Shown: in pieces, positions 1 through 64,000 of the stretch | Position numbering within the stretch: position 1 is the first letter of the stretch | How the letters are laid out: the number at the start of each line of letters is the position of its first letter | Source: Escherichia coli | GTDB taxonomy: Bacteria > Pseudomonadota > Gammaproteobacteria > Enterobacterales > Enterobacteriaceae | Assembly: GCF_013315695.1 (NCBI RefSeq) | Contig: NZ_CP054355.1 | Length of the DNA stretch: 64,000 nucleotides | Direction: 5' to 3' (one strand) | The notes under the pieces: model-generated | Database searches by the model: none | Seen by the model: the letters and a program-made list of their open reading frames with translations, nothing else | What the model was told of the DNA's origin: nothing | Made by a program: the position numbers and the translations under genes

Positions 1-7
1 AGGACCC

Positions 8-433
8 GTGCTGACGCGGGACATAGAACGGGTGCTGGAGCAAAGCGGGGAAGCCCCGGTCTACGGGCCAAACCTGCGCGCCTCCTGCCGTCGTCTGGAG
101 GATGCCGGCTGGCTGCGTACCCTGCGCGCTCCGAACCTGCAGCTGGCAGTGGAGCTGACGGACGCCGGCCGGGCCGTGGCACAGCCTCTGCTGCCCGCAG
201 GCGGCACTTCTGCCACTGATCTGGCGGTGGAGCTGAACGGCATAACGTATCAGGCCTGCCGTGGGGATTTTGTGGTGCGTCTCGACGGCAGCACCTGTCT
301 GCAGTTATGGAATAAAGAAGGCAGGGTGGTACGCCGGGAGGGCGATCCGCTGGAAGTGGCGCAGTGGCTGCAGGCCTGTCACGATGCAGGAATGGAGGTT
401 CGCGTACAGATAAATGAAAGTGCCGCTCCGTAA
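8..433 (+). CDS. hypothetical protein, 5'-partial (reading frame open to window start)
   Basis: ORF has no in-frame stop upstream of position 8; no recognisable motif. Confidence 0.3.
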   Translation: MLTRDIERVLEQSGEAPVYGPNLRASCRRLEDAGWLRTLRAPNLQLAVELTDAGRAVAQPLLPAGGTSATDLAVELNGITYQACRGDFVVRLDGSTCLQLWNKEGRVVRREGDPLEVAQWLQACHDAGMEVRVQINESAAP

Positions 434-452
434 GAACACGCCTGTGCACGGT

Positions 453-800
453 TTACACATCATCCCATGGTGGCAGCCGGTTAACTTTCCTGCGCCACCA
501 GTGGAAAGAGGCCATGAGCAGTCCGGACAAAAACCCCCCCGTGATACTTATAATAATGGCCTCACCTGCCACCATTCCTGACGGCCCCCAGTAGATAAAC
601 CACATTGCACATCCCCAGGAAATGCCCCATAAGCCCCCCGTCAGCACCGTGACCTGCCAGAACGGCATAAAGGGTAATGGCGGAAGCCGGATACCCAGCC
701 GCCAGAGAATACGCAGAAGAGGAGGGGCATAATTGCTCCGCCACATCTTTTTGCTGTCCATCAGGGCAATGGCCCGGGCTTTTTTCTGCTCAAAAGTCAC
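453..800 (-). CDS. small hydrophobic membrane protein, unknown function
   Basis: 115-aa ORF with Gly/Trp-rich hydrophobic segments typical of a 2-3 TM protein. Confidence 0.35.
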   Translation of the reverse strand: MTFEQKKARAIALMDSKKMWRSNYAPPLLRILWRLGIRLPPLPFMPFWQVTVLTGGLWGISWGCAMWFIYWGPSGMVAGEAIIISITGGFLSGLLMASFHWWRRKVNRLPPWDDV

Positions 801-928
801 AGGAGCACCTCCGTTCCATGATGTAAACGTGACACAGCTTATTGTTATTGATTATTATTATCATGCTGTGGTTATGTTGTCATGCATCAGTACACTGACA
901 AAAGTGCAAAAGAAAGGAAAACTGGCAG

Positions 929-1264
929 ATGAACAGAAAATATTATTTTAATAATATGTGGTGGGGATGGGTGACGGGGGGATATATGCTGTATATGTCA
1001 TGGGATTATGATTTTAAATACAGATTACTGTTCTGGTGTATTTCTCTCTGCGGAATGGTTTTGTATCCGGTTGCAAAATGGTATATTGAAGATACAGCTC
1101 TGAAATTTACCCGGCCTGATTTCTGGAACAGCGGTTTTTTTACTGATACACCTGGAAAAATGGGATTGCTTGCTGTTTATACGGGTACTGTTTTCATATT
1201 ATCTCTTCCGTTAAGTATGATATATATTCTTTCTGTTATTATAAAAAGGCTGTCTGTAAGATAG
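929..1264 (+). CDS. colicin Ia/Ib-type immunity protein (orphan; no colicin gene present)
   Basis: 111-aa hydrophobic protein (MNRKYYFNNMWWGW...IIKRLSVR) matching my recollection of the colicin Ia immunity protein; hairpin plus T-run immediately 3'. Confidence 0.5.
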   Translation: MNRKYYFNNMWWGWVTGGYMLYMSWDYDFKYRLLFWCISLCGMVLYPVAKWYIEDTALKFTRPDFWNSGFFTDTPGKMGLLAVYTGTVFILSLPLSMIYILSVIIKRLSVR

Positions 1265-2702
1265 ACAGCCTGTCTTATATTTTATTTAAATACCCCAGAA
1301 CTTATGCCACAAGAATTATCTAAAAGTTGCCGTTCTACTCCGTTAGTTTGTAGTTCTATCATAGTCTTATTAACTCGATCACGAGGTCTGTATGACGGGG
1401 AAGCTTGCGCTGTAAGATTATATGATAATGCACATATTGTAATGATAGTTGTTTTTATCTTTGTGTTTAATGTGAAAATTTTATAAAGCATATAATGTTC
1501 CCTATTTTTATTTTGTTTATAATTTATTGGTTGTATGTTAAATCTATCATAAGTCTAATGATTAAAATGGTTAGTGGTGTCAGGATTAGTGAAAATAAAG
1601 GATGTAATATGCTATTCTTTCTCTGTAAGTACTTGAGAATACTAAACCATAGTACAAGAATGATTATGTACATGTAGTGAGAATTGGAAAACATAGTTTC
1701 TTCCCGTGTTAATGAGAGTATGTGTTTTTATGTGGGGATATGTACACCCCATATAGATGTATTATGTTATATTTATAATATACCTCGGCAAAATAAAAGG
1801 ATTGTTATAGAAATAGGGAAGGCTATAAAAAAGCTTATATTAAGGTCTGTTTTCTTCTTAGAAAAATAATTCTTTGCTCTAATTATTATAGATGTAATCC
1901 CCCAAACAATAAAAAGAATGGAGCTGCTTGTAATTATTTGATATATCAAAATTGTTTTCCTCTATTTTTGTGTAGATAGATGTTAATGGCACTGGGTGCA
2001 TTTATTCGTAATTTCTTTTTCCATGCTGGGCCAGCAGGAGCATTTGAACAGAAACTTGATTAATCATGAAAACACATCACTTATCGAAGAAAAAAATATA
2101 AACTAACAGAATAACTATAGATGCAGGGAAAGCTAAGAATAAGCTTATAGCTGGGGCTGTTTTTTTGTTGAATTTCCAGTTTGTGACTCTGATTATTACA
2201 GCTATAGTCATCCAGACTATAATTAAAATAGAACTGCCATTGATAAAATCATATTTCAAAATAAATTCTCCTGTATTTGTCACTCAATCGGTGGTTTATG
2301 TGACTATATTCGCAAAAACTGGTCGCAGAAAAGTCCTGTTTTCAGCTTGGAAACCCGGTAATCAGAATAATGGATAGGGGAACAAAAATCTCTGTATAGA
2401 ACGCTCCATTGAGGGAGAGAAAACGTGTCATTTTGACCCGTTCGGTATTCAGAACACACAAAACCGATCGCGCATCGCTTTCGTGCATAGTTATGCAACG
2501 CGCTAAAAACGATTCTGACGCATTTTTCTGGTTCAGCCTGTGTTTCCTTGTCTTTTTGCGTTTTTTGCGTCAGAAAGCGACTGAGGGCGTTTTAAGGGGT
2601 ACGTACAACGGGAGTTATGGTAAATGGATCGGTTTTTCGGGAAGGATCGACAGGATTTGCCGTTGGGTGTAGTGTAAGCGACTGAAAAACAAACGCCCCT
2701 GA

Positions 2703-3401
2703 AATCATGTCCAGATCCGGCAGAACCAGCCTCATGCGCAGTTCTGGCTGGTTTTTGACGTTGATCGCGAGGGGGCAGCGATTGACTGGAGCGACCGGAA
2801 CGCTCCCGCGCCGAACATCACCGTAAAAAATCCTGTGAACGGTCATGCTCACCTGCTCTACGCGCTCAATATCGCCGTGAGAACCGCGCCGGACAGCTCG
2901 GTTAAGGCGCTGAAATACGCCGCTGCGATTGAACGTTCGCTGTGTGAGAAACTTTGTGCTGATGTGAACTACAGCGGACTGATTTGTAAAAATCCGTTCC
3001 ACCTGGAATGGCAGGTGATGGAGTGGCGAGAGGAAGCCTATACCCTCGATGAACTGGCTGATTATCTCGATTTGAGCGCCTCAGCGCGCCGTAGCATCGA
3101 TAAACATTACGGGATGGGGCGAAACTGCCACCTGTTCGAAATGACGCGCAAATGGGCTTACAGGGCGATTCGTCAGGGCTGGCCCGAATTCTCACAGTGG
3201 CTTGATGCCGTGATTCAGCGTGTCGAAATGTACAACGCATCGCTTCCCGTTCCGCTTTCACCGCCTGAATGTCGGGCTATTGGCAAGAGCATTGCGAAAT
3301 ACACGCACAGGAACTTCACGCCGGAAACTTTCGCACAGTATGTGGCTGATACGCACACATTAACGTACGTTTTCGTTCCATTGGCCCTCACCCCCCGATA
3401 A
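2703..3401 (+). pseudogene. ColE2-type plasmid Rep (primase-type initiator) remnant, lacking N-terminus and C-terminal DNA-binding region
   Basis: In-frame translation from the stop at 2700 gives ...FWLVFDVDREGAAIDWSDRNAPAPNITVKNP..NGHAHLLYAL..ICKNPFHLEWQ.., as remembered for ColE2 Rep; no ATG/GTG/TTG start before the GTG at 2835; protein ends early. Confidence 0.55.
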
Positions 3402-3637
3402 CGACCCAGGTAGCGCGCCGTATTCCCCCCGCCGGCCGTTTTCTTCGACATGTACATCAGGCGCGGAACTCATCGGGGCGCGGGAATGAAATCCCATTCA
3501 GACTCCGGATAGATTCAAGCAAGCCCACTTATCGTCAAAATCGGTGTTGCAAAAACGGGAGTGACCATAGATCCGTTTTCCAAGCGGACCCATAATATCG
3601 GCTGGTAAACATCACTCGCTAGTGCATTCTTTTTGTT

Positions 3638-3657
3638 GGTAATGATAATCATTTACA
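3638..3657. promoter_or_regulatory. Fur box upstream of cjrA
   Basis: ggtaatgataatcatttac closely matches the Fur consensus GATAATGATAATCATTATC. Confidence 0.6.
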
Positions 3658-3732
3658 TTCATTCTTTGATGTTTTATCATAATTAATGTTTTGTCAATAA
3701 ATATATGGAAACATATTGTTTCAGATGGGAAT

Positions 3733-4608
3733 ATGAGAAAGTTCATCCTTATTTCTATGATAACGTTAGCTAGTGTTAGTCTGGGAGCCTGCAGACAGAA
3801 TGTCACCATAAAGCAGGATGCGCCAGGGCAGAAAGCTTTCCTGACTGACGGGCAGATTTACGATTTGCACAGTGGCAAAATTATTTCTAGCAGCGAGCTT
3901 TTGGCGGATCTTGCTACCGCTCAACATCTTATTATTGGTGAAAAACACGATAATGCCGAGCATCATCAGATTGAGCTTTGGCTTATTCAAAATTTGCTCA
4001 TCCAGCGACCACAGGGGAGTGTGTTGCTTGAGATGTTGACGTCAGAGCAACAGCCCCGAGTTAACCAAGTTAAATGTTGGCTGAAAGATAATCCTGTGGT
4101 TCGAGATAGCCGTGTTCAGGAACTACTTAACTGGCAAAAAGGGTGGTCCTGGGAGATGTATGGCGACATCGTCATGCAGCTATTACGTGGGCCTTACCCG
4201 CTGCTCAATGCCAACATTGGCCGGGAGCAGATATTGGCACTGTACAAAAAAAACGAATTTCCTAAAGGAAAAAAATCCACTGCACCTGTGGTACAAGAAG
4301 CTCTGCGTGAAACCATCATATCTATGCATGAAGGCAACCTTGAAAGCCAGCAACTGACGTCAATGCTCTCTATTCAGCAGCAGCGGGATCGCTACATGGC
4401 CCGCCAGCTTCTGAGTGCCCCGGTACCGTCGTTGTTGATTGCAGGTGGTTATCACGCGTCAAAAAGCATGGGCGTACCGTTACACATGGAAGATCTTGCC
4501 ACCGGCACCCATCCAGTGGTGTTGATGCTTGCAGAAAAAGGAATGAACATCACAGTAGATCATGCTGACTACGTGTGGTTTGTAGCGCCAGATACAACAA
4601 AAAGGTAA
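3733..4608 (+). CDS. cjrA: ChaN-like haem/iron-binding lipoprotein (CjrA-like)
   Basis: Signal peptide with lipobox-like SLGAC; size and position 5' of a TonB homologue and a TonB-dependent receptor as in the cjrABC-senB cluster. Confidence 0.55.
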   Translation: MRKFILISMITLASVSLGACRQNVTIKQDAPGQKAFLTDGQIYDLHSGKIISSSELLADLATAQHLIIGEKHDNAEHHQIELWLIQNLLIQRPQGSVLLEMLTSEQQPRVNQVKCWLKDNPVVRDSRVQELLNWQKGWSWEMYGDIVMQLLRGPYPLLNANIGREQILALYKKNEFPKGKKSTAPVVQEALRETIISMHEGNLESQQLTSMLSIQQQRDRYMARQLLSAPVPSLLIAGGYHASKSMGVPLHMEDLATGTHPVVLMLAEKGMNITVDHADYVWFVAPDTTKR

Positions 4609-4615
4609 ACCATGG

Positions 4616-5392
4616 ATGATGAATATTCTCCACTTCTCACAGTCGGTAAAATGGAGCAGCTGGTTTATCTGTTCTCTACTGCTTCATGGACTGATTTTCC
4701 TTGCGTTTATCTGGCGTTTTTCCGAAGTTCAGCCCGCTATGTCTCCTGCACCGGCGATCATGCTGCAATGGGCAGAAATTATAGAGGCTCCTTCTTCTCC
4801 ACTTTCGCTTCCGGTGGGAATCGCTCAACAGGAGTCCGCAGTGACAGAAGAAAAGCAACAAACTGAGGACAGACAACAACGTCCTGTCACTGAAGACAGT
4901 GATGCAACCATTGAAATAACTAGGAAGAAAAAGTCATCCGATGGAGAAAAGAAAAAGACACGTCCACCTCGTAAGATAAAGGCTCAAACCAGCGACAGCA
5001 ACCCCACAGCCGTTTCCAGTAATGCTGCACCTCAGGCTCTGGTCGAATCGTCCCGTATTGCTGCGCCTTTTAACAGTGACTCAACAAAGCGAGATAATTC
5101 TGAGGCATCTTGGGAAAGCAGAGTAAAAGGCCACCTAAACCGTTATAAACGTTACCCTGGCGATGCCAGAAAACGTGCACGAACCGGCACAGCCGTCGTG
5201 ACTTTTACCGTAAACACGGAAGGCACTATTGTCAGTAGTTTCTTGGAAATCTCTTCAGGAACCTTTTCTCTTGACCGCGAAGCTATTGCTGTTTTAGAAC
5301 GCGCTCAACCACTTCCCAAACCACCGCCTGAAATATTGGAGGGAGGATTATTTAAAGTAAAAATGCCGATTACCTTTAAGTTGAAGGAGTAA
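4616..5392 (+). CDS. cjrB: TonB-family energy transducer (CjrB-like)
   Basis: N-terminal membrane anchor, charged linker, C-terminal TonB-like domain (..GTAVVTFTVNTEGTIV...PLPKPP); 258 aa. Confidence 0.65.
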   Translation: MMNILHFSQSVKWSSWFICSLLLHGLIFLAFIWRFSEVQPAMSPAPAIMLQWAEIIEAPSSPLSLPVGIAQQESAVTEEKQQTEDRQQRPVTEDSDATIEITRKKKSSDGEKKKTRPPRKIKAQTSDSNPTAVSSNAAPQALVESSRIAAPFNSDSTKRDNSEASWESRVKGHLNRYKRYPGDARKRARTGTAVVTFTVNTEGTIVSSFLEISSGTFSLDREAIAVLERAQPLPKPPPEILEGGLFKVKMPITFKLKE

Positions 5393-5560
5393 AGGGATAA
5401 TTGGCCGTTCAAGTTCATTTAACTGAAATTTAATTTTCATTTTTATGCTGAACATTTTATCAAACTTTTCCACTGTCAAAAAAATCAAAAAGACAGTAGA
5501 ACATAATTAATAAACAAATAGTTATACTTATCTTTATTAATATTATACCCAAGGAAATTT

Positions 5561-7822
5561 ATGAACGTTATAAAACTGGCTATCGGCTCAGGCATATTAT
5601 TGCTCAGCTGCGGTGCTTACTCACAATCCATCAGTGAAAAAACTAATTCCGACAAAAAAGGAGCGGCAGAATTCAGTCCGCTCAGCGTTTCTGTCGGGAA
5701 GACGACCAGTGAGCAGGAAGCTCTCGAGAAAACAGGCGCGACCAGTTCCCGGACAACGGACAAAAACCTGCAATCACTTGACGCAACAGTGCGTAGTATG
5801 CCTGGTACTTATACTCAAATAGATCCTGGTCAGGGAGCAATCAGTGTGAATATTCGAGGCATGAGCGGATTTGGTCGTGTAAACACTATGGTCGATGGTA
5901 TTACCCAGAGTTTTTACGGAACCTCTACCTCCGGAACAACGACGCATGGTTCAACTAACAATATGGCTGGCGTACTTATAGATCCTAACTTACTGGTAGC
6001 AGTTGATGTTACACGCGGTGACAGCAGTGGCTCTGAAGGGATCAACGCCCTTGCCGGTAGTGCAAATATGCGTACTATTGGCGTTGACGATGTAATATTT
6101 AACGGTAATACATATGGCCTTCGTTCACGTTTCTCTGTCGGTAGTAATGGGCTGGGACGCAGCGGAATGATCGCCCTTGGTGGAAAAAGCGACGCTTTTA
6201 CGGATACGGGAAGCATTGGCGTTATGGCTGCTGTGAGCGGCAGTTCTGTGTACTCTAATTTCTCAAATGGTTCTGGAATTAACAGCAAAGAGTTTGGTTA
6301 TGATAAATATATGAAGCAGAACCCCAAATCCCAACTGTATAAAATGGATATCAGACCAGACGAATTTAACAGCTTCGAACTTTCCGCTCGAACCTATGAA
6401 AATAAATTTACACGTCGTGATATAACCAGTGACGACTATTACATTAAATATCATTACACCCCTTTTTCTGAATTAATTGACTTTAACGTAACGGCCAGTA
6501 CCAGTCGCGGTAATCAAAAGTATCGTGATGGCTCGCTGTATACTTTCTACAAAACCTCAGCGCAAAATCGTTCTGACGCGCTGGATATCAACAATACCAG
6601 CCGGTTCACTGTCGCGGACAATGACCTGGAGTTTATGCTGGGCAGCAAACTGATGCGTACCCGCTATGACCGGACCATTCACTCAGCGGCGGGCGACCCG
6701 AAAGCGAATCAGGAATCGATCGAGAACAATCCGTTCGCACCCTCCGGCCAGCAGGATATTTCAGCGCTGTATACCGGGCTGAAGGTTACGCGCGGCATCT
6801 GGGAGGCAGATTTCAATCTCAACTACACACGTAACAGGATCACAGGGTACAAGCCCGCCTGCGATTCACGCGTTATCTGCGTGCCACAGGGTAGCTACGA
6901 TATTGACGATAAAGAGGGTGGCTTCAACCCTTCAGTTCAGCTTTCTGCTCAGGTAACACCATGGCTTCAGCCGTTCATTGGCTACAGCAAATCCATGCGC
7001 GCCCCGAACATCCAGGAGATGTTCTTCTCTAATTCAGGAGGCGCATCCATGAACCCATTCCTGAAGCCTGAACGTGCAGAAACCTGGCAGGCGGGTTTTA
7101 ACATTGATACCAGAGATTTACTGGTCGAACAGGATGCCCTGCGCTTTAAGGCTCTGGCGTACCGCAGCAGGATCCAGAACTACATCTACAGCGAGTCTTA
7201 TCTGGTTTGTTCTGGAGGTCGTAAATGCAGTCTGCCTGAGGTGATTGGCAATGGCTGGGAGGGCATTAGCGATGAATACAGCGACAATATGTACATCTAC
7301 GTTAACTCGGCAAGCGACGTTATCGCAAAGGGCTTCGAACTGGAGATGGATTATGATGCAGGTTTTGCTTTTGGCCGACTCTCTTTCAGCCAGCAGCAAA
7401 CAGACCAGCCAACCTCCATCGCCAGCACCCACTTTGGCGCAGGGGATATAACCGAACTGCCCAGAAAATACATGACGCTGGATACTGGTGTTCGCTTCTT
7501 CGATAACGCGTTGACCCTGGGCACTATCATAAAATACACAGGCAAGGCTCGTCGCCTGTCGCCTGATTTTGAGCAGGACGAACATACCGGCGCAATAATC
7601 AAACAGGATTTGCCGCAGATCCCAACGATTATCGATCTCTATGGTACTTACGAGTACAACCGCAACCTGACACTGAAACTTTCGGTACAAAACCTGATGA
7701 ACAGAGATTATTCGGAGGCGCTGAATAAGCTCAACATGATGCCAGGTCTTGGTGACGAGACCCACCCAGCCAATTCCGCGCGTGGCAGAACATGGATATT
7801 TGGCGGGGACATTCGTTTCTGA
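5561..7822 (+). CDS. cjrC: TonB-dependent outer-membrane receptor (CjrC-like)
   Basis: 753 aa, signal peptide, C-terminal ...GGDIRF ending in aromatic residue typical of TonB-dependent receptors. Confidence 0.7.
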   Translation: MNVIKLAIGSGILLLSCGAYSQSISEKTNSDKKGAAEFSPLSVSVGKTTSEQEALEKTGATSSRTTDKNLQSLDATVRSMPGTYTQIDPGQGAISVNIRGMSGFGRVNTMVDGITQSFYGTSTSGTTTHGSTNNMAGVLIDPNLLVAVDVTRGDSSGSEGINALAGSANMRTIGVDDVIFNGNTYGLRSRFSVGSNGLGRSGMIALGGKSDAFTDTGSIGVMAAVSGSSVYSNFSNGSGINSKEFGYDKYMKQNPKSQLYKMDIRPDEFNSFELSARTYENKFTRRDITSDDYYIKYHYTPFSELIDFNVTASTSRGNQKYRDGSLYTFYKTSAQNRSDALDINNTSRFTVADNDLEFMLGSKLMRTRYDRTIHSAAGDPKANQESIENNPFAPSGQQDISALYTGLKVTRGIWEADFNLNYTRNRITGYKPACDSRVICVPQGSYDIDDKEGGFNPSVQLSAQVTPWLQPFIGYSKSMRAPNIQEMFFSNSGGASMNPFLKPERAETWQAGFNIDTRDLLVEQDALRFKALAYRSRIQNYIYSESYLVCSGGRKCSLPEVIGNGWEGISDEYSDNMYIYVNSASDVIAKGFELEMDYDAGFAFGRLSFSQQQTDQPTSIASTHFGAGDITELPRKYMTLDTGVRFFDNALTLGTIIKYTGKARRLSPDFEQDEHTGAIIKQDLPQIPTIIDLYGTYEYNRNLTLKLSVQNLMNRDYSEALNKLNMMPGLGDETHPANSARGRTWIFGGDIRF

Positions 7823-7890
7823 TGACAATTTCCGCTAGGTTCAGACAATACGTTTTCTCTCTTATGTCAATTTTATTGCAGGAACGAAAA

Positions 7891-9066
7891 ATGAATATTT
7901 TCACTTTATCCAAAGCACCGCTATACCTGTTAATTTCACTATTTTTACCCACGATGGCCATGGCTATCGATCCACCTGAACGCGAACTTTCGCGATTTGC
8001 CCTGAAAACGAATTACCTTCAGTCCCCTGATGAAGGCGTCTATGAACTGGCGTTTGATAATGCCAGTAAAAAGGTGTTTGCAGCAGTCACCGATCGTGTA
8101 AATCGTGAAGCCAATAAAGGCTATCTGTATTCGTTTAATTCAGATTCGCTGAAAGTCGAAAATAAATACACGATGCCATACCGGGCATTTTCGCTGGCGA
8201 TAAATCAGGATAAACATCAGCTCTATATCGGACACACCCAGTCAGCGTCCCTGCGTATCAGTATGTTTGACACCCCAACCGGCAAACTGGTAAGAACCAG
8301 CGACAGGTTAAGTTTTAAAGCGGCAAACGCTGCAGATTCGCGTTTTGAGCATTTTCGCCATATGGTTTACAGCCAGGATTCCGATACCCTGTTTGTGAGT
8401 TATAGCAATATGCTGAAAACGGCCGAGGGCATGAAGCCTCTGCATAAGCTGTTAATGCTCGACGGGACGACGCTTGCCTTAAAAGGCGAGGTTAAGGATG
8501 CTTACAAAGGTACAGCGTATGGTCTGACGATGGATGAAAAAACACAGAAAATCTACGTTGGCGGAAGAGATTACATCAACGAAATTGATGCGAAAAATCA
8601 GACGCTGCTGCGTACCATCCCGTTGAAAGATCCGAGACCACAAATCACAAGTGTGCAGAATCTGGCGGTGGACTCCGCTTCTGACCGTGCCTTTGTGGTG
8701 GTATTCGACCATGACGATCGTTCCGGTACAAAAGATGGACTCTATATTTTTGACTTACGCGACGGTAAACAGCTTGGCTATGTGCACACAGGAGCCGGAG
8801 CTAACGCGGTGAAATACAATCCGAAATATAACGAACTGTATGTCACCAACTTCACTAGCGGCACCATCAGCGTAGTGGATGCCACCAAATACAGCATCAC
8901 CCGTGAATTTAACATGCCGGTCTACCCAAACCAGATGGTGTTGTCGGACGATATGGATACCCTTTACATTGGCATCAAAGAAGGCTTTAACCGCGATTGG
9001 GATCCTGATGTGTTTGTGGAAGGAGCTAAAGAACGTATTCTGAGCATTGATTTGAAAAAGTCGTGA
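7891..9066 (+). CDS. senB: SenB/TieB-like secreted protein with YVTN-type beta-propeller repeats
   Basis: About 391 aa from MNIFTLSK with signal peptide; repeated KIYVGG / ELYVTNFTSG / LYIGI motifs; position after cjrC as in cjrABC-senB. Confidence 0.5.
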   Translation: MNIFTLSKAPLYLLISLFLPTMAMAIDPPERELSRFALKTNYLQSPDEGVYELAFDNASKKVFAAVTDRVNREANKGYLYSFNSDSLKVENKYTMPYRAFSLAINQDKHQLYIGHTQSASLRISMFDTPTGKLVRTSDRLSFKAANAADSRFEHFRHMVYSQDSDTLFVSYSNMLKTAEGMKPLHKLLMLDGTTLALKGEVKDAYKGTAYGLTMDEKTQKIYVGGRDYINEIDAKNQTLLRTIPLKDPRPQITSVQNLAVDSASDRAFVVVFDHDDRSGTKDGLYIFDLRDGKQLGYVHTGAGANAVKYNPKYNELYVTNFTSGTISVVDATKYSITREFNMPVYPNQMVLSDDMDTLYIGIKEGFNRDWDPDVFVEGAKERILSIDLKKS

Positions 9067-9339
9067 TCGGGGGGAAAAAACATGGGATAAAAACTCCGTT
9101 ATTCCACTAAACTGGCCGGACTAGGAAAAGCAAACATCTCTGTCCTGCCGGTACGCCTGTTACGCCGCTCCATGAGGCTGAGGAATCTCCAGAAAACGAG
9201 ACAGGCACAGCATTGTACGATCAACTGATTTGTGCCAATAATTAAATGAAATCACAGCTATGCCTGTTCATGGGGTTCTAGGCCGGAACCCCAGATTTTT
9301 CCGATTGTTTGTTTTCTAACTGATTATTCAGTAGTTTTA

Positions 9340-9377
9340 GAGGGCTGACGCTCAGTGGAACGAAAACTCACGTTAAG
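9340..9377. repeat. Tn3-family 38-bp terminal inverted repeat-like sequence (isolated end)
   Basis: gagggctgacgctcagtggaacgaaaactcacgttaag closely resembles the Tn3 IR GGGGTCTGACGCTCAGTGGAACGAAAACTCACGTTAAG. Confidence 0.65.
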
Positions 9378-9406
9378 AGGTTTTGACTATGATAAAAGTC
9401 AAAGTA

Positions 9407-9443
9407 GGGGTGAGTTTGGATATGGAAATTATTGTACTATAAG
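9407..9443. repeat. Tn3-family-type IR-like 37-mer (copy A)
   Basis: GGGGTGAGTTTGGATATGGAAATTATTGTACTATAAG; GGGG...TAAG architecture; near-identical copy at 23728-23765 in the same orientation. Confidence 0.5.
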
Positions 9444-9588
9444 GAGAGCATGAAAAACCCTGGGGCAGTCACTGAATGAGGGACCAGCAGCGGTAAAATA
9501 ACCAGCATAATTTCTGCATGGTCGATTTTTATACCGTGACAGGCTGTTTTTTATACTTGCACCGATTCCCGGGCACACTTAGCCTGTG

Positions 9589-9865
9589 TCAGGCCGGCAT
9601 ATACCTCAGCAGACTGATATCCCGCGCGTTTTTCTTCAGCCCTGATACATTCAGCCCCGCAATGGCCCGGCGGTATACCATCCGGCCGCCGCACAGCACG
9701 CATTCGAACGGGTCACGACTCAGGAACTGTTTCACCATTTGTGCATAGCACACTTTCGCCACTGCTTCCGGTTTATCCATCCCCAGAGCACGGTACACCT
9801 GCGGCAGCTTCTCTCCACACACCCGGTTGGCAAGGAACCCGAAGTACCTCACCATCTTAAAAAAC
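9589..9865 (-). pseudogene. IS91-family-like transposase C-terminal fragment, N-terminally truncated by IS629
   Basis: ..VRYFGFLANR..CVLCGG.. resembles the C-terminal region of IS91/ISCR-type transposases; ORF abuts the IS629 end. Confidence 0.35.
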
Positions 9866-9919
9866 TGAACCGCCCCGGGAATCCTGGAGACTAAACTTCC
9901 TGAGAAAGAGGTAAACAGG

Positions 9920-10246
9920 ATGACTAAAAATACTCGTTTTTCCCCCGAAGTCCGTCAACGGGCAGTCCGTATGGTTCTGGAAAGTCAGGGCGAATATGAC
10001 TCACAATGGGCGACAATTTGTTCCATTGCCCCAAAGATTGGCTGTACACCGGAGACTCTGCGTGTCTGGGTACGCCAGCATGAGCGGAATACCGGAGGCG
10101 GTGATGGCGGGCTCACCACCGCTGAACGTCAGCGTCTGAAAGAGCTGGAACGTGAAAATCGTGAACTGCGCCGCAGTAACGATATCCTTCGCCAGGCTTC
10201 CGCTTATTTTGCGAAGGCGGAGTTCGACCGCCTCTGGAAAAAGTGA
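9920..10246 (+). CDS. IS629 transposase OrfA
   Basis: [19 protein letters not shown]... HTH/leucine-zipper OrfA of the IS3 family. Confidence 0.8.
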
Positions 10247-11133
10247 TGCCACTGCTGGATAAGCTGCGTAAGCTGTACGGGGTCGGACCGGTATGCAGTG
10301 AACTACATATTGCCCCGTCAACGTATTACCACTGTCAGCAACAGCGACATCATCCTGATAAACGCAGTGCCCGTGCGCAGCGCGATGACTGGCTGAAGAA
10401 AGAGATACTGCGCGTATACGATGGGAATCATCAGGTATACGGTGTGCGTAAAGTCTGGCGTCAGTTGTTACGGGAAGGAATCAGGGTAGCCAGATGTACA
10501 GTGGCGCGCCTCATGGCGGTTATGGGACTTGCCGGTGTTCTCCGGGGTAAAAAGGTCCGCACTACCGTCAGCCGGAAAGCCGTTGCCGCAGGCGACCGCG
10601 TAAACCGTCAGTTTGTGGCAGAACGTCCTGACCAGTTGTGGGTGGCTGATTTTACTTACGTCAGCACATGGCAGGGGGTCGTCTATGTGGCGTTCATCAT
10701 TGATGTGTTTGCCGGATACATCGTGGGGTGGCGGGTCTCATCGTCTATGGAAACGACATTCGTGTTGGATGCTCTGGAGCAGGCGTTATGGGCCCGTCGA
10801 CCGTCCGGCACGGTCCATCACAGTGATAAAGGTTCTCAGTATGTATCGCTGGCCTACACACAGCGGCTTAAGGAAGCCGGATTACTGGCATCAACAGGAA
10901 GTACAGGCGACTCGTATGACAACGCGATGGCGGAGAACATCAATGGTCTTTACAAAGCGGAGGTAATACACCGTAAGAGCTGGAAAAACCGTGCAGAAGT
11001 GGAACTGGCCACACTCACGTGGGTGGACTGGTATAACAATCGACGATTGCTGGAAAGGCTGGGCCATACTCCTCCGGCAGAAGCAGAAAAAGCTTATTAT
11101 GCTTCCATCGGAAACGATGATCTGGCAGCCTGA
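10243..11133 (+). CDS. IS629 transposase OrfB (DDE catalytic domain)
   Basis: IS3-family OrfB overlapping orfA in the -1 frame. Confidence 0.8.
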
Positions 11134-11175
11134 GTTCACAGATAAAACACTCTCCAGGAAACCCGGGGCGGTTCA

Positions 11176-11738
11176 CTTGGACTTAAATAGCTATAAACGT
11201 TTGTTGAATGGATGTATTTAGCGATAAAATCAGTATAAAAACCGTTATCAAAGAAGATGGACGTATACCCACCCAGACCATAGCTTTTAGTATCGCCATA
11301 ATAGCTGCCGCTCAGCTCTGCATTGGTACTTGTATGGGTAAATATTAAGCCAGTGTATAGCATTGCTGATTCAATTCTTATGCCTTTGTCTGCACCGAGT
11401 TGCAGGTGGTTGTATGTATTCTGATAACCGTCAGTGCCACTCCCCTGACCGAGCATATAGCGTCCCCAGACCCCGGCTTCTCCACTGTCGCGAATGTCCC
11501 CCATACGTTTATTGAGGTTATTCATTTCTGTAGAGAAAAGGCGGTAGCTGCTATTAGCAAAACTGGCCGCCGTACTGACTGCTTTTTTATCAGGCTCTGA
11601 GTTAAAGCCAATAATTGCCAGATTTGTACCGTTACCGTTATCACTAGTACCAAGTATCGGTGTTACGTTACTGAGCCCCGTTTTCTGGCTTATTGCCGAG
11701 AACATACTGAAATCGGTACCATCCGGTGCTTCAATTAG
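11176..11738 (-). pseudogene. autotransporter beta-barrel domain fragment trapped between IS629 and IS5
   Basis: Gly/Tyr/Ser-rich beta-strand-like sequence ending in aromatic residue; both ends cut by IS elements. Confidence 0.35.
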
Positions 11739-12934
<1,196 letters not shown>

Positions 12935-13569
12935 CTAAAGGCGTCTTTGGCTTCGGTCAGCGAACACTGCTGTTTTTCTTTGCAGGACGGTGAATCTTTG
13001 TAGTCCGTCATCTGCGCCAGCAGCTGATAGCTGTCGTCAAGCTGCATCTGGCTGCGCTCTTTTTCCATCGCCTGCACCGCTTTCTGGCTAAACGCCGCAG
13101 AGTCATCGGTGATCACCGGATTAAACGTTGGGTCCATCGTGCCCATTTTTTCCTGATGATGTACCGGAATGTCGCACCCAAGGAAAGCGCCGGTGATAAA
13201 GAATTGTGCCGTCGCAACGGTGCGTTGCAGACTGTTGGCATAGGTATATACCGTGTCCGGCGTCGGGCATTCGCCTGACGTGACCATCCCCAGCTCCGCC
13301 AGCCATTCTCGCATGTAGTGGCCCATATAAATTTCCAGCACACCGCCTTTCGTGGTGAGCTGCCCGCCGGGCACATCCCACTCCGGCCACTGATTCGGCG
13401 TGGACTGCTCCAGCACGCTGCCATTATTGGCCAACGGCGCGCGCAAGTTGTGTCGGCTCATCATCAACACTTGTTGCAGTTGATAACCTTCCGGCGTTGT
13501 CTGCGCTTGCGCGGCGGACGACAATAAAACAGCCCCTGCCACAGCGGCGGCGAGTATCAATTTTTTCAT
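12935..13569 (-). pseudogene. agp: glucose-1-phosphatase (histidine acid phosphatase) 5' fragment, truncated by IS5
   Basis: Signal peptide plus RHNLRAP (RHGxRxP) histidine acid phosphatase motif and Agp-like N-terminal sequence; reading frame runs into the IS5 end. Confidence 0.6.
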
Positions 13570-13690
13570 CCCTACAACCTCTTGTTGTTATCAATCCTCA
13601 TAGAGTGTGACAGAAATATGACATTTTTCCGGGAACGGTTTCGCAAAACGGGAGATTCCAGAAGATAACCGGCAGGTCAGCGTGTTCCGG

Positions 13691-14176
13691 TTACTCCGAG
13701 ATAAAAACCTCATACTTAATATTGCGGGCGCAATAAAAAGTGCCGTCCGTCAGATACAGTTCACGAAATCGCGTGTTATCAGAGATGTTGTCCAGCAGGG
13801 AACGTTCCGTATCGACAAATTCTTTTTGCACGCGGTAATGAACGGCGTTCTCCGTTTCAAAAGAGACATATTCCGTGGTGGCGTAGGGCTTATTTTTTGA
13901 TTTCACGTACACGATATATTGCACGGTACTGGCCGTCAGCCCCGTTTTCGCCGCGATCTCTTTGAGACTCAACGTCTCAGAGGCATAAAGCGCCTGAACC
14001 TGCGCTATGCGTCGGTGATTATACGCCGTCACCCGAAGGCTCAGTTTCAGCCGATAGGCCATATTCCGCACGGCGGTAATATTAGTGTGAAGCAGTTGCG
14101 CTATCTGCTCTGTCGTGAGGATGCCCGCGTTTTCCCGCAGAATCGCAAGGCTTTCGTCGTTCCAGATAAATGCCAT
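13691..14176 (-). CDS. putative DNA-binding protein with two helix-turn-helix-like segments
   Basis: 161 aa, no signal peptide; 25 bp downstream of the thioredoxin gene on the same strand. Confidence 0.4.
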   Translation of the reverse strand: MAFIWNDESLAILRENAGILTTEQIAQLLHTNITAVRNMAYRLKLSLRVTAYNHRRIAQVQALYASETLSLKEIAAKTGLTASTVQYIVYVKSKNKPYATTEYVSFETENAVHYRVQKEFVDTERSLLDNISDNTRFRELYLTDGTFYCARNIKYEVFISE

Positions 14177-14200
14177 TGGGTATCTCTCCGTACGCGTCGT

Positions 14201-14686
14201 TCATCGCGCCGCCAGGCGCGCAAACGTGGTCTCTAACTCAGACGGCTTACGCATACCCTGGTGTAGCTCCAGAACGCGTCCTTCGGAGTCAATCAGTACG
14301 GAGGTCGGCGTGCCGATCACCTGATAACGTTCCTGGGTAATGTTGAGCTGATCGCGCACCACCGGATAGGTTATCTGATGTTTTGCCAGCAGATCGTTGA
14401 TCCTGACCGTTTCAGGGTCGGTATTGACCGCCACAACCACCACTTTATCGCCCCATTTTTTGCTCAGCGCTTCCAGCGTGTCCATTTCCGCTAGGCACCC
14501 CCCGCATCCCGCAGACCAAAAATTCAGGTACACCGCCTTTCCTTGCCAGCGTTCAAGGCCTGACTCCTGGCCTTGCAGATCAAACGCCGCCAGCGCCGGG
14601 GCCGGTGCCCCGACCGCCAGCTTTTCTTCTTTACACCCGCTTATCAGGATCGCCGCCGCGAGTAACAGCACATTATGCCAGCGCAT
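14201..14686 (-). CDS. TlpA-like thiol:disulfide oxidoreductase lipoprotein
   Basis: Lipobox ILISGC; thioredoxin fold with CGGC active site (WSAGCGGC). Confidence 0.65.
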   Translation of the reverse strand: MRWHNVLLLAAAILISGCKEEKLAVGAPAPALAAFDLQGQESGLERWQGKAVYLNFWSAGCGGCLAEMDTLEALSKKWGDKVVVVAVNTDPETVRINDLLAKHQITYPVVRDQLNITQERYQVIGTPTSVLIDSEGRVLELHQGMRKPSELETTFARLAAR

Positions 14687-15368
14687 GTTGATTGGCCTCC
14701 TCACCCAGATATTTACCGTGTTGCAGCCGCAGAATACGGTCGGCAAACTGCCCAAGCGCAGGGTTGTGCGTCACCATCACAATCGTGCGCCCCTGACGAT
14801 GCAGATCGGTGAGCAGATCCAGCACCCGCTGCTCATTCTCTTCATCCAGGTTGCCCGTCGGTTCATCCGCGAAAATAACCGGCGGTTCGTTGACCAGCGC
14901 CCGGGCGATACACACACGCTGCTGCTCACCACCGGAAAGCTGGCTCGGCAGGTGCGTCACACGATGCCCAAGCCCTACCTGTTCCAGCACCTTCCTCGCC
15001 GCCGCTTCATCCACCACGCTGTGGTAATGCTGGGCGAGCATGATGTTTTCCAGCGCAGTTAAGAACGGGATCAAATGGAACTGCTGAAATACCAGGCCGA
15101 TTTTCTCGGCGCGAAAGCGACGGCGCCCCTCTTCATCCAGCGCGGCGGCATCGGTGCCATCAAGAAACACCTGCCCTTCCGTCGCCGTATCAAGGCACGT
15201 CAGAATATTCATCAGCGTGGTTTTACCAGAACCAGAAGCGCCCATAATGGCGACAAATTCACCCTGCGCAATGCGCAGATTAATGTCATCCAGGGCGGTA
15301 ACGTCACCGAACCGTTTGTATAAGTGGCGGGTTTCGATCGCCACCTGAGGGATATGCGTAACGGACAT
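14673..15368 (-). CDS. ABC transporter ATP-binding protein (MacB/LolD-type)
   Basis: Walker [10 protein letters not shown], signature LSGGEQQR, Walker [12 protein letters not shown]. Confidence 0.85.
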
Positions 15369-15372
15369 GGCG

Positions 15373-16533
15373 CTACTCTCCTTTCAGCACTTTAGCAGGC
15401 TCGACGCTTACCGCGCGTCGCACCGGAACAATCGCCGCCAGAATGGCGACCAGTAAAGACAACACCAGAGTAATGGGCAACACCGGCAGACGCAGTGAAA
15501 TGGCGGCATTAAACACCGTTAATCCCAACAGTTGCGCCAGCAAATATCCCAGCACCCAGCCGCACGCCACCGCCGCCAGCGCGATGATGCTGGTTTCCAG
15601 CAGAATTTGCCGCACGATATCGCCGTTGCTGGAACCAAGCGCTTTTTGCAGCGCAAACTCGCGCGCCCGCTCGCCGACAATCGCCATCAGCGTGGTATTC
15701 ACGCACAGCGAAGAGAGCGCCAGAATCACGATCGAGACCAGTCCCATCAGACCTTTAATTTTATCCAGCACCTGCCCTTCGGAAGCAGAGACCTTACGCA
15801 CCGGACGAATCTCCAGGTCAGGATACTGCGCCTGCAACCGGCTGGCATAGTTCTCCACCTGGCCGACATCGTTACTGACGCTCAGCAAGCCGTGGCTGAT
15901 TTTGCCCGGCTGATGCAGCCAGGCCTGCGCCACGTCGAGGCTGACGATCAGCATGTTGTCCGTCGCATCGCCAGACTCCACAATGCCTTTAATCTGCAAA
16001 TTCTTACGCTGATTGTGATCCACCAGCGTGATGCTGTCGCCCGGCTGCACGTTGAGGCGTTCCGCCAGTTTGACGCCGATCATCGCATTACGGTCGTCAA
16101 AACTAACGCCAATCCAGCTACCGGTGACCTGCCAGTACGGCACCAGTTTTTGCAGCGACTCGAACCACACGCCAACCATCACCACTTTTTCCAGCTCGGT
16201 ACGCGCCATGCCGTACAACCACGGACTGGCGCCATGCACCAGCCCCTGCGGCGCCTGATCGAGAATGCTCTGCAACTCCTGCTGCGGCATACTGGAACCG
16301 TGCCCCGGCCCGATGTAAAAATTCGCGCCGAAGGTGCGCAGTTCTTCGCTCATTTTGGTGTTAATGTCGAACCAGACGGCAGAAAGCGCCGTCACGATGG
16401 TCGCCCCCACCATCAGCGCGGCAAACACCACGCTGACCCGCTGAAAACGCAGACGCAGCGCCCGCCACACCAGCAGCCAGAGCATGGTACGTTTAGCGGC
16501 CATACAGCACCTCCACAGGATACAGCCGGGCAA
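15373..16533 (-). CDS. ABC transporter permease (FtsX/MacB-like)
   Basis: N-terminal TM, large periplasmic domain, C-terminal FtsX-type 3-TM bundle. Confidence 0.7.
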   Translation of the reverse strand: MPGCILWRCCMAAKRTMLWLLVWRALRLRFQRVSVVFAALMVGATIVTALSAVWFDINTKMSEELRTFGANFYIGPGHGSSMPQQELQSILDQAPQGLVHGASPWLYGMARTELEKVVMVGVWFESLQKLVPYWQVTGSWIGVSFDDRNAMIGVKLAERLNVQPGDSITLVDHNQRKNLQIKGIVESGDATDNMLIVSLDVAQAWLHQPGKISHGLLSVSNDVGQVENYASRLQAQYPDLEIRPVRKVSASEGQVLDKIKGLMGLVSIVILALSSLCVNTTLMAIVGERAREFALQKALGSSNGDIVRQILLETSIIALAAVACGWVLGYLLAQLLGLTVFNAAISLRLPVLPITLVLSLLVAILAAIVPVRRAVSVEPAKVLKGE

Positions 16534-17776
16534 TCCGCCGGGCCGGGAACCAGGTGCCGATCAACGCAATCAGTACCGCAATCACCAGTACGCACGGCAC
16601 CACAATCCAGGCAAAATTAAGCGGCGCGTCGAAGAGCATGACGCCAATCGCTTTCGCCAGCCCCCACCCGGCAATACATCCCAGCGCACCGCCAGCCAGC
16701 CCGCTGGACGCCGCTTCCAGGTAGAACAGCAGCATAATTTGCCACTGTCGCGCACCCAGCGCTTTCATCAAACCGATCTCTTTGGCGCGTTCCATAATGG
16801 TGCTGGTCATCAGCGAGGCGATCCCCATTGCGGAAGCCACCAGCGCCGCGACGGTAACGACCGCCATCAGCAACTGAATTTTATCGATCACCACCCCTTC
16901 GGACGCCGCGACCTGCCATACCGGGCGCACTTCCGCACCGGAAATCGCCTCTTCCAGCTGATGCGCGATCGACGACACATAGGCCGTGCAATACCAGAGG
17001 TCGTACTCTTCGGCATTGAGCGCGTCCAGGTTTTCCCGCGCGCGGCGGGACAGTTCGTTTTCCGGCACCGTCAGCGCCGAGACGCGAATCGCCTGCACTT
17101 TTCCGGGGAGCCCCAGCAGGTGCTGTACCGTGCTTAGCGGCATCACCAGTTGGTTATCTTCATCGCCGCCGCTGGAGAGGATACCGCTGACGGTGACCTG
17201 CACTGCTTCGCCTTCGGTACGTAATGTCAGCTTATCACCGGGTTTCCAGCCCATTTGCCGCGCCAGCGCGTGCCCGACTAAGGTCTGCGGCTCTGCGCCT
17301 GCGGGTTCCTGCGGCCAGTCGCCGGTCACCTGCCAGTATGGGCTGACCGTTTTCTGCCCCGTCTCATATCCCTCTTCATCAGGAATATCCACTGGCTGAC
17401 TGAAGAAAGTGCCCAGAATCCGCACTGGTTCTCCCTCCACGCTGGCTTCGCCGCCGAGCATCGGCGCAAACCCGACAATGTTGTTTCGCCAGAAGATATC
17501 TTTGATGTTCGGCAGCTCGGCTTCATCAAGAAAATCCTGACCGGAAAGCGGATTACTGCTCTCACTAAACAGCGCGGGCAGCGCAGCCTGTCCGGCGGGT
17601 TCAATCAAAATGTTCGCACCATAAGACTTCAGCTCTCTGGACATTTTGTCGCCGATATCAATGGACACCGCCAGCAGCGCCGAGATCAGGCTGGAGGCCA
17701 GAAAAACGGTGATTATCGCCAGCACTTTGCGGCGTAAATTGCGCCCCCAGGATTGTCGTAACATCCGCCACAGCAT
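16493..17776 (-). CDS. ABC transporter permease (FtsX/MacB-like), second copy
   Basis: Same architecture as the adjacent permease; overlaps it by about 40 bp. Confidence 0.7.
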   Translation of the reverse strand: MLWRMLRQSWGRNLRRKVLAIITVFLASSLISALLAVSIDIGDKMSRELKSYGANILIEPAGQAALPALFSESSNPLSGQDFLDEAELPNIKDIFWRNNIVGFAPMLGGEASVEGEPVRILGTFFSQPVDIPDEEGYETGQKTVSPYWQVTGDWPQEPAGAEPQTLVGHALARQMGWKPGDKLTLRTEGEAVQVTVSGILSSGGDEDNQLVMPLSTVQHLLGLPGKVQAIRVSALTVPENELSRRARENLDALNAEEYDLWYCTAYVSSIAHQLEEAISGAEVRPVWQVAASEGVVIDKIQLLMAVVTVAALVASAMGIASLMTSTIMERAKEIGLMKALGARQWQIMLLFYLEAASSGLAGGALGCIAGWGLAKAIGVMLFDAPLNFAWIVVPCVLVIAVLIALIGTWFPARRIARLYPVEVLYGR

Positions 17777-17778
17777 GA

Positions 17779-19158
17779 TTATTCCTCCCTCATGTCGGCA
17801 GGAACAAACTGCTCCGGCGTTTCACGGAAGCGTTCATAGTTAGCCTCTGACGAGAAGAACCAGGTCTTGCCGCCATAGCTGTATTTGTAATCGGCTGAGG
17901 TATTGGTCAACGTTGAACCATCGACCGGATCGGTCACTTTAATAGTCATGACCGTCGAGAAGTAGTTCACCCCTGTCGCCAGTTCTTTACCGGGGATCAC
18001 CAGCTCTTTTTCATCATTGTGCCAGTTTTCAATCGGCACCGGGTTACAGCCACCGGCCTTGCCGATAGACGGAATAAAAATATGCACTCCGCAGGCGACG
18101 CAGATAACCTGATTGCCCTCCATGACATAACCCTGATCGCCGCACAGCAGGCAGGCGTCGAACACCACGCCAAAACGCAGCTTGTCGGGATAGCGGTTAA
18201 TCACGAAGAAGCGCACCGCTTTGCCATCGTCCGCCACCCAGACGAAACGATGCAGTTTACCGTCACGAAGCTGTTCAACCGGCAGGCGCACCATGCCATC
18301 GCTCCCCAGCGTTACGGGCACGGCTTCAGAGAGTTGCGGCGGCTGCGAGGCCACTTTATCCCACCACAGTTGGCCTGCGATAACGACCACCGCGCAGCCG
18401 ATTGTGACCAACCACAGCCGCAAAGCGTTGCGACGCTGCGCCAGCGCCAGACGGTGAGCAATCGGTTCTTCGGTTTCCCGCGTCTGTCGAAAAGCCCGCA
18501 ACAGCGCCGGAAGCCAGCACAGCGCCAGGGCCAGCAGCAGCGCGGCTCCCGCCCAGTTATACAGCGCCGTGTTATTTGTGACTTTCGCCACGAAGCTCAG
18601 CAGTGATTTTCCCAGCGGAACAACCTGTAATTTCATCAGCAACAACAGCAGGTTGCCGCTCAGCGGCAGCCAGATCATCACCAGCAGAATCAGCGTTAAC
18701 GGCCAGTACAGGCCGCGAATACGCCGCAGCAGCATCGCGCAGAGTACGCCCGCCAGACAGAGGATCGCAAAAGCGAGAACGACGGCCGTCAGGTTTAACA
18801 GCAGGTCAGTATTCAGCACATGCGTACTGGTCAGCCCGCCCAGATTAGGGTCCAGCGCCCAATGGCGGGCAGCGCCGAAAATCAGAATCCCCTGCCACAG
18901 ATAGCGGATACGCGTTGAAGCCCACCAGAAACTGAGGACAAACAGCAGCGATACCATGACCTCCGCCCCAACCAGCAGCAGTTGTACCGGTTGGCTGCCG
19001 TGAATAAACAGTCCCGCCAGCACGCCGGCAATCAGCCCGGTCAGCAGCGTCCAGGTCAGCGGACGTAAAGAGGGAGGATCGTTTCGACTCCAGAGAACAC
19101 CGGAAAGAAGCGCAATGCAGAAAAAGACCTGTAGCGTCGTGACGAAAAAGTAACTCAT
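17779..19158 (-). CDS. polytopic membrane protein with C-terminal Cys-cluster and YHS-like domain (Cj1660-like)
   Basis: Multiple hydrophobic helices; C-terminal CLLCGD...CVACG...GGC and ..YGGKTWFFSS..ANYERF. Confidence 0.5.
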   Translation of the reverse strand: MSYFFVTTLQVFFCIALLSGVLWSRNDPPSLRPLTWTLLTGLIAGVLAGLFIHGSQPVQLLLVGAEVMVSLLFVLSFWWASTRIRYLWQGILIFGAARHWALDPNLGGLTSTHVLNTDLLLNLTAVVLAFAILCLAGVLCAMLLRRIRGLYWPLTLILLVMIWLPLSGNLLLLLMKLQVVPLGKSLLSFVAKVTNNTALYNWAGAALLLALALCWLPALLRAFRQTRETEEPIAHRLALAQRRNALRLWLVTIGCAVVVIAGQLWWDKVASQPPQLSEAVPVTLGSDGMVRLPVEQLRDGKLHRFVWVADDGKAVRFFVINRYPDKLRFGVVFDACLLCGDQGYVMEGNQVICVACGVHIFIPSIGKAGGCNPVPIENWHNDEKELVIPGKELATGVNYFSTVMTIKVTDPVDGSTLTNTSADYKYSYGGKTWFFSSEANYERFRETPEQFVPADMREE

Positions 19159-19261
19159 AACTTCGACTCTGTACGGCGGGTTGAATTAAGCGACGGGCAT
19201 ATGATCGGTCTGACCAACGCGCCAGAAGGGGGAATCCTCCTGGCGCGTTGGTTAGTCGGTT

Positions 19262-19792
19262 TTAGTTCAGACCGACATATTTAAACTCGTAGCTCACATC
19301 AAACGGTTTCCACCAGCGGCCTACGCCTGTTTCGCTGTCAGTATGGCGATGCATCCCGGCTTTTGACGGCGGTTCAATGTGGTAGGTCACTTTATAGTTG
19401 CCCACGCCCATCATTTTGATGTTCGCGCCATAGTGCGGGCCATCGCTGGCAACCATCGGCATGAAGGTGCCTTCCTGTTTTTCGCCCGTGTCGTTGTTGA
19501 CCAGGGTGTAGCTGATGGTCAGGTACGGGATCCATTCCCCTGCGCCAAAGCCGTTTTTATTGCCTTCTACAGCGTGGATATCCGCTTCAAGGTGAACATC
19601 GGCTTTTGCTGCCGGTAAGCCCATGCCGCGCGGTTCCATATCAATCGGTTGCAGGTAAACGGCCGCCAGCTCCATTTCATTCATGGTGACAGGCTCGCCT
19701 GCCGGGTACTCTTTAAAAGCAAACGCGGCTGGCGCAATGAAAATGCTGGCCATCACTGCGCTGGCAATCAGGGTTTTCTTCATGGTCATCAA
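19262..19792 (-). CDS. fetP: P19-family periplasmic iron-transport protein (FetP-like)
   Basis: 176 aa with signal peptide; immediately 3' of an FTR1 permease as in P19/FetP systems. Confidence 0.6.
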   Translation of the reverse strand: MMTMKKTLIASAVMASIFIAPAAFAFKEYPAGEPVTMNEMELAAVYLQPIDMEPRGMGLPAAKADVHLEADIHAVEGNKNGFGAGEWIPYLTISYTLVNNDTGEKQEGTFMPMVASDGPHYGANIKMMGVGNYKVTYHIEPPSKAGMHRHTDSETGVGRWWKPFDVSYEFKYVGLN

Positions 19793-19829
19793 ACGTATCC
19801 TCTCGTCTAAAACAACGGCTATACAACGA

Positions 19830-21776
19830 TTATGGGTTATTTTTTATCGTCTCCCCGGGAACCGCGCTTTTGCGCCGCATCACCCACAGCGCCACCAGCG
19901 CCGCGAGCAGCAATACGACCTGCGGTAACAACGTTTCCACGTAGGGATAAATCCCCAGCCAGCTGATTTCAGGGAAGCCGTTAATCAACGTAGGCTGGAA
20001 CAGTTTGCCTTCCACCAGTTCCAGAACGCCTTTGCCCGCAAAGACGAAGGCCATCAGATACATGAAACTGCCGGTAAACATAAAGAAGGGTTTCAGCGGC
20101 AGGCGCACCACTGAGTAACGCATCACCAGCCAGGCGAGCAGCAGCACCACGCAGCCAATCACAAAACCGGCGCCAATCGCCATATGGCCGGATACCGTGT
20201 TTGCATCGCCAATCAGAGCGTAATAGAACAGCACCGTTTCCGCCCCTTCGCGGTACACCGCCAGGAAGCTGGTCAGCCATAGTCCGACCAGGGAGCCTCG
20301 CGACAGGGAATGAGACAGTTTGCCTTCCAGCCAGGCTTTCCAGTGGCGCGCTTCCACTTTGGACAGCAGCCAGTAACTCATAAAGAACAGCATCACGACG
20401 GCAATCAGCATCGTTATGCCTTCCAGCAGTTCACGGCTGGCGCCGGAGTTAGTAAACAGCATCTGGAAGATAGCGGCGGTGATGACGCTGGCGATCAGCG
20501 CCACAATTACCGACTGACGAATAAGCGGCAGCTTATCCTGATGGTTGTTTTTCACCATGTAGGCCACGATTGCCGCAACAATCAGCAGCGCTTCCAGCCC
20601 CTCGCGCACGATGATCATCAGACTATAGAGCAGCAGACTCCACTGGGTTTCTTCGCCTTCGCCCAGCATCGTCACGGCTTTTTGCAGATCCTGCGCCAGC
20701 GCGCTGGCCTCTGCATTCAGGCGCTCAACCGGCTGACCGGCCTTCATCAGACTGACCAGGCGGGTAAAATACGCCTCCAGCGTGGTTTTAAATGCCGAAT
20801 CGCGAGAGCCGATTTTGTTTTCCATGCCGCTGGCTTCGAAGCGGTCGAAGTAGGTATCCTGGATATCCAGAATCGCATTCTTCGCATCGCCGCCCTGATA
20901 GCGCGCTATCGCGTCCTGAATGCTCTGGTTAATTCCCGTCGTCACCTCAGCCCAGTCGGTGCGGTTATTTCCCTCGTCCGCCGCCGGAATGTTGTCTGCG
21001 CTTTGCGCTGCGGCAACCTGCTGATCGTCACGGGTGGTTGGCAAGCCGGGTAAGATATCCTCGATATCCTGTAGCAGCGTAGTGACCTGATAGGAGACAT
21101 CGTTGAGATGGTCAGGTTGCGCGGTCAGCGCAATCAGGGATGAGAATTGTTGGTTAATGGAGGCGGCATCTTTTGCAGAACGGTTTTGTCTGAGGGACAT
21201 CTCCATCTCAGAGTTTTTAAAGCCCTGATAGTGCGCCTGTTGAACGTGCTGACTGGCAACGCTGTAATTCCCGGCCTGATATTCAGTGACCGCCTGCGCC
21301 AGCAGATCGTCGATCGTCCTGAAACTCTCCTGCCAGTGAACGGCAATGTCGTCCCTGGACAGCGCGTTGTGCTGCTCTTCGGCCACCAGACGATGTCCGC
21401 CATCCAGCACCGGTTCCACTTCGCGCAGTGCGGCTTTCAGCCAGTCAATGCGCGCCTGGACGTCAGCGAGCGGTTTTTTCTCGCCAATCATTCGACGGAT
21501 CTCGCCGAATGCGCTCTCCATCTCGTAACTTTTGCGCGCGGAAATGTTGATGCGGATCGGCCCTTCCAGGTTCTCGAACACCTCAAAATAGGCCATTTGT
21601 ACCGTGCGGCGCGCCTCGTCGGCATGCTGTTGCTGATAAAGTTCCGCTGTTTTATCAAGACGTTGCTCGATATCTTCAATCAAAGGCGCATAATTCGTCG
21701 ACGCCCAGACACTCATGCTTATAAACAAGCCAAAGAGAGTAACCAACAAAGAGTTACGGAAGTTACGCACGTGCAC
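19830..21776 (-). CDS. fetM: FTR1-family iron permease with large N-terminal periplasmic domain (FetM-like)
   Basis: 648 aa; two RExxE motifs (REGLE, REGAE) in the C-terminal membrane domain. Confidence 0.7.
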   Translation of the reverse strand: MHVRNFRNSLLVTLFGLFISMSVWASTNYAPLIEDIEQRLDKTAELYQQQHADEARRTVQMAYFEVFENLEGPIRINISARKSYEMESAFGEIRRMIGEKKPLADVQARIDWLKAALREVEPVLDGGHRLVAEEQHNALSRDDIAVHWQESFRTIDDLLAQAVTEYQAGNYSVASQHVQQAHYQGFKNSEMEMSLRQNRSAKDAASINQQFSSLIALTAQPDHLNDVSYQVTTLLQDIEDILPGLPTTRDDQQVAAAQSADNIPAADEGNNRTDWAEVTTGINQSIQDAIARYQGGDAKNAILDIQDTYFDRFEASGMENKIGSRDSAFKTTLEAYFTRLVSLMKAGQPVERLNAEASALAQDLQKAVTMLGEGEETQWSLLLYSLMIIVREGLEALLIVAAIVAYMVKNNHQDKLPLIRQSVIVALIASVITAAIFQMLFTNSGASRELLEGITMLIAVVMLFFMSYWLLSKVEARHWKAWLEGKLSHSLSRGSLVGLWLTSFLAVYREGAETVLFYYALIGDANTVSGHMAIGAGFVIGCVVLLLAWLVMRYSVVRLPLKPFFMFTGSFMYLMAFVFAGKGVLELVEGKLFQPTLINGFPEISWLGIYPYVETLLPQVVLLLAALVALWVMRRKSAVPGETIKNNP

Positions 21777-21790
21777 ACCGCCAAAGAATG

Positions 21791-21812
21791 CAAATGATAA
21801 TTATTATCATAT
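21791..21812. promoter_or_regulatory. Fur box upstream of the fetM-like operon
   Basis: aatgataattattatcat, near-palindromic match to the Fur consensus, about 15 bp upstream of the fetM start. Confidence 0.6.
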
Positions 21813-22062
21813 CTTTTTGTCGCGTTGTACATGACCTGGATCATAAAAATGTCAGCAGACGACAAGTTATGTAAATTTATTTCATCAAATCGTGATGAAC
21901 ACACACATTATGCGTTGATAAAAGGGACGTTATCTCCCTGTTTTTCTCATGGAATTAACGGCAAGGCAGGCGCGGTAACAGAGGAATAAATCCCCCTGCC
22001 GACAGTGATATTATTCATTATCGGCAGGCAGAAATAAAACGCGTTATTGCGTACAGCAATAT

Positions 22063-22824
22063 TCAAAGATTAAGGTTATTTCGATCGCTGGCAAGACGCT
22101 GTAAGAATTGACCATATCCCTGCGGCCCCATCCAGTAGTTAATACTTTTCTCAACGCCGGTTGATGTCAACGTCGCACCGGAAATACCGTCAACGGTATA
22201 TTCATCGGCATGTTCAGGTTTATCCTGTACTATTTTCAATGCAGGATGTCCGCTGTTATCTAATAATCGTTTCCCTGGCCACTGTTTGCGCCAGTTGGCG
22301 TCTTCCACCCTAGCCCCCAGAAACGGCGTTTCCCGTTGCTGATAATAATACAGATTTCTCACCGTACGACCGTCCAGCCCCAGAGCAAGAAACGCATGCA
22401 TCATGGATTTCGCGCCCTTACCGGTAACTGGAATGATAACCTGCTGAATTTCATTATTTTTATCTTTCACAAAGAACACATCCGCCACCGTACAGCGCTG
22501 ACGAACCTGCGCTGGGTCGCGTTCAGGGGCAAGTTTTTCACACTTCTGCCGCGCGGTGTCCGCGCTGCTGCCAGCCACCAGTTCGCCGGAATCTAAATTA
22601 ACATGGCGTTGAATAATATAACGATGATAGAGCGTTTCGACTGATTTTTTATCCTGGGTCTCTGATTTCATCAGGCCCGCAGCGTGTAAAATTGCCGCCT
22701 GTTTTTCCTCCTCTGTCGGCTCCGTCATTTCTCCCTGGAACAGCATAAACCATGCCGCCGCCGCAACAAAAATAAGGACACAAAGCACCATCATTGATGC
22801 AACAATAATTTTACCCTTGCGCAT
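22063..22824 (-). CDS. orphan NqrC/RnfG-type FMN-binding domain protein, membrane-anchored
   Basis: N-terminal TM; C-terminal ..VIIPVTGKG..SMMHAFLALGLDG..YYQQRETP..DGISGATLTSTGV.. as in NqrC flavinylation region; no other nqr genes nearby. Confidence 0.6.
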   Translation of the reverse strand: MRKGKIIVASMMVLCVLIFVAAAAWFMLFQGEMTEPTEEEKQAAILHAAGLMKSETQDKKSVETLYHRYIIQRHVNLDSGELVAGSSADTARQKCEKLAPERDPAQVRQRCTVADVFFVKDKNNEIQQVIIPVTGKGAKSMMHAFLALGLDGRTVRNLYYYQQRETPFLGARVEDANWRKQWPGKRLLDNSGHPALKIVQDKPEHADEYTVDGISGATLTSTGVEKSINYWMGPQGYGQFLQRLASDRNNLNL

Positions 22825-23035
22825 TGAATTGTTATCCCTGTCAAAATGGAAATCGAAAAAATCGCCTGAACGTATCACAGACTTTCATTCAATTAAAACA
22901 GATATGCCATTATCAATTCAGGTTTGCAACGTCAGGCAGCGGTAAAAAATAATAACTGGCGTCGGTAAAAAAGCAGCAAAAATAACAGAAAACACGCTCT
23001 CCGCTCGTTTTACACATCCTTACAATGGGTTAAAA

Positions 23036-23058
23036 AATGCCGGGTTTCCCCGGCACGC
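23036..23058 (-). terminator. Rho-independent terminator after scsD
   Basis: Minus-strand hairpin gccggggaaacccggc followed by a T-run. Confidence 0.55.
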
Positions 23059-23060
23059 TA

Positions 23061-23567
23061 TCAAAACATGGCTGCCCGCCACAGACGTAACTTCATGCCC
23101 CAGTAGCTGGTCCAGCCGCTGGTCGTAGTTACCACCTGCCCCTTCGACACCACCACCAGCGTTGGCGTGACGCTGATTTCCCAGTTTCGTGATATCTCAC
23201 CGCCGCTATCATTCACGACGGGGAACGTCACCCTTTTACGCGATAACCAGCGGGAAACCTCCCCGTCATTACCGGAACGCAGCGCGATGGTCATGACGCT
23301 CTCCCCTTCCGACTGCAAACGGGCGACATCCGGCGTGGTGAAACGGCAGATACCGCACCAGCTCGCCCAGAAGTAGAGCAGCACCGGGCGTTCTTCACTG
23401 ATCGACGCCAGCGTTACGGTTTCCCCGTCCAGCGTATGCAGCGGCGTGCTGTCAAACATGGCCGGCATCTGCGGAGAACGCCAGACATCCAGCAGGATTA
23501 TCACGCCAGCCAGCAGAACCAGTAAGATCGCGCCTTCACGCAGCCAGCGGCGCAGTTTACTGAGCAT
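23061..23567 (-). CDS. scsD: ScsD-like membrane-anchored thioredoxin-like protein
   Basis: 168 aa, N-terminal TM, WASWCGICR CxxC motif. Confidence 0.65.
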   Translation of the reverse strand: MLSKLRRWLREGAILLVLLAGVIILLDVWRSPQMPAMFDSTPLHTLDGETVTLASISEERPVLLYFWASWCGICRFTTPDVARLQSEGESVMTIALRSGNDGEVSRWLSRKRVTFPVVNDSGGEISRNWEISVTPTLVVVSKGQVVTTTSGWTSYWGMKLRLWRAAMF

Positions 23568-23727
23568 GGGCCACCGCCAGTTTTTCTTTCACCACCGCCT
23601 CAAGGGTCTCCCACGATACCGCGCCGGGGATCATCTCGTCGCCAATGATGGTTGCCGGCGTCCCCTGAACGCCAACCAGCCGGGCGAGTTGCAGATTGGT
23701 GCTCAACGTCTCCATGCTTTTCTCATC
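23557..23727 (-). pseudogene. scsC: ScsC (DsbA-like) C-terminal fragment, truncated at IR copy B
   Basis: ..GVQGTPATIIGDEMIPGAVSWETLEAVVKEKL.. typical DsbA-like C-terminus; overlaps the scsD start. Confidence 0.5.
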
Positions 23728-23765
23728 GGGGTCAGTTTGGATATAGAGAATTATTGTACTATAAG
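23728..23765. repeat. Tn3-family-type 38-bp IR-like sequence (copy B)
   Basis: GGGGTCAGTTTGGATATAGAGAATTATTGTACTATAAG; same orientation as copy A. Confidence 0.5.
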
Positions 23766-24318
23766 GACTTCCCCGGCATGTCAACGCCGGTGTTTACGGT
23801 TTCTGTCTGCACTATAGTAAAAAAATAAAGGGGAGAGACTGCGGTACTATAAACGATCATGATGAATCGTCATCGATTCGGACCCTGATGAAAGACGCTC
23901 GTGAGGCTCTAGTTCGTTAGTCGGGTACACTTGCCCTGTACAATAAGCAGATATACCTCACGGGGTCTAACCCTTTATCATCAACGAGTTGCAGATCAGA
24001 TGGTCATACAGCTTTGTACTTTAGCTGGCTGAGTACAACCTGAAATCATCACCGTAATGCAATGATGCCCAGCACAGTCTTGCATTTTTGGCAGCGATGG
24101 CAACAACAGCGCGCCAGTATCCTCTGCGTTCGACCAGTGAGCAGACCCAACGACTGAATAAATCAGTCCTTTTCTCCGCCCCGATCAGTACCGAGCGGGC
24201 ACCCTGAACCAGAAGTGTTCTCAGATACGAATCGCCAGCTTTCGTTATCCTGCCAAGCTTCGACTTTCCGCCGCTGCTGTACTGCGATGGTGTCAGTCCC
24301 AGCCAGGCTGCCAGCTGG
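23766..24318 (-). mobile_element. IS110/IS1111-family element 3' fragment (transposase C-terminus at about 24021-24318), truncated by IS26
   Basis: ..LAAWLGLTPSQYSSGGKSKLGRITKAGDSYLRTLLVQGARSV.. is an IS110-family C-terminal signature. Confidence 0.5.
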
Positions 24319-24687
24319 GGCACTGTTGCAAAGTTAGCGATGAGGCAGCCTTTTGTCTTATTCAAAGGCCTTACATTTCAAAAACTCTGCTTACCAGGCG
24401 CATTTCGCCCAGGGGATCACCATAATAAAATGCTGAGGCCTGGCCTTTGCGTAGTGCACGCATCACCTCAATACCTTTGATGGTGGCGTAAGCCGTCTTC
24501 ATGGATTTAAATCCCAGCGTGGCGCCGATTATCCGTTTCAGTTTGCCATGATCGCATTCAATCACGTTGTTCCGGTACTTAATCTGTCGGTGTTCAACGT
24601 CAGACGGGCACCGGCCTTCGCGTTTGAGCAGAGCAAGCGCGCGACCATAGGCGGGCGCTTTATCCGTGTTGATGAATCGCGGGATCT
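24319..24687 (-). mobile_element. IS26 partial copy (right IR plus 3' end of tnpA26), interrupted by the Tn3-family transposon
   Basis: IR ggcactgttgcaaa at 24319; ORF ends ...KGQASAFYYGDPLGEMRLVSRVFEM as in IS26 Tnp; identity stops at 24687. Confidence 0.8.
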
Positions 24688-24720
24688 GGGCTCCGTTTGG
24701 GAAACGGAAAATATTGTACG

Positions 24721-27708
24721 TTAAGGCTGTTTTTTGTACTGACTGACATCAACTGCTCGCAAAGGACGATACTTCCCTTCAGCCAGCTTCTTATTGTTTT
24801 TCCAGATATAGTCCCCTGTCAGATTAATGTGCTCCCAGCCCAGCGGAGACAAATGTGACAACAATTGCTCATTAATATGTAGCCCTTTCTTTTTCAGCAG
24901 GTTAATGGCGTTTTCTATATATACGGTATTCCACAAAGTGATTGCGGCAGTGAGCAGCGTAAGCCCACTGGCGCGGTAACTCTGGTTTTCAATACCACGA
25001 TCCCTTATTTCTCCCAGACGATGCATGAAGACAGCTCTGGCAAGGGCATTCCGGGCTTCCCCTTTGTTCAGACCTGCCTGAACCCTACGACGAAGCGCCG
25101 GATCGCGGAACCAGTCCAGCATGAACAGTGTTCGCTCAATACGACCAATTTCTCTTAACGCCTTAGCAAGGCCATTCTGTTTCGGATAACTGGTCAATTT
25201 TTTCAGCATCAGAGAAGCGGTCACTGTTCCCTGTTTTATTGAGGTCGCCAGTCTCAGAATTTCATTCCAGTGTATTTTTATCTCTTTGATATTCAGGGGG
25301 GTTGTGGAGATAATTGACTGTAGAGCAGGATAGTTATCAGCTTTACCTTGAATAAACAAACGTTTGTCATGCAGATCCCGGATCCTTGGGGCAAAAGCGA
25401 ATCCCAGCAGATGCATTAGTGCAAAAACATGCTCCGTGAAACCTGCTGTATCGGTGTAATGTTCCGTTATATCAAGGTCACTTTCGTGATACAGAAGACC
25501 ATCAAGTACGTGGGTGGAATCACGAACACGACTGATTACTTTGGTATAAAACGGACTATATTGATCTGAGATATGCGTATAAAACTGCACCCCAGGTTCC
25601 TGACCGTACTTCAAATTAACCTGACCGGCATAGCGCCCATGACTGCCAACCCTAAAATTCTGGCCGTCAGAGGATGAGGTGGAACCGTCTCCCCATAATG
25701 CCGCCAGCGGTCGTGACTTCTGGGCATTAACCAGTTCTGCCAGTGCAGCAGAGTACGTTTCATCACGGATGTACCATGCTTGTATGTTTTCCAGCGAAGC
25801 TCGTGTGGTTCCCGGACAGGACTCTGCCATTTTTTCCAACCCTAGATTGATGCCGTCCGCCAGGATAGTGGTTAGTAGTAAACGATTATCCTGAGGACGG
25901 ATTAGCGGATTCTTAAGATGAGTAAAATGTCGCGAGAAGGCAGTCCATCGCTCGACTTCATCAAGTATCTCTGTAATTTTGGGGTGCGGTAGCATGTTGT
26001 AAATCAGGTCGGCCAGGGGAGAGACTGTTGAAGGAACGCTGTTATCCAGTGGGGTGATCTTTACACCTTTATCTGAAATATCCACATCAGGAAGCTCCCC
26101 TGCGACAGCCATTGCGTTAACTTCCTCCAGACGGGAGGCCAGTAGAGTCAGTCTGGCATTAAGATAAGCCCCGCATTCTGTGCCAACAGGTAAATTTAAT
26201 AGGTTATTATTTAATAACTTTTCGAAATCATCGTTAGGCATAAGATAATCATCAAAGTTTTTGTAGCGCCGGGAGCCCCTGACCCAGATATCACCCGCCC
26301 GCAGCGCCCCCTTTAGCTCATTCATTGCGCAAATTTCATAGTATTGTCGGTCAATGCCTGAGGGGGTGACCACCATCTTTCTCCAGCTCTCAGGAATGAA
26401 ATCCAGTGGTGCCGATGCAGGAACCTTTCGTAGCTGTTTACGGTACATATCACGAATAGTTTCAAGGGCATCATTAAGCGGCAACGCTGCCGAAGTGGCT
26501 CTCAGTTGCAGGGCCGATAGAAAACGAAAAGAATATTTGCGCAATGTACTGAATTTTTCGGTAATAAGATGAAGCGGCTCAAAATTATCCTTACGTGCAA
26601 GAAGCTTTGTTTCCTCCAGACTGGCGACAAAATCGTCCCACGGTAACACTCGTTCAATAGCAGACAGAGGATCTTCGCCTGCATTGCGTGCATCCAGGAT
26701 AGCCTGGCCAACAGAAACATACTGACGTAACTTTTGCTGTATCAACTTGCCCGTTTTCTGAAGACGCTCAGCCTGCTGATGTTTTGCCCGACTGAACATG
26801 CTGCCTAGAATACGTTCATGCAGTTCTATAATTTCATCAATGATTGTGGCTCTGGCCTCAGTCAGTACACAGACCATCGTTGCGTATCGACGAGCAGGGG
26901 AAAAATCAGCCAGATCGCGACTGCTCATTTTGCGGCCCTCACGCGCGAGTTTCAGCAATCGGTTCTGGTGAACGGTTCTCTCCACTCCTTCCGGCAGCGC
27001 CAGAGCTTCAATAGCGTTAAGGCGGTCAATGTGTTGCAGGACATTCTTTCCATTGATTTTCCCTGGAGGTTGAAGCAGCCACGTCAAACGGGATATTTGT
27101 TTTTCATTTGTCACCAACAGGGCATCAAGCGCAGATTTATGCGTGATATCAAGGTGCGCATTCAGCGTTGTATACACCGTTTTATCACCCAGTGTCATTG
27201 CTTCTGCACAGGTACGTTCCAGAACATCAATGCCTGGAATAATAATTCGCTGTTGATGCAGGTACTTTAGTAACTCCTCTGCGATAAGTATGCCTCTGTC
27301 CGTTCTGGTAGACAGAGGGAGCAGATGCCGGATACATTCTTTCTGAAGTGCACCGTTAAAGGCTTTCAGTTCAAGATATCGATAAAGTTCCCTCATATGC
27401 TCACGTCTGGTGGTATCACGACCGGAAACGTATTCCTGCCAAAGTTCTGCTGATAACTTAAGTCGAGCGCCAATGGTTTTTAGCAATTTTGCGGGTGGGG
27501 ATGATTTTTTATCCGGGGCAAACCCAATACTTTTCAGATAACAGAGAAGAACGGCAAAACCAAACCGGCTGGCAGGTTTACGGTGAGCATTGATAATTGC
27601 CAGATCCTGCTCACTGAAATACGTCATTCGAGTCAGTGTTAACTCATCGTCTGGCAATGCCAGTAATGATTCTCTTTCCGATAGAGAAAGAATCTGCCTC
27701 CTTGCCAT
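24721..27708 (-). CDS. tnpA: Tn3-family transposase TnpA
   Basis: 995 aa; stop codon lies inside the terminal IR as in Tn3-family elements. Confidence 0.8.
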   Translation of the reverse strand: MARRQILSLSERESLLALPDDELTLTRMTYFSEQDLAIINAHRKPASRFGFAVLLCYLKSIGFAPDKKSSPPAKLLKTIGARLKLSAELWQEYVSGRDTTRREHMRELYRYLELKAFNGALQKECIRHLLPLSTRTDRGILIAEELLKYLHQQRIIIPGIDVLERTCAEAMTLGDKTVYTTLNAHLDITHKSALDALLVTNEKQISRLTWLLQPPGKINGKNVLQHIDRLNAIEALALPEGVERTVHQNRLLKLAREGRKMSSRDLADFSPARRYATMVCVLTEARATIIDEIIELHERILGSMFSRAKHQQAERLQKTGKLIQQKLRQYVSVGQAILDARNAGEDPLSAIERVLPWDDFVASLEETKLLARKDNFEPLHLITEKFSTLRKYSFRFLSALQLRATSAALPLNDALETIRDMYRKQLRKVPASAPLDFIPESWRKMVVTPSGIDRQYYEICAMNELKGALRAGDIWVRGSRRYKNFDDYLMPNDDFEKLLNNNLLNLPVGTECGAYLNARLTLLASRLEEVNAMAVAGELPDVDISDKGVKITPLDNSVPSTVSPLADLIYNMLPHPKITEILDEVERWTAFSRHFTHLKNPLIRPQDNRLLLTTILADGINLGLEKMAESCPGTTRASLENIQAWYIRDETYSAALAELVNAQKSRPLAALWGDGSTSSSDGQNFRVGSHGRYAGQVNLKYGQEPGVQFYTHISDQYSPFYTKVISRVRDSTHVLDGLLYHESDLDITEHYTDTAGFTEHVFALMHLLGFAFAPRIRDLHDKRLFIQGKADNYPALQSIISTTPLNIKEIKIHWNEILRLATSIKQGTVTASLMLKKLTSYPKQNGLAKALREIGRIERTLFMLDWFRDPALRRRVQAGLNKGEARNALARAVFMHRLGEIRDRGIENQSYRASGLTLLTAAITLWNTVYIENAINLLKKKGLHINEQLLSHLSPLGWEHINLTGDYIWKNNKKLAEGKYRPLRAVDVSQYKKQP

Positions 27709-27874
27709 ATAGTTATCCTTGTTAATTATTTAGTACGTTATTTTTGATGAAAAGGTTATTGCATAAGGGTACACCCTGATGCGAGATATAAAATGTGACC
27801 TCATACAAATAATGACATAACCTATATGCGATAGAATATATGCAACAACCTAAATGCGACAATGCGGTGAAAAA
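27709..27874. promoter_or_regulatory. res site / divergent promoter region between tnpA and tnpR
   Basis: AT-rich intergenic region with repeated atgcga-containing subsites. Confidence 0.5.
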
Positions 27875-28516
27875 ATGTTCATCAGAGCTTATTTAAGGGC
27901 GTCAACAGAAGATCAGTTTGCAGATCGAGCAAAAGAGATGCTGGAACAGTTCGTCCAAGAACGGGGGCATAAAATTGCCAGTTATTATCGGGAGAACATA
28001 AGCGGTACAAAACTTGACCGTCCGGAACTGAAACGCTTACTGATGGACAGTCACCGTAATGATATTTTGCTGGTCGAGCAGATAGACCGCCTGACCCGAC
28101 TGAGTAACAGCGACTGGATAACGCTGAAAAAGCAGATAGAACAACACGAACTGCGGATTGTCAGTCTGGATGTTCCAACATCATGGCAAGCCCTGTCAGA
28201 TAAAGATCCTTCACAATCAGATCCGATTACCCGCGCAGTGATAACTGCAATAAATAATATGCTTATAGACCTGATGGCCGCGATGTCGCATAAGGACTGG
28301 CTGAGTCGTCGCCAACGCCAAAAACAGGGAATTGAACGAGCTCATACGTTGGGTAAATACCGGGGAAAACAGGCCGATCAGGAACGTCATCAGAAAGTGT
28401 TGTACTACAGACAAGTAAAAAAACTCAGCATTAGAGAAACAGCAGATGCAACGGGCTACAGCACTTCGCAGGTTTGTCGCATTCAGGCTCTCTATAAAGA
28501 GGTTAAACCTGATTAA
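27875..28516 (+). CDS. tnpR: serine recombinase (resolvase TnpR-like)
   Basis: MFIRAYLRASTEDQ N-terminal serine-recombinase motif. Confidence 0.7.
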   Translation: MFIRAYLRASTEDQFADRAKEMLEQFVQERGHKIASYYRENISGTKLDRPELKRLLMDSHRNDILLVEQIDRLTRLSNSDWITLKKQIEQHELRIVSLDVPTSWQALSDKDPSQSDPITRAVITAINNMLIDLMAAMSHKDWLSRRQRQKQGIERAHTLGKYRGKQADQERHQKVLYYRQVKKLSIRETADATGYSTSQVCRIQALYKEVKPD

Positions 28517-28959
28517 AAAACAGCCTTAACGTACAATATTTTCCGTTTCCCAAACGGAGCCCTGCTAGCCTTTTCGTAATCATGCCATTGGAGATCATCT
28601 GGATTGATGTTAGGCATGACGTCTTGGCTGTAAAGCAAAAAATCAAGTGAGTCATCCATGATCTTCTCAAAACGCTTACTGCGGTTGTTTCTGTCACTAA
28701 TAGAGCCCGCCTGATACCACCTTTCCGACAACTGCCGATATCGAAGGAAGTGCTCATCCTCTTTCAGTTGATGAAACTGGTTCCTGATTTGTGCATCAAG
28801 CCGAATTGCCAGACCAGTAAAATCAGGTAACACAACCTTATGAGGGGCATTTTTGGGAGAAATCAGAGAAATGAATTCAGAAACCTGCATATCCTTGCTC
28901 TGAGGCCCGTAACGTTTATCAGAGCGGCGGGTGCCAATAAAAAAGCTTTCAATCGTCAT
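28513..28959 (-). CDS. hypothetical protein; 3' end replaced by Tn3-family IR sequence
   Basis: 148-aa ORF whose last ~16 codons are encoded within the transposon IR. Confidence 0.3.
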   Translation of the reverse strand: MTIESFFIGTRRSDKRYGPQSKDMQVSEFISLISPKNAPHKVVLPDFTGLAIRLDAQIRNQFHQLKEDEHFLRYRQLSERWYQAGSISDRNNRSKRFEKIMDDSLDFLLYSQDVMPNINPDDLQWHDYEKASRAPFGKRKILYVKAVF

Positions 28960-29006
28960 GATTTACCATATTAATCAGTATGTTACTCATTTATGTGTGT
29001 ATGAGG

Positions 29007-29171
29007 TTACATGTAGTACAGATGTAAAACCGGCGTAAGCCGGTGCGTTCGTCCGAAATAACCAATCCGTTCGTCCAGTTCAATGGCTGCTATCAGGTTC
29101 TGCTCCGCAATGTATTCACGAATGCGCTTCCTGTCCTGGCTGGCCAGCATGGTCCAGAATATCTCCATCAT
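29007..29171 (-). pseudogene. ParE/RelE-family toxin, truncated after about 37 residues (55-aa ORF)
   Basis: MMEIFWTMLASQDRKRIREYIAEQNLIAAIELDERI matches the ParE/RelE N-terminal helix pattern, then diverges and stops; 4-bp overlap with the upstream antitoxin. Confidence 0.45.
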
Positions 29172-29437
29172 TTACCGGCAACCTTCCTGCTCATTTCATC
29201 TCGCCATGCTGCAGCAGAGGATTCGACCATGTCATGGGGAAGTACATCGCCGTGCTCGAGTTGCTGACGTCCTGCCTCAACCTGGTCACGGAACCAGGTA
29301 TTATGCTGCCGTTCAACGGTCTGACGCATAAAATCCCGGATTAACTGAGAGCCATTACGGTCCATGCTTTTTGCAGCGGCCATAAAAGCATCCTTCAGTT
29401 CAGCGTCGATTCTTAAACTCATATTAACCTGTGCCAT
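29168..29437 (-). CDS. ribbon-helix-helix antitoxin (RelB/DinJ/ParD-like)
   Basis: N-terminal MSLRIDAELKDAF... RHH signature; translationally coupled to the toxin remnant. Confidence 0.55.
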   Translation of the reverse strand: MAQVNMSLRIDAELKDAFMAAAKSMDRNGSQLIRDFMRQTVERQHNTWFRDQVEAGRQQLEHGDVLPHDMVESSAAAWRDEMSRKVAGK

Positions 29438-29459
29438 TTATCACCTCGTCATTACTACG

Positions 29460-29476
29460 TATATACACAGTATATA
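29460..29476. promoter_or_regulatory. palindromic operator candidate upstream of the antitoxin
   Basis: Perfect palindrome tatatacACAgtatata 23 bp upstream of the antitoxin start. Confidence 0.4.
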
Positions 29477-29639
29477 ACGATTCAGACATCGTCACCAGGA
29501 TATGCCGCGTCAGCGGCATGGAAGGCGGCACGCTGTGGTTACATGTGATACCGGAGTAAAACCGCCGAAGCCCGGCGTCAGCCGATACTGATTGATAGAT
29601 TTCACCTTACCCATCCCCAGCCCTGCCAGACCATACCCG

Positions 29640-29880
29640 CTTTCAGCCATGAGAGAGCTTCTGTGCGCGGTCGGAGTGGTCCCGACGAGGGTTTACCCGA
29701 AGTCGGGGCGTATCTCCGCGTTAGCGGGCCGTGAGGGCCGCTTACGAGCGTGTACTGAGAACTTCCAGCGAGAAGACTGACAGCGATGATGATGTAGTTA
29801 CAACATTCATAATTAAAAGCGACTCTGTTCCGGCCCTTCGGGCCGGGGCGGGGCCGCTTTTCAGTTATGAGGGAGGGGCT
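29640..29880. other. structured non-coding element X, candidate single-strand initiation (G-site-type) priming signal downstream of oriR
   Basis: Several hairpins (ccggcccttcgggccgg); shares gtcccgac...ggccgtSagggccgcttacgagcKtgta with element Y at 60560-60730. Confidence 0.35.
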
Positions 29881-29999
29881 TTGTTGTTTCGGTTCTGCGC
29901 TGGACCGGGGTTTTCCTGGTGGTTGTATTTGAGTGTTGTAACTAAAATGGCTCCGGTCGGGGCCCGCCGCTTGCGGTGGGAGGTGCATATCTGTCTGTC

Positions 30000-30350
30000 C
30001 ACAGGACAGGCAATGAACAGGTTTTCTTTTTAAATGAATGTAATTAAGTAGTTTAAAGGAGATATAAACAGGTGTTTAAAAGATACATTGCACCCTGTAA
30101 CGCTGGCGGCTGGCGCTTTATGAGGTGAACGGTTGTAACCTTATCGGGAAGTCCCTTGCAGTTTAATGTGGATAAGCACAATTACCCGTCTGTGAGGCGT
30201 ATTTTGTATTAAAAACAGGGGGAACCGGATGCACCTGAAGGTGGATGGTGAGGTTATTTTTTGTATGTGGTGCTGATTTTTTGTGCACTGGCGGGCTTCA
30301 GGCGTGCGGAAGCCTCCGGCGCGTGCCGGATTATTCTGAGGAGGTCACTT
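30000..30350. other. IncFII origin region (oriR) downstream of repA1
   Basis: Position directly 3' of repA1; DnaA box tgtggataa at 30167-30175. Confidence 0.5.
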
Positions 30351-31208
30351 TCAGGGGGAAGCTGTAGCCAGCCGGCTGTAATTGCGGTTACGTGACAGAA
30401 TCATGCGCTCCTTCACACGACGCTCCACTTCGCGTTTTACCGTCTCACCATTAGCAGTAAAGCGCCCTTCCGAGATTTCACGCGTCAGCTGCCGTTTCAC
30501 CAGGGTGACGATATCCTGACGTTCCCTGTTCGCATCACGACGCGCACGGGCACGTTTTATTCCACGGGACTTAAGCTCTGTCTGGTAACTGCGGAAACGC
30601 TCACGCACAAAACGCCAGGCTTTCGCTATTAGTTCATCCATACCCAGGGTATCCAGCCCCTGTTTTTTGCGCTGTCTGTTTTCCCATTCAACACGACTGC
30701 GGCGCGCAGCTGCCACTGCATCCTCAGACACATCAAGGGCAGCAAACAGAGCCGGTGTGAACGTGATATCGGTCGGAATGTAGCACCCGATAAGCGGGTC
30801 ATATTCCGTCTGGTAGGTAATCAACCCCAGCTCTGACAGGAACGTCAGGGCACGGGTGGCACGAGTGATGGAGAGTTTTCCTGCACCGGACTCTGTCGCC
30901 AGTCCGCACTCAATGGCCAGCGTGGTGATGGAGCACTGGACGCGGTTGGCCAGCGGGTCATAGTGGAAACACAGCCCCTGCAGGAGCGCATCAATAGCCC
31001 GTCGACGCAGCACCGGTGGCATGCGTCGACGCAGACCACGCGAACGGGCATGCGCCACATGAATGGCGAAATCAAAACGGGAGGTGAAGCCCACCGCCTT
31101 TTCCATCAGTTTTTCGCAGAACTTCAGCGTTCCGGCACCTTTACGGGGTGTAAACACCGGATTCGGGTTCTTTACCTGGCGGTAATACGTTTGGTGAAGA
31201 TCAGTCAC
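30351..31208 (-). CDS. repA1: IncFII replication initiator RepA1
   Basis: 285 aa from a GTG start, [19 protein letters not shown]...RLATASP, as remembered for R100/R1 RepA1. Confidence 0.85.
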
Positions 31209-31295
31209 ACCATCCTGCACTTATGTTGCACAGAAGGAGTGAGCACAGAAAGAAGTCTTGAACTTTTCCGGGCATATAACTATACTCCCCGCATA

Positions 31296-31386
31296 GAGCA
31301 ACAGCTTCTATGCAGTTTCTTGTTAGCCCCGGTAATCTTTCCTACTCGCCAAAGTTGAAGAAGATTATCGGGGTTTTCGCTTTTCT
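31296..31386 (+). ncRNA. copA: CopA-like antisense RNA of the IncFII replicon (approximate)
   Basis: Plus-strand stem-loop ccccggtaatctt...aagattatcgggg followed by ttttcgctttt, between repA2 and repA1. Confidence 0.45.
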
Positions 31387-31519
31387 GGCTCCTGTAAATC
31401 CACATCAGAACCAGTTCCCTGCCACCTTACGGCGTGGCCAGCCACAAAATTCCTTAAACGATCAGCAATCTATCACGCACACCAGAAACAGGCAAGAATG
31501 TGATGTCGCTACATTTTAG

Positions 31520-31768
31520 TTAGCTAAAAGCACTCTTCTGCTTTATCAGTTCGGCAATCATCTCAGCCTGGGTAACGCCCTCAGCTTCACACATCACCTG
31601 CAATTGCGCTTTTAACGCAGCAGGAATGAACACTCTGAGTTCTTTATGTGTAGCTCGTTTTCTTGCCAGGGATGCCTGCTGACGTTCTGCAAGCGTCAGA
31701 GGATTACCTTTTCTGTATGCTCGCTTTGTACCTGATGAGGAAGTCACTGCATTTTCTGTCTGCGACAT
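31520..31768 (-). CDS. repA2: IncFII copy-number repressor RepA2/CopB
   Basis: 82-aa basic protein immediately upstream of the copA/repA1 region. Confidence 0.75.
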
Positions 31769-31934
31769 CTCGCCTCCTCAATACTCAAACAGGGATCGTT
31801 TCGCAGAGGATACTACAGTTTTTTGAAATCAGCGACTTGAGAATTGTGACGAAGATCTGTGTTGGCGCACAAATCAACGGGGATTACTGTCGTTTAATGT
31901 GATTTAAACTGTGAAATAGTATGGTTTTCAGTTA

Positions 31935-32015
31935 TGGAAACGCCGGGAGCGGGGAAAACTTGCTTTTTCCCGTTTCCGGGGTTGGACAACTGAGCAACGC
32001 GAAGGCGTCAGCTAC
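31935..32015. repeat. ~80-bp repeated element, copy 1 (upstream of repA2)
   Basis: ggaaacgccgggag...ccggggttggacaacTgagcaacgcgaAggcgtcagc; second copy at 44645-44745. Confidence 0.55.
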
Positions 32016-32598
32016 GATGTTCCGGGGACTGCTGATCAGCCCCTGTTGTATTCAGCCATTCTCCGGTCATCTGCAGCAGTTTTCTGGCATCGTGGCTTCT
32101 GAGCAACGGAATACCAGCCTGCCTCAGAACCTCTTCCAGAAGAATATCCCGGCGTCTGCGTTCCGGTCGTAAATGGCTGGCATCATCCAGCTCTACTGCT
32201 GCAACAATACTGAACGAACGCCGCTCAACGATAACCACATCAACATGCCACTGAGACACCATCCTGAATAACTGCCACCACTGGCGTGATCGTGGCCGGA
32301 TATTCCCGTTCAGCTGGACGATATCCGCGACCCGTACCTGCGGACACAGATACCACCGCTTCATATCCACAATTCTGAACAGTCCTTTCATAAAACTGAC
32401 TTCCCTTTCTGTCAGCAGCGTCTTCTGACGTTGCCAGTATTCACCGCCGGACAGTATTCGCTCTGCATCACCGGTCCGTATACCTGCCGCATGCAACTGC
32501 ATCAGCAAAGGAGAATGCTGATTTACACTTCTGAGGATAATCCGGATAAGTAACGCTGCAATAATCAGAACAATGAGAATAAAAATAATCAGCTTCAT
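32008..32598 (-). CDS. membrane-anchored protein (DUF2726/NERD-like), unknown function
   Basis: 196 aa, N-terminal TM helix; domain assignment from memory only. Confidence 0.4.
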   Translation of the reverse strand: MKLIIFILIVLIIAALLIRIILRSVNQHSPLLMQLHAAGIRTGDAERILSGGEYWQRQKTLLTEREVSFMKGLFRIVDMKRWYLCPQVRVADIVQLNGNIRPRSRQWWQLFRMVSQWHVDVVIVERRSFSIVAAVELDDASHLRPERRRRDILLEEVLRQAGIPLLRSHDARKLLQMTGEWLNTTGADQQSPEHRS

Positions 32599-32635
32599 TG
32601 TTTATCTGCTCCTGGTAATTAATTATTCTGAATTA

Positions 32636-32845
32636 TTACCTTACATATTTCCATATCTCTTTTGGTATCCTGTCATATAACTTTCCGGTGATTAATTCCG
32701 CTAACCGGTGGTCTGCTGCTGAATTAAATGATTCACGTTCACTGGTTGATAAACTGTCTCTGTTTTTATGAATAATTTTTTCCAGCGTATTGACTGATGA
32801 ACATCGCCGTAACTGATACAGCCATTCCTGTTTTGTTTTTGCCAT
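32636..32845 (-). CDS. hha: Hha/YmoA-family modulator
   Basis: ..YQLRRCSSVNTLEKIIHKNRDSLS...FNSAADHRLAELITGKLYDRIPKEIWKYVR aligns with Hha. Confidence 0.7.
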   Translation of the reverse strand: MAKTKQEWLYQLRRCSSVNTLEKIIHKNRDSLSTSERESFNSAADHRLAELITGKLYDRIPKEIWKYVR

Positions 32846-32890
32846 TTTTATTCCCGCTGAGAACAGATGAATGATAAGATTGCCAGCGCT

Positions 32891-33352
32891 TTATTTACGG
32901 TGTCTCCATATCCAGGGGGGAACCGGATCAGCATCTGACCAGAGCCCACGTTTTTGTTGTCTGGCTTCGTTCTGAAAGACAGGCAGCACGGGATCTGTGT
33001 TGTACTGCTCATATACCCAGGCAGCCCCGGCCCGGACCATAAACTGATTAACATTCATTCCGTCTGGTGCATAAACCTGCCCGAGAATACGGCCATAACG
33101 ATCTCGCTGAAAATATGTGACGGTAACCGTTTTTCCTGCAACCAGTGATTTCATCATGTCCGTTGACCACCGGCCATAATCCTGTTTCTTTTCCGGTGCA
33201 TCAATATTTACCAGCCTGATCCGCACCGCCTTCCGTGAGTCCATGACCTCGATGGTATCACCGTCCAGTACACGAACAACCCGTCCATGAATATCTGCAG
33301 ACAATACCGGCCATGAAAAGATAAATAATACCAGTGGAATATATTTCATCAT
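32891..33352 (-). CDS. secreted thermonuclease-family (SNase-like) nuclease
   Basis: Signal peptide then ..LVNIDAPE.. and ..YGRxL.. staphylococcal-nuclease-like motifs. Confidence 0.6.
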   Translation of the reverse strand: MMKYIPLVLFIFSWPVLSADIHGRVVRVLDGDTIEVMDSRKAVRIRLVNIDAPEKKQDYGRWSTDMMKSLVAGKTVTVTYFQRDRYGRILGQVYAPDGMNVNQFMVRAGAAWVYEQYNTDPVLPVFQNEARQQKRGLWSDADPVPPWIWRHRK

Positions 33353-33596
33353 GTTATTCTCCATATCAGATAAATGGCACCTGTATTTCAGGCATCCTGA
33401 ACATTGCAGCACACAATGAATAACACCTTGTTTTGTGAAATAAATCACAAAATATAAAATCTCGACTTAATACGGAAAAAACTCTGTGCTACTCAGAACT
33501 GTACGGTCATACTGCCCGACCGGATATTAAAAAAAGCAAATCTCATGCATTATTCAGCCTTCTGAATCCCTGGAGTAATGAAGGCTGCTTTTTTCG

Positions 33597-33818
33597 TTAC
33601 ACCCTTCCCCGGCTGCGCCGGTGGCAGTGTTCAGCCCTTTTTCGGGCAAACTGCTGCCAGTCTGTCCGGGGCGCAACACCGGCAGCCCGTCGCCATGCTT
33701 CTGCCGCTTCCATCCAGCGTCCACTGACCTCCAGAATAACGGCCCGGCTTCCGGCACGCTGCCAGCGCCAGACCTGACCGTTCCGTGAACTGTTTCTGAA
33801 TCCATTCATCTTTATCAC
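33597..33818 (-). CDS. small Arg/Trp-rich hypothetical protein
   Basis: 73-aa ORF; weak support. Confidence 0.2.
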   Translation of the reverse strand: MIKMNGFRNSSRNGQVWRWQRAGSRAVILEVSGRWMEAAEAWRRAAGVAPRTDWQQFARKRAEHCHRRSRGRV

Positions 33819-33911
33819 TCCTCTTTAACCCGTCAGTATTATGGTGTTAAATAATCTACTGAATTGGCTTCCTTTCGGGTACGGAAGTTATTTCCTTTTA
33901 AGCCTTATTTC

Positions 33912-33942
33912 CCTGCCTCCTCTCTGATGGAGGCTTTTTTTT
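33912..33942 (+). terminator. Rho-independent terminator (plus strand) abutting the finO 3' end
   Basis: gcctcctctctgatggaggc hairpin followed by T8. Confidence 0.55.
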
Positions 33943-34501
33943 ATTTCTCATCAAGCACGGCCTGAAGTTCTGCCTTTATCCGGTTCTGGCGGCGGATTTT
34001 ATCCAGACGCGCTGCCGCATACGCTTCCTCCTCCTGAGAAATATGCTCCGTCACATACCCTTCCGTGTCATACCGGCAGGCACCGGCTTTCATGGCACAC
34101 AGATAGCTTTCTGAACGGGTGATGGCCTTCAGCGCCCTGCGCAGTTTTTTATGCGAGAGCGGGATATTCCGCTGCGCCACGTCTTCCAGTAACACGTCCC
34201 GGATACCGCAGGCCAGAAGTCGGGGTGTGTCACCGTCAAATAATCCCGGCCACCAGGGTTTCAGGGTGTTCACGGCCTCATCCAGCGAGGGCAGGTTCAG
34301 ATAAATGGACAGCGCCTGTCTGGCCTGCGCTTTTTTTGCTGTCAGCTCTGCTTCCCGGGCAGCCTTCTCCGCCAGTTTCTGCTTTTTCACCTTCCATTTT
34401 GGTGGCGTGGTGACATTGATGATGGTTTTCCGGCTCCGGGTCGGTGTTTCCCCTTCCGTTTTCCGTTTCAGTGTCAGTACCGGTCGTTTCTGCTCTGTCA
34501 T
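33941..34501 (-). CDS. finO: fertility inhibition protein FinO (intact)
   Basis: 186 aa, [25 protein letters not shown]... Confidence 0.85.
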
Positions 34502-34603
34502 GATTGCCCTGACCTTTGTGAAAATATGTCCTCCAGGTCGTTGAAACTACTCACTATGATATTAAGCTGACCTCAACGACCTCTGACATATTAATACCGA
34601 CAA

Positions 34604-35464
34604 TTAAAGATGTTTTTTAAACCATTGCGTCTGTACTGCCGCCACACGTTCAAAAAACGCGCCTTCATAAATATCATAATGGCATGCGTCAGCTTCCTCG
34701 TATAATTCCTTAGTACCAGAAGCAACAGCATCATATAAGGCTTTTCCCTGTTCTGGTGGATTAACACTATCCTGGCCGGCAATAACAATCAAAACTGGGC
34801 ACTGTACTTTGGCTGCGCTCTCTGCCGGTTTATATTGCAACGTCTCCATAACCGTAAGGAAAGGTATTTTTATATCCATTTCAGGATACTGACCTTTTAC
34901 CTTCTCGAAGAATACCTTTGATTCATTATCACTCAGTACCCGGGTAACCCCCACAAACATCTCTTTCCCGGTGTTTTTCTTCTTCTCTGCCATTTTATTC
35001 AGCGTGGACAGAAAAGACGCTCTCTCCGATTCATTCATCTCTCCGGTAACCAGAACATCACCGTCAGCAAAAGCCAGCTGGCTGACAATACATTTTACGC
35101 GTTGGTCCTGCGCAGCTGCACTGAAGACATGCCCCCCTCCCAGCGATGTTCCCCATAACCCAATACGCTGATTATCAATACATTCCTGCTTTTCTGCCCA
35201 ATTGATAACTGAAATAATATCTTCGGTCTGCATTGCAGGAACCAGACGCCCTCGTTCTCCATCACTCTCACCGAATCCTCGATAATCAAAAGTAATCGTT
35301 GCGAATCCTGCTTCTGTAAAGGCATTCGCAAAGCAAGGGAGCAGAACATTCCTGATACCGCAAAACCCATGGCATAAGATAATCAAAGGATGTTTTATAT
35401 TTCCTTCAGGAACACGAAATGTCAGGGCAATACCTTCAGAGAGTTTGTGATCCGTAATTTTCAT
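34604..35464 (-). CDS. alpha/beta-hydrolase fold protein
   Basis: GxSxG nucleophile elbow (GTSLGG), HG oxyanion motif; between traX and finO. Confidence 0.6.
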   Translation of the reverse strand: MKITDHKLSEGIALTFRVPEGNIKHPLIILCHGFCGIRNVLLPCFANAFTEAGFATITFDYRGFGESDGERGRLVPAMQTEDIISVINWAEKQECIDNQRIGLWGTSLGGGHVFSAAAQDQRVKCIVSQLAFADGDVLVTGEMNESERASFLSTLNKMAEKKKNTGKEMFVGVTRVLSDNESKVFFEKVKGQYPEMDIKIPFLTVMETLQYKPAESAAKVQCPVLIVIAGQDSVNPPEQGKALYDAVASGTKELYEEADACHYDIYEGAFFERVAAVQTQWFKKHL

Positions 35465-35522
35465 AAATATCCTGTGTTATGTTGTTTATTAATAATCAGA
35501 ATCAGCGTCAGTATCATACCAG

Positions 35523-36269
35523 TCACAACGCCAGAACGCCCAGCACAGCCAGATGACAGGCGTAGAATACCGGGAAAAAATCCCCGGGCCAGAAACGGGG
35601 TAATGATTTTCCTGCACACGACACCAGACCAACGGTCAGCACCGTCATTACAAGACCGGCCACCGCCGCTGCATCACTGGAGGCAAGGTTAAGTGCCGGA
35701 ATAACGGCCAGCAGGCATGCAAGCAGCGCCAGACGTTCCGCTCTGTCTTCCGCCCGGTACAGTCGGTAACTGACCGCCAGCATCAGCAGCCCGGCAATGC
35801 CGTAACTGGTGCCGGACAAAGGCCCCCACAGGGCCATCAGAAGAATGGCCGCTGCTGTACGCCACCCACTGCGCGTTTCACACCACGTCAGCACCTGTGC
35901 CGCCACTGCAAAGGCAAACAGGATATTCCCCTCATACCAGGGAAAGCCGGCCAGATAATATGCGAACTGGGCAATAATTCCCCATCCCCACAGCCGGTTA
36001 ATGGCCGGTTGCCGGATATGCGCATGACGGGACAGATTCAGCCCCCACACCAGGGCAAACAGCGGAAAGGCTCCTCGCCCGGCCAGAAACATCCATTCCT
36101 GCTTCAGCTGGAATATCAGATTGATGTGGTCCAGTACCATCAGCACCAGCGCCACCGTTTTGATGATATCCCGCTGTCCGGGTGACCAGACCAGAAACGA
36201 CTGCAACCAGGTATCGGTCCGTGCAGCCAGTGAATCGTTACGTGTCGTGTTCGTGTTATCCGTTGTCAT
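35523..36269 (-). CDS. traX: F-pilin acetylase TraX
   Basis: 248 aa from MTTDNTNTTRNDSLAARTDTWLQ...; the longer listed ORF is an upstream extension overlapping traI. Confidence 0.8.
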   Translation of the reverse strand: MTTDNTNTTRNDSLAARTDTWLQSFLVWSPGQRDIIKTVALVLMVLDHINLIFQLKQEWMFLAGRGAFPLFALVWGLNLSRHAHIRQPAINRLWGWGIIAQFAYYLAGFPWYEGNILFAFAVAAQVLTWCETRSGWRTAAAILLMALWGPLSGTSYGIAGLLMLAVSYRLYRAEDRAERLALLACLLAVIPALNLASSDAAAVAGLVMTVLTVGLVSCAGKSLPRFWPGDFFPVFYACHLAVLGVLAL

Positions 36270-36288
36270 CAGTGTTTGTCTTCCTGTA

Positions 36289-39200
36289 TCAGTCTCCGCC
36301 CAGGGTTTTCTCTTTCTGCAGGTCACGAACCATATCCCGCTCCATCTGCTGCAGACGCTCCTGCAGCAGATTTTCCCGGGCAACCTCCCGGACCGCTTCC
36401 CGCTCCCGTTGTGATTCACGCAGCACACTCTCCGGCAGTGCGGTTTCCCGTTCAGATATGGCAGACCGGTCACGCTCCTGTCCGGCAATATCCCTGACAG
36501 CCAGCTCTGTTTTGCCATCCGGCAGGTCAGGTTTGTTCTCTGCCATTTTCCTGACAATTTCATCTGCGCGGCGTTCCGTTTCACGGCGGATGGCCTCTTC
36601 AGCCTGCCGCTGTGCCAGTACCTCTGCCGTGACCGGTTCGCCATTTCCGGCCCCCGGCTGGACGCTGTTATCCGGGATATCCCCCCACACGCGGCCACCG
36701 GTGATGGCACCGGGATTCCACGGACGACCTTCACCGGCAATTCTCACCACCACACCGCTGTCAGGATTATCACGGGCAATCCGGACGCCATCCTGCATAT
36801 TATCAGCCAGCAGGCTCTCTCCGTTACGGCTGCCCTGCAGGGCCACGAACTGCGCATCCCCGCTGCCTTTCACCCGTCCTTCACCACTGAATCCCCGCAG
36901 CCCGTTTCCGTCATCCGTGGTCAGTGGGTTCAGCCAGATACCAGCTGACTTGCCGTTACGGTCAAACGCCGGCAGTGCCACATACGGCTGCGGATATTTA
37001 CGTCCCGGTGCAATAAACCGTGCAGGGCTGTCTCCCCCGGCCAGCCCTGCCTGACGGAGAACGGCACGGCCTGCCGCCACGTCCCGCAGTTCCCGTGCCG
37101 TACTGAACAGCCGCTGCGCATTCATGACCTCCCGGTCCGGTTTCGGCTCCAGCACATCGTGGGCAGTTCCTTTCTGTACGGCATTGTTAATGGCATCCGT
37201 CCAGCCCTGACGGTTATCGGTGTACACCTGCACATGCTGCTTCATACGCGACAGGGCCACGTAGGCTGACTCAAAGCCGGCCATCAGTTTCCGGTTACCT
37301 TCCGTGCCTTCAAGCGCGATGGCAAAGGTTTCACTCGCCCCCTGCGCACCGTGGGCGGTGATGGCATAAGCCAGGTCAATATGTTGCTCTGCCCGCTCCT
37401 GGCCGGGGCGAATCACCCGGGTCTGCTGTCCGTCTGACAGCGTGACACTGTCACCGGAAACCGCTGTCACCGTCCAGACGCTGTTGGCCACATAACCGCG
37501 CTCCCGGTCACTCTTCGTGAAGCGCATCCGGTCGCCGGTCCCCACCCGGATTTTGTCCGGGGTGTACAGTGTGACACCTTCAGCCACCGCCTCCCGGGGC
37601 GAAATCAGCCGCGTGTTACCTTCCGCATCCTCCAGGGTTATCAGCCCGTCATCCTTGCTGATACCGGCAATCCGGTGATACACACTATCCACCAGGGCAA
37701 GGGCATCCGGGTTATTCTCCCAGGTGGAGAGACGACGCAGCTCCCCGTCACGTATATTCGCTGTGTTCAGGACAGGCACCATGACCTGCTCTTTCCCCAG
37801 CTCACCGGCCTTTTCCCGTGCATCATGAATCATGCTGTTCAGTACGCGCCGGTCCTCATTCAGGTGCGTGACAATCAGCGTCTGCTCCCGTGCTTCCGGT
37901 GTCCTGCCGGTATAGTCGCGGACAATGGCTTCATACAGTGTCATGGGGACATCCGGAAAAGTCTCACCTTTCAGCATCGCCTTCTGCTGCGCTTCTGCCA
38001 GTTTCGCTTCCTGGCTGTGACTGAACTCCGTCACGGAGTGCTCCGGTGCCCATGCGCCCTCCTGACGGGGAACCTGAGACGGTTTCACACTCTCAAGCCC
38101 GGACAGTGCCCTTTCCACATCCCGGTTAATCAGGCTGTATACCGCCTCCCGCAGTTCCGGCGTCTGACGCACAATCTCCTTCATGATGACCACATCGGCA
38201 GCACTGCGCGTCTGCTGGAGACGGAAAGGCTGACCGGGCGCGATGGCCTGCAGCTGGTCCGTGTCACCACTGGCCACGGCACGACCGCCACCGGCCGCAA
38301 TCAGGGCGTATGCCCGTGCCATGTCGGTATTGCCCACCATTGAGCTCTCATCGAGCAGGAACAGCGTGTTGCTGAAATCCGGCGTTTCTCCGCTGCGCTG
38401 CTGCAGCTGCGTGTCATGCAGAAAGGACGCCAGCGTCTGTGCATCCACGCCGGCGCTGCGCATCTCACCGACCGCACGGTGCGTGGGCCCCAGCCCCACA
38501 ACTCGGGGACGCTCACTCGCCGGCAGCATGTTCACGGCTGACATCACCGCCCGGAACTGTGTGGTCTTACCCACACCGGCATAACCCTGTACCACCGTGA
38601 AACGGTCGGACGTTTCCAGTATCATACGGGTGGCGGCACGCTGTCCCGACGTTAACGTCTCCATGAGTTCGCCGGGTACTCTCTCCATCAGCGGCGTGAC
38701 CGCCTCCTTACCTTCGAGAATATGGCGAAGAATACTTTTTTCTGCCTCATACGACGCACGGGAAACCAGCAGGCCTGTGCCATAGCCTTTTGCCACATCC
38801 ACATACAGTAAGTCACCGCGTTTTATCTGCGCATTGATTTCCCCTCCCAGTTCAGTAAAACCGGTTCCTTCTGCAGCAAACGACTTCGCCTCTGTCAGCA
38901 GGTCCACCATGCTGAAGGCCAGGTTTTTACTTTCCAGCACAGGAAGGGCCAGATGAATGGCCTGCTGTGCCGGCGTGTGCAGCCCGGTTTTCTGCAGACT
39001 GATAGCGGTTTCCAGCGATGTCTCACCGGCCCGCGCCTTTATCTGCTCAGAAACCACCGTAAAGGAGGGATGGCGGGCAAGTTTTTCCGCAGTACGGGTT
39101 TCATCCAGTGAGGAATACAGCCGGACATCACGACCGCTGCGGGCCAGACCGTTCAGGGTGGCGTTGTCCATTGCCATCTGTGTGACGGAGGCAAACACCG

Positions 39201-41559
39201 TCGCACTGTCACTGACGGAATGCCCGGGCGTTTCCACCCAGCCGTTCTCCAGCTTCAGTGCCGTGAACGGTGAATCAGCCACAGGCAGGGTGGCCGGTTC
39301 AGCCCGCCCCGGCACAACAACCGTCATCGCATCTTCACTGACGGATGCCACCTGCAGGCGGTCACCGCCGGAGACGCGGAGTCCGGGAATTTTCCCTGTC
39401 ACCCTCAGTCGCTCGCCGTCTGCCACCGGCATTTTTTCCGGCCGGAACAGCGACCAGCTGCTGTCCAGGGAGGAAATACGCACCACCTGCGTTTCGCCCT
39501 GCGCATCCCGCAGGGTCAGGCTGTGACTCTGCGCCGTCACCCGGTCGATAACATAGCGGTCATGACTGCGTGTCTCCGGGTTCCACTGCTCCATCACCAT
39601 CCCCGGTCGGTACATATCCCGCAGATAACGGCTCCGGCTGTCCAGCCAGACCGGTGACAGGGCGGTCATGGTCACCTCCGGGTGTCCGAGCACGCCCTGT
39701 GTTTTCAGCTCACTGCGAATGGCCTGTGTCAGTATGGCCTGTTCCCGTACCCCGCTGACCTGTGCCACGCTCTCTTCTCCGGCTTTCACGCTGGCCGCAA
39801 AATCTCCGGCCAGCCGGTCATAGCGGACATTCCGGTCCGGTTCACTGATGATGGTTGCCGGTCGCTGTTCTCCGCCCTGCCAGCGATACGTGTTCACCCC
39901 GGTATCCTTCATGGCCATCAGCGCACTGCCTGTACCGGTTCGCTGCCCGCTGTCGGTTATCAGGACCTGTACGTTATGACGTGCGGCACCGTCCAGCAGG
40001 GTTAACGTCTCTTTCAGGGAGAGTTTTTCGCCCTGGTCGACGATAACAGTACTGCCCGGCGTGAAGACCATGCCCTCCTGCAGCTGACGACGTCCGGTTA
40101 TCAGCTCACCGGACAGCCGTTCATCCTGCTTCAGGTTCATCTGCGAGCGACGGTCAGCAGCGATAATCTGCACCTCCCGCCCCTGCTCCCGGGCCATCAT
40201 GACCAGTTCAGCCACCCGCTCACGCTGCCCGGCTGCACCGCCCTGCCCGGACACAATGGCCAGCGACGGACGGTCCTGTGCCAGAACACTGACCGCATCG
40301 CTGTAACCAGCCGTCCGGGGGACACTTTTCTCCGGATGTACGGTCACCCGGTTCTGTTTCATGATGTCACGACTGAGTGCCCGGACGGACAGCTCATCGA
40401 GCACATGAATTCCTGATGTGAACAGCCCCTTCTCACGGTCGAGGGGGATAAGCTGCTCACGGCTGATGGCCTCATCGATACCGGCGCGTGCCCGTTCAAT
40501 CACACCATTTTCCGGCGGCAGTATGCCGACCGTCCTGGCCAGCACGTCCGTATACGTGAACTGCACTTTTCGTTCACTTAATCCGGCAATCGCCTGTGTC
40601 ACCGCCTGCTGCACATCCGGCCCGTCCTGTGAAGCAGGCCCGGGCGCCTGCGTGCGGATCTCCGCACGCTGATCCGCCGCGTCACGATATGCCCGGATGT
40701 CGAACCCGGTTTCCTTCAGCGTCTGCATCCATTCAGCCATTCTGATTTCCGGATCGACGTGCTGTTTGGATTTACGCGTATCCAGTGCCGCCACATCCCG
40801 GGATTTCAGCGAGGCGTCTTCCCCGACGGCCTCCCGGATAGCCTGTGAGCGTCCGGAAAAGGCCTCCACCGGTACGCCCGGCATCTCCCACATACCGTGC
40901 TTACCCACCACTTCGGTTTCATAGCCCAGCGCCTCAACCTGCTCTTTCAGTTTTTCCCGGTAGAGCCTGCCAAAGGCAATCTGATTAGCGTACACATTCT
41001 CAATGAACCCCGTTTTCCCCACTTTGTCACTGCTCAGTGTCTTCCACTCACCGTTATGCTGCGTGACATTAGCCACCACCGCATGCGTGTGTAACTGTGG
41101 TTCCTGATCGCGACTGGTGTCGTGGTTAAACAGTGCCATCACCAGATTACCGGTCAGCACCGTTTCTGACTGTCCGTCCGTCATCACCCGTGTGGAGGCC
41201 AGCGCCTCCACCTGACGAACAGCAAAGTCCACGGCCTGGTTATGTGCATCAATCAGGCGCTTATCGCCACCTAACATGGCCATCATGGAGACACTTTTGG
41301 GGGCGGAGAAGGTCAGGTCGTAGCCGGGACGATGCTTATTACTGCCATCCTGCATGCGGCTTAGATCCGCTCCGTCCGGCAGCCTTCCCTCCAGAAGACG
41401 GGTAAAAACATCCTTATCGACACTGCCCTGCAGTCCCAGCTGTTCAGCCCCCCTGCCGGCCCAGCGTTCTCCCATGCTGCCCAGTACATAGTAATTATCC
41501 TTGTCGGTATAATAGTTACCGGCACTTCCGGCCGATCTGACCTGCGCGATACTCATCAT
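36289..41559 (-). CDS. traI: relaxase/helicase TraI
   Basis: 1756 aa, N-terminal relaxase and helicase Walker motifs. Confidence 0.9.
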   Translation of the reverse strand: MMSIAQVRSAGSAGNYYTDKDNYYVLGSMGERWAGRGAEQLGLQGSVDKDVFTRLLEGRLPDGADLSRMQDGSNKHRPGYDLTFSAPKSVSMMAMLGGDKRLIDAHNQAVDFAVRQVEALASTRVMTDGQSETVLTGNLVMALFNHDTSRDQEPQLHTHAVVANVTQHNGEWKTLSSDKVGKTGFIENVYANQIAFGRLYREKLKEQVEALGYETEVVGKHGMWEMPGVPVEAFSGRSQAIREAVGEDASLKSRDVAALDTRKSKQHVDPEIRMAEWMQTLKETGFDIRAYRDAADQRAEIRTQAPGPASQDGPDVQQAVTQAIAGLSERKVQFTYTDVLARTVGILPPENGVIERARAGIDEAISREQLIPLDREKGLFTSGIHVLDELSVRALSRDIMKQNRVTVHPEKSVPRTAGYSDAVSVLAQDRPSLAIVSGQGGAAGQRERVAELVMMAREQGREVQIIAADRRSQMNLKQDERLSGELITGRRQLQEGMVFTPGSTVIVDQGEKLSLKETLTLLDGAARHNVQVLITDSGQRTGTGSALMAMKDTGVNTYRWQGGEQRPATIISEPDRNVRYDRLAGDFAASVKAGEESVAQVSGVREQAILTQAIRSELKTQGVLGHPEVTMTALSPVWLDSRSRYLRDMYRPGMVMEQWNPETRSHDRYVIDRVTAQSHSLTLRDAQGETQVVRISSLDSSWSLFRPEKMPVADGERLRVTGKIPGLRVSGGDRLQVASVSEDAMTVVVPGRAEPATLPVADSPFTALKLENGWVETPGHSVSDSATVFASVTQMAMDNATLNGLARSGRDVRLYSSLDETRTAEKLARHPSFTVVSEQIKARAGETSLETAISLQKTGLHTPAQQAIHLALPVLESKNLAFSMVDLLTEAKSFAAEGTGFTELGGEINAQIKRGDLLYVDVAKGYGTGLLVSRASYEAEKSILRHILEGKEAVTPLMERVPGELMETLTSGQRAATRMILETSDRFTVVQGYAGVGKTTQFRAVMSAVNMLPASERPRVVGLGPTHRAVGEMRSAGVDAQTLASFLHDTQLQQRSGETPDFSNTLFLLDESSMVGNTDMARAYALIAAGGGRAVASGDTDQLQAIAPGQPFRLQQTRSAADVVIMKEIVRQTPELREAVYSLINRDVERALSGLESVKPSQVPRQEGAWAPEHSVTEFSHSQEAKLAEAQQKAMLKGETFPDVPMTLYEAIVRDYTGRTPEAREQTLIVTHLNEDRRVLNSMIHDAREKAGELGKEQVMVPVLNTANIRDGELRRLSTWENNPDALALVDSVYHRIAGISKDDGLITLEDAEGNTRLISPREAVAEGVTLYTPDKIRVGTGDRMRFTKSDRERGYVANSVWTVTAVSGDSVTLSDGQQTRVIRPGQERAEQHIDLAYAITAHGAQGASETFAIALEGTEGNRKLMAGFESAYVALSRMKQHVQVYTDNRQGWTDAINNAVQKGTAHDVLEPKPDREVMNAQRLFSTARELRDVAAGRAVLRQAGLAGGDSPARFIAPGRKYPQPYVALPAFDRNGKSAGIWLNPLTTDDGNGLRGFSGEGRVKGSGDAQFVALQGSRNGESLLADNMQDGVRIARDNPDSGVVVRIAGEGRPWNPGAITGGRVWGDIPDNSVQPGAGNGEPVTAEVLAQRQAEEAIRRETERRADEIVRKMAENKPDLPDGKTELAVRDIAGQERDRSAISERETALPESVLRESQREREAVREVARENLLQERLQQMERDMVRDLQKEKTLGGD

Positions 41560-43784
41560 CAGAAATCATCTCCCGGCTCAACATCCTCCCCACGCTCCCG
41601 GTGCACATTAATGTTCACCTCTTCACGACGCTGCATCTGCTGCTGGATGTCCGGATGATTTTCCTGTTGCCATGCCTCATAAGCGGCCATATCCACCACT
41701 TCACCGGATTCACTGATCCCGGGTGGCAGTTGCTGTTCCATCTCTTCTTCCGGTTTCATTTTCAGCTCCTGCTCGATCCCCCCTGCCGGAACACTCACAC
41801 CTGCATCTGACTTCTTATCATTGATGACAGAAGACACTGGCTGTTGTGGCTGTTGTGGCTGTTGTGGCTGTTGTGGCTGTTGTGGCTGTTGTGGCTGTTG
41901 TGGCTGTTGTGGCTGTTGTGGCTGTTGTGGCTGTTCAGCCTGAGTCACATCTTCTCCGGAGGCAACCTCCGGTTCAAAGAGGCTGGCCATCTGACGACCT
42001 TCTGCTTCCCTTGCGGCAAGTACGGCACTCAGACGGTTCTCCATTTCCGGGTTGATGTCACGCGGAATAAACTCCGGAGCGACCTTCGGTCGTGCCTGAT
42101 ATTTCAGAGAGAGTTTGACTGCCGGATACGGTCCGGGCAGAGTGACATAGCAGGTCAGATCCGGCAGAGACTGAATGTCGGAATAACTGACCAGCGTCTG
42201 ACGCTCCATATCCTTACCGGTCGATACCCCGTCACGTACCGGGTCAGCACCGTAGGAATACTGCTCGCTGGCTTTCAGGTGCTCTTTCTCACCAATCTCA
42301 CCGGCAGCGAACTCTGCAATCTTATGGCTCGGGGAACGGAAAAAAGCACGGGTGTTCATGACGTCAAACAGCGTGGCCGCCGCTTTCTCACCGTAGATAT
42401 CTTCCAGCTGGGCATAGGACTGGATACCAAACACATAACAGCCACCGAACTTACGGGCTTCCGGCAGGATCTCCACCAGGTCCGGCAGTTTGTGTAACGT
42501 GGGTAACTCGTCACAGAAAAACCACACACGACGGTTACGGTTTTCTCCCATTGCCAGCAGACCACGAATGGCAATGGACAGCCACATGGAGATCACCGGC
42601 TTCAGGGAGGCATGGGTGTCGGCGTTCGACGAAATAAACAGCCAGCCGTTTTTCTGATCTTCCCGGACACCACGCATCCAGTCACGGATGGTAAAAGACT
42701 CACCGTTATGCTCAATCCCCTGCAGGTAACGGATGGCTTTCACGTAGTTGGTCAGCACAGCACGGATGGAAATCGCCGTTTTCTCAATTTTCTCTTCCAC
42801 CAGGTTGGCTGCCGGTGAATTACGCAGGAAGGTACGCAGTTTTTCAATTTTGATGGAAAGCAGTGTGTCCACCAGTTTGCTGTAGCTGCGGTTGGGGTCA
42901 TTACGCATCAGGTACGCCGCTTCCGCAAAAATGGTACGTCCTGAACCCTGCCAGAACGGGTCCTCTTTTGTACCCATAGGGATCAGAGTATTTGCGGTAT
43001 TATCAAAATCCGGCTGTGTCAGGCACTCCTTCCACAAATCCCATGCGGCACAGCGGGCATCCAGCGGATTCAGGATTTTATCGATGGAGGGATCATAGTA
43101 ACTTTTAACAAATTCCCCTGAACGGTCATAAATCACCACCATATCACCGCGCTGACGGGCATAGTTGGCCAGACGACGGATAACCTCCGACTTACCGGCC
43201 CCGACCGTGCCGTGCAGACAGAAGTTCTGGATTTCGGAATCCCGGATAATCGGCAGGTCGCCAATCCGGATATCGGAGTCCTTGCCGTCTTTTTTCAGCA
43301 TCCGGGCCACTTCTTTCGGGTTATCCGTCAGCTGACGCCCGCCGGTCACCTCATTTTCACTCTGCTGTTTCCCCTGATGCCCCAGAATCCAGGAGACAAC
43401 AAAGAAGGTGATCAGGCAAATAACCAGGGCCACGACAGACGCCAGAACGAATGCAGACCATAGCTGCTCTCCGCACCAGATCATATATTTATCATGCAGT
43501 ACCTGGGCAGCGTTCATCCGGAAGGTTTTGCCGTAATACTGGATCTCATAGACCGGCTGGGATTTTATTAAATCCCGCATGCCTTCCAGTGACGTACACC
43601 ACCAGTAAATACAGCCGTTGATAAACGTCTGCCAGCTTATTTTTACCCATAAGACCAGACCAATGAGGATCCAGAAAAAAATAAACAGGCAGTAAAGCAT
43701 GATATTGGCGATCTGGCTGAACATGCGGATACGCATGGACGCAATCTGACCGCCCTGGGTCATATCCTTTGCGTTAAAACTCAT
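41559..43784 (-). CDS. traD: type IV coupling protein TraD
   Basis: 741 aa, N-terminal TMs, Walker [10 protein letters not shown]-terminal (QQP)10 repeat. Confidence 0.9.
41841..41930. repeat. perfect 9-bp tandem repeat x10 (ctgttgtgg) encoding the (QQP)n tract of TraD
   Basis: Counted directly in sequence. Confidence 0.9.
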
Positions 43785-43834
43785 GATGAAACTCCGGGAA
43801 AATCTGGAACAGGGCAGAAAAGGATGATGTGGGG

Positions 43835-44572
43835 TTAATTCACAGAAACAGACCAGGTGTACCCTGTATGCCGGTGGTGATGCCCGCCTGCAGTCCTGCC
43901 GGAAGAGACCTTCTCTGTAACAATGTCAGTCAGGCGCAATACTTCAGACCAGTCACTCCCATGCGGAAACTGGATCTGAATAAAAAGGCGTACCCGTTCA
44001 CGGTGATCCAGAACTGTGTCCGGTTCATAAAAACGGCCACTGTCAGGAGAAACACAGGACGTTTTATTGATGAGATCATACTTATCGGCAGGAGACTGCG
44101 ATGAAATCGCCCAGGTGATATTCTCCGCCTGGTGGCCATCAATACGACTGCTCCCCGGCGTCCATGCAATTTCCTGCGCACTCGCCACGATGATCTCCCT
44201 GGAAACTTCAGCCAGCTTTCTGGGTGTACAGAATACCGGTGCCAGCACACACAGGGACAACAAATTACAGCTGACCGCCTCCGGTTTAAGCAAATTGCTC
44301 CCGGATTTTTCAGGAAAAGATATTTTTGTCAGTATTTCAGTTAATTCCTTATGCCTGAGAGAATTAATAAAGTACATGATAAGCATCATGAGAAACAATA
44401 TAACAATAAGCCCTCCGATAACCACTAAAAGGTCAGTATCAATATTATTGCTGTACAGATAGTCTTTAGTGGTCACTGTATTATCCTGTATCACCGGGGG
44501 GTATTCAGTTACAGGCTTCTCAGTAAATTGATTATTCTCACCAACATATTCAGCGATATTGTCTGATGTCAT
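43835..44572 (-). CDS. hypothetical single-pass membrane protein inserted between traT and traD
   Basis: ATG at 44572 preceded by GGAGAAAG; one TM helix ([22 protein letters not shown]); no recognisable domain. Confidence 0.5.
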
Positions 44573-44644
44573 AATGACTTTCTCCGGAAGATCCCGGCTT
44601 CGCCGGCAACACTTCACGGTCGCACAAAGAATTTGCACAACCGC

Positions 44645-44745
44645 TCAGTGTTTTCATATTTATTTCGGAAACGCCGGGAGGTGACAAAATTTATTTTGTT
44701 ACATCCCGGGGTTGGACAACGAGCAACGCGAGGCGTCAGCAAGGA
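44645..44745. repeat. ~80-bp repeated element, copy 2 (between traT and the extra gene)
   Basis: Conserved flanks shared with 31935-32015, different internal hairpin. Confidence 0.55.
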
Positions 44746-44774
44746 GGCCGGTCAGATCAGCCTCCTGACGAGGT

Positions 44775-45506
44775 TCAGAGAATATTTGCGATTGATTTGG
44801 CCAGTTGGTCTTCGAGAACAGGCTTCGCCTCTTCAAATTTCAGGTTAACCTTGTTCGCATTTGAAACCACACGGGTCTGGTATTTATGCTGGTTACCTGT
44901 TTCAGTACTGGTCTGAATTTTCGCACCTGATGTGCCCTGACGCAGGGCGGCAACATTATCCGTTGTCACCGTTGCCTTAGTACGCTCTGCAATCTGTACA
45001 TCCGTGATCATGGTATAGTTCACATCTTCCACCATCGCATCTGCAGCCATACCCACCAGACCAGCAGCAAGGCCTACACCGAGTGTGGCACCGGCAGAAT
45101 TTGAGTTATAGCCGGTAATACCGGCACCTAACGCTGCACCAACAGCTGCGCCTTCATAACCACGGTTCAGCCATCCCTGAGACTCCCGCAGATCCATCTT
45201 ATCAGCCTTCAGCACATTCGCCTGAATCCAGTAGTAGGCTTTATCCGGAGAAGTCACCACCTGATATCCTTTTGCTTTCACAGCATCAGCAATTTTGCCC
45301 TGCAGCCCACTCATGTCTTTATCAGACGTGTTTTTGATCTGCAGAAATACCGTGCGTTCGCTGGCGGGTTCAAGCCAGATGGTCTCACTCATCTGAGTCT
45401 TCACCTCAAGGTTACGCTTCTTGATTGCTGTGCTCATCGCACCACACCCTGAAAGGGCCAGAGTGGAACTGACCAGTGCAACCATCATCAATTTTTTTGT
45501 TTTCAT
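44775..45506 (-). CDS. traT: surface exclusion lipoprotein TraT
   Basis: 243 aa, lipobox LSGC, matches F TraT. Confidence 0.9.
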
Positions 45507-45519
45507 CCAAAATATCCTT

Positions 45520-46029
45520 TTAACTAACAGACTCTTTTTTGAATAGTCCTATTACTGAGGCTATAGCTGAGAGATTATAACGATTTATATCTATGGTATA
45601 CACCAAGAAAAATAATATGAATGTAATCATTAGTGCAAAAACATATAAGATAGAATGCATAAACGAAACCATAGAAAAAACAATCAAAAACAACAAAATA
45701 TATGTCTTACTCTTAGAATACATAAAATTTATTATTTTTGAATCCTTTCTGAAACTATCAGGAATCGCAAGGTATAACATCATTCCATTTGTAATAGCCA
45801 CAAAAAGCAGGAACCCCATCATTCCACTAGCACATATATCAAAGCCAACATCCCTGACATCACTTTTAACCGATACTAAACGCAGAAAAGTTGGCCATAA
45901 TAAAACCCATAAAAACACATAAGTTCCCGGCTTTATGACTTGTAATAATGATGGGATATTAACACCCTCTACAGAGAGTACCTCCTTTAGTTTCTGCATC
46001 TCCATTTTTATATCATAGTGAGTGATCAT
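45520..46029 (-). CDS. traS: entry exclusion protein TraS
   Basis: AT-rich hydrophobic 169-aa ORF between traG and traT. Confidence 0.65.
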
Positions 46030-48851
46030 AATGGCCCCTTCAATCGTTCTTTCTTATCATCCACCATCTGTTTTAACGCATCTTCAGACGGTGTTGGCAT
46101 TAATTTCTGTCGTTTATTTTCTTCATTATATCTGTTGTTTTGCTGAATTTCTTCCTGTTTGTGATTATTTTTTAACTCTGAATATTGTCTGTCTACAATA
46201 TTTTCTTCGCCATGAATACTATTCTGAGTATCTCCGATATTCCCTTTATATTCTGTGACCATATTATCAACCTGATGTTTTACATCATTACGGATATTAC
46301 TGTCCTGCGTTCTTTGATCAATAATGACCTGATGCCCCTGATGGTCAGCAATAATATCCTGGCTGCCACCACCCGAAGGTACGCTCTCCATTCCTTTACC
46401 AATATCCCCACGGGATTCACGCCAGGCATTATCAACACCAGGCTGTACCTGTTCCTGCACAAAAGACCACGCCATAGCCCGACGGCGTTCTGCAATCTCC
46501 GGCGAACTGGTATTTGTCAGAATAGCTTCTGCATCCTGCGGTGCGCGTTTCATCACATACTGTGCAAACTGTTGCGACAAGTCTTCACTCATCTGCCCGC
46601 TCATGCTTTCAGTACGGGAGGCCATTTCCGCATATTCATGGCTGCGGGTCATATTCGTCGTGTACTGGTCGTAACTCTGTTTTGCTGAGTTCAGGGCTGC
46701 AGACAACTGGTCCACGCGGGAATCGGCATTATTGTCAGTATGGCTGCCGGATTCACTGACTTTGCGACTGGTAAAGTAATCGCTGGCCTCTTTAAAGTCC
46801 TTACTGGCTTTAGCATCGATATCATGGCGAGCATCATGGGTAGCCCTGCTGCCACTACTTGCTGAATGTGAGTCATCATCCGTTGCATCCAGGCTCCCCT
46901 TAAATCCACCTCTGATGCCTACCCCACCACCAACACCAAGAATTTTAGGTTTAACCCCCCATTCAGCATGAGCATCAGCATACATTCCACCAGATAGCCT
47001 GGTACTTGTTGATGCCAGTTCCTGAGTCGCCTGCTCATTACTGATATTATGCGCCTTCGCATAGCTTTCCACTGCACTGCGCATACGGCTGGCCATCATG
47101 GAGTCCTGTGCGCTCATCGTGCTGTCAGCACCACCTGTGACAGAATCACTGCTCCCCCGGTTAGAACCAAACTGGCTGAGCGAGTTCCAGGCACTGGCAA
47201 TACTGCTGCTGAACCCATGCAGGGCGCTTTCTGCTCTGTTCGACGCCTCCCGGGCCATTTCCTGTTGTGCCGCTGCAATCTGACGCGTTGCATTGATACC
47301 AACCGGTAACCGGGACATCGCCCCGCTCGCATCCATCACCATATTACCGTCACGGGTCTGTGTGGCAGTTGCGCCACTGCCGGTCTGGTACATCATCTGA
47401 CCAAACGACGTGGTGCTGTTGGTGCTCCAGCTGAAGCCGTTCACGTTTTCCGTCTGCATGTTGCCGTAGGAGTAATTACCGTCAACCACACTACCTGCCG
47501 CACTGGCAGTCGGGCTGATAGCAGAGGAAGCGAAATGGCTGTACACGCTGGAAAAACCTGCGCCAAGGCCTTTTACCATCATCCATGACAACGGGGGTAT
47601 CATGACAGATATATATCCGGCAGTGGACGCCAGGTCGGAGTATTTCAGCTGTATCTGAGAGAGTTCAGAGAGCACGACCGGTGCACCATTCTGCTTTGCA
47701 TAGAATGTCATGGCACTGTTCAGAATGGCATACAGCAACGGCCAGGTCTGGAACCACATCAGAGCAAACACATAGCCTCTCAGAACAGACAGCGTCAGTC
47801 TGTTGAAGACAGCCGCCAGTACCAGGAGCGGGAAGATACCAATGGTAATGCCCACCAGAATGGTCTGCACCATCGGCAGGTTTCGCATCAGCACATGACC
47901 AATGGAGACATGTGCCAGACGCTGTTTCTCCATTGACGAAGTCGTGGCCAGACTGACCAGGCTGGCGGTATCACCGTTACGGGCTGCATTACTGGTGATA
48001 CCCTCTTTCAGGGCATTCATGGTGACGTTCTGGCGCATAATATGACTGGCAGACTGGCTGGAGCCGTAGAAATAACTGTAACTGTCACTCACCAGTTGCC
48101 TGAATAACAGGTCCGGGTCCGGTCTGCCGCCAAATATCTGCTGCACATAATAATGCCAGGTCTTGCCTCCCGTCTTTGTATCGAGATTCAGCCTGTCTTT
48201 CAGCGTGACCGACGCATCTTTACAGGTTATGAAATTATTATTGCTGTCATAAACGCCCCGTAGCGGGCTGGGCCGGGAAAAAATCAGCGTGTAGGGGTCA
48301 CCGGAGGCCATCAGGTCTTCCAGCGTGTATTTGTGGTTCAGGTAAATATCCCCCAGCACGCAGTTCTGGACGTAGTCCTGAAACAGATTGATGATTTCCG
48401 GATTCCGGGACAGAAAATCGGTGCTTTTCACAATCAGGTTCGCCCCGAACAGCATGCCTGTCTTGCTGTAGGTGGCGCTGTCAGGCTGGGTGAATATCAT
48501 CTCGTAACTGGCCACCATTGCATGCCCGATACGGGTCGTCAGTGAAAGTGGCATCGCCAGTCCGACCGGCACATTATCCACCCGGTGAACTTTGACCAGG
48601 TCACTGTTATCAATAATCTGCACCGATGTACGGACATTAACCAGCAGGCTGATAAGCACAAACACGGCCACCCAGCCCAGCAAATCCATCACGTTGTGCC
48701 GCTGTACCCACATCACGGCCACCGCGAGAACAGACAATGTGAGCGCAATTTTTTCGATGGAATCCCACGTCCGGGTCCCCATAAAGGCGGCAATGGCGTT
48801 CAGGTTATTGCTTAACCACTCACCACCGGCAATCACATAGACTTCATTCAC
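46026..48851 (-). CDS. traG: mating-pair stabilisation protein TraG
   Basis: 941 aa, polytopic N-terminus, position. Confidence 0.85.
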   Translation of the reverse strand: MNEVYVIAGGEWLSNNLNAIAAFMGTRTWDSIEKIALTLSVLAVAVMWVQRHNVMDLLGWVAVFVLISLLVNVRTSVQIIDNSDLVKVHRVDNVPVGLAMPLSLTTRIGHAMVASYEMIFTQPDSATYSKTGMLFGANLIVKSTDFLSRNPEIINLFQDYVQNCVLGDIYLNHKYTLEDLMASGDPYTLIFSRPSPLRGVYDSNNNFITCKDASVTLKDRLNLDTKTGGKTWHYYVQQIFGGRPDPDLLFRQLVSDSYSYFYGSSQSASHIMRQNVTMNALKEGITSNAARNGDTASLVSLATTSSMEKQRLAHVSIGHVLMRNLPMVQTILVGITIGIFPLLVLAAVFNRLTLSVLRGYVFALMWFQTWPLLYAILNSAMTFYAKQNGAPVVLSELSQIQLKYSDLASTAGYISVMIPPLSWMMVKGLGAGFSSVYSHFASSAISPTASAAGSVVDGNYSYGNMQTENVNGFSWSTNSTTSFGQMMYQTGSGATATQTRDGNMVMDASGAMSRLPVGINATRQIAAAQQEMAREASNRAESALHGFSSSIASAWNSLSQFGSNRGSSDSVTGGADSTMSAQDSMMASRMRSAVESYAKAHNISNEQATQELASTSTRLSGGMYADAHAEWGVKPKILGVGGGVGIRGGFKGSLDATDDDSHSASSGSRATHDARHDIDAKASKDFKEASDYFTSRKVSESGSHTDNNADSRVDQLSAALNSAKQSYDQYTTNMTRSHEYAEMASRTESMSGQMSEDLSQQFAQYVMKRAPQDAEAILTNTSSPEIAERRRAMAWSFVQEQVQPGVDNAWRESRGDIGKGMESVPSGGGSQDIIADHQGHQVIIDQRTQDSNIRNDVKHQVDNMVTEYKGNIGDTQNSIHGEENIVDRQYSELKNNHKQEEIQQNNRYNEENKRQKLMPTPSEDALKQMVDDKKERLKGPL

Positions 48852-50230
48852 AGCGTGCTCCCTCCGAAGTGATAGTTGTTCTGGTAACGGCTGAGCATGC
48901 GGGCGGAAAGCTGCTGGCGCATGTAGCTCATCTGACGGTCAACAACCAGCAATGCATCCTGCTGGACCTTTACCTGCCCCTGGAAAACCGCAATCTGTTG
49001 CTGTGCCTGATTCAGATTCTCCAGCACACTGTCCAGCACGGTCTGTGGATAGTTCCCGGTGGCAATCATGGCCCGGGCCTGCTGAAGCAGTTCCTGAATG
49101 TACTGGAGCATGATGTCGTAGCCGATATAGTCCGTCAGCTGGTAAACCACGCTGCTGGACACACCGAGCATCTGCGGGTCAATAAGATATTTAAAGACGG
49201 GGACGGTGGTGCTGGAAATGAAGCCTTTTTCCCTGTCATCCAGTGGAGTATCACTCACCGCTTTATTCTGAATACTGGTGAGCAGTTTTGTAATCTGTGA
49301 TTTCAGGGCTTTATCCCGGGCGATGGTCACATTTGCATCCGCCACCACCTTCAGACACTTGTCCGAATCGTTGCAGTGATAAACTTTTGCCGTTCCCCCC
49401 TCCATAATCGCCCGGAGGATATCGCGGTCAGTGGTACGCGCCGGCAGGGGGGTAATCTCGCTGTCTTCCCCAAAAATCAGCGTACCGGTGAGCGTCATAA
49501 TAAATTCTTTCAGTTCTTTGTTACCATCAAGCATCCTGTTTTTGGACAGCGAGTCCCAGATGATATTGATGTTCTTCAGCACCCGTTCCTTATCTTTGTC
49601 ACTGGCCTTGTCACGAACAGACGATGACTGTCCTCCGACCGTGCAGCCCTGACGGGACGCGGCCCAGTCAGCAAAAATATTGCTCTCACCGGCAATGTCC
49701 TGACAGACCTTCTGCTGTGACACCTGAGTCTGAGGAAATAATCCTCCGACAATCCCCTGCGCCACCTGACAGGAGCTGAGGTTCATACTGTTAATGTCGC
49801 TTGCCATTTTCTGCAGGAAGTCTTTTGCGGTTTTGATTTCCGGCACCGTTGCCTGCAGGGCAAGGTCAAAAAAGTAACCGGCAGCGTTGCTCATAATCTG
49901 CTTAACAAAACGCTGCAACTGATCGCCATTAATAAAACTGAACGAGCCGAGATAGGCGTCGATGCCGCCACATCCGGCATTGATATCCGGCAGCGTCATG
50001 GAAATCAGCTGGATATTTTTGACCTGGGTGCGGGCATACAGGGAGCCACCATAGGCATACCCGGCGGCCTGCCCCTGCCAGACGCCCGGTTGTGTGGTAT
50101 TGGAAGCAAATCCCAGCTTATTAAAGAACTGATTCATGTCGCTGTTCACATCCGCTGACGCTGCGGGTGTGACCGTCAGTAAAGCGGCACAAAGAACCAG
50201 AAGAGGTTTAATGCGAAGCATTATTGCCAC
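48848..50230 (-). CDS. traH: pilus assembly protein TraH
   Basis: 460 aa with signal peptide, position. Confidence 0.85.
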   Translation of the reverse strand: MAIMLRIKPLLVLCAALLTVTPAASADVNSDMNQFFNKLGFASNTTQPGVWQGQAAGYAYGGSLYARTQVKNIQLISMTLPDINAGCGGIDAYLGSFSFINGDQLQRFVKQIMSNAAGYFFDLALQATVPEIKTAKDFLQKMASDINSMNLSSCQVAQGIVGGLFPQTQVSQQKVCQDIAGESNIFADWAASRQGCTVGGQSSSVRDKASDKDKERVLKNINIIWDSLSKNRMLDGNKELKEFIMTLTGTLIFGEDSEITPLPARTTDRDILRAIMEGGTAKVYHCNDSDKCLKVVADANVTIARDKALKSQITKLLTSIQNKAVSDTPLDDREKGFISSTTVPVFKYLIDPQMLGVSSSVVYQLTDYIGYDIMLQYIQELLQQARAMIATGNYPQTVLDSVLENLNQAQQQIAVFQGQVKVQQDALLVVDRQMSYMRQQLSARMLSRYQNNYHFGGSTL

Positions 50231-50633
50231 CCTCCCTTAATTTGTTCTCCCGGCGCATACGGCGTTTCAGCCGGAATATTCTGATCCCCCCGTTTATTAA
50301 TTCATTTAAAGGGTTCCTGACGTATACGATAAGAAATCCACCTGCAAACGCCCATAACGTATACGGAATGACATACATCAGGATGTTCCACATATAACGA
50401 AAATTATTTAATTCCGGGTCAGCTTTCCACGAATCAATACAGGCATCAAAAATACTATGCATAATCACCCATAAAAAAGTTCCGGCAGCAACGAACACAA
50501 AAAACAGATCAAAATATATATCAGAAACCCTGCGTTCATAATCATAATCCCGTTTAGTTTTTCTGTTTTTTAGTTCCGCATCATTTCTTTTTTCTTTCAT
50601 TATAAGTTTCCTCTGATATTTCCGATGATTCAT
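50208..50633 (-). CDS. trbF: TrbF (start uncertain)
   Basis: Small membrane protein between trbJ and traH. Confidence 0.55.
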   Translation of the reverse strand: MNHRKYQRKLIMKEKRNDAELKNRKTKRDYDYERRVSDIYFDLFFVFVAAGTFLWVIMHSIFDACIDSWKADPELNNFRYMWNILMYVIPYTLWAFAGGFLIVYVRNPLNELINGGIRIFRLKRRMRRENKLREGGNNASH

Positions 50634-50961
50634 TCAGGCCGTTCATGCGGCTGTAATATATTTCAGACACCGAAATCCATCCCACAATTGCCCCCACAAA
50701 AAACACAACAGAAACAGAAAAGGTAAGACACAGCGAAACGACAATTTCCACAGGGCTGGCGGGATAAAAAAGCCCCTGACGGATAAAGGGGATATTCAGG
50801 CTGACGATTATTCCCGTCGCGATGCCGGATATTCCGGCAATGAGTAACACCACCTGCTTATTTCGTACCTTTTTCCTCTCCGTACATCTGCAGAACGGTA
50901 TCCATCCGCGCCATAAAACTGGCGGCATCCGTTGCCCCCTGCAAAAGCGGTAATGCCTCAA
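50581..50961 (-). CDS. trbJ: TrbJ (start uncertain)
   Basis: Small membrane protein between trbB and trbF. Confidence 0.5.
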   Translation of the reverse strand: MRHYRFCRGQRMPPVLWRGWIPFCRCTERKKVRNKQVVLLIAGISGIATGIIVSLNIPFIRQGLFYPASPVEIVVSLCLTFSVSVVFFVGAIVGWISVSEIYYSRMNGLNESSEISEETYNERKKK

Positions 50962-51403
50962 GTGTGTTGACGTTGACCAGGAAGGTGGTCGGTGTGGCCA
51001 CCGGGATATTCGGGAAGAAGGTCTGCATCACGTCCGGTGGCACCGGTAATGCTTCCGGAAAGGCGGTATCCCCCTGACCATCCAGGGTGTAGGGAAAAAC
51101 GGAAAAGCCGTACTGCTGTGCCAGCTGTTTCAGTACCGGGTCAAACTGGTGACAGTAAGGGCAATGCCCCTGCATAAACAGCACCACCTTCCAGTCGGCC
51201 AGGTTAACCTGCCTGCCGTTGCTGAGGCGGAACCAGCGGGGAGCCGGCTTTTCTGTTCTGGCTGATGTGTCTGCTGCCGGTTGTGCAGGCTGCACGGCCA
51301 TACCCTGCGGATTCCAGAGTCGTTCAATTTCATCCCGGGTGGAGGCCTGCACACCTGTGGCCATCATCAACAAAATGACCGGCAGTAATTTAGTGAGAGA
51401 CAT
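50858..51403 (-). CDS. trbB: periplasmic thiol:disulfide isomerase TrbB
   Basis: 181 aa, signal peptide, CPYC active site. Confidence 0.8.
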   Translation of the reverse strand: MSLTKLLPVILLMMATGVQASTRDEIERLWNPQGMAVQPAQPAADTSARTEKPAPRWFRLSNGRQVNLADWKVVLFMQGHCPYCHQFDPVLKQLAQQYGFSVFPYTLDGQGDTAFPEALPVPPDVMQTFFPNIPVATPTTFLVNVNTLEALPLLQGATDAASFMARMDTVLQMYGEEKGTK

Positions 51404-51674
51404 GTCCGCCCTCCTGCTGCCCTTCCATCATGGCCTGTTGCCTGGCTTCCAGTGCCTCACGCTCTTCCAGGCTGACACGTGCAATCCATGCATCCAGCAC
51501 CTGGTATGCGCCGAACAGCACAAGGATGGCCGCAATCAACTCCGCCAGAAAAAAAGCCATCCAGGGTTTGCTGTAAACAAGACGGGCGACGATATGAAAC
51601 CAGACACCCAGGGAAAATACCCACATTCCCGTAATATCAAGCCGTGGTAAAGAGAATCTGCGTTTACTTATCAT
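51390..51674 (-). CDS. traQ: pilin chaperone TraQ
   Basis: 94 aa membrane protein, position. Confidence 0.75.
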   Translation of the reverse strand: MISKRRFSLPRLDITGMWVFSLGVWFHIVARLVYSKPWMAFFLAELIAAILVLFGAYQVLDAWIARVSLEEREALEARQQAMMEGQQEGGHVSH

Positions 51675-51754
51675 GTTAAACTCCGGTTATTATTTACATG
51701 AGAGTATTCATGTCTGTAATATTCGCGTTTGTGTGATATTAATCAGAGGTACAA

Positions 51755-52090
51755 ATGAAAAAGTTATCTTTTAAAGAAAAACTGGAAATAGTGAGAAACA
51801 TCATAAGAGAGTCATTATCAGGTAATGCGGCTTTTGCTTTACTGGTGTATTCATTATTGCACTCCCTCCCCATTAAAACCTTTGCTGATTTATTTGTGAC
51901 GATACTGTTATTTATAGCGATTATCGCTGTTGTGATATGGCTATTTCTAATCATCTATGTTTATTTTTGTGAGTTATTCAGAAGTCACTGGATAGCAGTC
52001 TGGTTTATCCTCTGGTCTGTGGTAATCAACCTCACTATTGGATTTGGCATTTATGACAAATTAGCACCAGTCATTTCACTAATGAAATAA
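51755..52090 (+). CDS. artA: anti-tra-strand membrane protein ArtA-like
   Basis: Hydrophobic ORF on the opposite strand between traQ and trbA, as in F. Confidence 0.5.
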   Translation: MKKLSFKEKLEIVRNIIRESLSGNAAFALLVYSLLHSLPIKTFADLFVTILLFIAIIAVVIWLFLIIYVYFCELFRSHWIAVWFILWSVVINLTIGFGIYDKLAPVISLMK

Positions 52091-52412
52091 TAAAAAACCA
52101 CATCACTCCAGACCATATGGCTGACAACATAATACAAACAAACATCCTTCTGAAACTGTCAAACTTCGTGATAACTGGTATGGTACTGACTGCCATTGAA
52201 ACAACCGGTACGGCACACTGATTCATAACCGCACCACAAAGAAACAAGAAATTATCTGGCAGCATACATACACTTATGACATTTACTACAAAGAAGACAA
52301 ACGAGCTCAGCAGATAAACTCCTTTATTATTTGGTCCTGTAAAGAAATAACCAACAACCCCCACGATAAACAGGCTGGCACCTGTAAAAAAACACAAATC
52401 CCCTGTATGCAT
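52071..52412 (-). CDS. trbA: TrbA
   Basis: 113-aa membrane protein between traF and traQ. Confidence 0.65.
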   Translation of the reverse strand: MHTGDLCFFTGASLFIVGVVGYFFTGPNNKGVYLLSSFVFFVVNVISVCMLPDNFLFLCGAVMNQCAVPVVSMAVSTIPVITKFDSFRRMFVCIMLSAIWSGVMWFFIISLVK

Positions 52413-52425
52413 ATATAACCTTTGG

Positions 52426-53199
52426 TTAAAAATTCGGTTTAAAATCTTCAGAAACGTTCAGGAACTGTTTTGCCAGGTCGTCCTGTGAAATAAAGCCGTA
52501 TGATAACGGGCGAACACTGCCCTGTTTCGGGTCAACCAGCATCATGGCCGGGAAATATTTCACACCGAGGCGCTGCGCCTGCCCCTGGTCAGTCCGGGAA
52601 TCCGGCAACAGCGGATTAATCACGCCATCCACGGAAACGGGAATAACACTCAGACCATAGGTATCCCTGAAGCCATTAATGACCTGCGCCAGTTGCCCGT
52701 CGATGGGGTCCTGCCCCCGGTAAAAGAACATGATGCCGTAGTGTTCAGCCAGTTTCGCAATGGCCTGTCGCTGCTGCGCCTGGTCTGCCGCCAGCTGGTT
52801 CCGGACCGTGCCGTTGTAATGGCTGTACTGCAGGTTATAGTCCAGTTCGGGATGCGCCAGCATGGCTTTTTTGGCGCTCATGGTGAAAAGCCCGGCCTGC
52901 TGAGTCCAGTAATTCTGCAGCCGGAAATATTTCACAAAATTATCCACGCCGGGATACAGAATAGCTTCGTACAGCGCCCGCTTTGTTGCCGTCTGCAGCG
53001 CGGTCAGTTTCTGCATAATGTCCGGCTCCTGACGGGGGGCTGCAGGTACTGGTTTATTTTCTTTTTCCTTCGGATTTATTTTCTCGTTATACCACTGCCA
53101 GCCTGCATCTTTTCCTGACGCCGGAAAAATAAAGCAGCAGAGTAACAGTGGCAGTAATGCTTTATTCATCTTCATTCCTTTCATCACTTTTTCTTTCAT
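52426..53199 (-). CDS. traF: pilus assembly protein TraF (thioredoxin-like)
   Basis: Signal peptide; position and size (about 247 aa from MNKALL). Confidence 0.8.
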   Translation of the reverse strand: MKEKVMKGMKMNKALLPLLLCCFIFPASGKDAGWQWYNEKINPKEKENKPVPAAPRQEPDIMQKLTALQTATKRALYEAILYPGVDNFVKYFRLQNYWTQQAGLFTMSAKKAMLAHPELDYNLQYSHYNGTVRNQLAADQAQQRQAIAKLAEHYGIMFFYRGQDPIDGQLAQVINGFRDTYGLSVIPVSVDGVINPLLPDSRTDQGQAQRLGVKYFPAMMLVDPKQGSVRPLSYGFISQDDLAKQFLNVSEDFKPNF

Positions 53200-53422
53200 C
53201 AGGTTTCTGCAGGTCAGTCAGGGCAGAAAAACAAAAATACAGAATAAACAGAAGCACACCGGAGTAAAGGATAACGAAAGCAGCAGCAAGCATCTCACCT
53301 GCAGTGGTTTCTTTTACCGTATCCCACGACCAGATAATTACCGGGGAAATGACAAACGCTGTAATCAAAAGCCGGATAAGAAAATCAATAAAACGGTTCG
53401 ACGTGAATATGACTTTCATCAT
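53162..53422 (-). CDS. trbE: TrbE
   Basis: 86-aa membrane protein between traN and traF. Confidence 0.65.
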   Translation of the reverse strand: MMKVIFTSNRFIDFLIRLLITAFVISPVIIWSWDTVKETTAGEMLAAAFVILYSGVLLFILYFCFSALTDLQKPDERKSDERNEDE

Positions 53423-53445
53423 TTCCCCCGGTTATTTTCCATACC

Positions 53446-55296
53446 TTACTGTCCTGCCTGTTTCAGCTGGTCAGCAATCTGCTCTTTCACTTTCTGCGTC
53501 AGAACGCCACTGTCCGGGATTTTCTGGTTATTCATCAGGTCTTCGTAGAAGTTAGTGAAATCCAGTCTGTCGAACTGAATTTTCTGCAGCTCATCAACCG
53601 TAATCCCCCGACAGTCAGGATGCTTCGCACGGCCAAAACTGATACGCAGCTGACCGTTGCGCCCCTGCTGCTGGACTATCTGCGCCAGCTTCGAATCAAA
53701 CTGACAGTAGCTGCGTTTTTTCTGCAGACAGACACCCAGCACTTTCTTCGAACAGAACTCTCCGACACTGACGGTCAGTTTGTTTGATTTTGCTTTAGCC
53801 AGGGCCTTTTCATCACTGCTGCATTTGGCCAGCCCGATATCCTGTCCCCAGCCGCTGTCCTTACAGCAGTTGCTGTATCCGGCTGCAGCCTTCTTACAAA
53901 ATTTCGCCTGACCGGTGAAAGCACGGACATCCACCCCGTTCAGCGCCGCAACATCCTTACCTGCTGCGGCCAGTGCCGCCAGCTGAGAAACGGCTTCGGC
54001 AAAATCATTACTCTGCCCGCTCTGAGCCTTATCACATTCGCCATCGAGACAGAAGACGTCTCCCCCACAGACCATCACTTTCCCGGATGTTTTTGACTCG
54101 CAGGAGTACGTGGCGTACTCATGCAGACAGGTTCCCTCATCGGAATAAAACGCGCACTGACGTGAGGCCAGCGTACAGGCCGGATTATCGACATATTTCT
54201 GACAGGTGCCGTTATCTGCGGACTGAGTGACATATTTATCCCGGTATGCCCAGCATGCCTGTGTGATGTTCCAGGGTTTACCTTCCATCACTCCGGTTTT
54301 CGTACCACCCGGCTCTGAACACTCAGTGCCTGTCAGCACGCCATCCGCTTTATTAAACGGACAACTCTCCACCCACTCCACCCGGGGAACCCATTCTTTA
54401 TCACGGACCTTCATCCTGAGTTTCAGCGTAAAGGTGGAAGCACCACTGACAAGCGATTCATAGACTTTCCTGTCACCATTCCCGTGCGGGAGGCAATTAC
54501 CGTTAGCAGTACAGCCACTACCGGTCAGAACCTGCCCCTGTGTCACCTGCAAACCTGTCGCCCCGGACAGGGGGTAAGTATCCGACTGCCCGTTTGCCAG
54601 GCCGACATTAAAGGTTGTATTCATGAAGGTATAACGGGAGTTCAGGAAGAAAAAAGCGGCGTATACAGACAATGATGCACTTTCCACTGTACCGGTTACC
54701 GGAGCCGTGACACTGAACACCAGTTTCAGCCCGTTCATACTGAACCGGAACTGTGAGTGCGGTATCGTCACTTCACGATATTCATCCGTGTATTTCCAGT
54801 CCCCGGTGATACTGGCAGTCCGTGTGCAGTACTCCTCCACCATCGTGTCCCGCTCACAGGTATAGTTTGTGAACTCACTGCGGTTTATCTGCTGCGCACT
54901 GCACTGCTGCCCGGTGTTTCCCACAATGCTGTCAGCCCGGTTCACCACATCCCTGCCGGTCTGAATGAACGGTGCATCCGGTGACAGAATGTCTTTCGGC
55001 TTGTTCATGAAGGACTCTGTGATGGTTTTTCCGGTTTCACCGGTCGCCCATTCCGTGGTGCCGTCATTTTTCAGGCCGCCATCCCCGCCGGCAGTCACGC
55101 CACCGTAATATTTTGTCTCGTCCGGATTCGCGTTATAGCTGGGGATACTCTCCTGTGGCTTAAAGCCCTGAATACTGCCTGTACCCTGCCCCTGAATCTG
55201 ACGGGCAAAATCAGAACCGGCCCGGTAATCACTGTTGCTGTCAGCCTGTGCCATGCCGGCAACCAGAGCCAGTATCAGAGGTAAAATACGTTTCAT
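53446..55296 (-). CDS. traN: mating-pair stabilisation outer-membrane protein TraN
   Basis: 616 aa, Cys-rich, signal peptide. Confidence 0.85.
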   Translation of the reverse strand: MKRILPLILALVAGMAQADSNSDYRAGSDFARQIQGQGTGSIQGFKPQESIPSYNANPDETKYYGGVTAGGDGGLKNDGTTEWATGETGKTITESFMNKPKDILSPDAPFIQTGRDVVNRADSIVGNTGQQCSAQQINRSEFTNYTCERDTMVEEYCTRTASITGDWKYTDEYREVTIPHSQFRFSMNGLKLVFSVTAPVTGTVESASLSVYAAFFFLNSRYTFMNTTFNVGLANGQSDTYPLSGATGLQVTQGQVLTGSGCTANGNCLPHGNGDRKVYESLVSGASTFTLKLRMKVRDKEWVPRVEWVESCPFNKADGVLTGTECSEPGGTKTGVMEGKPWNITQACWAYRDKYVTQSADNGTCQKYVDNPACTLASRQCAFYSDEGTCLHEYATYSCESKTSGKVMVCGGDVFCLDGECDKAQSGQSNDFAEAVSQLAALAAAGKDVAALNGVDVRAFTGQAKFCKKAAAGYSNCCKDSGWGQDIGLAKCSSDEKALAKAKSNKLTVSVGEFCSKKVLGVCLQKKRSYCQFDSKLAQIVQQQGRNGQLRISFGRAKHPDCRGITVDELQKIQFDRLDFTNFYEDLMNNQKIPDSGVLTQKVKEQIADQLKQAGQ

Positions 55297-55772
55297 TTCC
55301 CGGAATCTCCTTTCCCTGCCAGTAAATCATGAGCCACCTGCCGGCAGTCACCCGTGGCGGCCACTTTCTCCAGCGCCAGGCCGACCCGCAGGTTTCCCCG
55401 GATGATGTCGTATCCCTGACTGCAGAACACCACCAGTGCCGGTACACTGCGAATGCCGTACTGTGAAAACAGCGTCGGGTCGATCTGAACACCATCAGTC
55501 GCGCCGTCTTTCACCAGGGACAGCACGGCTTCAGCGGTGGTCTTCAGGTCATTGTTCACCATGCCCCGCAGTGTGGCCGGAATACCGTAGTGCCGGGTTT
55601 CGCCCAGCATCCGTTTCAGCCCCTCTTCGGGAATGGAAAACGACACAAAATACAGGGCACCCTGCCGGGGTTTCCCGTCCTGCGAAGCCTGCTGTTTACG
55701 AACCAGCTCATCCAGAAAATGGTTATCTGAACGCTGAAGGGGGTTTTCCAGCACCTGTTTCTCCGCCCAGGC
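55293..55772 (-). pseudogene. trbC: TrbC, 5'-truncated by IS1
   Basis: Reading frame runs open into the IS1 left end at 55773. Confidence 0.65.
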
Positions 55773-55827
55773 GGTGATGCTGCCAACTTACTGATTTAGT
55801 GTATGATGGTGTTTTTGAGGTGCTCCA

Positions 55828-56103
55828 GTGGCTTCTGTTTCTATCAGCTGTCCCTCCTGTTCAGCTACTGACGGGGTGGTGCGTAACGGCAAAAGCACCG
55901 CCGGACATCAGCGCTATCTCTGCTCTCACTGCCGTAAAACATGGCAACTGCAGTTCACTTACACCGCTTCTCAACCCGGTACGCACCAGAAAATCATTGA
56001 TATGGCCATGAATGGCGTTGGATGCCGGGCAACAGCCCGCATTATGGGCGTTGGCCTCAACACGATTTTACGTCACTTAAAAAACTCAGGCCGCAGTCGG
56101 TAA
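55828..56103 (+). CDS. insA: IS1 InsA
   Basis: 91 aa, [23 protein letters not shown]... Confidence 0.9.
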
Positions 56104-56525
56104 CCTCGCGCATACAGCCGGGCAGTGACGTCATCGTCTGCGCGGAAATGGACGAACAGTGGGGCTATGTCGGGGCTAAATCGCGCCAGCGCTGGCTGTT
56201 TTACGCGTATGACAGGCTCCGGAAGACGGTTGTTGCGCACGTATTCGGTGAACGCACTATGGCGACGCTGGGGCGTCTTATGAGCCTGCTGTCACCCTTT
56301 GACGTGGTGATATGGATGACGGATGGCTGGCCGCTGTATGAATCCCGCCTGAAGGGAAAGCTGCACGTAATCAGCAAGCGATATACGCAGCGAATTGAGC
56401 GGCATAACCTGAATCTGAGGCAGCACCTGGCACGGCTGGGACGGAAGTCGCTGTCGTTCTCAAAATCGGTGGAGCTGCATGACAAAGTCATCGGGCATTA
56501 TCTGAACATAAAACACTATCAATAA
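56022..56525 (+). CDS. insB: IS1 InsB (expressed as InsAB' by frameshift)
   Basis: 167-aa ORF in the -1 frame relative to insA. Confidence 0.85.
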
Positions 56526-56540
56526 GTTGGAGTCATTACC

Positions 56541-57248
56541 AAAGTCCGGGTCATTACGACGTTTAATCAATTCATCTGCAACGAGGAAACTGGTATCACT
56601 GGATGCCATGCGCAATGCACTCATTGCAGCTTTCGTAACTGAAGACACACCAATGCCAGAATTACCATGAATGGCACTTACAGAGTCAAATTGACCAACG
56701 ATAACACCAACATCAAGCGTAGTGCCGCCAATATCAACTACCAGCGATTTTTCGAACTGACCAACTTTATCCACGACCAGACGAGAAAACACAGCTGGCA
56801 ATGATTCAGGCATCACATCAACGTGTTCAATGGTGAAAACATCGCCTTTATTAAGACGAATCGGCCTCATTAAATTCTCAATTTTACGCTGAATGTTGAG
56901 TTCATTTTTTTGACACTCTTTCGTATAGAACTCACTGATAGGCAAAGTCACAGTCAATGATACAGGCTGAGGCGCTAATCCACTATTCAGTAAAGCGTGA
57001 TGCACAGCTAACAGGTTAACATCCGTATATTGATACTCAATATGAGTCGTAAGAATAGATTGGTTGCTAACTTCATCATACGTGTATTTTTTACCATCCA
57101 GTTCATAGTTAAATGTCTGGCGAATTCCTAACCCGTCAACCTTCCATCCATGACGAAATGAGTTTTGCGACAACGACTTACAGATTTTCCCATTATCATT
57201 CCATGCCAACTTGATTGTTGTTGAACCATCATCGCAGTATACGTTCAT
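56541..57248 (-). pseudogene. parM: actin-like segregation ATPase ParM/StbA, 3'-truncated by IS1
   Basis: N-terminal ..DDGSTTIKL.. actin-fold phosphate motif; frame reads into the IS1 right end; no parR follows. Confidence 0.65.
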
Positions 57249-57476
57249 CTATAGCCCCTTAAATACTCAATCTGAGTAAATCATTGTTTCTGGTTGCAAG
57301 GTAATACTCAATTTGAGCACCATCATAGTTATGAAATCACAAAACACAAGTATTATTTATTACATCACATGGCACACTTCACATTTCATACTTCATAAAT
57401 ATGAACACATATTGACACCTCAGGTTACCGTGTCAAAATATCATCATACTTCACACATCACATTTATGAGGTTGCA
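57249..57476. promoter_or_regulatory. parC-like centromere/promoter region shared by divergent par genes
   Basis: Direct repeats (atactcaatYtgag x2; acttcaca-type repeats) between the divergent parM and parA starts. Confidence 0.5.
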
Positions 57477-58121
57477 ATGATTACTGTAGTTGGTGGGAAC
57501 AAAGGTGGTTCAGGGAAAACTACCATTGCATCAAACCTGGCTATTGCTCTCGCAAATAAAGGAAGGGAAGTCTGCCTGTTAAACGGAGATCTACAACGAA
57601 CAGCCGCAAAACATCATGCGGAACGAGAAGCTGCAGGACTGTTACCAGCAATAACCCTTGTTGAGAAATTTGATAACCTGACACAAACACTACAGGCTCT
57701 GAATGAAAAGTTCGATGATGTAATAGTGGATGTCGCAGGAAGAAACTCAAAGGAATTCATAACGAGTGGAGTTGTCGCACATCAAATAATTGCGCCACTA
57801 CAGTGTTCTCAACCAGATCTGGATACTCTTACAGAACTAGAACAACAGATAGACGCAATGCGTAACCTTAACCCGGAACTTAAGGTTTATTGTTTACAAA
57901 GTATGGCAACAACCAATCCGGTTTTGAGGGGAAATGAGAGAAAAGAATTCCTTGAATATCTTGAAGAATTCCCAACAATTCAAGTCCTTGATTCAGTTAT
58001 TTGTTTCAGAAAAGTCTATCGCGATTGCATGAGCAACGGCACCGGTGTAGTAGAAACGAACAATACAGCAGCCAAAGCAGAAATTGAACATTTAATGAAT
58101 GAGGTATTTGGCCCATGGTGA
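57477..58121 (+). CDS. parA: ParA-family partition ATPase (small type Ib, pB171 par2-like)
   Basis: Deviant Walker A GGNKGGSGKTT; 214 aa. Confidence 0.75.
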   Translation: MITVVGGNKGGSGKTTIASNLAIALANKGREVCLLNGDLQRTAAKHHAEREAAGLLPAITLVEKFDNLTQTLQALNEKFDDVIVDVAGRNSKEFITSGVVAHQIIAPLQCSQPDLDTLTELEQQIDAMRNLNPELKVYCLQSMATTNPVLRGNERKEFLEYLEEFPTIQVLDSVICFRKVYRDCMSNGTGVVETNNTAAKAEIEHLMNEVFGPW

Positions 58122-58390
58122 AGAAACCCAGCCAGCAAGCATTAAACAGAGCTGCAGTTACGGTAGAACAAGCAGAGGCTCTGGCTCAGCGCCTTGCGGA
58201 TAAACCATACGGCGCGCCGGAAAAACCCGAACCAGAAAAACAATGTCGGACGACAATCTCTCTTGGTGAAAGCATGCTTGTCACAATAGAAGATCTGGCA
58301 TTGAGGAATAAACGCAATGGTAAAGATCCAAAAAATGTAAGTGCCATCGTCAGAGTAGCCCTTGAGCAATACTTAAAAACACTAACGTAA
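58115..58390 (+). CDS. parB: small centromere-binding partner (ParB/ParG-like)
   Basis: 91-aa ORF overlapping the parA stop (ATGGTGA). Confidence 0.55.
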   Translation: MVKKPSQQALNRAAVTVEQAEALAQRLADKPYGAPEKPEPEKQCRTTISLGESMLVTIEDLALRNKRNGKDPKNVSAIVRVALEQYLKTLT

Positions 58391-58527
58391 TAATCAATAA
58401 GTTATTACTTATGAAATCACACTTGTGAATTCATACTGTTTAAGCACCCTTGCATACAAGAGATCACATATTGCAGTGGTCTCTTTTTTTACAGAATAAA
58501 TCACAATTCATAATTATGATTTATGAA
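58391..58527. promoter_or_regulatory. second centromere-like repeat region (parC2-like)
   Basis: ttatgaaatcaca and aatcacaattcataattatgatttatgaattatg repeats; the former also occurs in 57249-57476. Confidence 0.4.
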
Positions 58528-59337
58528 TTATGCGTGTCTGTTTTTCAGCATTGTGACCGCATCGGACTCAGGCATCGAAAACTGCACCCGGTGCCGTGCA
58601 GCCACATCCAGCGCAAACACCTTCGTGTAGACCTCCGTTGAGCTGATGGACTTATGCCCCATCAGGCTCTGCAGGACCTTCAGTGGTATACCGGCATACA
58701 GCATGTGCATCGCATAGGAATGGCGGAACGTATGTGGCGTGACCGGGACAGAGAACGTCACACCGTCAGTAGCAGCGGCGGCAACCGCCTCCCCAATCCA
58801 GGTCCTGACCGTTCTGTCCGTCACTTCCCAGATCCGCGCTTTCTCTGTCCTGCCTGTTCGTTTATTACGCCGTTCCAGAGGAATTTTCAGTGTTGCCACC
58901 ATCGTCTGCAGCTGACTGACGTACCAGGAGTCGGAGAGCGGAACCAGCCGGTGAGTCTGCTGTCCGGCAGGCGTTCTTCCTGCCGTCCTGGCGGCTTTTT
59001 CGGTCCGCTGCTTCAGAGTGGCCAGCTGCACAAACGGATACGGAGGCGCGAGCGAAAAATCCCCCCGCGTCAGCGCCAGTGCTTCATTAATGCGCGCACC
59101 GGTGTTCCACAGTGTGGCCAGCAGCATCTTGCGGCGCAGATCCGGGACGTAATGGAGCAGGGCACTCACTTCCGGAGCCAGCAGATATTTCGGCAGTTCA
59201 TCATGAACCATCGACATCTGGCGAAGTGCCAGAGCTGCCGGATAATCAATGACAACAGGAAGTTGTGGAGACTGTCCGGCAGAATAAACTGCCGGTACCC
59301 TGGCTGCAGACTGGCTGTGTATAACGGAGCCTGACAT
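58528..59337 (-). CDS. resD: tyrosine site-specific recombinase ResD (multimer resolution)
   Basis: 269 aa with C-terminal R..HxxR..Y catalytic pattern; adjacent to ccdB as in F. Confidence 0.75.
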   Translation of the reverse strand: MSGSVIHSQSAARVPAVYSAGQSPQLPVVIDYPAALALRQMSMVHDELPKYLLAPEVSALLHYVPDLRRKMLLATLWNTGARINEALALTRGDFSLAPPYPFVQLATLKQRTEKAARTAGRTPAGQQTHRLVPLSDSWYVSQLQTMVATLKIPLERRNKRTGRTEKARIWEVTDRTVRTWIGEAVAAAATDGVTFSVPVTPHTFRHSYAMHMLYAGIPLKVLQSLMGHKSISSTEVYTKVFALDVAARHRVQFSMPESDAVTMLKNRHA

Positions 59338-59863
<526 letters not shown>

Positions 59864-60559
59864 AGTACACCTCTTTTTGACATACTTCGGGTATGCATAT
59901 AAGTATATATTATTATGATGCAAAAATCAGCGCGCAAATACACATACTGTTATCTTACTTTTAGTAAGCCTTATTTATTTTACCTTGCGTTATGTTAACC
60001 AATAAAAATCAAAATCTGACTTATAAAAACAAACCGTAATTATCGCATTCCCGTTTCCGTCAGATCCGACTTTCATTAATATCACAACTTTCCGGAAGTG
60101 TACCACGCTGAGAAAATCATCATATCACTGTTTTCCGCCCCTGCGCGGCGCATCACAGGTCAGGGAGATGGCACAACATATAGTGTAATTAACAGCTAAA
60201 TTCAGCACTACATGTTGTGCTGACGGGAGATGGCGCTGTGCGGCGGGAGAGGAAGATCCGTGACTACCTTTTTTCGGATCTTATTAGTGTAGAAGAACGA
60301 TTGTTGCGGTGAGGGGATTATTGCTTAGGAAGCAAAATTCAAAACTGACTAAGCCAGAAATAGCAACAACAAGATAAGGAAATTTTCCCCCTCAGCCCCT
60401 GCATGCCGTGAGGGGGAGCAACTACCCAACTACAGTTTTCATTTTATGATACGTCTTCACTAGGTAATACCTGTGAACTGACAGAGTCTTTACGGAATGT
60501 ATGGCGGACCTAAATTTGATCCCTGAAAACTGTCAGCGCTGCGAGGACGAAGAAAGTAT

Positions 60560-60730
60560 TACGGCTAAAGCCGTAATACCTCCCCATCCAGCTTCAAGCT
60601 ATGTAGAAACTTATGTGGGTAGAGCAGTCCCGACAGGGCAGTACCGCATTGACAGGCCGTCAGGGCCGCTTACGAGCTTGTATGACAAGGGGGGCCTAGC
60701 GAATTATTGTACGGTAAGCCTTTTTTGAAC
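60560..60730. other. structured non-coding element Y (diverged homologue of element X)
   Basis: Shares ccccatcc...cttYtgtg...gtcccgac...ggccgtcagggccgcttacgagcttgta with 29640-29770. Confidence 0.35.
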
Positions 60731-61054
60731 AGCCTTACCTATTGCTATAGAGGGGAACTCCTACGTTATACGCCGCTTTCAGGGGATTCGACCTTAATGA
60801 GACAACTCAAATATGATCGACAACTTAAACGCGATAGTTGCTGATAAAATCAATCCATTACGCGTTTCAATTGATTAAATAATGCACTTAATGTACAAAA
60901 ATTCCCGATCTCAAAACTGAACCCTAAAGATACCAGGCATCTCCCCCAGGAAGCGCCCTCATGCGTTTTCCTGTTCCGCCCCTGCCACCTACCTTCTGTT
61001 ACATACTTGTTGTATTATTGTTTTTGTTTTCAATCCCCAAGGAGACGTCGCTAT

Positions 61055-61222
61055 ATGACTGTGCGGGAGACAGAGGAAAACATTGAACAAATCTTCCCTG
61101 AGCTTTCGAACTTAATTGATATTATTAATAAATGGCTTTCCCATGGAAACATTGATCCTGAACTGGCACACTTCATCATTTATCTTCTTGATTACCTAAC
61201 CACCACACACAAAAGCATATAA
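61055..61222 (+). CDS. small acidic protein (55 aa), unknown function
   Basis: ATG preceded by AAGGAG at -10; followed by a terminator. Confidence 0.4.
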   Translation: MTVRETEENIEQIFPELSNLIDIINKWLSHGNIDPELAHFIIYLLDYLTTTHKSI

Positions 61223-61332
61223 AAAATTTCCTTGCACATCCATTTTTTTGCGAATATTATTATTCCTGCTGAATATGATTCAATATCGCACGCTACTCAT
61301 CCATCCCAGGATAATGAGTTCATAGGTTGAAG

Positions 61333-61360
61333 TCTCAACACCCCCACTACGGGGGTGTTT
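61333..61360 (+). terminator. Rho-independent terminator
   Basis: acacccccactacgggggtg hairpin followed by T8. Confidence 0.6.
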
Positions 61361-61488
61361 TTTTTACCAATAAACACAAATCACACCATCGCCATACTCT
61401 GTTTGCCAGACATCGATTGGTAAATATGCGTAACTCGCTATAATACAAAAAGAAAAATCAGAACCAGAAACCAGTTTCCAGATAAAAA

Positions 61489-61513
61489 ACACCCTCCCGA
61501 AGGAGGGGACAGA
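61489..61513 (-). terminator. Rho-independent terminator (minus strand)
   Basis: ccctcccgaaggaggg hairpin preceded by an A-run on the plus strand. Confidence 0.5.
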
Positions 61514-62047
61514 CACATTCATATTTCCCAAAACAGGAATTTTTATTTTTATGACGCATTAATGAAGTTACTTCATCTCCAGTAGATTAACTTCATTTAA
61601 AGTGGCGATCAATCATATTTATTACGACTCTAAACTATTACAACAACCACAATAAGATATCACCTCAAATATAAAAGATAATTCTTACAAAAACGTTCCG
61701 AAAACAAAAAATACAGATAAACACCAATTAATTCAGAGCAATCTATTGCGAAGAATCAGAGTAACAGGGCCCCATGATATAATCATGGGGCCCTGTTGCT
61801 TTTACAGATGTAAAAACGACCAATCATTTAACATCTGTTATCGGCACCGCCCCGGACGGGTTCGGCGCAAATATGGTATGGTACCAGCCCGGCAATTCAC
61901 CTGCCGTGCAATCTGACGAAGCAGTACCGGCGTATGCAGATATATCGTCCAGACATATCTGCCGCATTCAGGCGGTGAGTAAAGCCTTCTCTCTCAAAAG
62001 AGGAGCAACAGTTATCCACAGATTCTGGGGATAACTGCGAAAAGAAT

Positions 62048-62188
62048 ATGTGCCAGGAAAGTCGGCTCCCGGGAAAAAGACCGCTGGCGGCGCACCTGCT
62101 GGATACGAAAGCTGAGCTGAAAGGATCCCGGGAGGACGTCCGTAAACTTCAGTCCCTGGCCCGTCATGACGGGAAGGCGAAAAAGTGA
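62048..62188 (+). CDS. small basic ORF (46 aa) coupled to the downstream ORF
   Basis: Stop TGA overlaps the GTG start of the next ORF (GTGA); weak RBS. Confidence 0.25.
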   Translation: MCQESRLPGKRPLAAHLLDTKAELKGSREDVRKLQSLARHDGKAKK

Positions 62189-62826
62189 ATGCGGACACCT
62201 GGACCCGCCTGCAGGCCTTCCGACATGCTCTGGAGCTGACTTCCTGTGAGGCTTCTCTCACCGCCGGGTATGATCACCTGAAGGATTTCCCGGCCGGTTG
62301 CAGCGAGCTGGCCAGCCAGACGCTGACTGATTATCTGACGGAAGACGGCAGCAACCTGTACTCCTGTATTGTCGGTATGCAGTGGGATAATGGTCCTGGC
62401 AGATACGGCCACGTCATTGCCGACCCTGCCAGGGACTATATCGACCTAACCCTTGATCAGTTTCCAGGCTATCATAACCGGATTGTGGCAGAGCCCGTTG
62501 AGTCCGGCGGACAGCTCGCGGCAGACCTCAACAGGGAGCCTGCCATCAGTACAGCTGATGGAATAGTGGCCAGCCCATCAGATAAGGTTAATTACATTAC
62601 TGAACAGAAAAATCGCCAGCCAATGGTGATCATTACAGAATGTTACAAGCTGATCAGAATGACGGCAAGATTTATACCAATGTGCCAGTCATCTCAACTC
62701 TTCCAGCACCAGGTATTCCCTCGCTTATTTATCATTTCAGACGTTGGCTCCTGCAGTTTGTCCAGGAACACCTTAGATCGTTTAGCTACTGACTGGAAGG
62801 TGACACTGTCCATCCTGTCGCTATAG
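62185..62826 (+). CDS. hypothetical protein (up to 213 aa; C-terminal extent uncertain)
   Basis: N-terminal 160 aa look protein-like with several Cys and a GHVIAD segment; convergent overlapping ORF on the other strand. Confidence 0.3.
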   Translation: MNADTWTRLQAFRHALELTSCEASLTAGYDHLKDFPAGCSELASQTLTDYLTEDGSNLYSCIVGMQWDNGPGRYGHVIADPARDYIDLTLDQFPGYHNRIVAEPVESGGQLAADLNREPAISTADGIVASPSDKVNYITEQKNRQPMVIITECYKLIRMTARFIPMCQSSQLFQHQVFPRLFIISDVGSCSLSRNTLDRLATDWKVTLSILSL

Positions 62827-64000
62827 GGCTTGATATAAACCTGGCAGGCAAGGGATCTGGTTAACTCCTTTCCTTCAATAAAGTGTTTGAAGATCCAGAG
62901 ATACGTATCCACAAGCTCCAGCCCTGTACTCTGTGTCCCCGACTGGAAGACCTGCGGTTCAGCTGGTATTTCCATTACATCCATGACCGGTGTCTGCGCA
63001 GCAGTGCCTGTCATCAGGATCCTGTCACTCTTTCGACCGACAGATTATGGCATACAGTTGGGCTCGTAAGATCCAGAGTCAATAACTGACAGGGTTTATT
63101 CTGTCATCCTCCGGCAGCAAAGGCATATACGATATTCACTTATTTTGTCGGTCCAACGGCTTTTTACAGTAGCTCGTTTTGCCCAACTGATGCTACAGCT
63201 CTTTGGTTTGCTTCATCACGGATATCAGCTCCGACACAGGCACAGCTGACTGGTTGCAACGTCTGCACTTCTCTGGACCTGAAACGTCAATTATCAGGAT
63301 TCTGACGATTAGTCTTAAGACTGTCGGTAAATTAAGTGATGCCAGTTGTCAGGATATTCATGGAGCCAGTCTGCATGCGCCTCTGGCGTTGAGACAAACA
63401 TATGAAGTGTATTTCGGATATGACTGTACGCTCAGGAAGTACGGCAGATTCCGTCAAAAATTACCTGTAAAGACAGACTTCAGAAAAAACAGTGCTCGCC
63501 GCAGACCGGTGACCGGGCGAAGCCCGCGAACCGGCGAGGAAGCGCAATATATCTGTAGTTACAGTGAGCAGGTACGCCCTGAAGCCTTCATAATCGGTAG
63601 TGTATGTTGTTTTTCCGGAATGATTTATCCACATATCCAGAGGCCCGATCCAGTAAACAGATCCATGAATGATCAACAAAGGATCCATTAAAGATCCCCA
63701 TATCGCTGCAAACCTTGTCACTCATGGGCCGGGACCACGTTCACATAAGCTGTGGCATGTTATGGATAAACTGTAACAGGTTCATGATAAGCTGTATTCA
63801 GTAATGCATATACTGAAGTAAGTTAATGACATAAACTATGGTCAGTACGCCAGACTCAGTTGTTAAATACAGACTGCAGGTTTTTCTTCAGTCAGTTGAC
63901 GGGGTTCTGACACACGATTTTCTGTTTATTCTTTTACTGTCCACAGGCAGGAGGCTTTCTGGAAAACGAAAATTCAGACATCAAAAAACTGTTCGGCGAG

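Follow-up and report, generated by a model that had tools for sequence, protein, structure and literature searches.

The window (the whole 64-kb stretch of DNA that was analyzed) carries an intact colicin Ia immunity gene, iia, of whose toxin gene, cia, only a stump is left, and this stump is joined to AT-rich DNA of a different origin in which three small genes are intact. On balance, we favor the view that two unrelated bacteriocin-type modules gave rise to this locus, a scar of the "immunity without toxin" kind. The new part is the identity of about 1.1 kb of DNA that is unannotated in RefSeq across hundreds of clinically important ExPEC plasmids. This block appears to be what is left, on the immunity side, of an undescribed and polymorphic toxin-like cassette; the cassette is still intact on 6-kb mobilizable plasmids and circulates in E. 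coli and also in Salmonella and Serratia. If this is true, the cassette is a candidate for a new family of bacteriocins exported by an unusual route, and immunity genes of two systems have been stacked while the weapons were discarded.

An orphan colicin Ia immunity gene

The part of the region that is shared with ColIa plasmids contains the following features.

453-800, minus strand: DUF6404 gene (Pfam PF19942, E value of 2e-36), divergent from iia
829-858, plus strand: candidate promoter-like site upstream of iia (10/12 consensus matches)
929-1264, plus strand: iia, 111 amino acids (aa), intact, toxin gene absent (RefSeq WP_001080732)
1247-1271, both strands: 11-bp, GC-containing hairpin with a terminator-like score, overlapping the iia stop codon
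1286-1305, minus strand: cia remnant, made up of the five C-terminal codons (KFWGI) with the stop codon and two bases of the adjoining codon

Over all 111 residues, Iia is 98% and 99% identical to the proteins encoded next to cia on pAPEC-O78-ColV and pP15-385-a, respectively, and it differs by only 1 or 2 residues from the cia-linked immunity proteins of true ColIa plasmids. It also matches the Pfam family PF03526, "Colicin E1 (microcin) immunity" (31 bits; gathering cutoff of 25). We assign iia to the Ia type by its near-identity to cia-linked genes alone. The surroundings of the gene agree with those on true ColIa plasmids, where the DUF6404 gene is the fixed divergent neighbor of iia in the same position. 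Window positions 584 to 1305 are 99.2% identical to pAPEC-O78-ColV, the candidate iia promoter falls inside sequence shared with ColIa plasmids at 99% identity, and the sequence of the hairpin at 1247-1271 separates the convergent iia and cia genes on those plasmids.

The preliminary description of this DNA had proposed an orphan colicin immunity gene that has its own terminator and lacks a convergent colicin gene. All three points are borne out, with the gene being of the Ia type, the hairpin scoring as terminator-like on both strands, and only the cia stump remaining. Full-length colicin Ia has 626 aa and the C terminus ...ANKFWGI, of which the last five residues are encoded here; homology to ColIa plasmids ends at 1305, and a tblastn search with colicin Ia gave no match in the 64-kb window. 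A colicin gene lying on the plasmid beyond the window, as that description had also considered, was not found either in the 18.3 kb of pAF3 plasmid 2 that lie outside the window; this complete plasmid is 99.98% identical to that of the window. The missing convergent cia makes iia an orphan, not a nonmember of the colicin Ia immunity proteins. In the alignment, the cia stump is joined to small-plasmid DNA at a 3-nt microhomology (a 9-nt microhomology was considered and rejected, as the alignment gives only 3 nt). The ColIa module would have lost cia via illegitimate recombination at this site, with iia keeping its upstream region and its hairpin.

Immunity proteins of the E1 group of pore formers reside in the inner membrane and block the channel domain of the incoming colicin. 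Iia would likewise sit in the inner membrane and block the channel domain of incoming colicin Ia, so that a host of the plasmid should be shielded against colicin Ia producers without bearing any cost of production. The presence of a ColIa immunity gene beside cjrABC-senB has already been described for ST131 H30R1 and pUTI89-like plasmids (PMC4933990, PMC11748317), and a survey of orphan bacteriocin immunity genes on E. coli plasmids exists (PMC12546727). Reading iia as an orphan immunity gene is thus already known and is ordinary for pUTI89-like and ST131 F plasmids.

Origin and boundaries of the AT-rich block

The GC content is 25 to 35% over approximately positions 1100 to 2400, versus 45 to 70% on the flanks, in agreement with the earlier account of an AT-rich block with only short hydrophobic open reading frames (ORFs). 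That account had also suggested that the block may be a decayed bacteriocin/immunity module. An origin of the block as ColIa debris is contradicted by the end of ColIa homology at 1305 and by the identity of approximately 96% between positions 1303 to 2277 and small E. coli plasmids (95.8 to 96.5% for L012, pMSB1_4I plasmid 5, and pN51a); the related intact E. coli plasmids are 6.2 to 6.6 kb in size. The idea of a decayed module stands in part: this is a cut-down module, most likely of the bacteriocin/immunity kind, but it is not uniformly decayed, in that the large genes are deleted or truncated and the three small genes are intact. Judged by DNA and domain homology, the interval from 1303 to 3359 is an approximately 2-kb fragment of a ColE2-type small plasmid, unrelated to ColIa, with the following features.

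1303-1491, minus strand: 5' part of a C39 peptidase gene (first 63 codons), with signal peptide and catalytic-Cys motif NSCGI
1524-1694, minus strand: ORF56, 56 aa, ATG start with GGAAG upstream; predicted immunity protein of a type-B toxin variant
1773-1949, minus strand: ORF58, encoding 58 aa from a TTG preceded by GAGGA; predicted immunity protein, paralogous to ORF60
1983-2027, minus strand: remnant of a putative toxin gene, last 14 codons (SMEKEITNKCTQCH) plus stop codon, directly upstream of ORF58
2077-2259, minus strand: ORF60, encoding 60 aa from a TTG preceded by AGGAG; immunity to a type-A toxin predicted
2277/2278: deletion joint at which the genes for a 291-aa and an approximately 200-aa protein and the upstream region are missing (approximately 1.7 kb)
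2278-2706, plus strand: ColE2-type rep upstream and leader region, 90 to 95% identical to small ColE2/ColE7/Col156-type plasmids
2707-3359, plus strand: rep pseudogene (Replicase PF03090 and PriCT_1 PF08708) lacking an internal 5' segment and cut short at its 3' end
3360-3394: element that cuts off rep, at the right edge of the small-plasmid fragment

On the left, the deletion joint is bordered by sequence that matches L012 down to position 2369; the match on the right is to pSCU-387-3, from position 306. The edge of the deletion lies 20 nt past the stop codon of the putative toxin gene and 18 nt upstream of the ORF60 start, and no toxin or pore gene of the cassette is present in the window. 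At the other end, the 218-aa peptidase of L012 matches the window by tblastn with 95% identity over residues 1 to 65. The C39 domain is incomplete in the window, ending at residue 63 just past NSCGI without the His-bearing part, and the break at the cia junction leaves the peptidase gene dead. The listed ORF at 1282-1491 is therefore a chimera in which the last six codons and the stop codon come from cia DNA in another frame.

The rep region has 90 to 99% DNA identity to ColE7-like and Col156 plasmids, the two rep domains score 82 bits (PF03090) and 23 bits (PF08708), and the RefSeq label is "replication initiation protein, incomplete." By its rep domains and leader homology, the replicon is of the ColE2 type, and it is nonfunctional because rep is a pseudogene. 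Homology to rep stops at 3359, and the adjoining 3360-3394 is presumably a Tn3-family inverted-repeat-like end. The same 31 nt are found at the end of contig L011, a contig type that has the cassette beside Tn3-type tnpR/tnpA genes. A scan of positions 400 to 3800 against Rfam gave no match at E values up to 1. Two further sequences were set aside: a seemingly divergent copy in pSCU-479-1 is a frameshift-ridden assembly of the same sequence, and NZ_CP030334 (7.6 kb, linear), which combines a Col156 plasmid with the block, is probably an assembly chimera formed via the shared rep-leader region.

The intact cassette in related plasmids

On the 6.2- to 6.6-kb E. coli plasmids, the cassette is complete and unannotated, with genes for the 291-aa protein, the approximately 200-aa protein, the small protein(s), and the C39 peptidase in this order. 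This order holds for plasmid-borne cassettes and for a chromosomal one, across E. coli, Salmonella, and Serratia. The 291-aa protein has a signal peptide, is beta-rich, and matches no family or solved structure; we infer that it forms an outer-membrane pore. In the approximately 200-aa protein, a putative toxin, a Sec signal is combined with a conserved acidic pro-region that ends in G-K; the glycine-rich hydrophobic core is variable, and the C-terminal domain, which ends in CxxCH, is conserved. Each cassette carries one to three small two-helix membrane proteins. Full-length relatives of the C39 peptidase score 61 bits on Pfam PF03412 and match PCAT protease domains, and the cassette peptidase is closest to the double-glycine proteases that process bacteriocins. 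It would act in the periplasm and process the pro-region of the approximately 200-aa protein, where T or K, in place of the canonical G or A, precedes the glycine of the putative cleavage site.

Apart from the peptidase, the cassette proteins have no match in Pfam, NCBIfam, PADLOC, or PDB; profile searches of these four collections left faint traces of a Gly-zipper (E value of 0.03 in 3 of 8 members) and of PorP_SprF (E value of 0.015 in 1 of 13). AlphaFold2 models of the 203-aa and 291-aa proteins, made from alignments of only 8 and 13 sequences, had pLDDT values of 38.7 and 27.9 and were unusable, so that the toxin, pore, and immunity roles are putative ones deduced from gene context. No paper was found in the literature for the RefSeq accessions of the cassette proteins.

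Three small genes and their predicted role

In pAF3 plasmid 3, the genes for the type-A toxin and the peptidase have ORF60 as the only small gene between them; in L012 and pMSB1_4I-5, ORF60 heads the small genes that follow the toxin gene. The preliminary description had pointed to a 68-aa ORF at 2077-2283; it was right about the presence of a small hydrophobic gene, but the 68-aa frame spans the joint at 2277/2278, and the ancestral gene encodes 60 aa from the TTG at 2259. ORF58 is 54% identical to ORF60 and shares with it the combination of a Shine-Dalgarno sequence and a TTG start. The ratio of nonsynonymous to synonymous changes (dN/dS) between the two paralogues is 0.28, with 13, 15, and 26 mismatches at codon positions 1, 2, and 3; in the other five frames, dN/dS is 0.51 to 1.70, and four of the five contain stop codons. 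Orthologues of ORF58 in L011, L013, and L025 give dN/dS values of 0.30 to 0.47. The C terminus of the putative toxin (SWKKEMTNKCTQCH) matches the remnant at 1983-2027 by tblastn with 79% identity (E value of 1.5e-5), and at the DNA level the whole ORF58 unit aligns with the 3' end of the toxin gene plus ORF60.

ORF56 orthologues lie directly 3' of type-B toxins in pSCU-387-3, L011, and L023 and have dN/dS values of 0.13 to 0.20 at a dS above 1. ORF56 was considered as a third paralogue of ORF58 and ORF60 and rejected (BLASTP E value of 1.1 and no hit); as BLASTP does not support kinship, ORF56 is treated here as a separate family with the same architecture. Each of the three proteins has two hydrophobic segments around a basic loop. 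Across the orthologues of the small genes, dN/dS is 0.13 to 0.47 at a dS above 1; these are real genes that form a conserved family under purifying selection among diverged relatives. None of the three has a match in Pfam or NCBIfam. A word-index protein search with the 68-aa ORF returned only its own copies, and a HMMER search of 1.84 billion representative proteins returned only ORF58 and ORF60 themselves plus their own unannotated family. It was an exhaustive HMMER search, which found P0004 and P0005, that led to the intact cassettes.

The small genes are probably the immunity genes of this undescribed toxin cassette. Among loci from eleven contigs or plasmids, the type of the first small gene changes with the variable core of the toxin. 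A small membrane protein that lies beside a toxin-like gene and covaries with it is what characterizes class II microcin immunity, although the small proteins have no similarity to described immunity families. ORF60 would be the inner-membrane immunity protein for the type-A toxin, ORF58 that for a lost relative of this toxin of which the 14-codon tail remains, and ORF56 that for the type-B toxin; with iia, four orphan immunity genes would be stacked within 1.4 kb. By analogy, the toxin tail upstream of ORF58 is the pattern of displaced toxin-tip/immunity modules. A broader proposal, which we offer tentatively and with appreciable doubt, is that the cassette represents a new class of enterobacterial bacteriocins that are Sec-exported, trimmed by a C39 peptidase in the periplasm, and released through their own outer-membrane exit, with polymorphic cores and matched 50- to 60-aa immunity proteins, and that pUTI89-like and ST131-type F plasmids carry an immunity-only array of this class together with the orphan iia.

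Alternative explanations

The block could instead be inert hitchhiking debris in which the small ORFs are intact by virtue of their short length and recency and are unexpressed, with iia being the only functional gene. All of the larger genes of the fragment are broken, the upstream region of the operon is deleted, and no consensus promoter was found upstream of ORF60; the small genes of the window may be silent, although minus-strand read-through from the rep-leader region may be possible. Between the window and L012, substitutions number 19/720 in ORFs and 10/255 in spacers (P = 0.29), which means that the ORFs are not significantly more conserved, and ORF58 has 7 nonsynonymous changes and 1 synonymous change; the lineage of the window thus gives no indication of ongoing selection. 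Among plasmids, the block is invariant but for one single nucleotide polymorphism, as fits recent common descent, and one natural plasmid has IS1 inside ORF58. The block is present in 452 of 5,426 complete E. coli genomes (approximately 8%), compared with 6 for the producer genes, and this wide occurrence may reflect pure hitchhiking on a successful plasmid. In isolates AF3 and MSB1_4I, a producer plasmid and an immunity-only plasmid are found within one cell. What makes debris the less likely reading is that each of the three small genes has retained its full length together with its Shine-Dalgarno sequence and start codon amid four independent deletions or truncations and that the deletion took exactly the two producer genes, ending just past the toxin stop codon.

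A role of the small proteins as accessory parts (release or holin-like proteins, anchors, or chaperones), with the approximately 200-aa protein as a surface or fiber subunit exported in the manner of Fap, seems improbable. The Fap system does combine a Sec-exported substrate with the periplasmic C39 peptidase FapD and the outer-membrane pore FapF (PMC5557850), and the operon of the cassette follows this logic with its Sec signal-bearing substrate, its own C39-type cysteine peptidase in the periplasm, and a dedicated protein predicted for the outer membrane; the cassette also matches no known bacteriocin or immunity family. However, the matches of the peptidase to the models for FilB (pilus system) and FapD (amyloid system) are weak, at 59 against a cutoff of 475 and 33.7 bits against 330. 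Relatives of FapF, FapC, FapB, and FapE were not detected, and the cargo of the cassette is polymorphic and paired with small membrane proteins. The occurrence of the small gene in one to three copies, its covariation with the toxin core, and the toxin tail before the extra copy fit toxin/immunity pairs, as do the position of the cassette in the colicin slot of ColE2-type plasmids and the L021 cassette, which lacks the peptidase and still has a small gene directly after the toxin. The cassette is best regarded as distinct from Fap-type systems, to which its resemblance is one of analogy only. More improbable still is that the block confers immunity to colicins Js and Z entering via CjrBC and so offsets a sensitivity conferred by cjrBC. 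The cjrABC genes begin 1.3 kb away, at 3691. Smajs and Weinstock are said to have placed the ColJs genes in a low-GC region in 2001. It is also established that cjrBC renders cells sensitive to colicins Js and Z (PMC6668396). However, neither the block nor the cassette has protein or DNA similarity to cjl, cja, or cji of pColJs, and Cji (129 aa) and Czi (151 aa, four membrane segments) differ from these proteins of 56 to 60 aa with two segments, so that a Js-type immunity is largely refuted by sequence comparison.

Comparison with known systems

The immunity-without-toxin reading can be placed against several described arrangements. With the cia/iia operon of ColIa and ColV-ColIa plasmids, the window shares iia at 98 to 99% identity, the DUF6404 neighbor, the upstream DNA, and the intergenic hairpin; it differs in having foreign partner DNA and no more of cia than five codons. 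The small plasmids that carry the intact cassette are 87 to 99% identical to ColE2/ColE7-type colicin plasmids in rep, leader, and mob, with cargo between mob and rep. There, the cassette occupies the slot held by colicin E7 in sister plasmids, but it is not a nuclease colicin/immunity/lysis operon, and it is transcribed away from rep.

Class II microcins (V, H47, and E492) are similar in their Gly-rich hydrophobic toxin core, the C39 peptidase in the operon, and the 50- to 60-aa two-helix protein after the toxin. There is no sequence similarity, however, and the putative toxin of the cassette has approximately 150 aa when mature and a Sec signal. Whereas the C39 domain of class II microcin systems is the N-terminal domain of an ABC exporter, that of the cassette is free-standing, with its own signal peptide, and periplasmic. 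In place of an ABC transporter and a membrane-fusion protein, the cassette has the 291-aa secreted beta-rich protein.

In the cdiA-CT/cdiI loci of contact-dependent inhibition (CDI) systems and in Rhs loci, a toxin-immunity pair is followed by arrays of orphan toxin-tip/immunity modules. The loci described here are alike in having extra immunity genes after the pair, including one with a leftover toxin-gene 3' end in front of it. They differ in protein families and export route, and the window has lost even the full toxin.

Parallels to the window as a whole are the plasmids with orphan immunity genes reported previously (PMC12546727, PMC4933990, PMC11748317), in which immunity is kept on a large conjugative virulence plasmid, the toxin is absent or heavily truncated, and one truncation is common to many plasmids. 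The difference here is that an unrelated, unannotated set of three putative immunity genes, which was not found described in those three reports, is fused on. If our reading of this set is true, the locus bears on the question of toxin loss versus immunity gain raised by the survey of orphan immunity genes (PMC12546727).

A colicin Ia immunity gene without its toxin

The preliminary description reported an immunity-like gene with its own terminator, and the 111-aa ORF at 929-1264 (plus strand) bears this out, with a match to the Pfam Colicin E1/microcin immunity model (31 bits; cut-off, 25) and a hairpin at 1247-1271 that has a terminator-like score on both strands. In ColIa plasmids, the equivalent hairpin lies between the convergent immunity gene (iia) and colicin Ia gene (cia). 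The product differs by one or two residues from the cia-adjacent immunity proteins of pAPEC-O78-ColV and pP15-385-a, and, judged solely by this near-identity to cia-linked genes, we regard it as Ia-type iia. Together with its upstream DNA, which includes a divergent DUF6404 gene, it forms a region (584-1305) with 99.2% identity to a ColIa plasmid.

Similarity to all ColIa plasmids ends at 1305, 41 nt beyond the iia stop. Those 41 nt hold the stop and the final five codons of cia, KFWGI (the colicin Ia C terminus is ...ANKFWGI), and a tblastn search with the 626-aa colicin Ia found no further match in the 64-kb window. The convergent colicin gene is thus missing, as originally noted, and none is present in the remaining 18.3 kb of pAF3 plasmid 2 beyond the window. 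The DUF6404 gene (453-800, minus strand) is a constant divergent neighbor of iia among ColIa plasmids; in a Salmonella Muenchen plasmid (L003, 5001-5647), a DUF6404 gene is separated by 225 nt from a copy of positions 2279-2356 of the window and is close to a colicin V-family microcin cluster.

Immunity proteins of the E1 group are located in the inner membrane and block the pore-forming domain. With an intact gene and native flanks observed, Iia would be expected to give the host immunity to colicin Ia. A ColIa orphan immunity gene adjoining cjrABC-senB was documented earlier (PMC4933990, PMC11748317), and orphan immunity genes of E. coli plasmids have already been surveyed (PMC12546727).

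Origin of the AT-rich block

The AT-rich stretch reported beside iia is also present, with a GC content of 25 to 35% from about 1100 to 2400, and sequence comparison shows that this DNA does not belong to ColIa. When two paralogous small ORFs were used as queries in an exhaustive HMMER search, two diverged relatives emerged, and the contigs of both carry a conserved gene cassette. Positions 1303-2277 are 95.8 to 96.5% identical to the cassettes of L012 (a metagenome contig), E. coli MSB1_4I plasmid 5 (complete, circular, 6,640 bp), and pN51a. The following parts are retained.

2077-2259, minus strand: ORF60, intact
1983-2027, minus strand: putative toxin tail of 14 codons (SMEKEITNKCTQCH-stop), matching the toxin C terminus SWKKEMTNKCTQCH
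1773-1949, minus strand: ORF58, intact
1524-1694, minus strand: ORF56, intact
1303-1491, minus strand: first 63 codons of the peptidase gene, ending just past the catalytic-Cys motif NSCGI

The 291-aa gene, the 203-aa gene, and the upstream region have been deleted at a joint at 2277/2278, and the peptidase/cia junction shows a 3-nt microhomology (TAT). A small ORF does lie where a 68-aa ORF had been proposed (2077-2283), but that extent was wrong, being ORF60 prolonged across the joint. The ancestral start of ORF60 is the TTG at 2259, preceded by AGGAG, with which the TTG of ORF58 (after GAGGA) aligns at the DNA level. The term "decayed bacteriocin/immunity module" fits the deleted toxin and 291-aa genes and the cut peptidase gene but not the three small genes, which are intact.

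Up to 3359, small ColE2-type plasmids match the window at 90 to 99% identity across rep and its leader; the match begins at window position 2278 for pSCU-387-3, at 2372 for a ColE7-like plasmid, and at 2414 for a Col156 plasmid. This copy of rep is a pseudogene: approximately 190 nt are missing close to the 5' end, and what we take to be a Tn3-family terminal-inverted-repeat-like sequence (3360-3394) truncates it at 3359. We consider this structural history of the locus close to certain. The end of L011, a compared sequence, carries the same 31 nt as the Tn3-like sequence. Related cassettes in Salmonella and pN51a adjoin Tn3-type resolvase and transposase genes, which indicates that the cassette also moves as transposon cargo. 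Another occupant of the slot upstream of rep is an unannotated 1.2-kb AT-rich cargo (GC content, 29 to 38%) with short hydrophobic ORFs in p3-LC-1302-2020 (L005, 3430-4600), a 5.2-kb Col156 plasmid of a common small type; this cargo may represent a further small-peptide module not yet described.

The intact cassette

Intact plasmids encode, in order, a 291-aa protein and a 203-aa protein, the predicted toxin (both with signal peptides), three small ORFs (60, 58, and 56 aa), and a C39 peptidase of 218 aa, which also has a signal peptide. In RefSeq, both large proteins are labeled "hypothetical" and the small ORFs are not called. The 291-aa, ~200-aa, and small proteins had no match in Pfam, NCBIfam, PADLOC, or PDB, and two AlphaFold models were unusable. 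Four parts are common to the ~200-aa proteins: a signal peptide; an acidic segment that is strongly conserved, IDDLEYxxxQxMxxxE(M/L)AxT(T/K)G-KAIP; a hydrophobic core that is variable and rich in glycine and alanine; and a conserved C-terminal domain ending in C-x-x-C-H. Neither the cassette nor the small-gene families, nor what the AT-rich block represents, seems to have been described so far: database entries are uniformly "hypothetical", and no paper found cites the cassette accessions.

A 4.5-kb ColE2-type plasmid (L021/L022) carries a type C toxin and a 60-aa two-helix gene without a C39 peptidase, so the peptidase may be dispensable or supplied in trans. In pN51a, a 152-kb plasmid from a CSF isolate, an E492-group (class IIb) microcin gene (L028, 4184-4477) adjoins a rep remnant approximately 520 nt upstream of the cassette.

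Small genes and their pairing with putative toxin cores

Substitution patterns indicate that the small ORFs are real genes. ORF60 and ORF58 are 54% identical, and their codon alignment has a dN/dS of 0.28, the mismatches numbering 13, 15, and 26 at the first, second, and third codon positions; the remaining five frames give 0.51 to 1.70, with stop codons in four of the five. Values for orthologues are 0.13 to 0.20 for ORF56 (pSCU-387-3 and L011; dS > 1) and 0.30 to 0.47 for ORF58. Furthermore, E. coli, Salmonella, and Serratia all have a small two-helix ORF between the ~200-aa and peptidase genes, the replicons being small plasmids, large plasmids, and one Serratia proteamaculans chromosome. 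Several types of ~200-aa core can be distinguished, and the small gene that comes first after the ~200-aa gene varies with them.

First small gene by core type (L numbers, compared contigs or plasmids)
Type A: ORF60 (L012, pMSB1_4I-5, pAF3-3)
Type A-like: ORF58/60 family (Serratia plasmid L013/L014; L025/L026)
Type B: ORF56 family (pSCU-387-3, L011, L023)
Type C: a different 60-aa two-helix protein (L021)
S. proteamaculans chromosomal variant: 47-aa two-helix protein (L015)

In pAF3 plasmid 3, ORF60 alone lies between the type A toxin and peptidase genes, so that ORF58 and ORF56 are extra modules; ORF58 keeps a toxin tail upstream. In sister plasmids, colicin E7 occupies the slot of the cassette. 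Variable copy number, covariation with the core, the toxin-tip remnants, and the colicin E7 slot make the cassette features consistent with toxin/immunity pairs plus orphan modules.

Plasmid setting and spread

Plasmid 2 (82,293 bp) of E. coli AF3, a UK bloodstream isolate, matches the first 4.2 kb of the window at 99.98% identity, and the region is of the pUTI89/ST131-H30R1 F plasmid kind. From 3691, cjrABC (ChaN-like, TonB-like, and TonB-dependent-receptor genes) and then senB follow rightward of the block. In PLSDB, 467 plasmids hold the surrounding 1.7 kb at ≥80% coverage. The immunity-only block (1265-2700; 1.4 kb) is present in 452 of 5,426 complete E. coli genomes, and cassette producer genes are rare (6/5,426, plasmid-borne in every case). 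In two isolates, AF3 and MSB1_4I, the orphan array coexists with an intact 6.2- to 6.6-kb producer plasmid (L029, NZ_OZ547119.1, and L027, NZ_LR898878.1, respectively).

Over 900-3700, nearly all differences from pUTI89 and three other plasmids fall in a 175-nt part of the ColE2-type rep leader (2472-2646); it accounts for 14 to 17 of 15 to 20 substitutions in comparisons with the three nearest plasmids and for 13 of 14 with the remaining one. This clustering suggests patchy gene conversion with coresident small ColE2-type plasmids. Within it, at 2598-2625, lies what is presumably a cer-like Xer core (GGTACGTACAA-cgggag-TTATGGTAAAT). An unannotated element of approximately 140 nt (3452-3597) occurs at 91 to 95% identity in at least 5,000 enterobacterial plasmids, often in several copies per record.

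Immunity array or debris

We moderately favor a composite explanation, in which an orphan iia stands beside putative orphan immunity genes from the cassette. If transcribed, the three small genes would protect against up to three cassette-toxin variants, and the host itself would make none of these toxins. For the small genes themselves, an immunity function is about as likely as not. Limiting the composite reading are the deletion of the operon's upstream DNA, with no consensus promoter ahead of ORF60; substitutions between the window and L012 that are no rarer within ORFs than between them (P = 0.29); an IS1 that breaks ORF58 in one plasmid; and the single SNP that separates block copies among the plasmids compared, because of which the abundance of the block may reflect hitchhiking. 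These same points would suit an AT-rich block that is inert debris, a reading against which the intact small genes count and which we consider rather unlikely.

Comparison with known systems

With 61 bits against PF03412, the peptidase is a genuine member of the C39 family; it is free-standing and has a signal peptide, and its nearest solved relatives are double-glycine protease domains of bacteriocin exporters. The sole described precedent found, FapD/FapF, combines a periplasmic C39 enzyme with an outer-membrane channel (PMC5557850); the peptidase matches the FapD and FilB models far under the cut-off, and the likeness to Fap is one of analogy, not membership. Orphan bacteriocin immunity is known, whereas here it would come from an uncharacterized system whose predicted route of export is unusual.

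Follow-up and report, generated by a model that had tools for sequence, protein, structure and literature searches.

Replicons of the ColE2 type are the closest described systems to the locus analyzed here. A working ColE2 replicon needs the initiator Rep, a 32-bp origin 3' of rep, and an upstream RNAI (PMC6856555, PMC5304414, PMC5862659). ColE2 Rep consists of a primase of the AEP/PrimPol clade, a PriCT-1 domain, and a helix-turn-helix, and these domains bind and unwind the origin (PMC5862659), which directly follows rep, and the antisense RNAI is directed against the 5' untranslated region and controls Rep translation (PMC6856555). The incompatibility determinants of ColE2 are two, the control region and the origin (PMC5304414), and the combination of PF03090 with PF08708 is the hallmark of ColE2-like initiators, which form the PlasmidFinder class Col156 (PMC6856555).

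A 64-kb stretch of Escherichia coli DNA (hereafter the window) contains at 2372-3358 what is very probably a dead replicon fragment of a small ColE2-type plasmid (Col156 in PlasmidFinder; Col156 or rep_cluster_2131 in MOB-suite), lying beside cjrABC-senB on a pUTI89-like IncF plasmid. RepFIC of plasmid F is an inactivated secondary replicon interrupted by Tn1000, and the likeness between the two is that of a mosaic IncF plasmid carrying the wreck of an extra replicon disabled by a transposon-associated rearrangement. However, RepFIC is an IncF-type (RepA1/antisense) replicon, whereas the window remnant belongs to the primase-type ColE2 replicons and comes from a small plasmid, and its transposon is gone except for one inverted repeat. 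ColE2-P9, ColE9-J, and their relatives (Col156/rep_cluster_2131; MOBQ4(2) plasmids, PMC6856555) carry the same gene at 95–98% DNA identity and share with the remnant the leader and, as far as it reaches, the PF03090 and PF08708 architecture. In contrast to those replicons, the remnant is without the ribosome-binding region, the ATG, codons 1-41/42 and 255-308, and the 32-bp origin, and probably without RNAI, and it resides on a plasmid of >100 kb instead of a mobilizable plasmid of 4–8 kb. The features of the locus are collected in the table.

Features of the ColE2-type remnant and its borders, in window positions
Feature	Position	Strand	Remarks
Retained rep control/leader region	2372..2722	+	~350 of ~410 nt upstream of ATG remain; homology to pEM22-18-53_4 and pIGJC156
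Surviving half of minus-strand hairpin (U-run and 3' arm), putative RNAI end	2684..2722	-	From nine-plasmid alignment
Open frame	2703..3401	+	Stop-to-stop, 232 codons
Deletion junction ATCCGGCA	2715..2722	.	Merged copy of imperfect 8-bp direct repeats ATCCGGCA / ATCCAGCA
rep codons 43-254 of 308	2723..3358	+	Most of primase (AEP/Replicase) domain and PriCT-1 region
First possible start, GTG	2835..2837	+	Rep V80 by alignment
Solo Tn3-family inverted repeat, closest to ISEc63-like elements	3360..3397	-	Outer GGGG end at 3397; inner end abuts rep
Transposase-gene 5' fragment of an insertion sequence, 60 bp	3398..3457	-	Matches 'transposase, incomplete' in NZ_CP025841.1

The initial annotation, made from the sequence without database searches, had taken the frame for the fossil of a small-plasmid replicon absorbed into an IncF plasmid, and its view of the host agrees with the gene content. 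The window is colinear at 94–99.9% with the pUTI89-like plasmid NZ_OZ038880.1, which carries IncFII repA/tap/copB, finO, traX, traI, and traD, and ORF 30351-31220 of the window encodes an IncFII RepA (TIGR03474 incFII_RepA, 579 bits against a cut-off of 446.9 bits). By this RepA and the colinearity with a tra-bearing plasmid, the host replicon is an IncF, pUTI89-like plasmid, and replication of the host would rest on its IncF replicons. Directly to the right of the remnant lie cjrA, cjrB, cjrC, and senB. The only consensus sigma-70-like promoter in 2300-3700, TTTACA-17-TATCAT at 3652-3680, lies immediately before cjrA and probably serves cjrABC, with no connection to the rep remnant.

At the far left, window 1-1305 is a colicin Ia immunity region, in which a 111-aa immunity gene (929-1264) matches the Pfam family Microcin/colicin E1 immunity. 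The homology to ColIa plasmids ends at about 1305, at the point of continuation into the colicin Ia gene, which is itself truncated away. The following segment, 1306-2371, has a GC content of 28–34% and is found only in pUTI89-like plasmids; it was dismissed as a part of the absorbed small plasmid since no small plasmid has it. Two paralogous small hydrophobic ORFs lie on the minus strand of this segment (2077-2283 and 1773-1949; 54% identity, E 3e-14). Neither matched a Pfam or NCBIfam family, and they may be immunity-like membrane peptides.

The frame follows a TGA at 2700-2702 and stays open from 2703 to a TAA at 3399-3401. According to the ORF listing, the earliest in-frame ATG, GTG, or TTG is the GTG at 2835, which confirms the earlier observation that no start codon lies between the upstream stop and this position, and no Shine-Dalgarno-like sequence was found ahead of it. 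The 232-codon translation matches PF03090 Replicase (E 3.3e-40, 137.6 bits) over profile positions 15-130 of 130, only the first ~14 positions of the profile being absent from the match. After the primase domain, frame residues 139-201 match PF08708 PriCT_1 with 22.7 bits (cut-off 21.1 bits). The remnant includes WLVFDVD, a candidate AEP motif I by the definition of PMC5862659, which corresponds to Rep residues 50-56. No Pfam family was found in the antisense ORFs across the remnant (2592-3002, 2902-3261, and 3215-3457) or in the upstream ORF 2409-2672.

The intact reference for all comparisons was pEM22-18-53_4 (NZ_CP063463.1, locus L002), a 6.7-kb ColE9-type colicin E9 plasmid whose rep has 308 codons (L002 3071-3997). 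Window 2715-3358 aligns ungapped to L002 3188-3831 within this rep at 98.4% nucleotide identity, and the remnant differs from the intact 308-aa Rep at four amino acids in the protein alignment. Against the rep of pIGJC156 the nucleotide identity is 94.8%; pIGJC156, typed as Col156 by MOB-suite, is presumably the PlasmidFinder Col156 reference. Judged by these alignments, the similarity to ColE2-type Rep is far beyond chance, and the proposed identity as a ColE2-type Rep with a primase-type core is borne out both by Pfam and by small Col156/ColE2-type plasmids, whose rep shares 98% DNA identity with the remnant. Within the 633-nt rep body there are no internal stops or frameshifts, so that, judged by the sequence, a truncated product is possible. 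The scars that had been proposed for inspection are accordingly not frameshifts inside the frame, and the lesions consist of a 185-bp deletion at the 5' end and a truncation at the 3' end, both of which could be mapped base by base in support of a small-plasmid fossil in an IncF plasmid.

The DNA derived from ColE2 spans 2372-3358 and extends well upstream of the frame. Window 2372-2722 corresponds to the rep upstream region of pEM22-18-53_4 (L002 2659-3010) at 90.3% identity, and the upstream region also matches pIGJC156 674-966 at 93.5% identity. Between the two matching blocks, 185 bp of the intact plasmid (L002 3008-3192) are absent: the ATG and Rep codons 1-41/42, together with 63 bp of leader in which the ribosome-binding region lies. 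This is why the frame has no start codon. The two BLAST HSPs of the window against L002 overlap on ATCCGGCA, and in intact plasmids this octamer and its imperfect copy ATCCAGCA stand 185 bp apart. The lesion is therefore a deletion between short, imperfect direct repeats.

The same deletion bears on RNAI. The minus strand of the leader was aligned from nine ColE2-type plasmids (L002 2951-3110 and eight other small plasmids), and a minus-strand hairpin is kept in them 31-95 nt upstream of the rep ATG, followed by TTTGTTTTT. The upper stem and loop of the hairpin are the most variable part of the leader, and the ColE9-type hairpin displays compensatory changes (TTCGTG/CACGAA vs TCATGT/ACATGA). 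The rep ATG is overlapped by a conserved TTGAAG-16-TACGAT, from which an RNA of the minus strand ending at the hairpin would start; as a candidate RNAI promoter it scores 8/12 against the consensus, under the scan threshold. Together, the conserved hairpin, the U-run, and TTGAAG-16-TACGAT probably mark the RNAI gene of the ColE2 family. RNAI is about 115 nt long, and an RNA started at the best promoter would measure ~80 nt, so the agreement is only loose. In the window and in two intact plasmids, scanning for consensus promoters and terminators gave nothing useful for RNAI, and an Rfam scan of window 1800-3800 with E up to 1 returned no match, which means that no curated model of ColE2 RNAI applies here. 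The minus strand of 2490-2640 was rejected as a candidate RNAI on its folding z-score of -0.5. In the window, the deletion opens in the hairpin loop, and the other arm and TTGAAG-16-TACGAT are gone, from which we infer that the RNAI promoter, most of RNAI, and half its terminal hairpin went with the 185 bp. With the hairpin arm, the RNA body, and the candidate promoter deleted, the RNAI control element, IncA, is probably dead too. The rep promoter region is retained in the remnant and could still drive transcription.

At the other end, rep homology stops at the second base of codon 254 of 308 (window 3358). One base further begins sequence that matches, over 36-37 nt, a terminal inverted repeat of the Tn3 family; the alignment partner was the end of a tnpA pseudogene of this family in NZ_CP145680.1, and a 97% relative carries the annotation 'Tn3-like element ISEc63 family transposase'. 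With 38 bp and the pattern GGGG...ACGTTAAG, the repeat has the form of Tn3-family terminal inverted repeats, and from it, not from rep, come the last 14 codons of the frame (LTYVFVPLALTPR) and the stop. No tnpA, res site with resolvase, or second inverted repeat is present, and the inner side of the repeat is rep; on sequence grounds, the Tn3-family element at this junction is a relic and not a transposon. The fragment at 3398-3457 is further mobile-element debris between the remnant and cjrA.

A simple insertion of a transposon into rep was discarded as a model of this junction, since the inner, not the outer, end of the inverted repeat abuts rep within 1 bp. The outer end (GGGG, 3397) faces cjrA, and an insertion into rep predicts the opposite orientation. 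As read from its layout, the junction requires a deletion with one endpoint at the repeat's inner edge, or else something more complex, and no donor structure accounting for the inner-edge junction was found. With rep broken off in codon 254 and fused to the inner edge of this solo Tn3-family inverted repeat, the helix-turn-helix and the origin are gone.

Alignment to ColE2-P9 Rep defines how much of the initiator is left. Residues 174-301 of the intact relative are covered in the alignment by PDB 3VW4, the crystallized fragment of ColE2-P9 Rep that binds DNA, and the remnant ends at residue 254, keeping the PriCT-1 half of this fragment and losing the helix-turn-helix half. The initial annotation, in which the frame ended before the DNA-binding region, thus needs correction, because the frame stops inside that region. 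The loss of a C-terminal domain, which it also reported, stands with respect to the helix-turn-helix, removed by the cut at codon 254/308, and does not extend to the PriCT-1 part of the DNA-binding fragment, which is retained. A functional ColE2-type replicon requires a complete Rep ORF with a start and the N-terminal 41-42 residues, the C-terminal helix-turn-helix part at residues 255-308, and the 32-bp origin immediately 3' of rep. All of these are absent from the remnant, and the Tn3-family inverted repeat stands where the origin would be. No ColE2-type origin above chance was found after the rep break or anywhere in the 64-kb window. With lesions at both ends, the remnant is predicted to be unable to initiate replication, and it is probably without either ColE2 incompatibility function.

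Two sequences elsewhere in the window resemble parts of ColE2-type plasmids. At 22251-22266, 19 kb from the remnant and within a coding gene, TATTAGATAACAGCGG agrees with the core of the ColE2 origin in 15/16 positions; as a ColE2 origin it was rejected, the match being at chance level by shuffles and E-values. In small ColE2-type plasmids, a sequence ~100 bp past the 3' end of rep has ~77% similarity to window 63491-63547, which contains GCGAGGAAGCG. This part of the window resembles a single-strand initiation (primosome assembly) site of the phiX174 type that F-like and ColE2 plasmids have in common, and it has no relation to the rep remnant.

The locus is not confined to the window. The 1.4-kb region is fully covered at 98.9–99.1% identity in the top-ranked pUTI89-like plasmids, pUTI89 included, and 483 PLSDB records and 756 RefSeq E. 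coli records (689 genomes) have at least 80% coverage of the respective queries. Intact counterparts of the lost parts were also counted: the rep 3' end with the origin of the remnant's type occurs in 317 PLSDB plasmids, 0 of them conjugative, and the deleted 185-bp 5' segment in 556 PLSDB plasmids, of which nine are conjugative. That the gene is in fact intact, its start and C-terminus lost only through faults of sequencing or assembly, has next to no probability, since neither a 185-bp deletion nor a junction with transposon DNA is a single-base error, and the same structure recurs in those 483 PLSDB and 756 RefSeq E. coli records (at least 80% coverage), from many laboratories and including pUTI89. 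The recovery of an intact frame after sequence correction, which had been named as an outcome that would overturn the initial annotation, is not to be expected: the same lesions stand in hundreds of independent complete assemblies, and no correction would restore the frame.

Public annotation already recognizes a part of this. In RefSeq, PGAP lists the equivalent of 2715-3401 as a pseudogene, 'replication initiation protein; incomplete; missing N-terminus' (NZ_OZ547118.1 and NZ_OZ038880.1), and these pseudogenes of pUTI89-like plasmids (AC9VVF_RS26770 and ABGU75_RS24935) are the same locus as the window remnant. The annotation gives the missing N-terminus and is silent on the 3' truncation and the transposon-derived tail.

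The wide spread of the locus invites the question of whether the remnant is kept for a function, either in incompatibility or exclusion against ColE2-type plasmids (through RNAI or titration) or as a truncated primase-domain protein. Besides its prevalence, ~350 nt of the control region survive, the ColE2 control region carries an incompatibility determinant (PMC5304414), and the frame is free of stops. However, the rep body is 100% identical between the window and three other copies that are without a 19-bp deletion described below (NZ_OZ547118.1, NZ_OZ038880.1, and pUTI89), so the lack of stop codons among pUTI89-like copies reflects the remnant's youth and says nothing about selection. The deletion from the hairpin loop rightward removes the only conserved promoter-like element for a minus-strand RNA, and the origin, the second incompatibility determinant, is absent. 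A product starting at GTG 2835 (Rep V80) would be without the candidate AEP motif I and without the helix-turn-helix. Moreover, a sub-lineage comprising NZ_CP115391.1 (L015 5579-5619) and CP088688.1 (L017) has an extra 19-bp frameshifting deletion inside the frame, at about window 3101-3119, and these copies are otherwise identical to the rep remnant of the window. From this sub-lineage, decay of the remnant is seen to continue. The frameshift in otherwise identical copies leaves hitch-hiking with cjrABC-senB on a successful plasmid as the explanation of the prevalence, and retention for function is judged very unlikely.

Copies in other surroundings bear on how the dead fragment came to its place. 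NZ_LR890406.1 shares only window 2381-8000, in which the remnant, with identical deletion and inverted-repeat junction, is followed by cjrABC and senB, and its left flank is wholly different from that of the window. It also keeps ~700 bp of extra DNA homologous to pIGJC156-type small plasmids (L016 4191-4880), and this segment adjoins an unrelated oxidoreductase/ArsR region. From the shared remnant-cjrABC-senB block and the differing left side it follows that the remnant travels with cjrABC-senB and that the edge at 2372 is a later breakpoint. Judged by this distribution, the remnant is linked to the cjrABC-senB module and not to the IncF backbone as such, and given this linkage the capture may predate the present plasmid lineage.

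There may have been no fusion of an IncF plasmid with a small plasmid at all: the rep fragment may have been captured earlier on another replicon, beside cjrABC-senB or in a Tn3-family element, and have come with the module. This course of events is a tentative though real possibility. It accords with the shared 2381-8000 block, the other left flank, and the ~700 bp more small-plasmid DNA in NZ_LR890406.1, with the left edge at 2372 abutting an unrelated segment of 28–34% GC, and with a right edge of transposon debris. Nevertheless, all copies examined are on IncF-type plasmids, so that the capture could equally have taken place in an IncF ancestor, and a donor structure with a complete transposon was not found. 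On either history, the reading of 2372-3358 as a dead ColE2-type replicon fragment is the same.

One further copy has an intact 5' end. NZ_CP141101.1, a 152-kb IncF plasmid of E. coli KE40, shares with the window the flanks (ColIa immunity and cjrABC) and the inverted-repeat junction, and its copy (L007 4651-5851, equivalent to window 2372-3401) differs in having the 185-bp segment, the ATG, and a 267-aa ORF; MOB-suite types it as Col156. Over the equivalent of window 2393-3029, its SNPs are mostly pIGJC156-like with some unique, in contrast to the ColE9-like window; beginning at 3049 and up to the junction, both have the same ColE9-like sequence except at five isolated sites. The simplest reading, suggested by the SNP pattern, is that a co-resident small plasmid repaired a patch of this copy through gene conversion; alternatively, the copy may be an ancestral hybrid. 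Both NZ_CP141101.1 and NZ_LR890406.1 are IncF copies with patches of small-plasmid-type SNPs, and on the repair reading the former has regained a presumed RNAI along with the 185-bp segment and the ATG. That the remnant remains active in a different sense, as ~1 kb of portable homology recombining with co-resident Col156/ColE2-type small plasmids, is a doubtful proposition. If true, such exchange could make transient cointegrates through which small colicin or cryptic plasmids would be conducted by the IncF plasmid, and cognate small plasmids could suffer interference from 'repaired' copies that express RNAI and a Rep without its helix-turn-helix.

The feature is thus already known and ordinary, an annotated pseudogene of a well-studied replicon family; its scientific weight is small, and its main practical weight lies in replicon typing. 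MOB-suite types pUTI89 as IncFIA, IncFIB, and rep_cluster_2131, and intact small ColE2-type plasmids are also typed as rep_cluster_2131. The MOB-suite calls on pUTI89-like plasmids (rep_cluster_2131, and Col156 for the repaired copy) fit the dead fragment described here. In the literature, Col156 has been listed as a replicon of pUTI89-like plasmids (PMC7272548), and matches to Col156 have been taken to show small Col plasmids of their own (PMC8803956). Where the match is this dead remnant, either reading can mislead. Beyond offering co-resident small plasmids ~1 kb of homology and giving a false positive in replicon typing, the remnant would have no effect. The series of lesions (intact 5' end, 185-bp deletion, extra 19-bp deletion, and differing left flanks) may provide lineage markers for cjrABC-senB plasmids, and the locus is a textbook-style case of mosaic IncF plasmids with wrecks of other replicons.

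Follow-up and report, generated by a model that had tools for sequence, protein, structure and literature searches.

The plasmid gene senB encodes a predicted YncE-family beta-propeller that may act as an envelope accessory to a haem-type TonB-dependent receptor

We propose that cjrABC-senB is a Fur-repressed uptake module in which SenB acts as an envelope accessory to the receptor rather than as a toxin, a reading that, taken as a whole, we consider fairly probable. An initial annotation had described the product of the last gene as an envelope partner in iron or haem uptake and not a classical toxin, and homology, fold and gene context support that description. Little in the description of the locus is new, as the cluster has appeared in print and the name 'YncE family protein' is in use at NCBI for its orthologues. 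Studies of cjrABC-senB plasmids treat senB as an enterotoxin gene, and the literature searched contained no paper combining senB and YncE.

Results

The stretch of DNA analysed here (the window) is 64,000 nt long, and its positions 3638-9066 are the iron-regulated cjrABC-senB cluster known from Escherichia coli virulence plasmids. All features lay where the initial annotation had placed them, and the gene order was as described: a ChaN-type lipoprotein gene (cjrA), a TonB paralogue (cjrB), a TonB-dependent receptor gene (cjrC) and senB, also called tieB. The cluster is the same, with no sequence difference, as cjrABC-senB of pUTI89, pRS218 and the EIEC/Shigella invasion plasmids. Over 5,901 bases the cluster region was 100% identical to the three E. 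coli IncF plasmids listed (pUTI89-like), which annotate the genes as ChaN, TonB, TonB-dependent receptor and senB, and at least 80% of this region was covered in 521 plasmid records. We found senB in about 1 in 10 complete E. coli genomes (517/5,426), with 520 of its 521 matching places on plasmids. Published sources report a role for the cluster in urinary tract infection and the uptake of colicin Js by CjrBC, with CjrC as the colicin Js receptor; they leave iron uptake by the cluster unconfirmed.

A Fur box at 3638..3656 on the + strand (GGTAATGATAATCATTTAC, 16/19 matches to the consensus GATAATGATAATCATTATC) overlaps the -35 hexamer of the predicted cjr promoter, in agreement with the proposed Fur control. 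With three or fewer mismatches allowed, the whole window contained 3 such boxes, compared to 0.01 expected from shuffles, and of 12 enterobacterial loci that carry the cluster, 10 had a Fur-box-like site ahead of cjrA. As relayed by a paper citing the original study (Smajs and Weinstock 2001), the cjr Fur box is functional and iron represses cjr. The sigma-70-like promoter (3652..3680, + strand; -35 TTTACA, 17 nt spacer, -10 TATCAT) is a consensus match only, scoring 10/12, and was the top promoter-like site of a region in which 9 such sites were found against 9.1 expected from shuffles; the cjrA ATG follows 53 nt after the end of its -10 element at 3680. We also considered an internal senB promoter, for which there was one weak match at 7822-7849, and rejected it, as promoter-like sites were no commoner than in shuffles. 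The cjrB-cjrC spacer (5393..5560, + strand) is AT-rich; the 400-nt bin around it, 5300-5699, had the region's lowest GC fraction (0.355). The first strong terminator-like site 3' of senB is a hairpin at 9271..9303 on the + strand, with a 9-bp stem containing 5 GC pairs followed by GATTTTTCCG; from cjrA on, the + strand otherwise has one terminator-like site, a weak one at 6227 within cjrC. senB is probably co-transcribed with cjrC.

The senB gene (7891..9066, + strand) encodes 391 aa and is preceded by AGGAA 8 nt 5' of its ATG. Inspection of the N-terminus, MNIFTLSKAPLYLLISLFLPTMAMA/IDPP, revealed the signal peptide that had been claimed, with a charged n-region, a hydrophobic core and an AxA cleavage site. 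Repeated YVTN motifs had also been claimed, and this was borne out in part: seven repeats of the form 'hydrophobic-Y/F-V/I ... hydrophobic-x-hydrophobic-D' are visible, but only one matched the YVTN repeat model TIGR02276, and that weakly (E 8e-4, 19 bits against a cut-off of 28). The propeller assignment consequently comes from whole-protein matches and fold rather than from the repeat model. Structure prediction, the check suggested by the initial annotation, gave a beta-propeller with high confidence (pLDDT 89.9, pTM 0.86), with 28 strands in 7 blades, and structure comparison placed this seven-bladed fold closest to YncE. SenB residues 44-368 matched the YncE family model NF052280 over positions 23-323 of 338 (E 2.2e-46), and the YncE match in the PDB had an E value of 2.7e-22.

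SenB scored 158 bits against the NF052280 equivalog cut-off of 400, which marks it as a paralogue of YncE and not an equivalog. Identity to E. coli YncE (PDB 3vgz, 3vh0, 7seu) is just 22-24%, and SenB exceeds it in length by about 40 residues, having additional top-face loops and a long hairpin in blade 3. It did not match the Pfam YNCE family PF21783 at E up to 0.1, and its match to one further family model (34.5 bits, cut-off 287.3) was confined to residues 282-357. SenB shares with YncE, as the latter is described in the literature, export (for SenB, a signal peptide seen by inspection), iron control (for SenB, the upstream Fur box) and a neighbouring TonB-dependent receptor. It differs in being plasmid-borne and in having a haem-type receptor as its partner, compared to PqqU/YncD for YncE. 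A link to PQQ, taken from some database names, was considered and rejected: SenB fell far under the TIGR03866 cut-off, PqqU/YncD was absent from the PDB matches of CjrC, and deleting yncE from E. coli is reported to leave PQQ uptake via the adjacent receptor as it was in the parent. With faces assigned from propeller topology rules rather than model coordinates, loop entropy in the SenB clade was 1.06 on the more conserved top face and 1.40 on the bottom face. The top face carries the clade-specific polar residues D68, R69, R72, Q117, R122, E153, H157, H274, D276, D282, E364, W370 and K380. Residues nearly invariant across the family were Y51, E52, Y112, D127, R156, D261, D330 and K363, several of which look structural.

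CjrC (5561..7822, + strand), with a plug and a TonB-dependent beta-barrel, is an outer-membrane receptor of the haem/haemoprotein-receptor kind. TIGR01785 (TonB-hemin) was its top-scoring subfamily at 255 bits, under the cut-off of 316.85, and CjrC was under the TIGR01786 cut-off too. The nearest solved chain was 9oaa_T (E 6e-83), followed by HasR (E 2e-28); the plug-domain relatives of 9oaa are receptor fragments from Haemophilus and Histophilus, and a literature search returned no paper mentioning 9oaa. HasR, ShuA and PhuR were the best or near-best solved relatives of CjrC and of three other lineages of receptors that accompany SenB-clade propellers. Haem receptors of this family carry a FRAP/NPNL box, a histidine between its motifs and another histidine in the plug. 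The (S/M)RAP...NPFLKPE box of CjrC, kept in 12 orthologues, resembles the FRAP/NPNL box, but there is no histidine between the two motifs, and the sole invariant histidine across the 12 orthologues is H129 in the plug. The literature consulted demonstrates no substrate for CjrC.

The lipoprotein encoded by cjrA (3733..4608, + strand; lipobox LGAC; annotated as a ChaN family lipoprotein) passed the suggested ChaN check, scoring 119 bits against PF04187 (ChaN / Cofac_haem_bdg; gathering cut-off 27.7) over profile positions 1-212 of 213. cjrB (4616..5392, + strand) encodes a dedicated TonB paralogue (TIGR01352 tonB_Cterm, 68.5 bits, cut-off 27.1; PF03544). CjrA also matched the structure of Campylobacter jejuni ChaN, Cj0177 (2g5g), over nearly its full length (E 2.4e-31), and the C. 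jejuni pair of ChaN and Cj0178/CtuA parallels CjrA and CjrC in that a lipoprotein gene accompanies a TonB-dependent receptor. The C. jejuni locus presumably also contains TonB-system genes and the cfbpABC transporter, and we know of no YncE-like propeller described there. According to published work, Cj0178 serves as receptor for iron carried by transferrin and lactoferrin.

The YncE family numbers roughly 1,800 members. A locus scan was run with a SenB-clade alignment, the family-wide alignment being too diverse, and returned 12 loci. Every SenB-clade relative with enough flanking DNA adjoined a TonB-dependent receptor, and these receptors fell into at least four lineages, three of them haem-receptor-like. 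The ChaN-TonB-receptor-propeller order is kept on the chromosomes of at least 10 other enterobacterial genomes, with cjrA-cjrB-cjrC-senB found in Klebsiella aerogenes, Raoultella, Silvania, Pluralibacter, Intestinirhabdus and Enterobacter. Other arrangements were also seen. In Corticimicrobacter, chaN-senB points away from fecI-fecR and from a homologue of CjrC with 52% identity; in Cedecea and K. spallanzanii, the homologues of SenB (62-64% identity) are divergent from a PhuR-like receptor (E 4e-41); and a 39%-identical homologue is divergent from a ShuA-like receptor (E 3e-49). For homologues at 44-46% identity, another receptor lies two genes away. Among four relatives sampled at about 30% identity, two come after fecI-fecR-receptor and two had no receptor nearby; E. 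coli yncE itself is divergent from yncD/pqqU. The partner receptors are mutually 21-30% identical, which argues against a single conserved protein-protein interface. No inner-membrane permease is encoded in the cjr cluster. We considered an Fbp-like ABC transporter as a conserved inner-membrane partner and rejected it, since it is divergent from the cluster in K. aerogenes and absent from all other loci.

Discussion

Homology and gene context together point to SenB as a periplasmic partner in iron or haem uptake. We envisage cjrABC-senB as one transcription unit for a self-contained TonB-dependent uptake device, in which CjrC would be the outer-membrane gate, of the HasR/ShuA/PhuR-like haem-receptor kind, CjrB would be CjrC's own TonB, and CjrA a ChaN-type, predicted haem-binding lipoprotein. 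SenB would be a soluble, Sec-exported YncE-family propeller that most likely acts in the cell envelope as receptor accessory, with its 'top' face binding or processing the imported iron- or haem-containing ligand. The location, ligand and use of the top face are all inferred. YncE is Sec-exported and over-produced in a fur mutant, and it has been found in culture supernatants and vesicles, so SenB could also be located outside the periplasm. An AlphaFold run on a CjrA-linker-SenB fusion (9 paired orthologue sequences, a shallow alignment; single-chain model) folded both domains but placed them relative to each other without confidence (pTM 0.55).

SenB might instead be a periplasmic enzyme acting on the ligand imported by CjrC, for instance a hydrolase resembling lactonases or esterases, or an enzyme that frees iron; iron could then be passed to an inner-membrane transporter unrelated to the cluster. 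Such a role would suit a cluster that lacks a permease and adjoins an Fbp-like ABC system in K. aerogenes only. Also compatible with it are His, Asp and Glu residues that are invariant in, and specific to, the clade and lie on what is presumed to be the top face, and a lactonase role has been proposed for YncE. We nevertheless judge it unlikely. The weak SenB matches to SGL/gluconolactonase (PF08450, E 6e-4) and Lactonase (PF10282, E 0.026) score 20.0 bits against 26.3 and 14.2 against 21.7, and all enzyme-family matches are likewise under their curated cut-offs. Few residues are near-invariant family-wide, several of them apparently structural, and YncE has no known catalytic activity.

We consider it improbable that SenB plays no part in transport at all. 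In that case it would bind nucleic acid, as YncE does in the crystal, or some other component of the envelope, or serve a structural or stress-related purpose, and linkage on a mobile island would have preserved an accidental placement behind cjrC. YncE was crystallised with DNA (3vh0) and described as a single-stranded DNA binder, the yncE deletion had no PQQ-uptake phenotype, and some distant relatives have no neighbouring receptor. However, Sec export would be odd for a DNA binder, and at least six different gene arrangements, involving receptors of unrelated lineages, place the gene beside a receptor gene, so linkage on a single island cannot account for the pairing.

That SenB truly acts on host epithelium after release from the cell, as a secreted enterotoxin or a factor in toxin production, appears very improbable, despite the RefSeq and AMRFinderPlus name 'enterotoxin production-related protein TieB' and the finding that the homologue YncE is detectable in supernatants and vesicles and strongly immunogenic in patients. 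A plasmid paper credits the SenB enterotoxin with 50% of enterotoxic activity, but the source that it cites for the claim is Nataro et al. 1995. SenB is a YncE-type propeller in which a Pfam search showed no toxin or ankyrin domain, the same transport genes accompany senB on chromosomes of non-enteropathogenic genera such as Raoultella, Silvania and Corticimicrobacter, and SenB expressed alone is reported to have no effect in serum-survival assays. The subject of the source behind the enterotoxin claim is reportedly the ShET2 'sen' gene product, which is said to be larger than SenB and unrelated to it. All that ShET2 (Sen/OspD3) and SenB have in common is that their gene names resemble each other and that Shigella/EIEC plasmids carry both. 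The initial annotation had set SenB apart from this ankyrin-repeat protein, and a comparison of Pfam domains and fold, rather than of the ShET2 sequence itself, agrees: ShET2 is of the ankyrin type, whereas SenB is an all-beta propeller that matched no ankyrin family in Pfam at E up to 0.1.

If SenB is a transport accessory, readings of senB as a toxin in epidemiology and pathogenesis would be mislabelled. The gene is scored as a 'plasmid-encoded enterotoxin' in virulence typing of urinary and bloodstream E. coli, and this 'senB enterotoxin' marker would be a misnamed part of an iron or haem import machine. The role of the cluster in the urinary tract would then have to be sought in nutrient acquisition. 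More tentatively, YncE-family propellers including SenB could form a hitherto unrecognised class of envelope accessories for TonB-dependent transporters, mainly haem-type and FecIR-controlled receptors, that capture or process the periplasmic ligand; we doubt this generalisation slightly more than we favour it. For YncE, an orphan and vaccine candidate whose structure has been known since 2011, this generalisation would supply a functional context, and the repeated occurrence of propellers of its family beside TonB-dependent receptors offers a testable lead to its function.

Layout and genomic context of the cjrABC-senB cluster

An ORF listing together with domain searches identified a cluster of four co-oriented genes on the plus strand. 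cjrA (3733-4608) encodes a ChaN-family lipoprotein (PF04187, 119 bits) with the lipobox LGAC at the end of its signal peptide, cjrB (4616-5392) a TonB paralogue (TIGR01352, 68.5 bits), cjrC (5561-7822) a TonB-dependent receptor with Plug and barrel domains, and senB (7891-9066) a protein of 391 aa. A Fur box at 3638-3656, matching the consensus at 16 of 19 positions, overlaps the -35 hexamer of the top promoter-like site; three matches of this grade were observed in the 64-kb window versus 0.01 expected from shuffles. The genes, their order, and the Fur box described in the initial annotation were all confirmed at the same coordinates by the ORF listing and the domain and motif searches. The gap between cjrC and senB is 68 nt, and senB has a good ribosome-binding site. 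From cjrA to the end of senB, the only terminator-like site on the plus strand is a weak one within cjrC, and a strong hairpin with a T tract lies downstream of senB on the same strand (9271-9303). The very AT-rich cjrB-cjrC spacer (5393-5560; GC 0.355 in the 400-nt bin 5300-5699) is, at 168 nt, unusually long for an operon, and could contain an internal promoter, or else the temperature-control element to which the 2001 cjrBC paper points in its title.

Conjugative IncF plasmids from human E. coli isolates match the 5.9-kb stretch at 100% identity, and their records annotate a ChaN lipoprotein, an energy transducer TonB, a TonB-dependent receptor, and "senB: enterotoxin production-related protein TieB". 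It is the published, well-known cjrABC-senB cluster. Of 5,426 complete E. coli genomes, 517 carry senB (516 at an identity of at least 99%), and 520 of the 521 matching places were plasmid-borne. Where it sums up earlier studies, a 2020 paper states that the cjr Fur box is functional and iron represses the cluster, that colicin Js uptake requires CjrB and CjrC, that the cluster contributes to urinary tract infection, and that CjrA is homologous to PhuW; in its passage on iron uptake by cjrABC-senB, this "remains to be further confirmed".

The ORF at 2835-3401, which directly precedes the cjr promoter, has matches to PriCT_1 and, within the Replicase family, to the C-terminal part alone (PF03090, profile positions 56-130 of 130). 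Its sequence resembles what is left of a truncated small-plasmid replication gene; the partial PLSDB gene table has no gene entered there. Downstream lie an IS3-family transposase in two overlapping ORFs (9920-11133) and short ORFs at 9518-9855 that may be IS remnants. The transposase on one side and the replicase remnant on the other suggest that the cluster is a cargo island. A transposase fragment also trails the chromosomal copy in Intestinirhabdus.

Two other sites in the window resemble Fur boxes. One, at 21790-21808 (GCAAATGATAATTATTATC), is located some 75 nt upstream of an operon on the minus strand (19829-21808 region) annotated on the identical plasmid with an FTR1 family permease, an "iron transporter", and an Fe-S-containing protein, together with two ABC/FtsX permeases, an ABC ATPase, and a TlpA-like reductase. 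Judged from these annotations, with coordinates transferred from the plasmid record at a fixed offset, the operon is apparently another iron-uptake island that this plasmid carries. The other site (844-862, three mismatches) is intergenic, between a minus-strand DUF6404 gene (~456-803) and a gene for a "colicin E1 family microcin immunity protein" (~932-1267).

SenB is a YncE-like propeller

By inspection, the N terminus of SenB is a typical Sec signal peptide that would be cleaved after AMA. Its top family match was the NCBIfam model for the YncE seven-bladed propeller (E 2.2e-46), which covers nearly the whole protein, although the score of 158 bits is far under the 400-bit equivalog cut-off. 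Among solved structures, E. coli YncE matched residues 45-368 (E 2.7e-22). Pfam searches gave propeller families, all sub-threshold, and found no ankyrin or toxin domain. An AlphaFold model built from 59 family members was confident (pLDDT 89.9, pTM 0.86), with 28 strands forming seven four-stranded blades, and Foldseek placed YncE first by a wide margin (E 1e-25, TM 0.89; generic WD40 propellers, E 1e-14). These results bear out the beta-propeller fold initially proposed for SenB, and favor its placement with YncE rather than with ankyrin-type ShET2.

Among 1.84 billion representative proteins, 1,792 were related to SenB at E ≤0.001, only 18 of them at E <1e-30. Full-length representatives occur at 63%, 44%, and 39% identity before a drop to YncE-like proteins at ~30%, indicating that the SenB clade is narrow. 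NCBI gives chromosomal orthologues, among them those of Klebsiella aerogenes, Raoultella, and Leclercia, the names "YncE family protein" or "TieB", so the YncE-family assignment is already in public annotation. Our literature search found no paper naming both "senB" and "YncE"; the literature has not caught up.

SenB relatives accompany diverse receptors

The order cjrA-cjrB-cjrC-senB recurs on the chromosomes of K. aerogenes, Intestinirhabdus, Silvania (two species), Raoultella (two), Enterobacter (two), Pluralibacter, and an uncultured Klebsiella. In Corticimicrobacter populi, chaN-senB is divergent from fecI-fecR and from the gene for a receptor that shares 52% identity with CjrC and carries a signalling (STN) domain. 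SenB homologues of Cedecea colo and K. spallanzanii (62-64% identical) are divergent from a receptor unrelated to CjrC, for which the haem receptor PhuR is the closest match of solved structure (E 4e-41); another homologue, at 39% identity, is transcribed divergently from a receptor resembling ShuA/HasR (E 3e-49). Two metagenomic loci encode homologues at 44-46% identity, with a 129-aa orphan gene next and the gene for a further receptor after it; the 129-aa protein is conserved between the two loci (L004, 6679-7068; L006, 2826-3215) and had no Pfam match. Four relatives at ~30% identity were sampled with enough flanking DNA: two sit directly behind fecI-fecR-receptor genes, and the other two had no receptor nearby. 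E. coli yncE itself is divergent from yncD/pqqU.

The paired receptors are just 21-30% identical to one another, so the pairing arose, or was kept, with different receptors; those of the SenB clade are, by their sequences, mostly of the haem-receptor kind. Fur-box-like sites precede cjrA in 10 of 12 enterobacterial loci with the four-gene cluster and also occur between the receptor gene and senB in Cedecea and K. spallanzanii; several loci have no other such site within 17 kb.

CjrA aligned nearly full length with the C. jejuni haem-binding lipoprotein ChaN (E 2.4e-31). Nine CjrA orthologues share the invariant motifs GEx-H, HH, E, RDR, and GG-YH, among others (G50, E51, H53, H58, H59, E62, R199, D200, R201, G219, and H222 in mature numbering). 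In the Tiki/erythromycin-esterase superfamily, where Pfam places ChaN, paired GxxH motifs characterize the active site, which raises the possibility that CjrA is a catalyst and not just a haem-binding protein. CjrC scored best against haem-receptor subfamily models, yet under their cut-offs. Its nearest solved relative is 9oaa_T, a 901-aa "TonB-dependent receptor" (E 6e-83), followed by HasR, ShuA-like receptors, and the TbpA plug. CjrC keeps the conserved (S/M)RAP...NPFLKPE box without a histidine between the two motifs, and H129, located in the plug, is the one histidine that is invariant. The substrate could plausibly be haem-like or another iron-bearing compound. The ligand of 9oaa could reveal the substrate class of CjrC; a literature search on this PDB entry found no paper mentioning it. 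The 9oaa plug domain is closest to truncated fragments of receptors found in Haemophilus influenzae and Histophilus somni.

A proposed role for SenB

We propose that under iron limitation Fur would leave the promoter, allowing expression of all four genes; a ligand would be imported via CjrC with energy from CjrB, and CjrA and SenB would handle it in the envelope. The YncE-family match, the predicted fold, and the receptor pairing support the initial reading of SenB as an envelope partner in iron or haem uptake. We favor ligand capture or hand-over at the top face of the propeller. With faces assigned by topology rules rather than model coordinates, loop entropy within the SenB clade was 1.06 for the top face versus 1.40 for the less conserved bottom face, and the clade-specific invariant polar residues, including H157, H274, R69, R122, D276, and D282, fall on the top face; together these suggest a ligand role there.

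SenB may not be a simple carrier, as yncE deletion is reported to have no PQQ-uptake phenotype, YncE occurs in supernatants and vesicles, and a CjrA-SenB fusion model (pTM 0.55) gave no confident complex. An enzymatic role is possible, since no permease belongs to the cluster. The 1995 work of Nataro et al. reportedly concerns the unrelated ShET2 "sen" gene; it is cited by a plasmid paper describing SenB as an enterotoxin giving half of the enterotoxic activity of EIEC and Shigella, a label, shared by databases, without backing in sequence, fold, or gene context.

That observation is one modest addition of this analysis. The other is the consistent pairing of SenB-clade propellers with TonB-dependent receptors of the haem type, which offers a testable lead on the YncE family.

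Follow-up and report, generated by a model that had tools for sequence, protein, structure and literature searches.

Stacked mobile-element termini downstream of senB in a pUTI89/pRS218-type virulence plasmid, probably a scar of serial nested insertion and deletion

In Tn3-type transposons, the inner part of the terminal inverted repeat (IR) is the domain bound by the transposase TnpA, and one Tn3 IR on its own confers target immunity, as the classic literature established. Insertion sequences (ISs) of the IS110/IS1111 type, in turn, integrate by an RNA-guided mechanism. Some members of this family are directed at transposon ends: IS4321 and IS5075 target the 38-bp IRs of Tn21-family transposons, as cited in PMC11187229, and IS1618 interrupts the tnpA end of Tn6901/Tn6399b (Tn6399) (PMC6339943). 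Miniature Tn3-derived elements (TIMEs) have also been documented (PMC4133298, PMC13367494). The locus described here, which lies in a 64,000-nucleotide stretch of Escherichia coli contig NZ_CP054355.1 (the window), carries remnants that can be compared with several of these systems.

The window plasmid is a pUTI89/pRS218-type IncF virulence plasmid. NC_007941, CP007150 and hundreds of further E. coli plasmids share bases 9000 to 9900 at 100% identity, and for the 206 bp from 9240 to 9445, matches with at least 80% coverage number 529 among PLSDB plasmids and 503 among complete E. coli genomes. In the records of these relatives no annotated feature lies under the matched stretch, and the region downstream of senB/tieB is annotated with transposase fragments only. 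A sequence-only reading of this DNA had reported two stacked Tn3-family-type repeats at 9340-9377 and 9407-9443 and had proposed a nested insertion followed by deletion. Both motifs, which lie ∼270 bp downstream of senB/tieB, are located and spelled correctly, and both match Tn3-family termini, the first at 36 of 38 positions and the second through an IR type found at real transposon ends. They belong, however, to a longer array (Table 1) starting ∼200 bp downstream of senB, and the proposed scenario, while broadly right and consistent with two related plasmids and with an unrelated right flank, accounted for two of seven element termini; the repeat at 9272, the ISKra4-family end, the IS1294 fragment and the complete IS629-like element had been missed. 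Of the seven, 68, 67, 31, 5-7, 72 and 351 bp are kept, followed by one complete IS, and all ends have the same orientation. Taken together, bases 9272 to 11175 probably represent a non-functional scar of serial nested mobile-element insertions downstream of senB, from which the right halves have been lost.

Table 1. Features of the region downstream of senB (window coordinates)
Feature	Coordinates	Strand	Remarks
senB/tieB gene	7891..9066	+	100% identical to the annotated TieB/senB CDS of pRS218 and pUTI89
IR0, terminal 68 bp of a long-IR-class Tn3-family element	9272..9339	+	IR ∼9272-9311 = GGGGTTCTAGGCCGGAACCCCAGATTTTTCCGATTGTTTG
IR1, Tn3/Tn2-type 38-bp terminal inverted repeat	9340..9377	+	GAGGGCTGACGCTCAGTGGAACGAAAACTCACGTTAAG, 36/38 identical
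Interior of the IR1 element, 29 bp	9378..9406	+	weak likeness to Tn2/Tn3 bla-proximal interior, roughly 50-70%
IR2, outer 31 nt of a 38-bp Tn3-family IR	9407..9437	+	positions 1-32, one base missing
TATAAGG, terminal 5-7 nt of an IS1618-like IS (IS110 family, IS1111-type)	9438..9444	+	last 2 nt common to next element
ISKra4-family left terminal 72 bp (ISKpn19 relative)	9443..9514	+	begins GGAGAGCATGAAAAACC
IS1294 (IS91 family) fragment, 351 bp	9515..9865	-	end downstream of tnpA and C-terminal part of transposase ORF
IS629-like IS3-family element, complete, 1,310 bp, innermost	9866..11175	+	terminal repeats TGAACCGCCCCGGG... and ...CCCGGGGCGGTTCA
IS629-like orfA	9920..10246	+	Pfam HTH_Tnp_1 and rve (orfA and orfB)
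IS629-like orfB	10243..11133	+	Pfam HTH_Tnp_1 and rve (orfA and orfB)

The outermost layer, IR0, is a third Tn3-family repeat beginning GGGGTTCTAGGCCGGAACCCCAGATTTTTCCG... (also given as GGGGTTCTAGGCCGGAACCCCAGA...), located 68 bp upstream of the 9340 repeat and oriented like it. It resembles both a published Tn3-family IR, GGGGATGTAAGCCGGAACCCCAGAAATTTCCG... (PMC6851574), and a published long IR of the family, GGGGGTGTAAGCCGGAACCCCAGAAAATTCCGTC (bioRxiv 10.1101/2020.12.23.424275), and its first 32 nt recur at ∼94% identity in roughly 2,000 plasmids. The intermediate state is preserved in the IncI1 plasmid L022 (comparison sequences carry L numbers), where positions 3842-3909 are 91% identical to the 68 bp of IR0 and the IR0 element runs on uninterrupted, without IR1. 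Homology between L022 and the window breaks off precisely at 9339/9340, where IR1 has its outer base, which is the signature left by an IR1 element entering the IR0 element 68 bp from the end. That the IR starts are spaced almost equally (68 and 67 bp) was treated as a coincidence; in L022 the IR2-type repeat lies 215 bp from IR0. The right-hand limit of the cjrABC-senB virulence module is marked by the 9272 repeat and is thus a Tn3-family end.

Two further observations concern this outer boundary. The first 32 nt of IR0 often adjoin an inverted IS1294 end, as in L023. At the other side of the module, a Tn1000 (gamma-delta)-like repeat, GGGGGGTGAGGGCCAATGGAACGAAAACGTACGTTAAT, lies on the minus strand at 3359-3396, where the RepFIB replication gene ends, and its outer end points toward cjrA; two different Tn3-family relics thus flank the cjrABC-senB segment (3397-9271), each with its outer end facing it.

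Compared with the Tn3 repeat GGGGTCTGACGCTCAGTGGAACGAAAACTCACGTTAAG, IR1 has mismatches at positions 2 and 5, its outer end reading GAGG instead of GGGG, while the inner 33 nt (positions 6-38) are 100% identical and the TAAG inner end is kept. It is the sole match to the Tn3 IR in the window, and 100 shuffles produced none, in agreement with its earlier description as a Tn3-like 38-bp IR. That the motifs are chance resemblances has a negligible probability, given this match and the presence of the IR2 type at real transposon ends. At the locus, IR1 is found without a terminal GGGG, a partner IR, a 5-bp target duplication or tnpA. Because GAGG replaces GGGG and interior genes are lacking, IR1 is a relic and not a competent end.

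The bases that follow IR1 retain some likeness to Tn3-group interiors. BLAST matches to Tn2/Tn3 ends reach 9385, 8 bases beyond TAAG, and 9335-9404 is 83% identical to L011. The 29-bp spacer at 9378-9406, which holds a 7-bp AT-rich hairpin, shows weak residual likeness when aligned to the bla-proximal ends of Tn2 and Tn1331 and to IR-adjacent sequence of the E. coli BEN2908 chromosome. Judged from these alignments, IR1 and the next 29 bp form the tip of a diverged element of the Tn3 subgroup. In likeness to Tn3, Tn2 and Tn1, it has 36 of 38 IR positions, the TAAG end and a first ∼8 interior bases resembling the bla-proximal end; unlike them, it has the GAGG end and a fast-diverging interior, and tnpA, tnpR, bla, the partner IR and the target duplication are all missing. 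Matches that extend a few bases to the left of IR1 in Tn2/Tn1331 contexts were set aside as AT-rich chance extensions.

The second motif of the sequence-only reading, the 37-mer at 9407-9443, occurs once in the window, with 0 copies expected by chance. Its outer part belongs to an IR type, GGGGT[C/G]AGTTTGGATAT...ATTGTAC, present in >5,000 plasmids. Calling the two repeats unrelated was too strong: both are Tn3-family IRs, of different subgroups. In pKPS77 (L012), the IR2-type repeat overlaps the 3' end of a 995-aa Tn3-family tnpA. RefSeq names the product of this transposon type only 'Tn3 family transposase', Tn5403 or Tn6901 being putative names, and searches of the full-text literature with the IR2 sequence returned unrelated primer matches only.

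Comparison with IR2-type relatives indicates that the 37-mer has two sources. The relatives used were L012 and window 24688-24725, located beside a 995-aa transposase, and the solo or TIME-like copies L006 and L022. In these uninterrupted repeats the inner end reads G[T/A/G]TAAG and is followed by ...TTTTTTG...; the copy at L022 4057-4094, for instance, ends GGTAAG with a similar continuation, and the native transposon interior after the repeat reads ...TTTTTTGA... Position 33 is G in six of the seven uninterrupted IRs examined and A in the remaining one (60887, ATTAAG), and T in none. Copies that read TTGTAC-TATAAGG (L007, L013, L014/pMT1, L015 and window 23728) continue as GCTTCCCC... into an IS1618-like IS110-family element, and in each copy that bears the IS, the IS1618-like terminus opens with TATAAGG as its first 7 nt. 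When the 37-mer is aligned, only positions 1-32 (31 nt here) match the IRs of intact elements, and the last 6 nt match the IS1618-like terminus. The 37-mer is accordingly read, on alignment grounds, as a probable chimera of 31 nt of IR and a 6-nt IS1618-like tip instead of an intact terminal repeat. The TATAAG tip resembles the displaced inner end GTTAAG, which is how the 37-mer passes for a full GGGG...TAAG repeat. Thus, 9407-9437 stands as a Tn3-family IR, while TATAAG does not belong to it.

The sister plasmid pSTEC17_183-a (L015) supplies the second intermediate state. It has the same backbone, with 99.5% identity over 9240-9444, and keeps an IS1618-like element directly after the 37-mer, reading TATAAGGGCTTCCCC into an IS110-family transposase pseudogene. 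Since only TATAAGG is left at 9438-9444 in the window, the membership of this piece in the IS1618-like group rests on L015. An alternative is that the 37-mer is a complete variant IR natively ending TATAAG, with the ISKra4-like element of the window and the IS1618-like element of L015 each lying at or in its inner boundary. The IS1618 target TTGTAC/GTTAAGG (a slash marks the insertion point) does resemble TTGTAC/TATAAGG, so that an IR with TATAAG could remain a target; L015 no longer has the far side of the IS, and the direction of change is not directly readable there, and in L008 TATAAGG is followed by sequence other than the usual IS1618. Nevertheless, position 33 is never T in the seven uninterrupted IRs, TATAAGG equals the IS1618-like terminus exactly in each IS-bearing copy, and the sister plasmid L015, identical over the 205 bp upstream, carries the IS, which leaves a native TATAAG ending unlikely. 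The chimera of IR2 and IS1618-like tip is therefore retained as the preferred reading.

The properties of the IS1618-like element itself are read from its better preserved copies. In L013 and L014 the junctions are ...TTGTAC/TATAAGGGCTTCCCC...GGGGAAGTCCCTTCCATTC/GTTAAG, followed by normal transposon interior; with both junctions available, the IS is placed between IR positions 32 and 33. The features of the IS110 family, namely the transposase, subterminal inverted repeats and a fixed site and orientation, are found in L013, L014, L015 and window 23760-24320. The subterminal repeats are AGGGCTTCCCC and GGGGAAGTCCCT (L013, L014), and the transposase is of the DEDD type (NF033542 match, 356 bits). 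As with IS4321/IS5075 and with IS1618 in Tn6901/Tn6399b, an IS110-family element occupies one position, in one orientation, within a Tn3-family 38-bp IR. In contrast to IS4321/IS5075, the target here is the other IR type described above, and the window keeps just the 5-7 nt at 9438-9444, a larger IS1618-like fragment being kept at 23760-24320. The insertion also touches the host gene: in L012 the tnpA stop codon lies inside the IR (6001-6038), which is why an insertion between positions 32 and 33 changes the last two TnpA codons and lengthens the frame, which runs into the IS in L013 and L014. This codon replacement is presumably what the literature terms the interruption of tnpA by IS1618.

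The junction of IR positions 1-32 with TATAAG matches the uninterrupted IR at 36 of 38 positions. By rebuilding a near-complete repeat, the IS1618-like tip might keep the end of the host transposon recognisable to TnpA, in which case the 37-mer would be the fossil of a rebuilt end; we regard this as improbable. Were such end mimicry real, the transposon, or its immunity signal, would outlast the insertion with the IS as its passenger. In any case, a GGGG...TAAG signature should be read with caution, since a chimera that joins a transposon repeat to an IR-targeting IS can show it as well.

The next layer corresponds to the left end of an ISKra4-family element. Its GGAGAGC boundary starts at the same first base in the ISKpn19 copies L004, L009 and L010, which lie in three different flanks (a truncated umuC, a Tn3-family tnpA fragment and relE), and the ISKpn19 relatives L005, L019 and L020 share this start, so that the boundary is fixed from six independent flanks. 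The closest relative, L020 (∼95%), continues into pRiA4b-ORF3-family and serine-recombinase genes. Compared with ISKpn19, bases 9443-9514 are ∼80% identical to the left end and share its first base, whereas the window keeps 72 bp with neither transposase nor passenger genes: the fragment stops at the IS1294 junction, before any family transposase gene. Two other interpretations of the GGAGAGCATGAAAAACC module, a leader peptide and the interior of the IR2 transposon, were ruled out by the three ISKpn19 copies that start GGAGAGC behind different left flanks. An Rfam scan of 9050-9950 at a permissive E-value returned nothing relevant, and no RNA element therefore stands behind the conserved module. 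Specific targeting of the IR/IS1618 junction by the ISKra4-like element was also ruled out, as copies L004, L005, L009, L010 and L019/L020 occupy unrelated flanks; among the ISKra4-like copies, L003 alone shares the flank of the window.

The two innermost layers belong to the IS91 and IS3 families. The IS1294 fragment, labelled 'IS91 family transposase, missing N-terminus' in RefSeq, is 97-98% identical to IS1294 copies over 351 bp, with matches that start at ∼9513-9515 and stop at 9866, and includes the natural end TGCATGGTCG as read from the full copy in L021. Unlike complete IS1294, it is truncated at 9865/9866, and its transposase gene lacks the N-terminal three quarters. The IS629-like element that follows has no 3-bp target duplication, its flanks being AAC and CTT, and to its right lies a fragment of an autotransporter gene, not the remainder of IS1294.

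From this arrangement we infer the following order of events. A long-IR Tn3-family element (IR0) would have come to lie beside senB, and a Tn3-like element (IR1) would have inserted 68 bp inside that end. The IR1 element may then have received, 29 bp inside IR1, a third Tn3-family element or a miniature derivative of one (IR2). Next, an IS1618-like IS110/IS1111-type element would have entered IR2 site-specifically between positions 32 and 33, presumably by the RNA-guided route known for its family, and an ISKpn19-like ISKra4-family element would have arrived 5-7 nt inside it. IS1294 may have followed, 72 bp inside the ISKra4-like element, and the IS629-like element would have cut IS1294 351 bp from its end. 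Finally, one or more deletions or IS-mediated rearrangements would have removed all right-hand halves, leaving the left termini. Intermediate states are preserved in L022 and L015; the order is tentative for the layers that have none, IR2 (in the IR1 element) and IS1294 (in the ISKra4-like element).

The common orientation of the ends follows from nesting alone: whatever inserts into an element has a left end that reads, GGGG to TAAG, in the direction of the host's left end. When both strands of the 64-kb window were scanned with up to 14 mismatches, no inverted copy of IR1 or of the 37-mer was found, which confirms the earlier statement that neither has a correctly inverted partner nearby. 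Other Tn3-family IRs lie farther off, at 3359-3396 (-), 23728 (+), 24688 (+)/28525 (-) and 60887 (-). The absence of the right halves from the window points to at least one deletion or IS-mediated rearrangement, and the IS629-like element without target duplication fits their loss. Three aspects of the locus count against the reading as a nested scar. That just 5-7 nt of the IS1618-like element precede the ISKra4-like end is a coincidence recognised a posteriori; the 29-bp interior is only weakly Tn3-like; and the ETEC CS5 plasmid p504237_142 (L003) has a ∼86% version of the junction whose divergence is not easily reconciled with descent from a single recent event. The L003 copy (3996-4085) comprises the inner IR2 half, TATTA and the ISKra4-like end, and is cut on the left by IS1.

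The same orientation data bear on an alternative in which the two repeats delimit a miniature Tn3-derived element (TIME/MITE) or act as a functional tandem-IR transposon end. Elements of the TIME kind that carry IR2-type repeats do exist, at window 60690-60924 and in L006, and the scar shares with TIMEs the character of a short DNA with Tn3-family IRs and no transposase. The repeats of the scar, however, are direct and not inverted, belong to different IR subgroups, and are damaged: IR1 is without the terminal GGGG, IR2 without its inner 6 nt, and neither a partner nor a 5-bp duplication accompanies them. The scar is thus not a TIME, and we consider either variant of this explanation highly improbable.

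The serial scar most likely has no function. Its relics could conceivably have been kept because IR1 gives the plasmid transposition immunity in cis against Tn1, Tn2 and Tn3, an idea suggested by the complete identity of IR1 positions 6-38 to Tn3 and by the 100% conservation of the scar in >500 sequenced plasmids. This conservation is, however, explained by the recent common ancestry of pUTI89-type plasmids, and many plasmids that carry the scar show further matches to the query elsewhere in the record, which may be Tn2/Tn3 ends. Retention for immunity is unlikely. All the kinds of element and the IR-targeting behaviour were already known, and the locus is an ordinary mosaic scar of plasmids that reveals no new biology. 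Its value is mainly that each piece of a stretch conserved but unannotated in virulence plasmids of the pUTI89/pRS218 type can now be given a label, and that the scar records the order in which mobile elements struck the flank of senB.

Related elements occur elsewhere in the window. Window 23728-24687 begins with a second IR2-type repeat (32 nt) with an IS1618-like element at the same position (23760-24320), which has a C-terminal transposase ORF at 24021-24365 and is cut by an IS26 fragment from 24321. A DsbA-family gene that borders the iron-uptake cluster is cut short by the 23728 repeat, and pTHO-008_1 (L007) has the same arrangement. The IS26 fragment holds an inserted 3,875-bp cryptic Tn3-family transposon (24688-28562) with paired 38-bp IRs of the related type at 24688-24725 and 28525-28562 (GGGCTCCGTTTGGGAAACGGAAAATATTGTACGTTAAG), a 995-aa TnpA (NF033527, 1146 bits) and a 220-aa serine recombinase. 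Its flanks, GATCT and TGCTA, represent no target duplication, and their dissimilarity points to a rearrangement after the insertion. Among E. coli RefSeq plasmids, the best matches reach just 79% coverage of 9000-33000.

The TIME-like miniature at 60690-60924 is 235 bp long. Its left repeat, GGGGGGCCTAGCGAATTATTGTACGGTAAG, is of the IR2 type with an internal deletion, and its right repeat, GGGTTCAGTTTTGAGATCGGGAATTTTTGTACATTAAG, is inverted; the miniature has no 5-bp duplication, and its interior resembles L006 7042-7110 and L022 4095-4140. Stacks of ends in the same orientation recur in unrelated plasmids. In the mcr-5 plasmid p160-11H1_3 (L008, 5344-5690), an IR2-type repeat (32 nt) is followed by TATAAGG..., then by a 38-bp Tn21-like repeat with a 13-bp partial duplication and, after ∼230 bp, by the terminal repeat of the Tn3-family transposon that carries mcr-5.

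Follow-up and report, generated by a model that had tools for sequence, protein, structure and literature searches.

Two near-identical 38-nt direct repeats on an Escherichia coli IncF virulence plasmid as probable scars of IS1111-family insertion into Tn3-family inverted repeats

The insertion sequences (ISs) IS4321 and IS5075 insert into the 38-bp terminal inverted repeats (IRs) of Tn21-subfamily transposons (Partridge & Hall 2003, as cited in PMC11187229). They belong to the IS1111 family, whose geometry consists of sub-terminal IRs of 11-13 nt with a 7-bp left and a 3-bp right extension (PMC11187229). ISs of the IS5708/ISEc76/ISSm1/ISCfr26/IS1618/ISLad6 group resemble IS4321/IS5075 in family, in their 12-nt sub-terminal IRs with 7-bp and 3-bp extensions, in the non-coding region downstream of the transposase gene, and in entering a Tn3-family IR at one fixed position, in a single orientation and without duplication. 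However, the transposases of IS4321/IS5075 are only ~37% identical to those of this group. The IS5708/IS1618 group also enters the IR 10 nt further in, between positions 32 and 33, whereas IS4321 sits between positions 22 and 23 (for example, at locus L008), although both kinds can share one IR (L005). The main target of the group is a different Tn3-family clade from that used by IS4321/IS5075. No description of the IS5708/IS1618-group target was found in the open-access literature.

The 64-kb window, which is the whole stretch of plasmid DNA analysed here, contains two near-identical 38-mers on the + strand, at the places where an earlier sequence-only reading had put them: copy A (GGGGTGAGTTTGGATATGGA-AATTATTGTACTATAAGGA, 9407-9445) and copy B (GGGGTCAGTTTGGATATAGAGAATTATTGTACTATAAGGA, 23728-23767). 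Because they lie in direct orientation, they cannot be both ends of one transposon, a point that reading had already made. The copies differ by two substitutions and one one-base indel, and their longest perfect block is 19 nt. Identity begins exactly at GGGG and ends after ...TATAAGGA, and the flanking DNA is unrelated, including the adjacent 5 bp (AAGTA versus TCATC). When the halves of the 38-mer were searched separately with up to three mismatches, the chance expectation was 0.24 and 0.06 per 64-kb window; the likeness of the copies is far beyond chance. Neither a third close copy of the 38-mer nor an inverted partner IR for either copy was found within the 64 kb. Each 38-mer is very probably a junction scar in which the stump of a Tn3-family IR meets the end of an IS1111-family IS, the two scars being historical, independent and immobile relics (Table 1).

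Table 1. Features of the window at, between and beside the two 38-mers
Feature	Coordinates	Strand	Description
Tn3/Tn2-like 38-bp IR	9340..9377	+	GAGGGCTGACGCTCAGTGGAACGAAAACTCACGTTAAG; outer relic, with the copy-A transposon nested 29 bp further in
Copy A, IR part	9407..9437	+	Outer 31 nt (positions 1-32, one base missing) of a Tn3-family 38-bp IR; transposon interior would be rightward
Copy A, IS stump	9438..9444	+	TATAAGG, 4-7 nt of an IS5708-group right end; joins the next segment at AGG microhomology
Conserved ~70-nt leader, fragment	9445..9513	+	AGGAGAGCATGAAAAACCC...; elsewhere precedes pRiA4b-ORF3-family genes; here cut by the IS91-family fragment
IS91-family fragment	9514..9865	+	Many plasmids match at 94.7-98.9%; for some (sampled rows H74-H84) the annotation is IS91 family transposase
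IS3-family IS, 1310 bp	9866..11175	+	No target-site duplication; flanks AAC and CTT
Cargo between copies	11176..23556	-	Autotransporter beta-barrel fragment; two unannotated ORFs; FTR1/P19-type iron-uptake operon with ABC transporter and TlpA; NqrC-like; scsD
scsC' remnant	23557..23727	-	C-terminal 56 codons and stop, DsbA-family; truncated exactly at copy B
Copy B, IR part	23728..23759	+	Outer 32 nt of a Tn3-family 38-bp IR; the AGAG variant of the consensus
IS5708/IS1618-group IS right end, 559 bp	23760..24318	-	TAT 23760-62; sub-terminal IR 23763-74; non-coding 23775-24020; transposase end 24021-24318
IS26 fragment	24319..24687		Starts GGCACTGTTGCAAA; truncates the IS1111-family IS; itself cut by the next element
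Tn3-family element, 3875 bp, intact-looking	24688..28562	-	Perfect 48-nt terminal IRs; tnpA 995 aa; tnpR 220 aa; no 5-bp duplication

The repeat unit is a composite of 32 nt of IR (31 in copy A) followed by TATAAGG, the tip of an IS5708/IS1618-group IS. The IR consensus reads GGGGTCAGTTTGGATAT(C/A)GA(A/G)AATTATTGTACGTTAAG, a 32-nt core followed by G(T/G)TAAG; the core had 138 matches across Enterobacterales, about 115 of which run on as GTTAAG, GGTAAG or similar. A native TATAAG inner end (...GTACTATAAG) is absent from these ~115 intact IRs of Enterobacterales, and every TATAAG case is an IS or an IS stump (for example, TATAAGG followed by IS26 at L009, and 17 bp left at L084). Five complete and independent copies of the IS, 1365-1367 bp long, all read ...TTGTAC^TAT...TCCATTC^G(T/G)TAAG (carets mark the IS boundaries), and in-silico removal of the IS rebuilds a 38-bp IR in all five. 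The insertion point and orientation do not vary, whether in the five complete copies or at the A, B, L133 and L005 junctions, and no duplication is present. At L005 a single IR carries both an IS4321-like element and IS5708 (...CTCATTA^AATATCCTAC^TATAAGGGCTTCCCC...GGGGAAGTCCCTTCCATTC^GCTAAG), with 10 nt between the two insertions. The 12-nt sub-terminal IR of the group, with its 3-bp and 7-bp extensions, is AAGGACTTCCCC (23763-74) at copy B, where TAT precedes it, and GGGGAAGTCCCT followed by TCCATTC at the far end of the complete copies. In the window, the IR contributes only positions 1-32 of each composite, and the TAAG is IS-derived; the likeness of the IS tip TATAAG to the GTTAAG that it displaced gives the composite the appearance of a whole IR. 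The sequence-only reading was right to see Tn3-family terminal repeats in the 38-mers and an IS1111-type fragment after copy B; it was mistaken in taking the repeats as complete, since the last 6-7 nt of each are an IS end and the IS at copy B sits inside the IR. Both junctions are explained by the known tendency of IS1111-group elements to insert into Tn3-family IRs, to which that reading had drawn attention. About 15% of the IR copies sampled across species are occupied by an IS, and the frmRAB transposon on Klebsiella pneumoniae plasmids has the IS at both ends.

The owner of these IRs, which the earlier reading had sought, is a Tn3-family clade with 38-bp IRs, a 5-bp target-site duplication and a TnpA 76% identical to that of the intact-looking element in the window. 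One of its transposons, L104, is a 6.9-kb (6901 bp) transposon with two 38-bp IRs and the duplication AATTA/AATTA; its 995-aa TnpA is 99.9% identical to the frmRAB-transposon TnpA of K. pneumoniae plasmids, 76% identical to the window TnpA (24721-27708) and 29% identical to Tn3 TnpA. Perfect IR pairs occur at L058 and L119. The clade is sister to the Tn21 subfamily and includes the 6.9-kb tnpA-tnpR-frmRAB elements of pKpQIL-like K. pneumoniae plasmids and 3.9-kb tnpA-tnpR elements, which have in common a 38-bp IR of the form GGGG...TAAG, a 5-bp duplication and a TnpA of ~990-1012 aa matching NF033527. In contrast to these relatives, each scar in the window has been reduced to the outer 31-32 nt of a single end, with no cognate tnpA, res site or partner IR. 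The neighbouring element at 24688..28562 has an IR identical to that of the A/B clade at 27 of 39 positions (69%); its TnpA matches NF033527 (Tn3 family transposase) and is 56% identical to a TnAs3-family TnpA, TnAs3 being of the Tn21 type. The clade carries no specific name among the annotations examined.

As the sequence-only reading had observed, copy B abuts a truncated DsbA-family (scsC-like) gene, whose 56 remaining residues match Pfam DSBA positions 146-189/191 (E = 1.3e-8). At copy B the IS DNA has 98.6% identity with the one in K. pneumoniae plasmid CP067754.1 and 88.5% with IS1618. Its last 98 transposase codons match NF033542 (IS110 family RNA-guided transposase; profile 252-341/343, E = 4e-28). 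IS26 abuts and truncates this IS, as it also does in sister plasmid L009, where it reaches to 7 nt from the IR. Such IS26 adjacent deletions are familiar from IncF resistance/virulence plasmids; there is nothing unusual about them here, and they account for the decay but not for the repeat. At copy B, a transposon of the owner clade may have landed in scsC, after which an IS would have entered its IR and IS26 would have taken out everything of the IS beyond the 559-bp right end, along with the entire transposon body. No plasmid carrying scsC' together with the complete IS and the transposon was found.

Copy A is very probably the same type of junction with the IS almost wholly deleted. Its ancestral state is preserved in sister plasmid L133 (CP027641.1) and seven other plasmids, in which an identical left flank and IR-A run into TATAAGGGCTTCCCC... 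and 745 bp or more of IS; the IS at this site in sister STEC plasmids is IS5708-like and 89% identical to the copy-B IS. The case for an IS at copy A comes from these sister plasmids and from the lack of native TATAAG ends, because a stump of only 4-7 nt that overlaps the AGG common to the leader is indistinguishable from chance on the window alone. The difference between the IS at A in sister plasmids and the IS at B indicates that the two copies are independent relics of two related transposons. The IR parts of A and B differ at three of 32 positions, and each variant is known elsewhere (L110 and L016 versus L007 and L015). The outer IR at 9340..9377 matches the Tn3 IR at 36 of 38 positions and has its inverted partner in L133 at 11415-11455. 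A second, slightly different transposon end would have been nested 29 bp inside a Tn3-like element and struck by another variant of the IS. Later, in the lineage of this plasmid, a deletion may have trimmed that IS to 4-7 bp and brought unrelated DNA up against it. The IS at 9866..11175 is IS629-like in its ends.

It is highly improbable that copy A is instead an uninterrupted IR in which chance mutation turned the inner end into TATAAG, with the IS of the STEC plasmids arriving later, an account that predicts a far junction ...TCCATTC^TATAAGGAGAGC. Copy A has indeed already diverged in its outer part (three changes), and AGG is common to it and the adjoining leader. However, drift needs two specific substitutions, at positions 33/34, that are unseen in the ~115 IRs and equal to the IS end; the guide motif of the IS expects CGTTAAG on that side; and short IS stumps do arise (L009, L084).

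A similarly low probability attaches to a single event, such as intramolecular replicative or one-ended transposition or segmental duplication, that would have duplicated an IR::IS end and made the 14.3 kb a transposase-mobilisable unit. The common orientation and junction type of the copies and a related, intact-looking Tn3-family transposase 1 kb rightward are in keeping with it. Yet the copies show three differences in 32 nt despite at least 99% identity of the surrounding DNA among plasmids, sister plasmids have another variant of the IS at A, and the flanks are unrelated, with no matching 5-bp duplications. Moreover, the left boundary of the segment is a fusion of IS stump and leader rather than an IR, the interior is itself mosaic, being interrupted by IS91-like and IS629-like elements that have no duplications, and the IR of the neighbouring element is only 69% identical. 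A and B do not delimit one unit; the copies derive from different transposon and IS variants.

The 14.3-kb segment bounded by the copies is not a mobile or excisable unit. The joint that deletion between A and B would leave, with the copy-A flank fused to the window-type IS, was absent from 72,556 plasmids and 5,426 complete E. coli genomes (finished assemblies); the sole contiguous matches in this search represent the ancestral IR-A::IS state, with 93.4% overall identity. Rare deletions in a population could still escape finished assemblies. The block was not found at another site and was seen only in the same plasmid context, where the surrounding DNA is highly conserved. Direct repeats cannot invert, and the usual RecA minimum is ~25-30 nt, longer than the 19-nt perfect block. 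The proposal in the sequence-only reading that the pair could excise or invert the whole island finds no support in the orientation, in the length of this block or in the search for the joint. We give very little credence to active recombination between the copies, homologous or site-specific, as a route to loss of the iron-uptake/scs island. Deletion between direct repeats is possible in principle, and sister plasmids do vary at copy B (L009), but that variation is an IS26-adjacent deletion rather than recombination of A with B, and the IS transposase is truncated to 98 codons. Both scars are without transposase or partner end; they are immobile, and their short, interrupted match leaves no meaningful rate of recombination. 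Their direct orientation and 14.3-kb spacing are historical accidents, and the scars represent ordinary mosaic decay on a common E. coli IncF virulence plasmid.

It is extremely improbable, and contradicted by the comparisons above, that the two 38-mers represent whole, native IRs belonging to one type of Tn3-family transposon, with the inner end ...ACTATAAG and an IS1111-type fragment merely adjoining B, as first proposed. The GGGG...TAAG form and the length of the composite are canonical, but TATAAG ends none of the ~115 IS-free copies, the five complete IS copies own the TAT AAGG... end and leave G(T/G)TAAG at the far side, and L005 separates two IS insertions in one IR by 10 nt.

Targeting by the IS5708/IS1618 group is probably RNA-guided, and the non-coding region at 23775-24020 is expected to encode a guide (seek) RNA. 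At copy B this region holds GTACAATAA (23938-46), the reverse complement of which, TTATTGTAC, equals IR positions 24-32 and directly adjoins the insertion point. All 14 aligned IS copies retain the surrounding CCTGTACAATA; the two further rows, L079 and L084, are not IS there. Conserved CGTTA(A)G motifs also lie beside the crossover point: most other IS copies have CGTTAAG, and L124 pairs the guide GGTAA with the target GGTAAG. The single 9-nt guide match has p ~0.056 against shuffles, before position and conservation are considered. Rfam contains no RNA model for the non-coding region of this group, so we infer RNA guidance from its relatives; the putative guide motifs fit reports of seekRNA/bridge-RNA-guided IS110/IS1111 recombinases (PMC11187229, PMC11208160). 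By contrast with those systems, the IS in the window is inactive, ~70% of its transposase being gone.

It is conceivable, although doubtful, that the IS5708/IS1618 group represents a second guide-RNA-directed IS lineage specialised on Tn3-family IRs, whose tip TAT-AAG rebuilds a near-consensus 38-bp end. If an IS-capped end stays usable by the transposase, the IS would hitch-hike in a still-mobile transposon instead of killing it, and stumps such as A and B could then serve as one-ended substrates for the related TnpA (24721-27708). The ~15% occupancy of the sampled IRs and the presence of the IS at both ends of the frmRAB transposon hint in this direction, as does the lack of a published description of this target in the literature searched. 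Solo Tn3-family IRs can undergo one-ended transposition, and Tn3-derived inverted-repeat miniature elements (TIMEs) are also described. The scars resemble TIMEs as solo or miniature derivatives of Tn3-family ends, but each is one lone end rather than a miniature element, and the two point the same way. Miniature elements of ~240 bp with IRs of this family lie at 60682-60926 of the window and at 9951-10186 of L133.

The two near-identical 38-mers, about 14.3 kb apart, are dead junctions of the form 'Tn3-family terminal inverted repeat (IR) :: IS5708-group insertion sequence (IS)'. Both read with GGGG at the left and are distinguished by two substitutions and an indel of one base; their similarity starts exactly at GGGG and stops after TATAAGGA. 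What remains of a DsbA-family gene next to copy B is its final 56 codons (Pfam DSBA positions 146-189 of 191). Copy B is followed by a fragment of an IS110-family transposase, the 98 C-terminal codons, cut by IS26 at 24319. The shared orientation of the pair, the truncation of scsC at copy B and the IS1111-type fragment after it, all described in the sequence-only reading, agree with these data. Neither half of the 38-mers recurs closely elsewhere in the window (chance expectation well below 1), and a search of the window for an inverted IR partner gave none, the only other matches being a related 3875-bp element and a relic at about 60.7-60.9 kb. Searches of plasmids by tblastn for an intact scsC returned essentially only the same truncated allele, a chimeric query of scsC', full IS and tnpA end found no record with the scsC' flank that reaches beyond the IS26 cut, and Rfam scans of both junction regions gave no match.

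Positions of the features discussed, in the window and in comparison loci from other records
Feature	Record	Position	Strand	Remarks
Gamma-delta (Tn1000)-like IR	window	3360-3397	-	faces outwards from cjr-senB
cjr-type TonB genes, senB	window	left of copies		annotation of matching plasmids
Tn3/Tn2-like IR	window	9340-9377	+	faces outwards from cjr-senB
Copy A	window	9407-9445	+	
Leader after copy A	window	9445-9513		cut at 9513 by IS91-family fragment
IS3-family IS	window	9866-11175		1310 bp
IS3-family IS, autotransporter fragment, FTR1/P19-type iron-uptake operon, NqrC-like gene, scsD	window	between copies		
Copy B	window	23728-23767	+	
Non-coding region of copy-B IS	window	23775-24020		
GTACTATAA	window	23844-52		identical to the junction itself
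CGTTAG	window	23915-20		
GTACAATAA	window	23938-46		
3875-bp Tn3-family element	window	24688-28562		
Its tnpA	window	24721-27708		
IS26, RepFII	window	right of copies		
RepFII region	window	29495-31472		
(QQP)n repeat	window	41820-41960	-	one frame
Miniature relic	window	60682-60926		
IR with IS4321-like (22/23) and IS5708 (32/33) insertions	L005	2990-3020, 4355-4380		Citrobacter plasmid
IS5708-group elements in both IRs of frmRAB transposon	L006	1118-1846, 8644-9372		pKpQIL-like K. pneumoniae plasmids
Trimmed copy-B IS	L009	5001-5060		pF16EC0618-3, CP088373.1
236-bp element	L133	9951-10186		CP027641.1
Leader	L010	~4001-4074		
Leader	L011	~4001-4075		
Leader	L012	~4001-4038		38-nt match only

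A 591-nt query beginning at copy B gave matches to IS110-family elements from many genera, and these took in the 38-mer, so that the boundary between IR and IS had to be located. Four lines of evidence settle that it lies inside the 38-mer. A single IR of the Citrobacter plasmid carries two insertions, reading IS4321-like end, AATATCCTAC, TATAAGGGCTTCCCC...IS5708...GGGGAAGTCCCTTCCATTC and GCTAAG; thus TATAAGG is IS sequence. The IS5708-group target lies at IR positions 32/33, ten bases inside the 22/23 target of IS4321, which is cleanly visible in another comparison locus (L008). The far junction reads TCCATTC directly before GTTAAG in K. pneumoniae pC320_2 and Y. pestis pMT1, and in pC320_2 a Tn3-family tnpA comes next. 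At least 120 DNA stretches came from a pattern scan that covered one genome for each species; with the other comparison loci, they contain the 32-nt core 138 times, and in about 115 cases GTTAAG, GGTAAG or a close variant comes next. Removal of the IS rebuilds a 38-bp IR in all five complete copies (1365-1367 bp). These elements have a 12-nt sub-terminal repeat, a 3-bp right extension and a 7-bp left extension, exactly the geometry given for the IS1111 family (PMC11187229). The data of the same paper place IS5708, ISEc76, ISSm1, ISCfr26, IS1618 and ISLad6 in one group with >85% transposase identity, only ~37% identical to IS4321/IS5075 (PMC11187229). Among the 138 IR copies, which come mostly from the one-genome-per-species scan, IS occupancy is ~15% (20/138).

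The owner of the IR was traced through a 6.9-kb element (L104) that has two 38-bp IRs, a 5-bp duplication (AATTA), tnpA, tnpR and formaldehyde-detoxification genes, and whose TnpA is 99.9% identical to that of the frmRAB transposon on pKpQIL-like K. pneumoniae plasmids, where the IS occupies both IRs. TnpA identities are ~96% within the owner clade, 76% to the TnpA of the 3875-bp window element and 29% to Tn3 TnpA; the window TnpA is 56% identical to one that NCBI names TnAs3 family, which we take to belong with Tn21-type transposons. These comparisons identify the family that the sequence-only reading had left to be named as a Tn3-family clade near the Tn21 subfamily; NCBI names include no specific transposon name for it. 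The 3875-bp element itself was rejected as owner because of its TnpA divergence and an IR that agrees at 27/39 positions, and is a relative ('cousin') only.

Copy A has lost its IS. In the STEC plasmid L133, the left 6 kb are common with the window at 99.2%, with the same Tn3-like IR and the same IR-A, and IR-A is followed by TATAAGGGCTTCCCCGAACAG... and ~745 bp of an IS5708-like element 89% identical to the copy-B IS. Thus, copy A once carried its own IS, of which all but 4-7 nt are gone in the window lineage, with an AGG microhomology at the new joint. TATAAG is absent as an end among the ~115 intact IRs, and every TATAAG case among the 138 core occurrences is an IS or a truncated stump of one. 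Loss of the IS can be seen elsewhere: another locus (L084) retains 17 nt, and in pF16EC0618-3, a sister IncF plasmid, IS26 has trimmed the copy-B IS to TATAAGG. The latter stump looks just like copy A of the window and shows ongoing IS26 erosion at the locus.

After TATAAGG, copy A runs into AGAGCATGAAAAACCC..., the start of ~70 nt that were rejected as IS-derived because they are a leader found elsewhere upstream of pRiA4b-ORF3-family genes. The IS91-family fragment that cuts it adjoins in turn an IS629-like element. The conserved leader occurs in several unrelated plasmids at 80-95% identity, upstream of pRiA4b-ORF3-family genes, carries a mini-ORF, ATGAAAAACCCTGGGGCAGTCACTGAATGA (MKNPGAVTE*), and has no Rfam match; a role as leader peptide or as regulatory RNA is possible.

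The non-coding region of the copy-B IS holds stretches that may guide insertion. TTATTGTAC, the reverse complement of GTACAATAA, corresponds to IR positions 24-32 and directly flanks the crossover, although this 9-mer match alone has p ~0.056. At the place of CGTTAG most other IS copies have CGTTAAG, which is IR positions 32-38, and one copy whose guide is GGTAA sits in a GGTAAG target. CCTGTACAATA is identical in 14/14 aligned IS copies, two rows (L079 and L084) being left out as not IS at that point. Guidance by seekRNA has been shown for other IS1111 members (PMC11187229), and the guide-like stretches would fit such guidance of the IS5708 group; Rfam has no model for the candidate guide RNA. 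No statement of the target of the IS5708/IS1618/ISLad6/ISCfr26/ISEc76/ISSm1 group was found in the open literature. The only mildly new, and only wider, point is that a second group of the IS1111 family also uses Tn3-family IRs as target, at a fixed position of its own (32/33), with a tip that imitates the displaced IR bases. Target and mimicry would be worth an entry in IS/Tn databases, if absent there so far.

Between copies A and B, 3/32 IR positions differ; both forms of the IR recur elsewhere, and the two ISs are not the same variant. The simplest account of the pair is two independent transposon-plus-IS histories. Since both IRs have the same direction, interior on the right, they cannot be partners. 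The segment between them is a patchwork that starts at the left with the IS-stump/leader fusion and includes IS91-like and IS629-like elements without target duplications. The proposal that the pair could excise or invert the whole island is not supported: direct repeats allow deletion only, not inversion, the copies are poor recombination substrates (longest perfect block, 19 nt), and a query built as the hypothetical A × B deletion joint found no true joint among 72,556 plasmids and 5,426 complete E. coli genomes. Eight plasmids, mostly STEC, match this query end to end at only 93.4%; these sole contiguous matches were rejected as deletions because they have a different structure, IR-A with its own IS. 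The arrangement is kept in hundreds of plasmids, with the copy-A junction in 512 records and the truncated scsC allele in 724. Thus, the pair defines neither a mobile island nor a rearrangement switch. It is real but ordinary, left behind by a site-specific IS that repeatedly captures the ends of one transposon clade; IS26-type erosion would have followed this capture. The finding matters chiefly for annotation, where the 38-mers should be scored neither as complete IRs nor as limits of a mobile iron-uptake/scs island on virulence plasmids of the pUTI89/pCE10A type. The junctions record island assembly and trimming and can serve as lineage markers: copy A, for instance, has an IS in STEC plasmids but a stump in ExPEC plasmids.

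The 3875-bp element has perfect 48-nt IRs, a tnpA of 995 aa and a tnpR of 220 aa. No 5-bp duplication surrounds it: its left flank, GATCT, is IS26 interior, and its right flank, TGCTA, opens a 932-bp stretch that pEBM1 and pCE10A lack, which points to an element-associated deletion or recombination rather than simple insertion. The closest full-length DNA match to it in PLSDB reaches only 94.8%, the closest protein match 93%. The miniature relic has ends of the same IR family as copies A and B; one side keeps the inner part AATTATTGTACGGTAAG with the outer 20 nt replaced, and the other end, which is inverted, reads GGGTTCAGTTTTGAGATCGGGAATTTTTGTACATTAAG. The relic resembles a Tn3-derived miniature element; in L133 the IS is cut short by a similar element of 236 bp.

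The window belongs to an E. coli IncF virulence plasmid of the pUTI89/pCE10A/pEBM1 type, an 18-kb query around the copies matching dozens of such plasmids at 99.5-99.9%. The outward-facing IRs on either side of cjr-senB place this virulence block between two further Tn3-family relics, and similarity to L133 begins exactly at 3397. The RepFII region is only 94% identical to pEBM1/pCE10A, as against 99.8-99.9% for the virulence and iron region; thus, the window plasmid is a recombinant whose FII backbone is a different one, with its breakpoint at the 3875-bp Tn3-family element. The IS3-family IS, which from its ends (TGAACCGCCCCGGGAATCC) we take to be IS629-like, has unlike 3-bp flanks (AAC and CTT) and lies at the join between an IS91-family fragment and an autotransporter beta-barrel fragment, features that are the signature of IS-mediated rearrangement. 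Further right, about 13 tandem copies of TGGCTGTTG read as (QQP)n in one minus-strand frame, presumably the C-terminal repeat of F-plasmid TraD.
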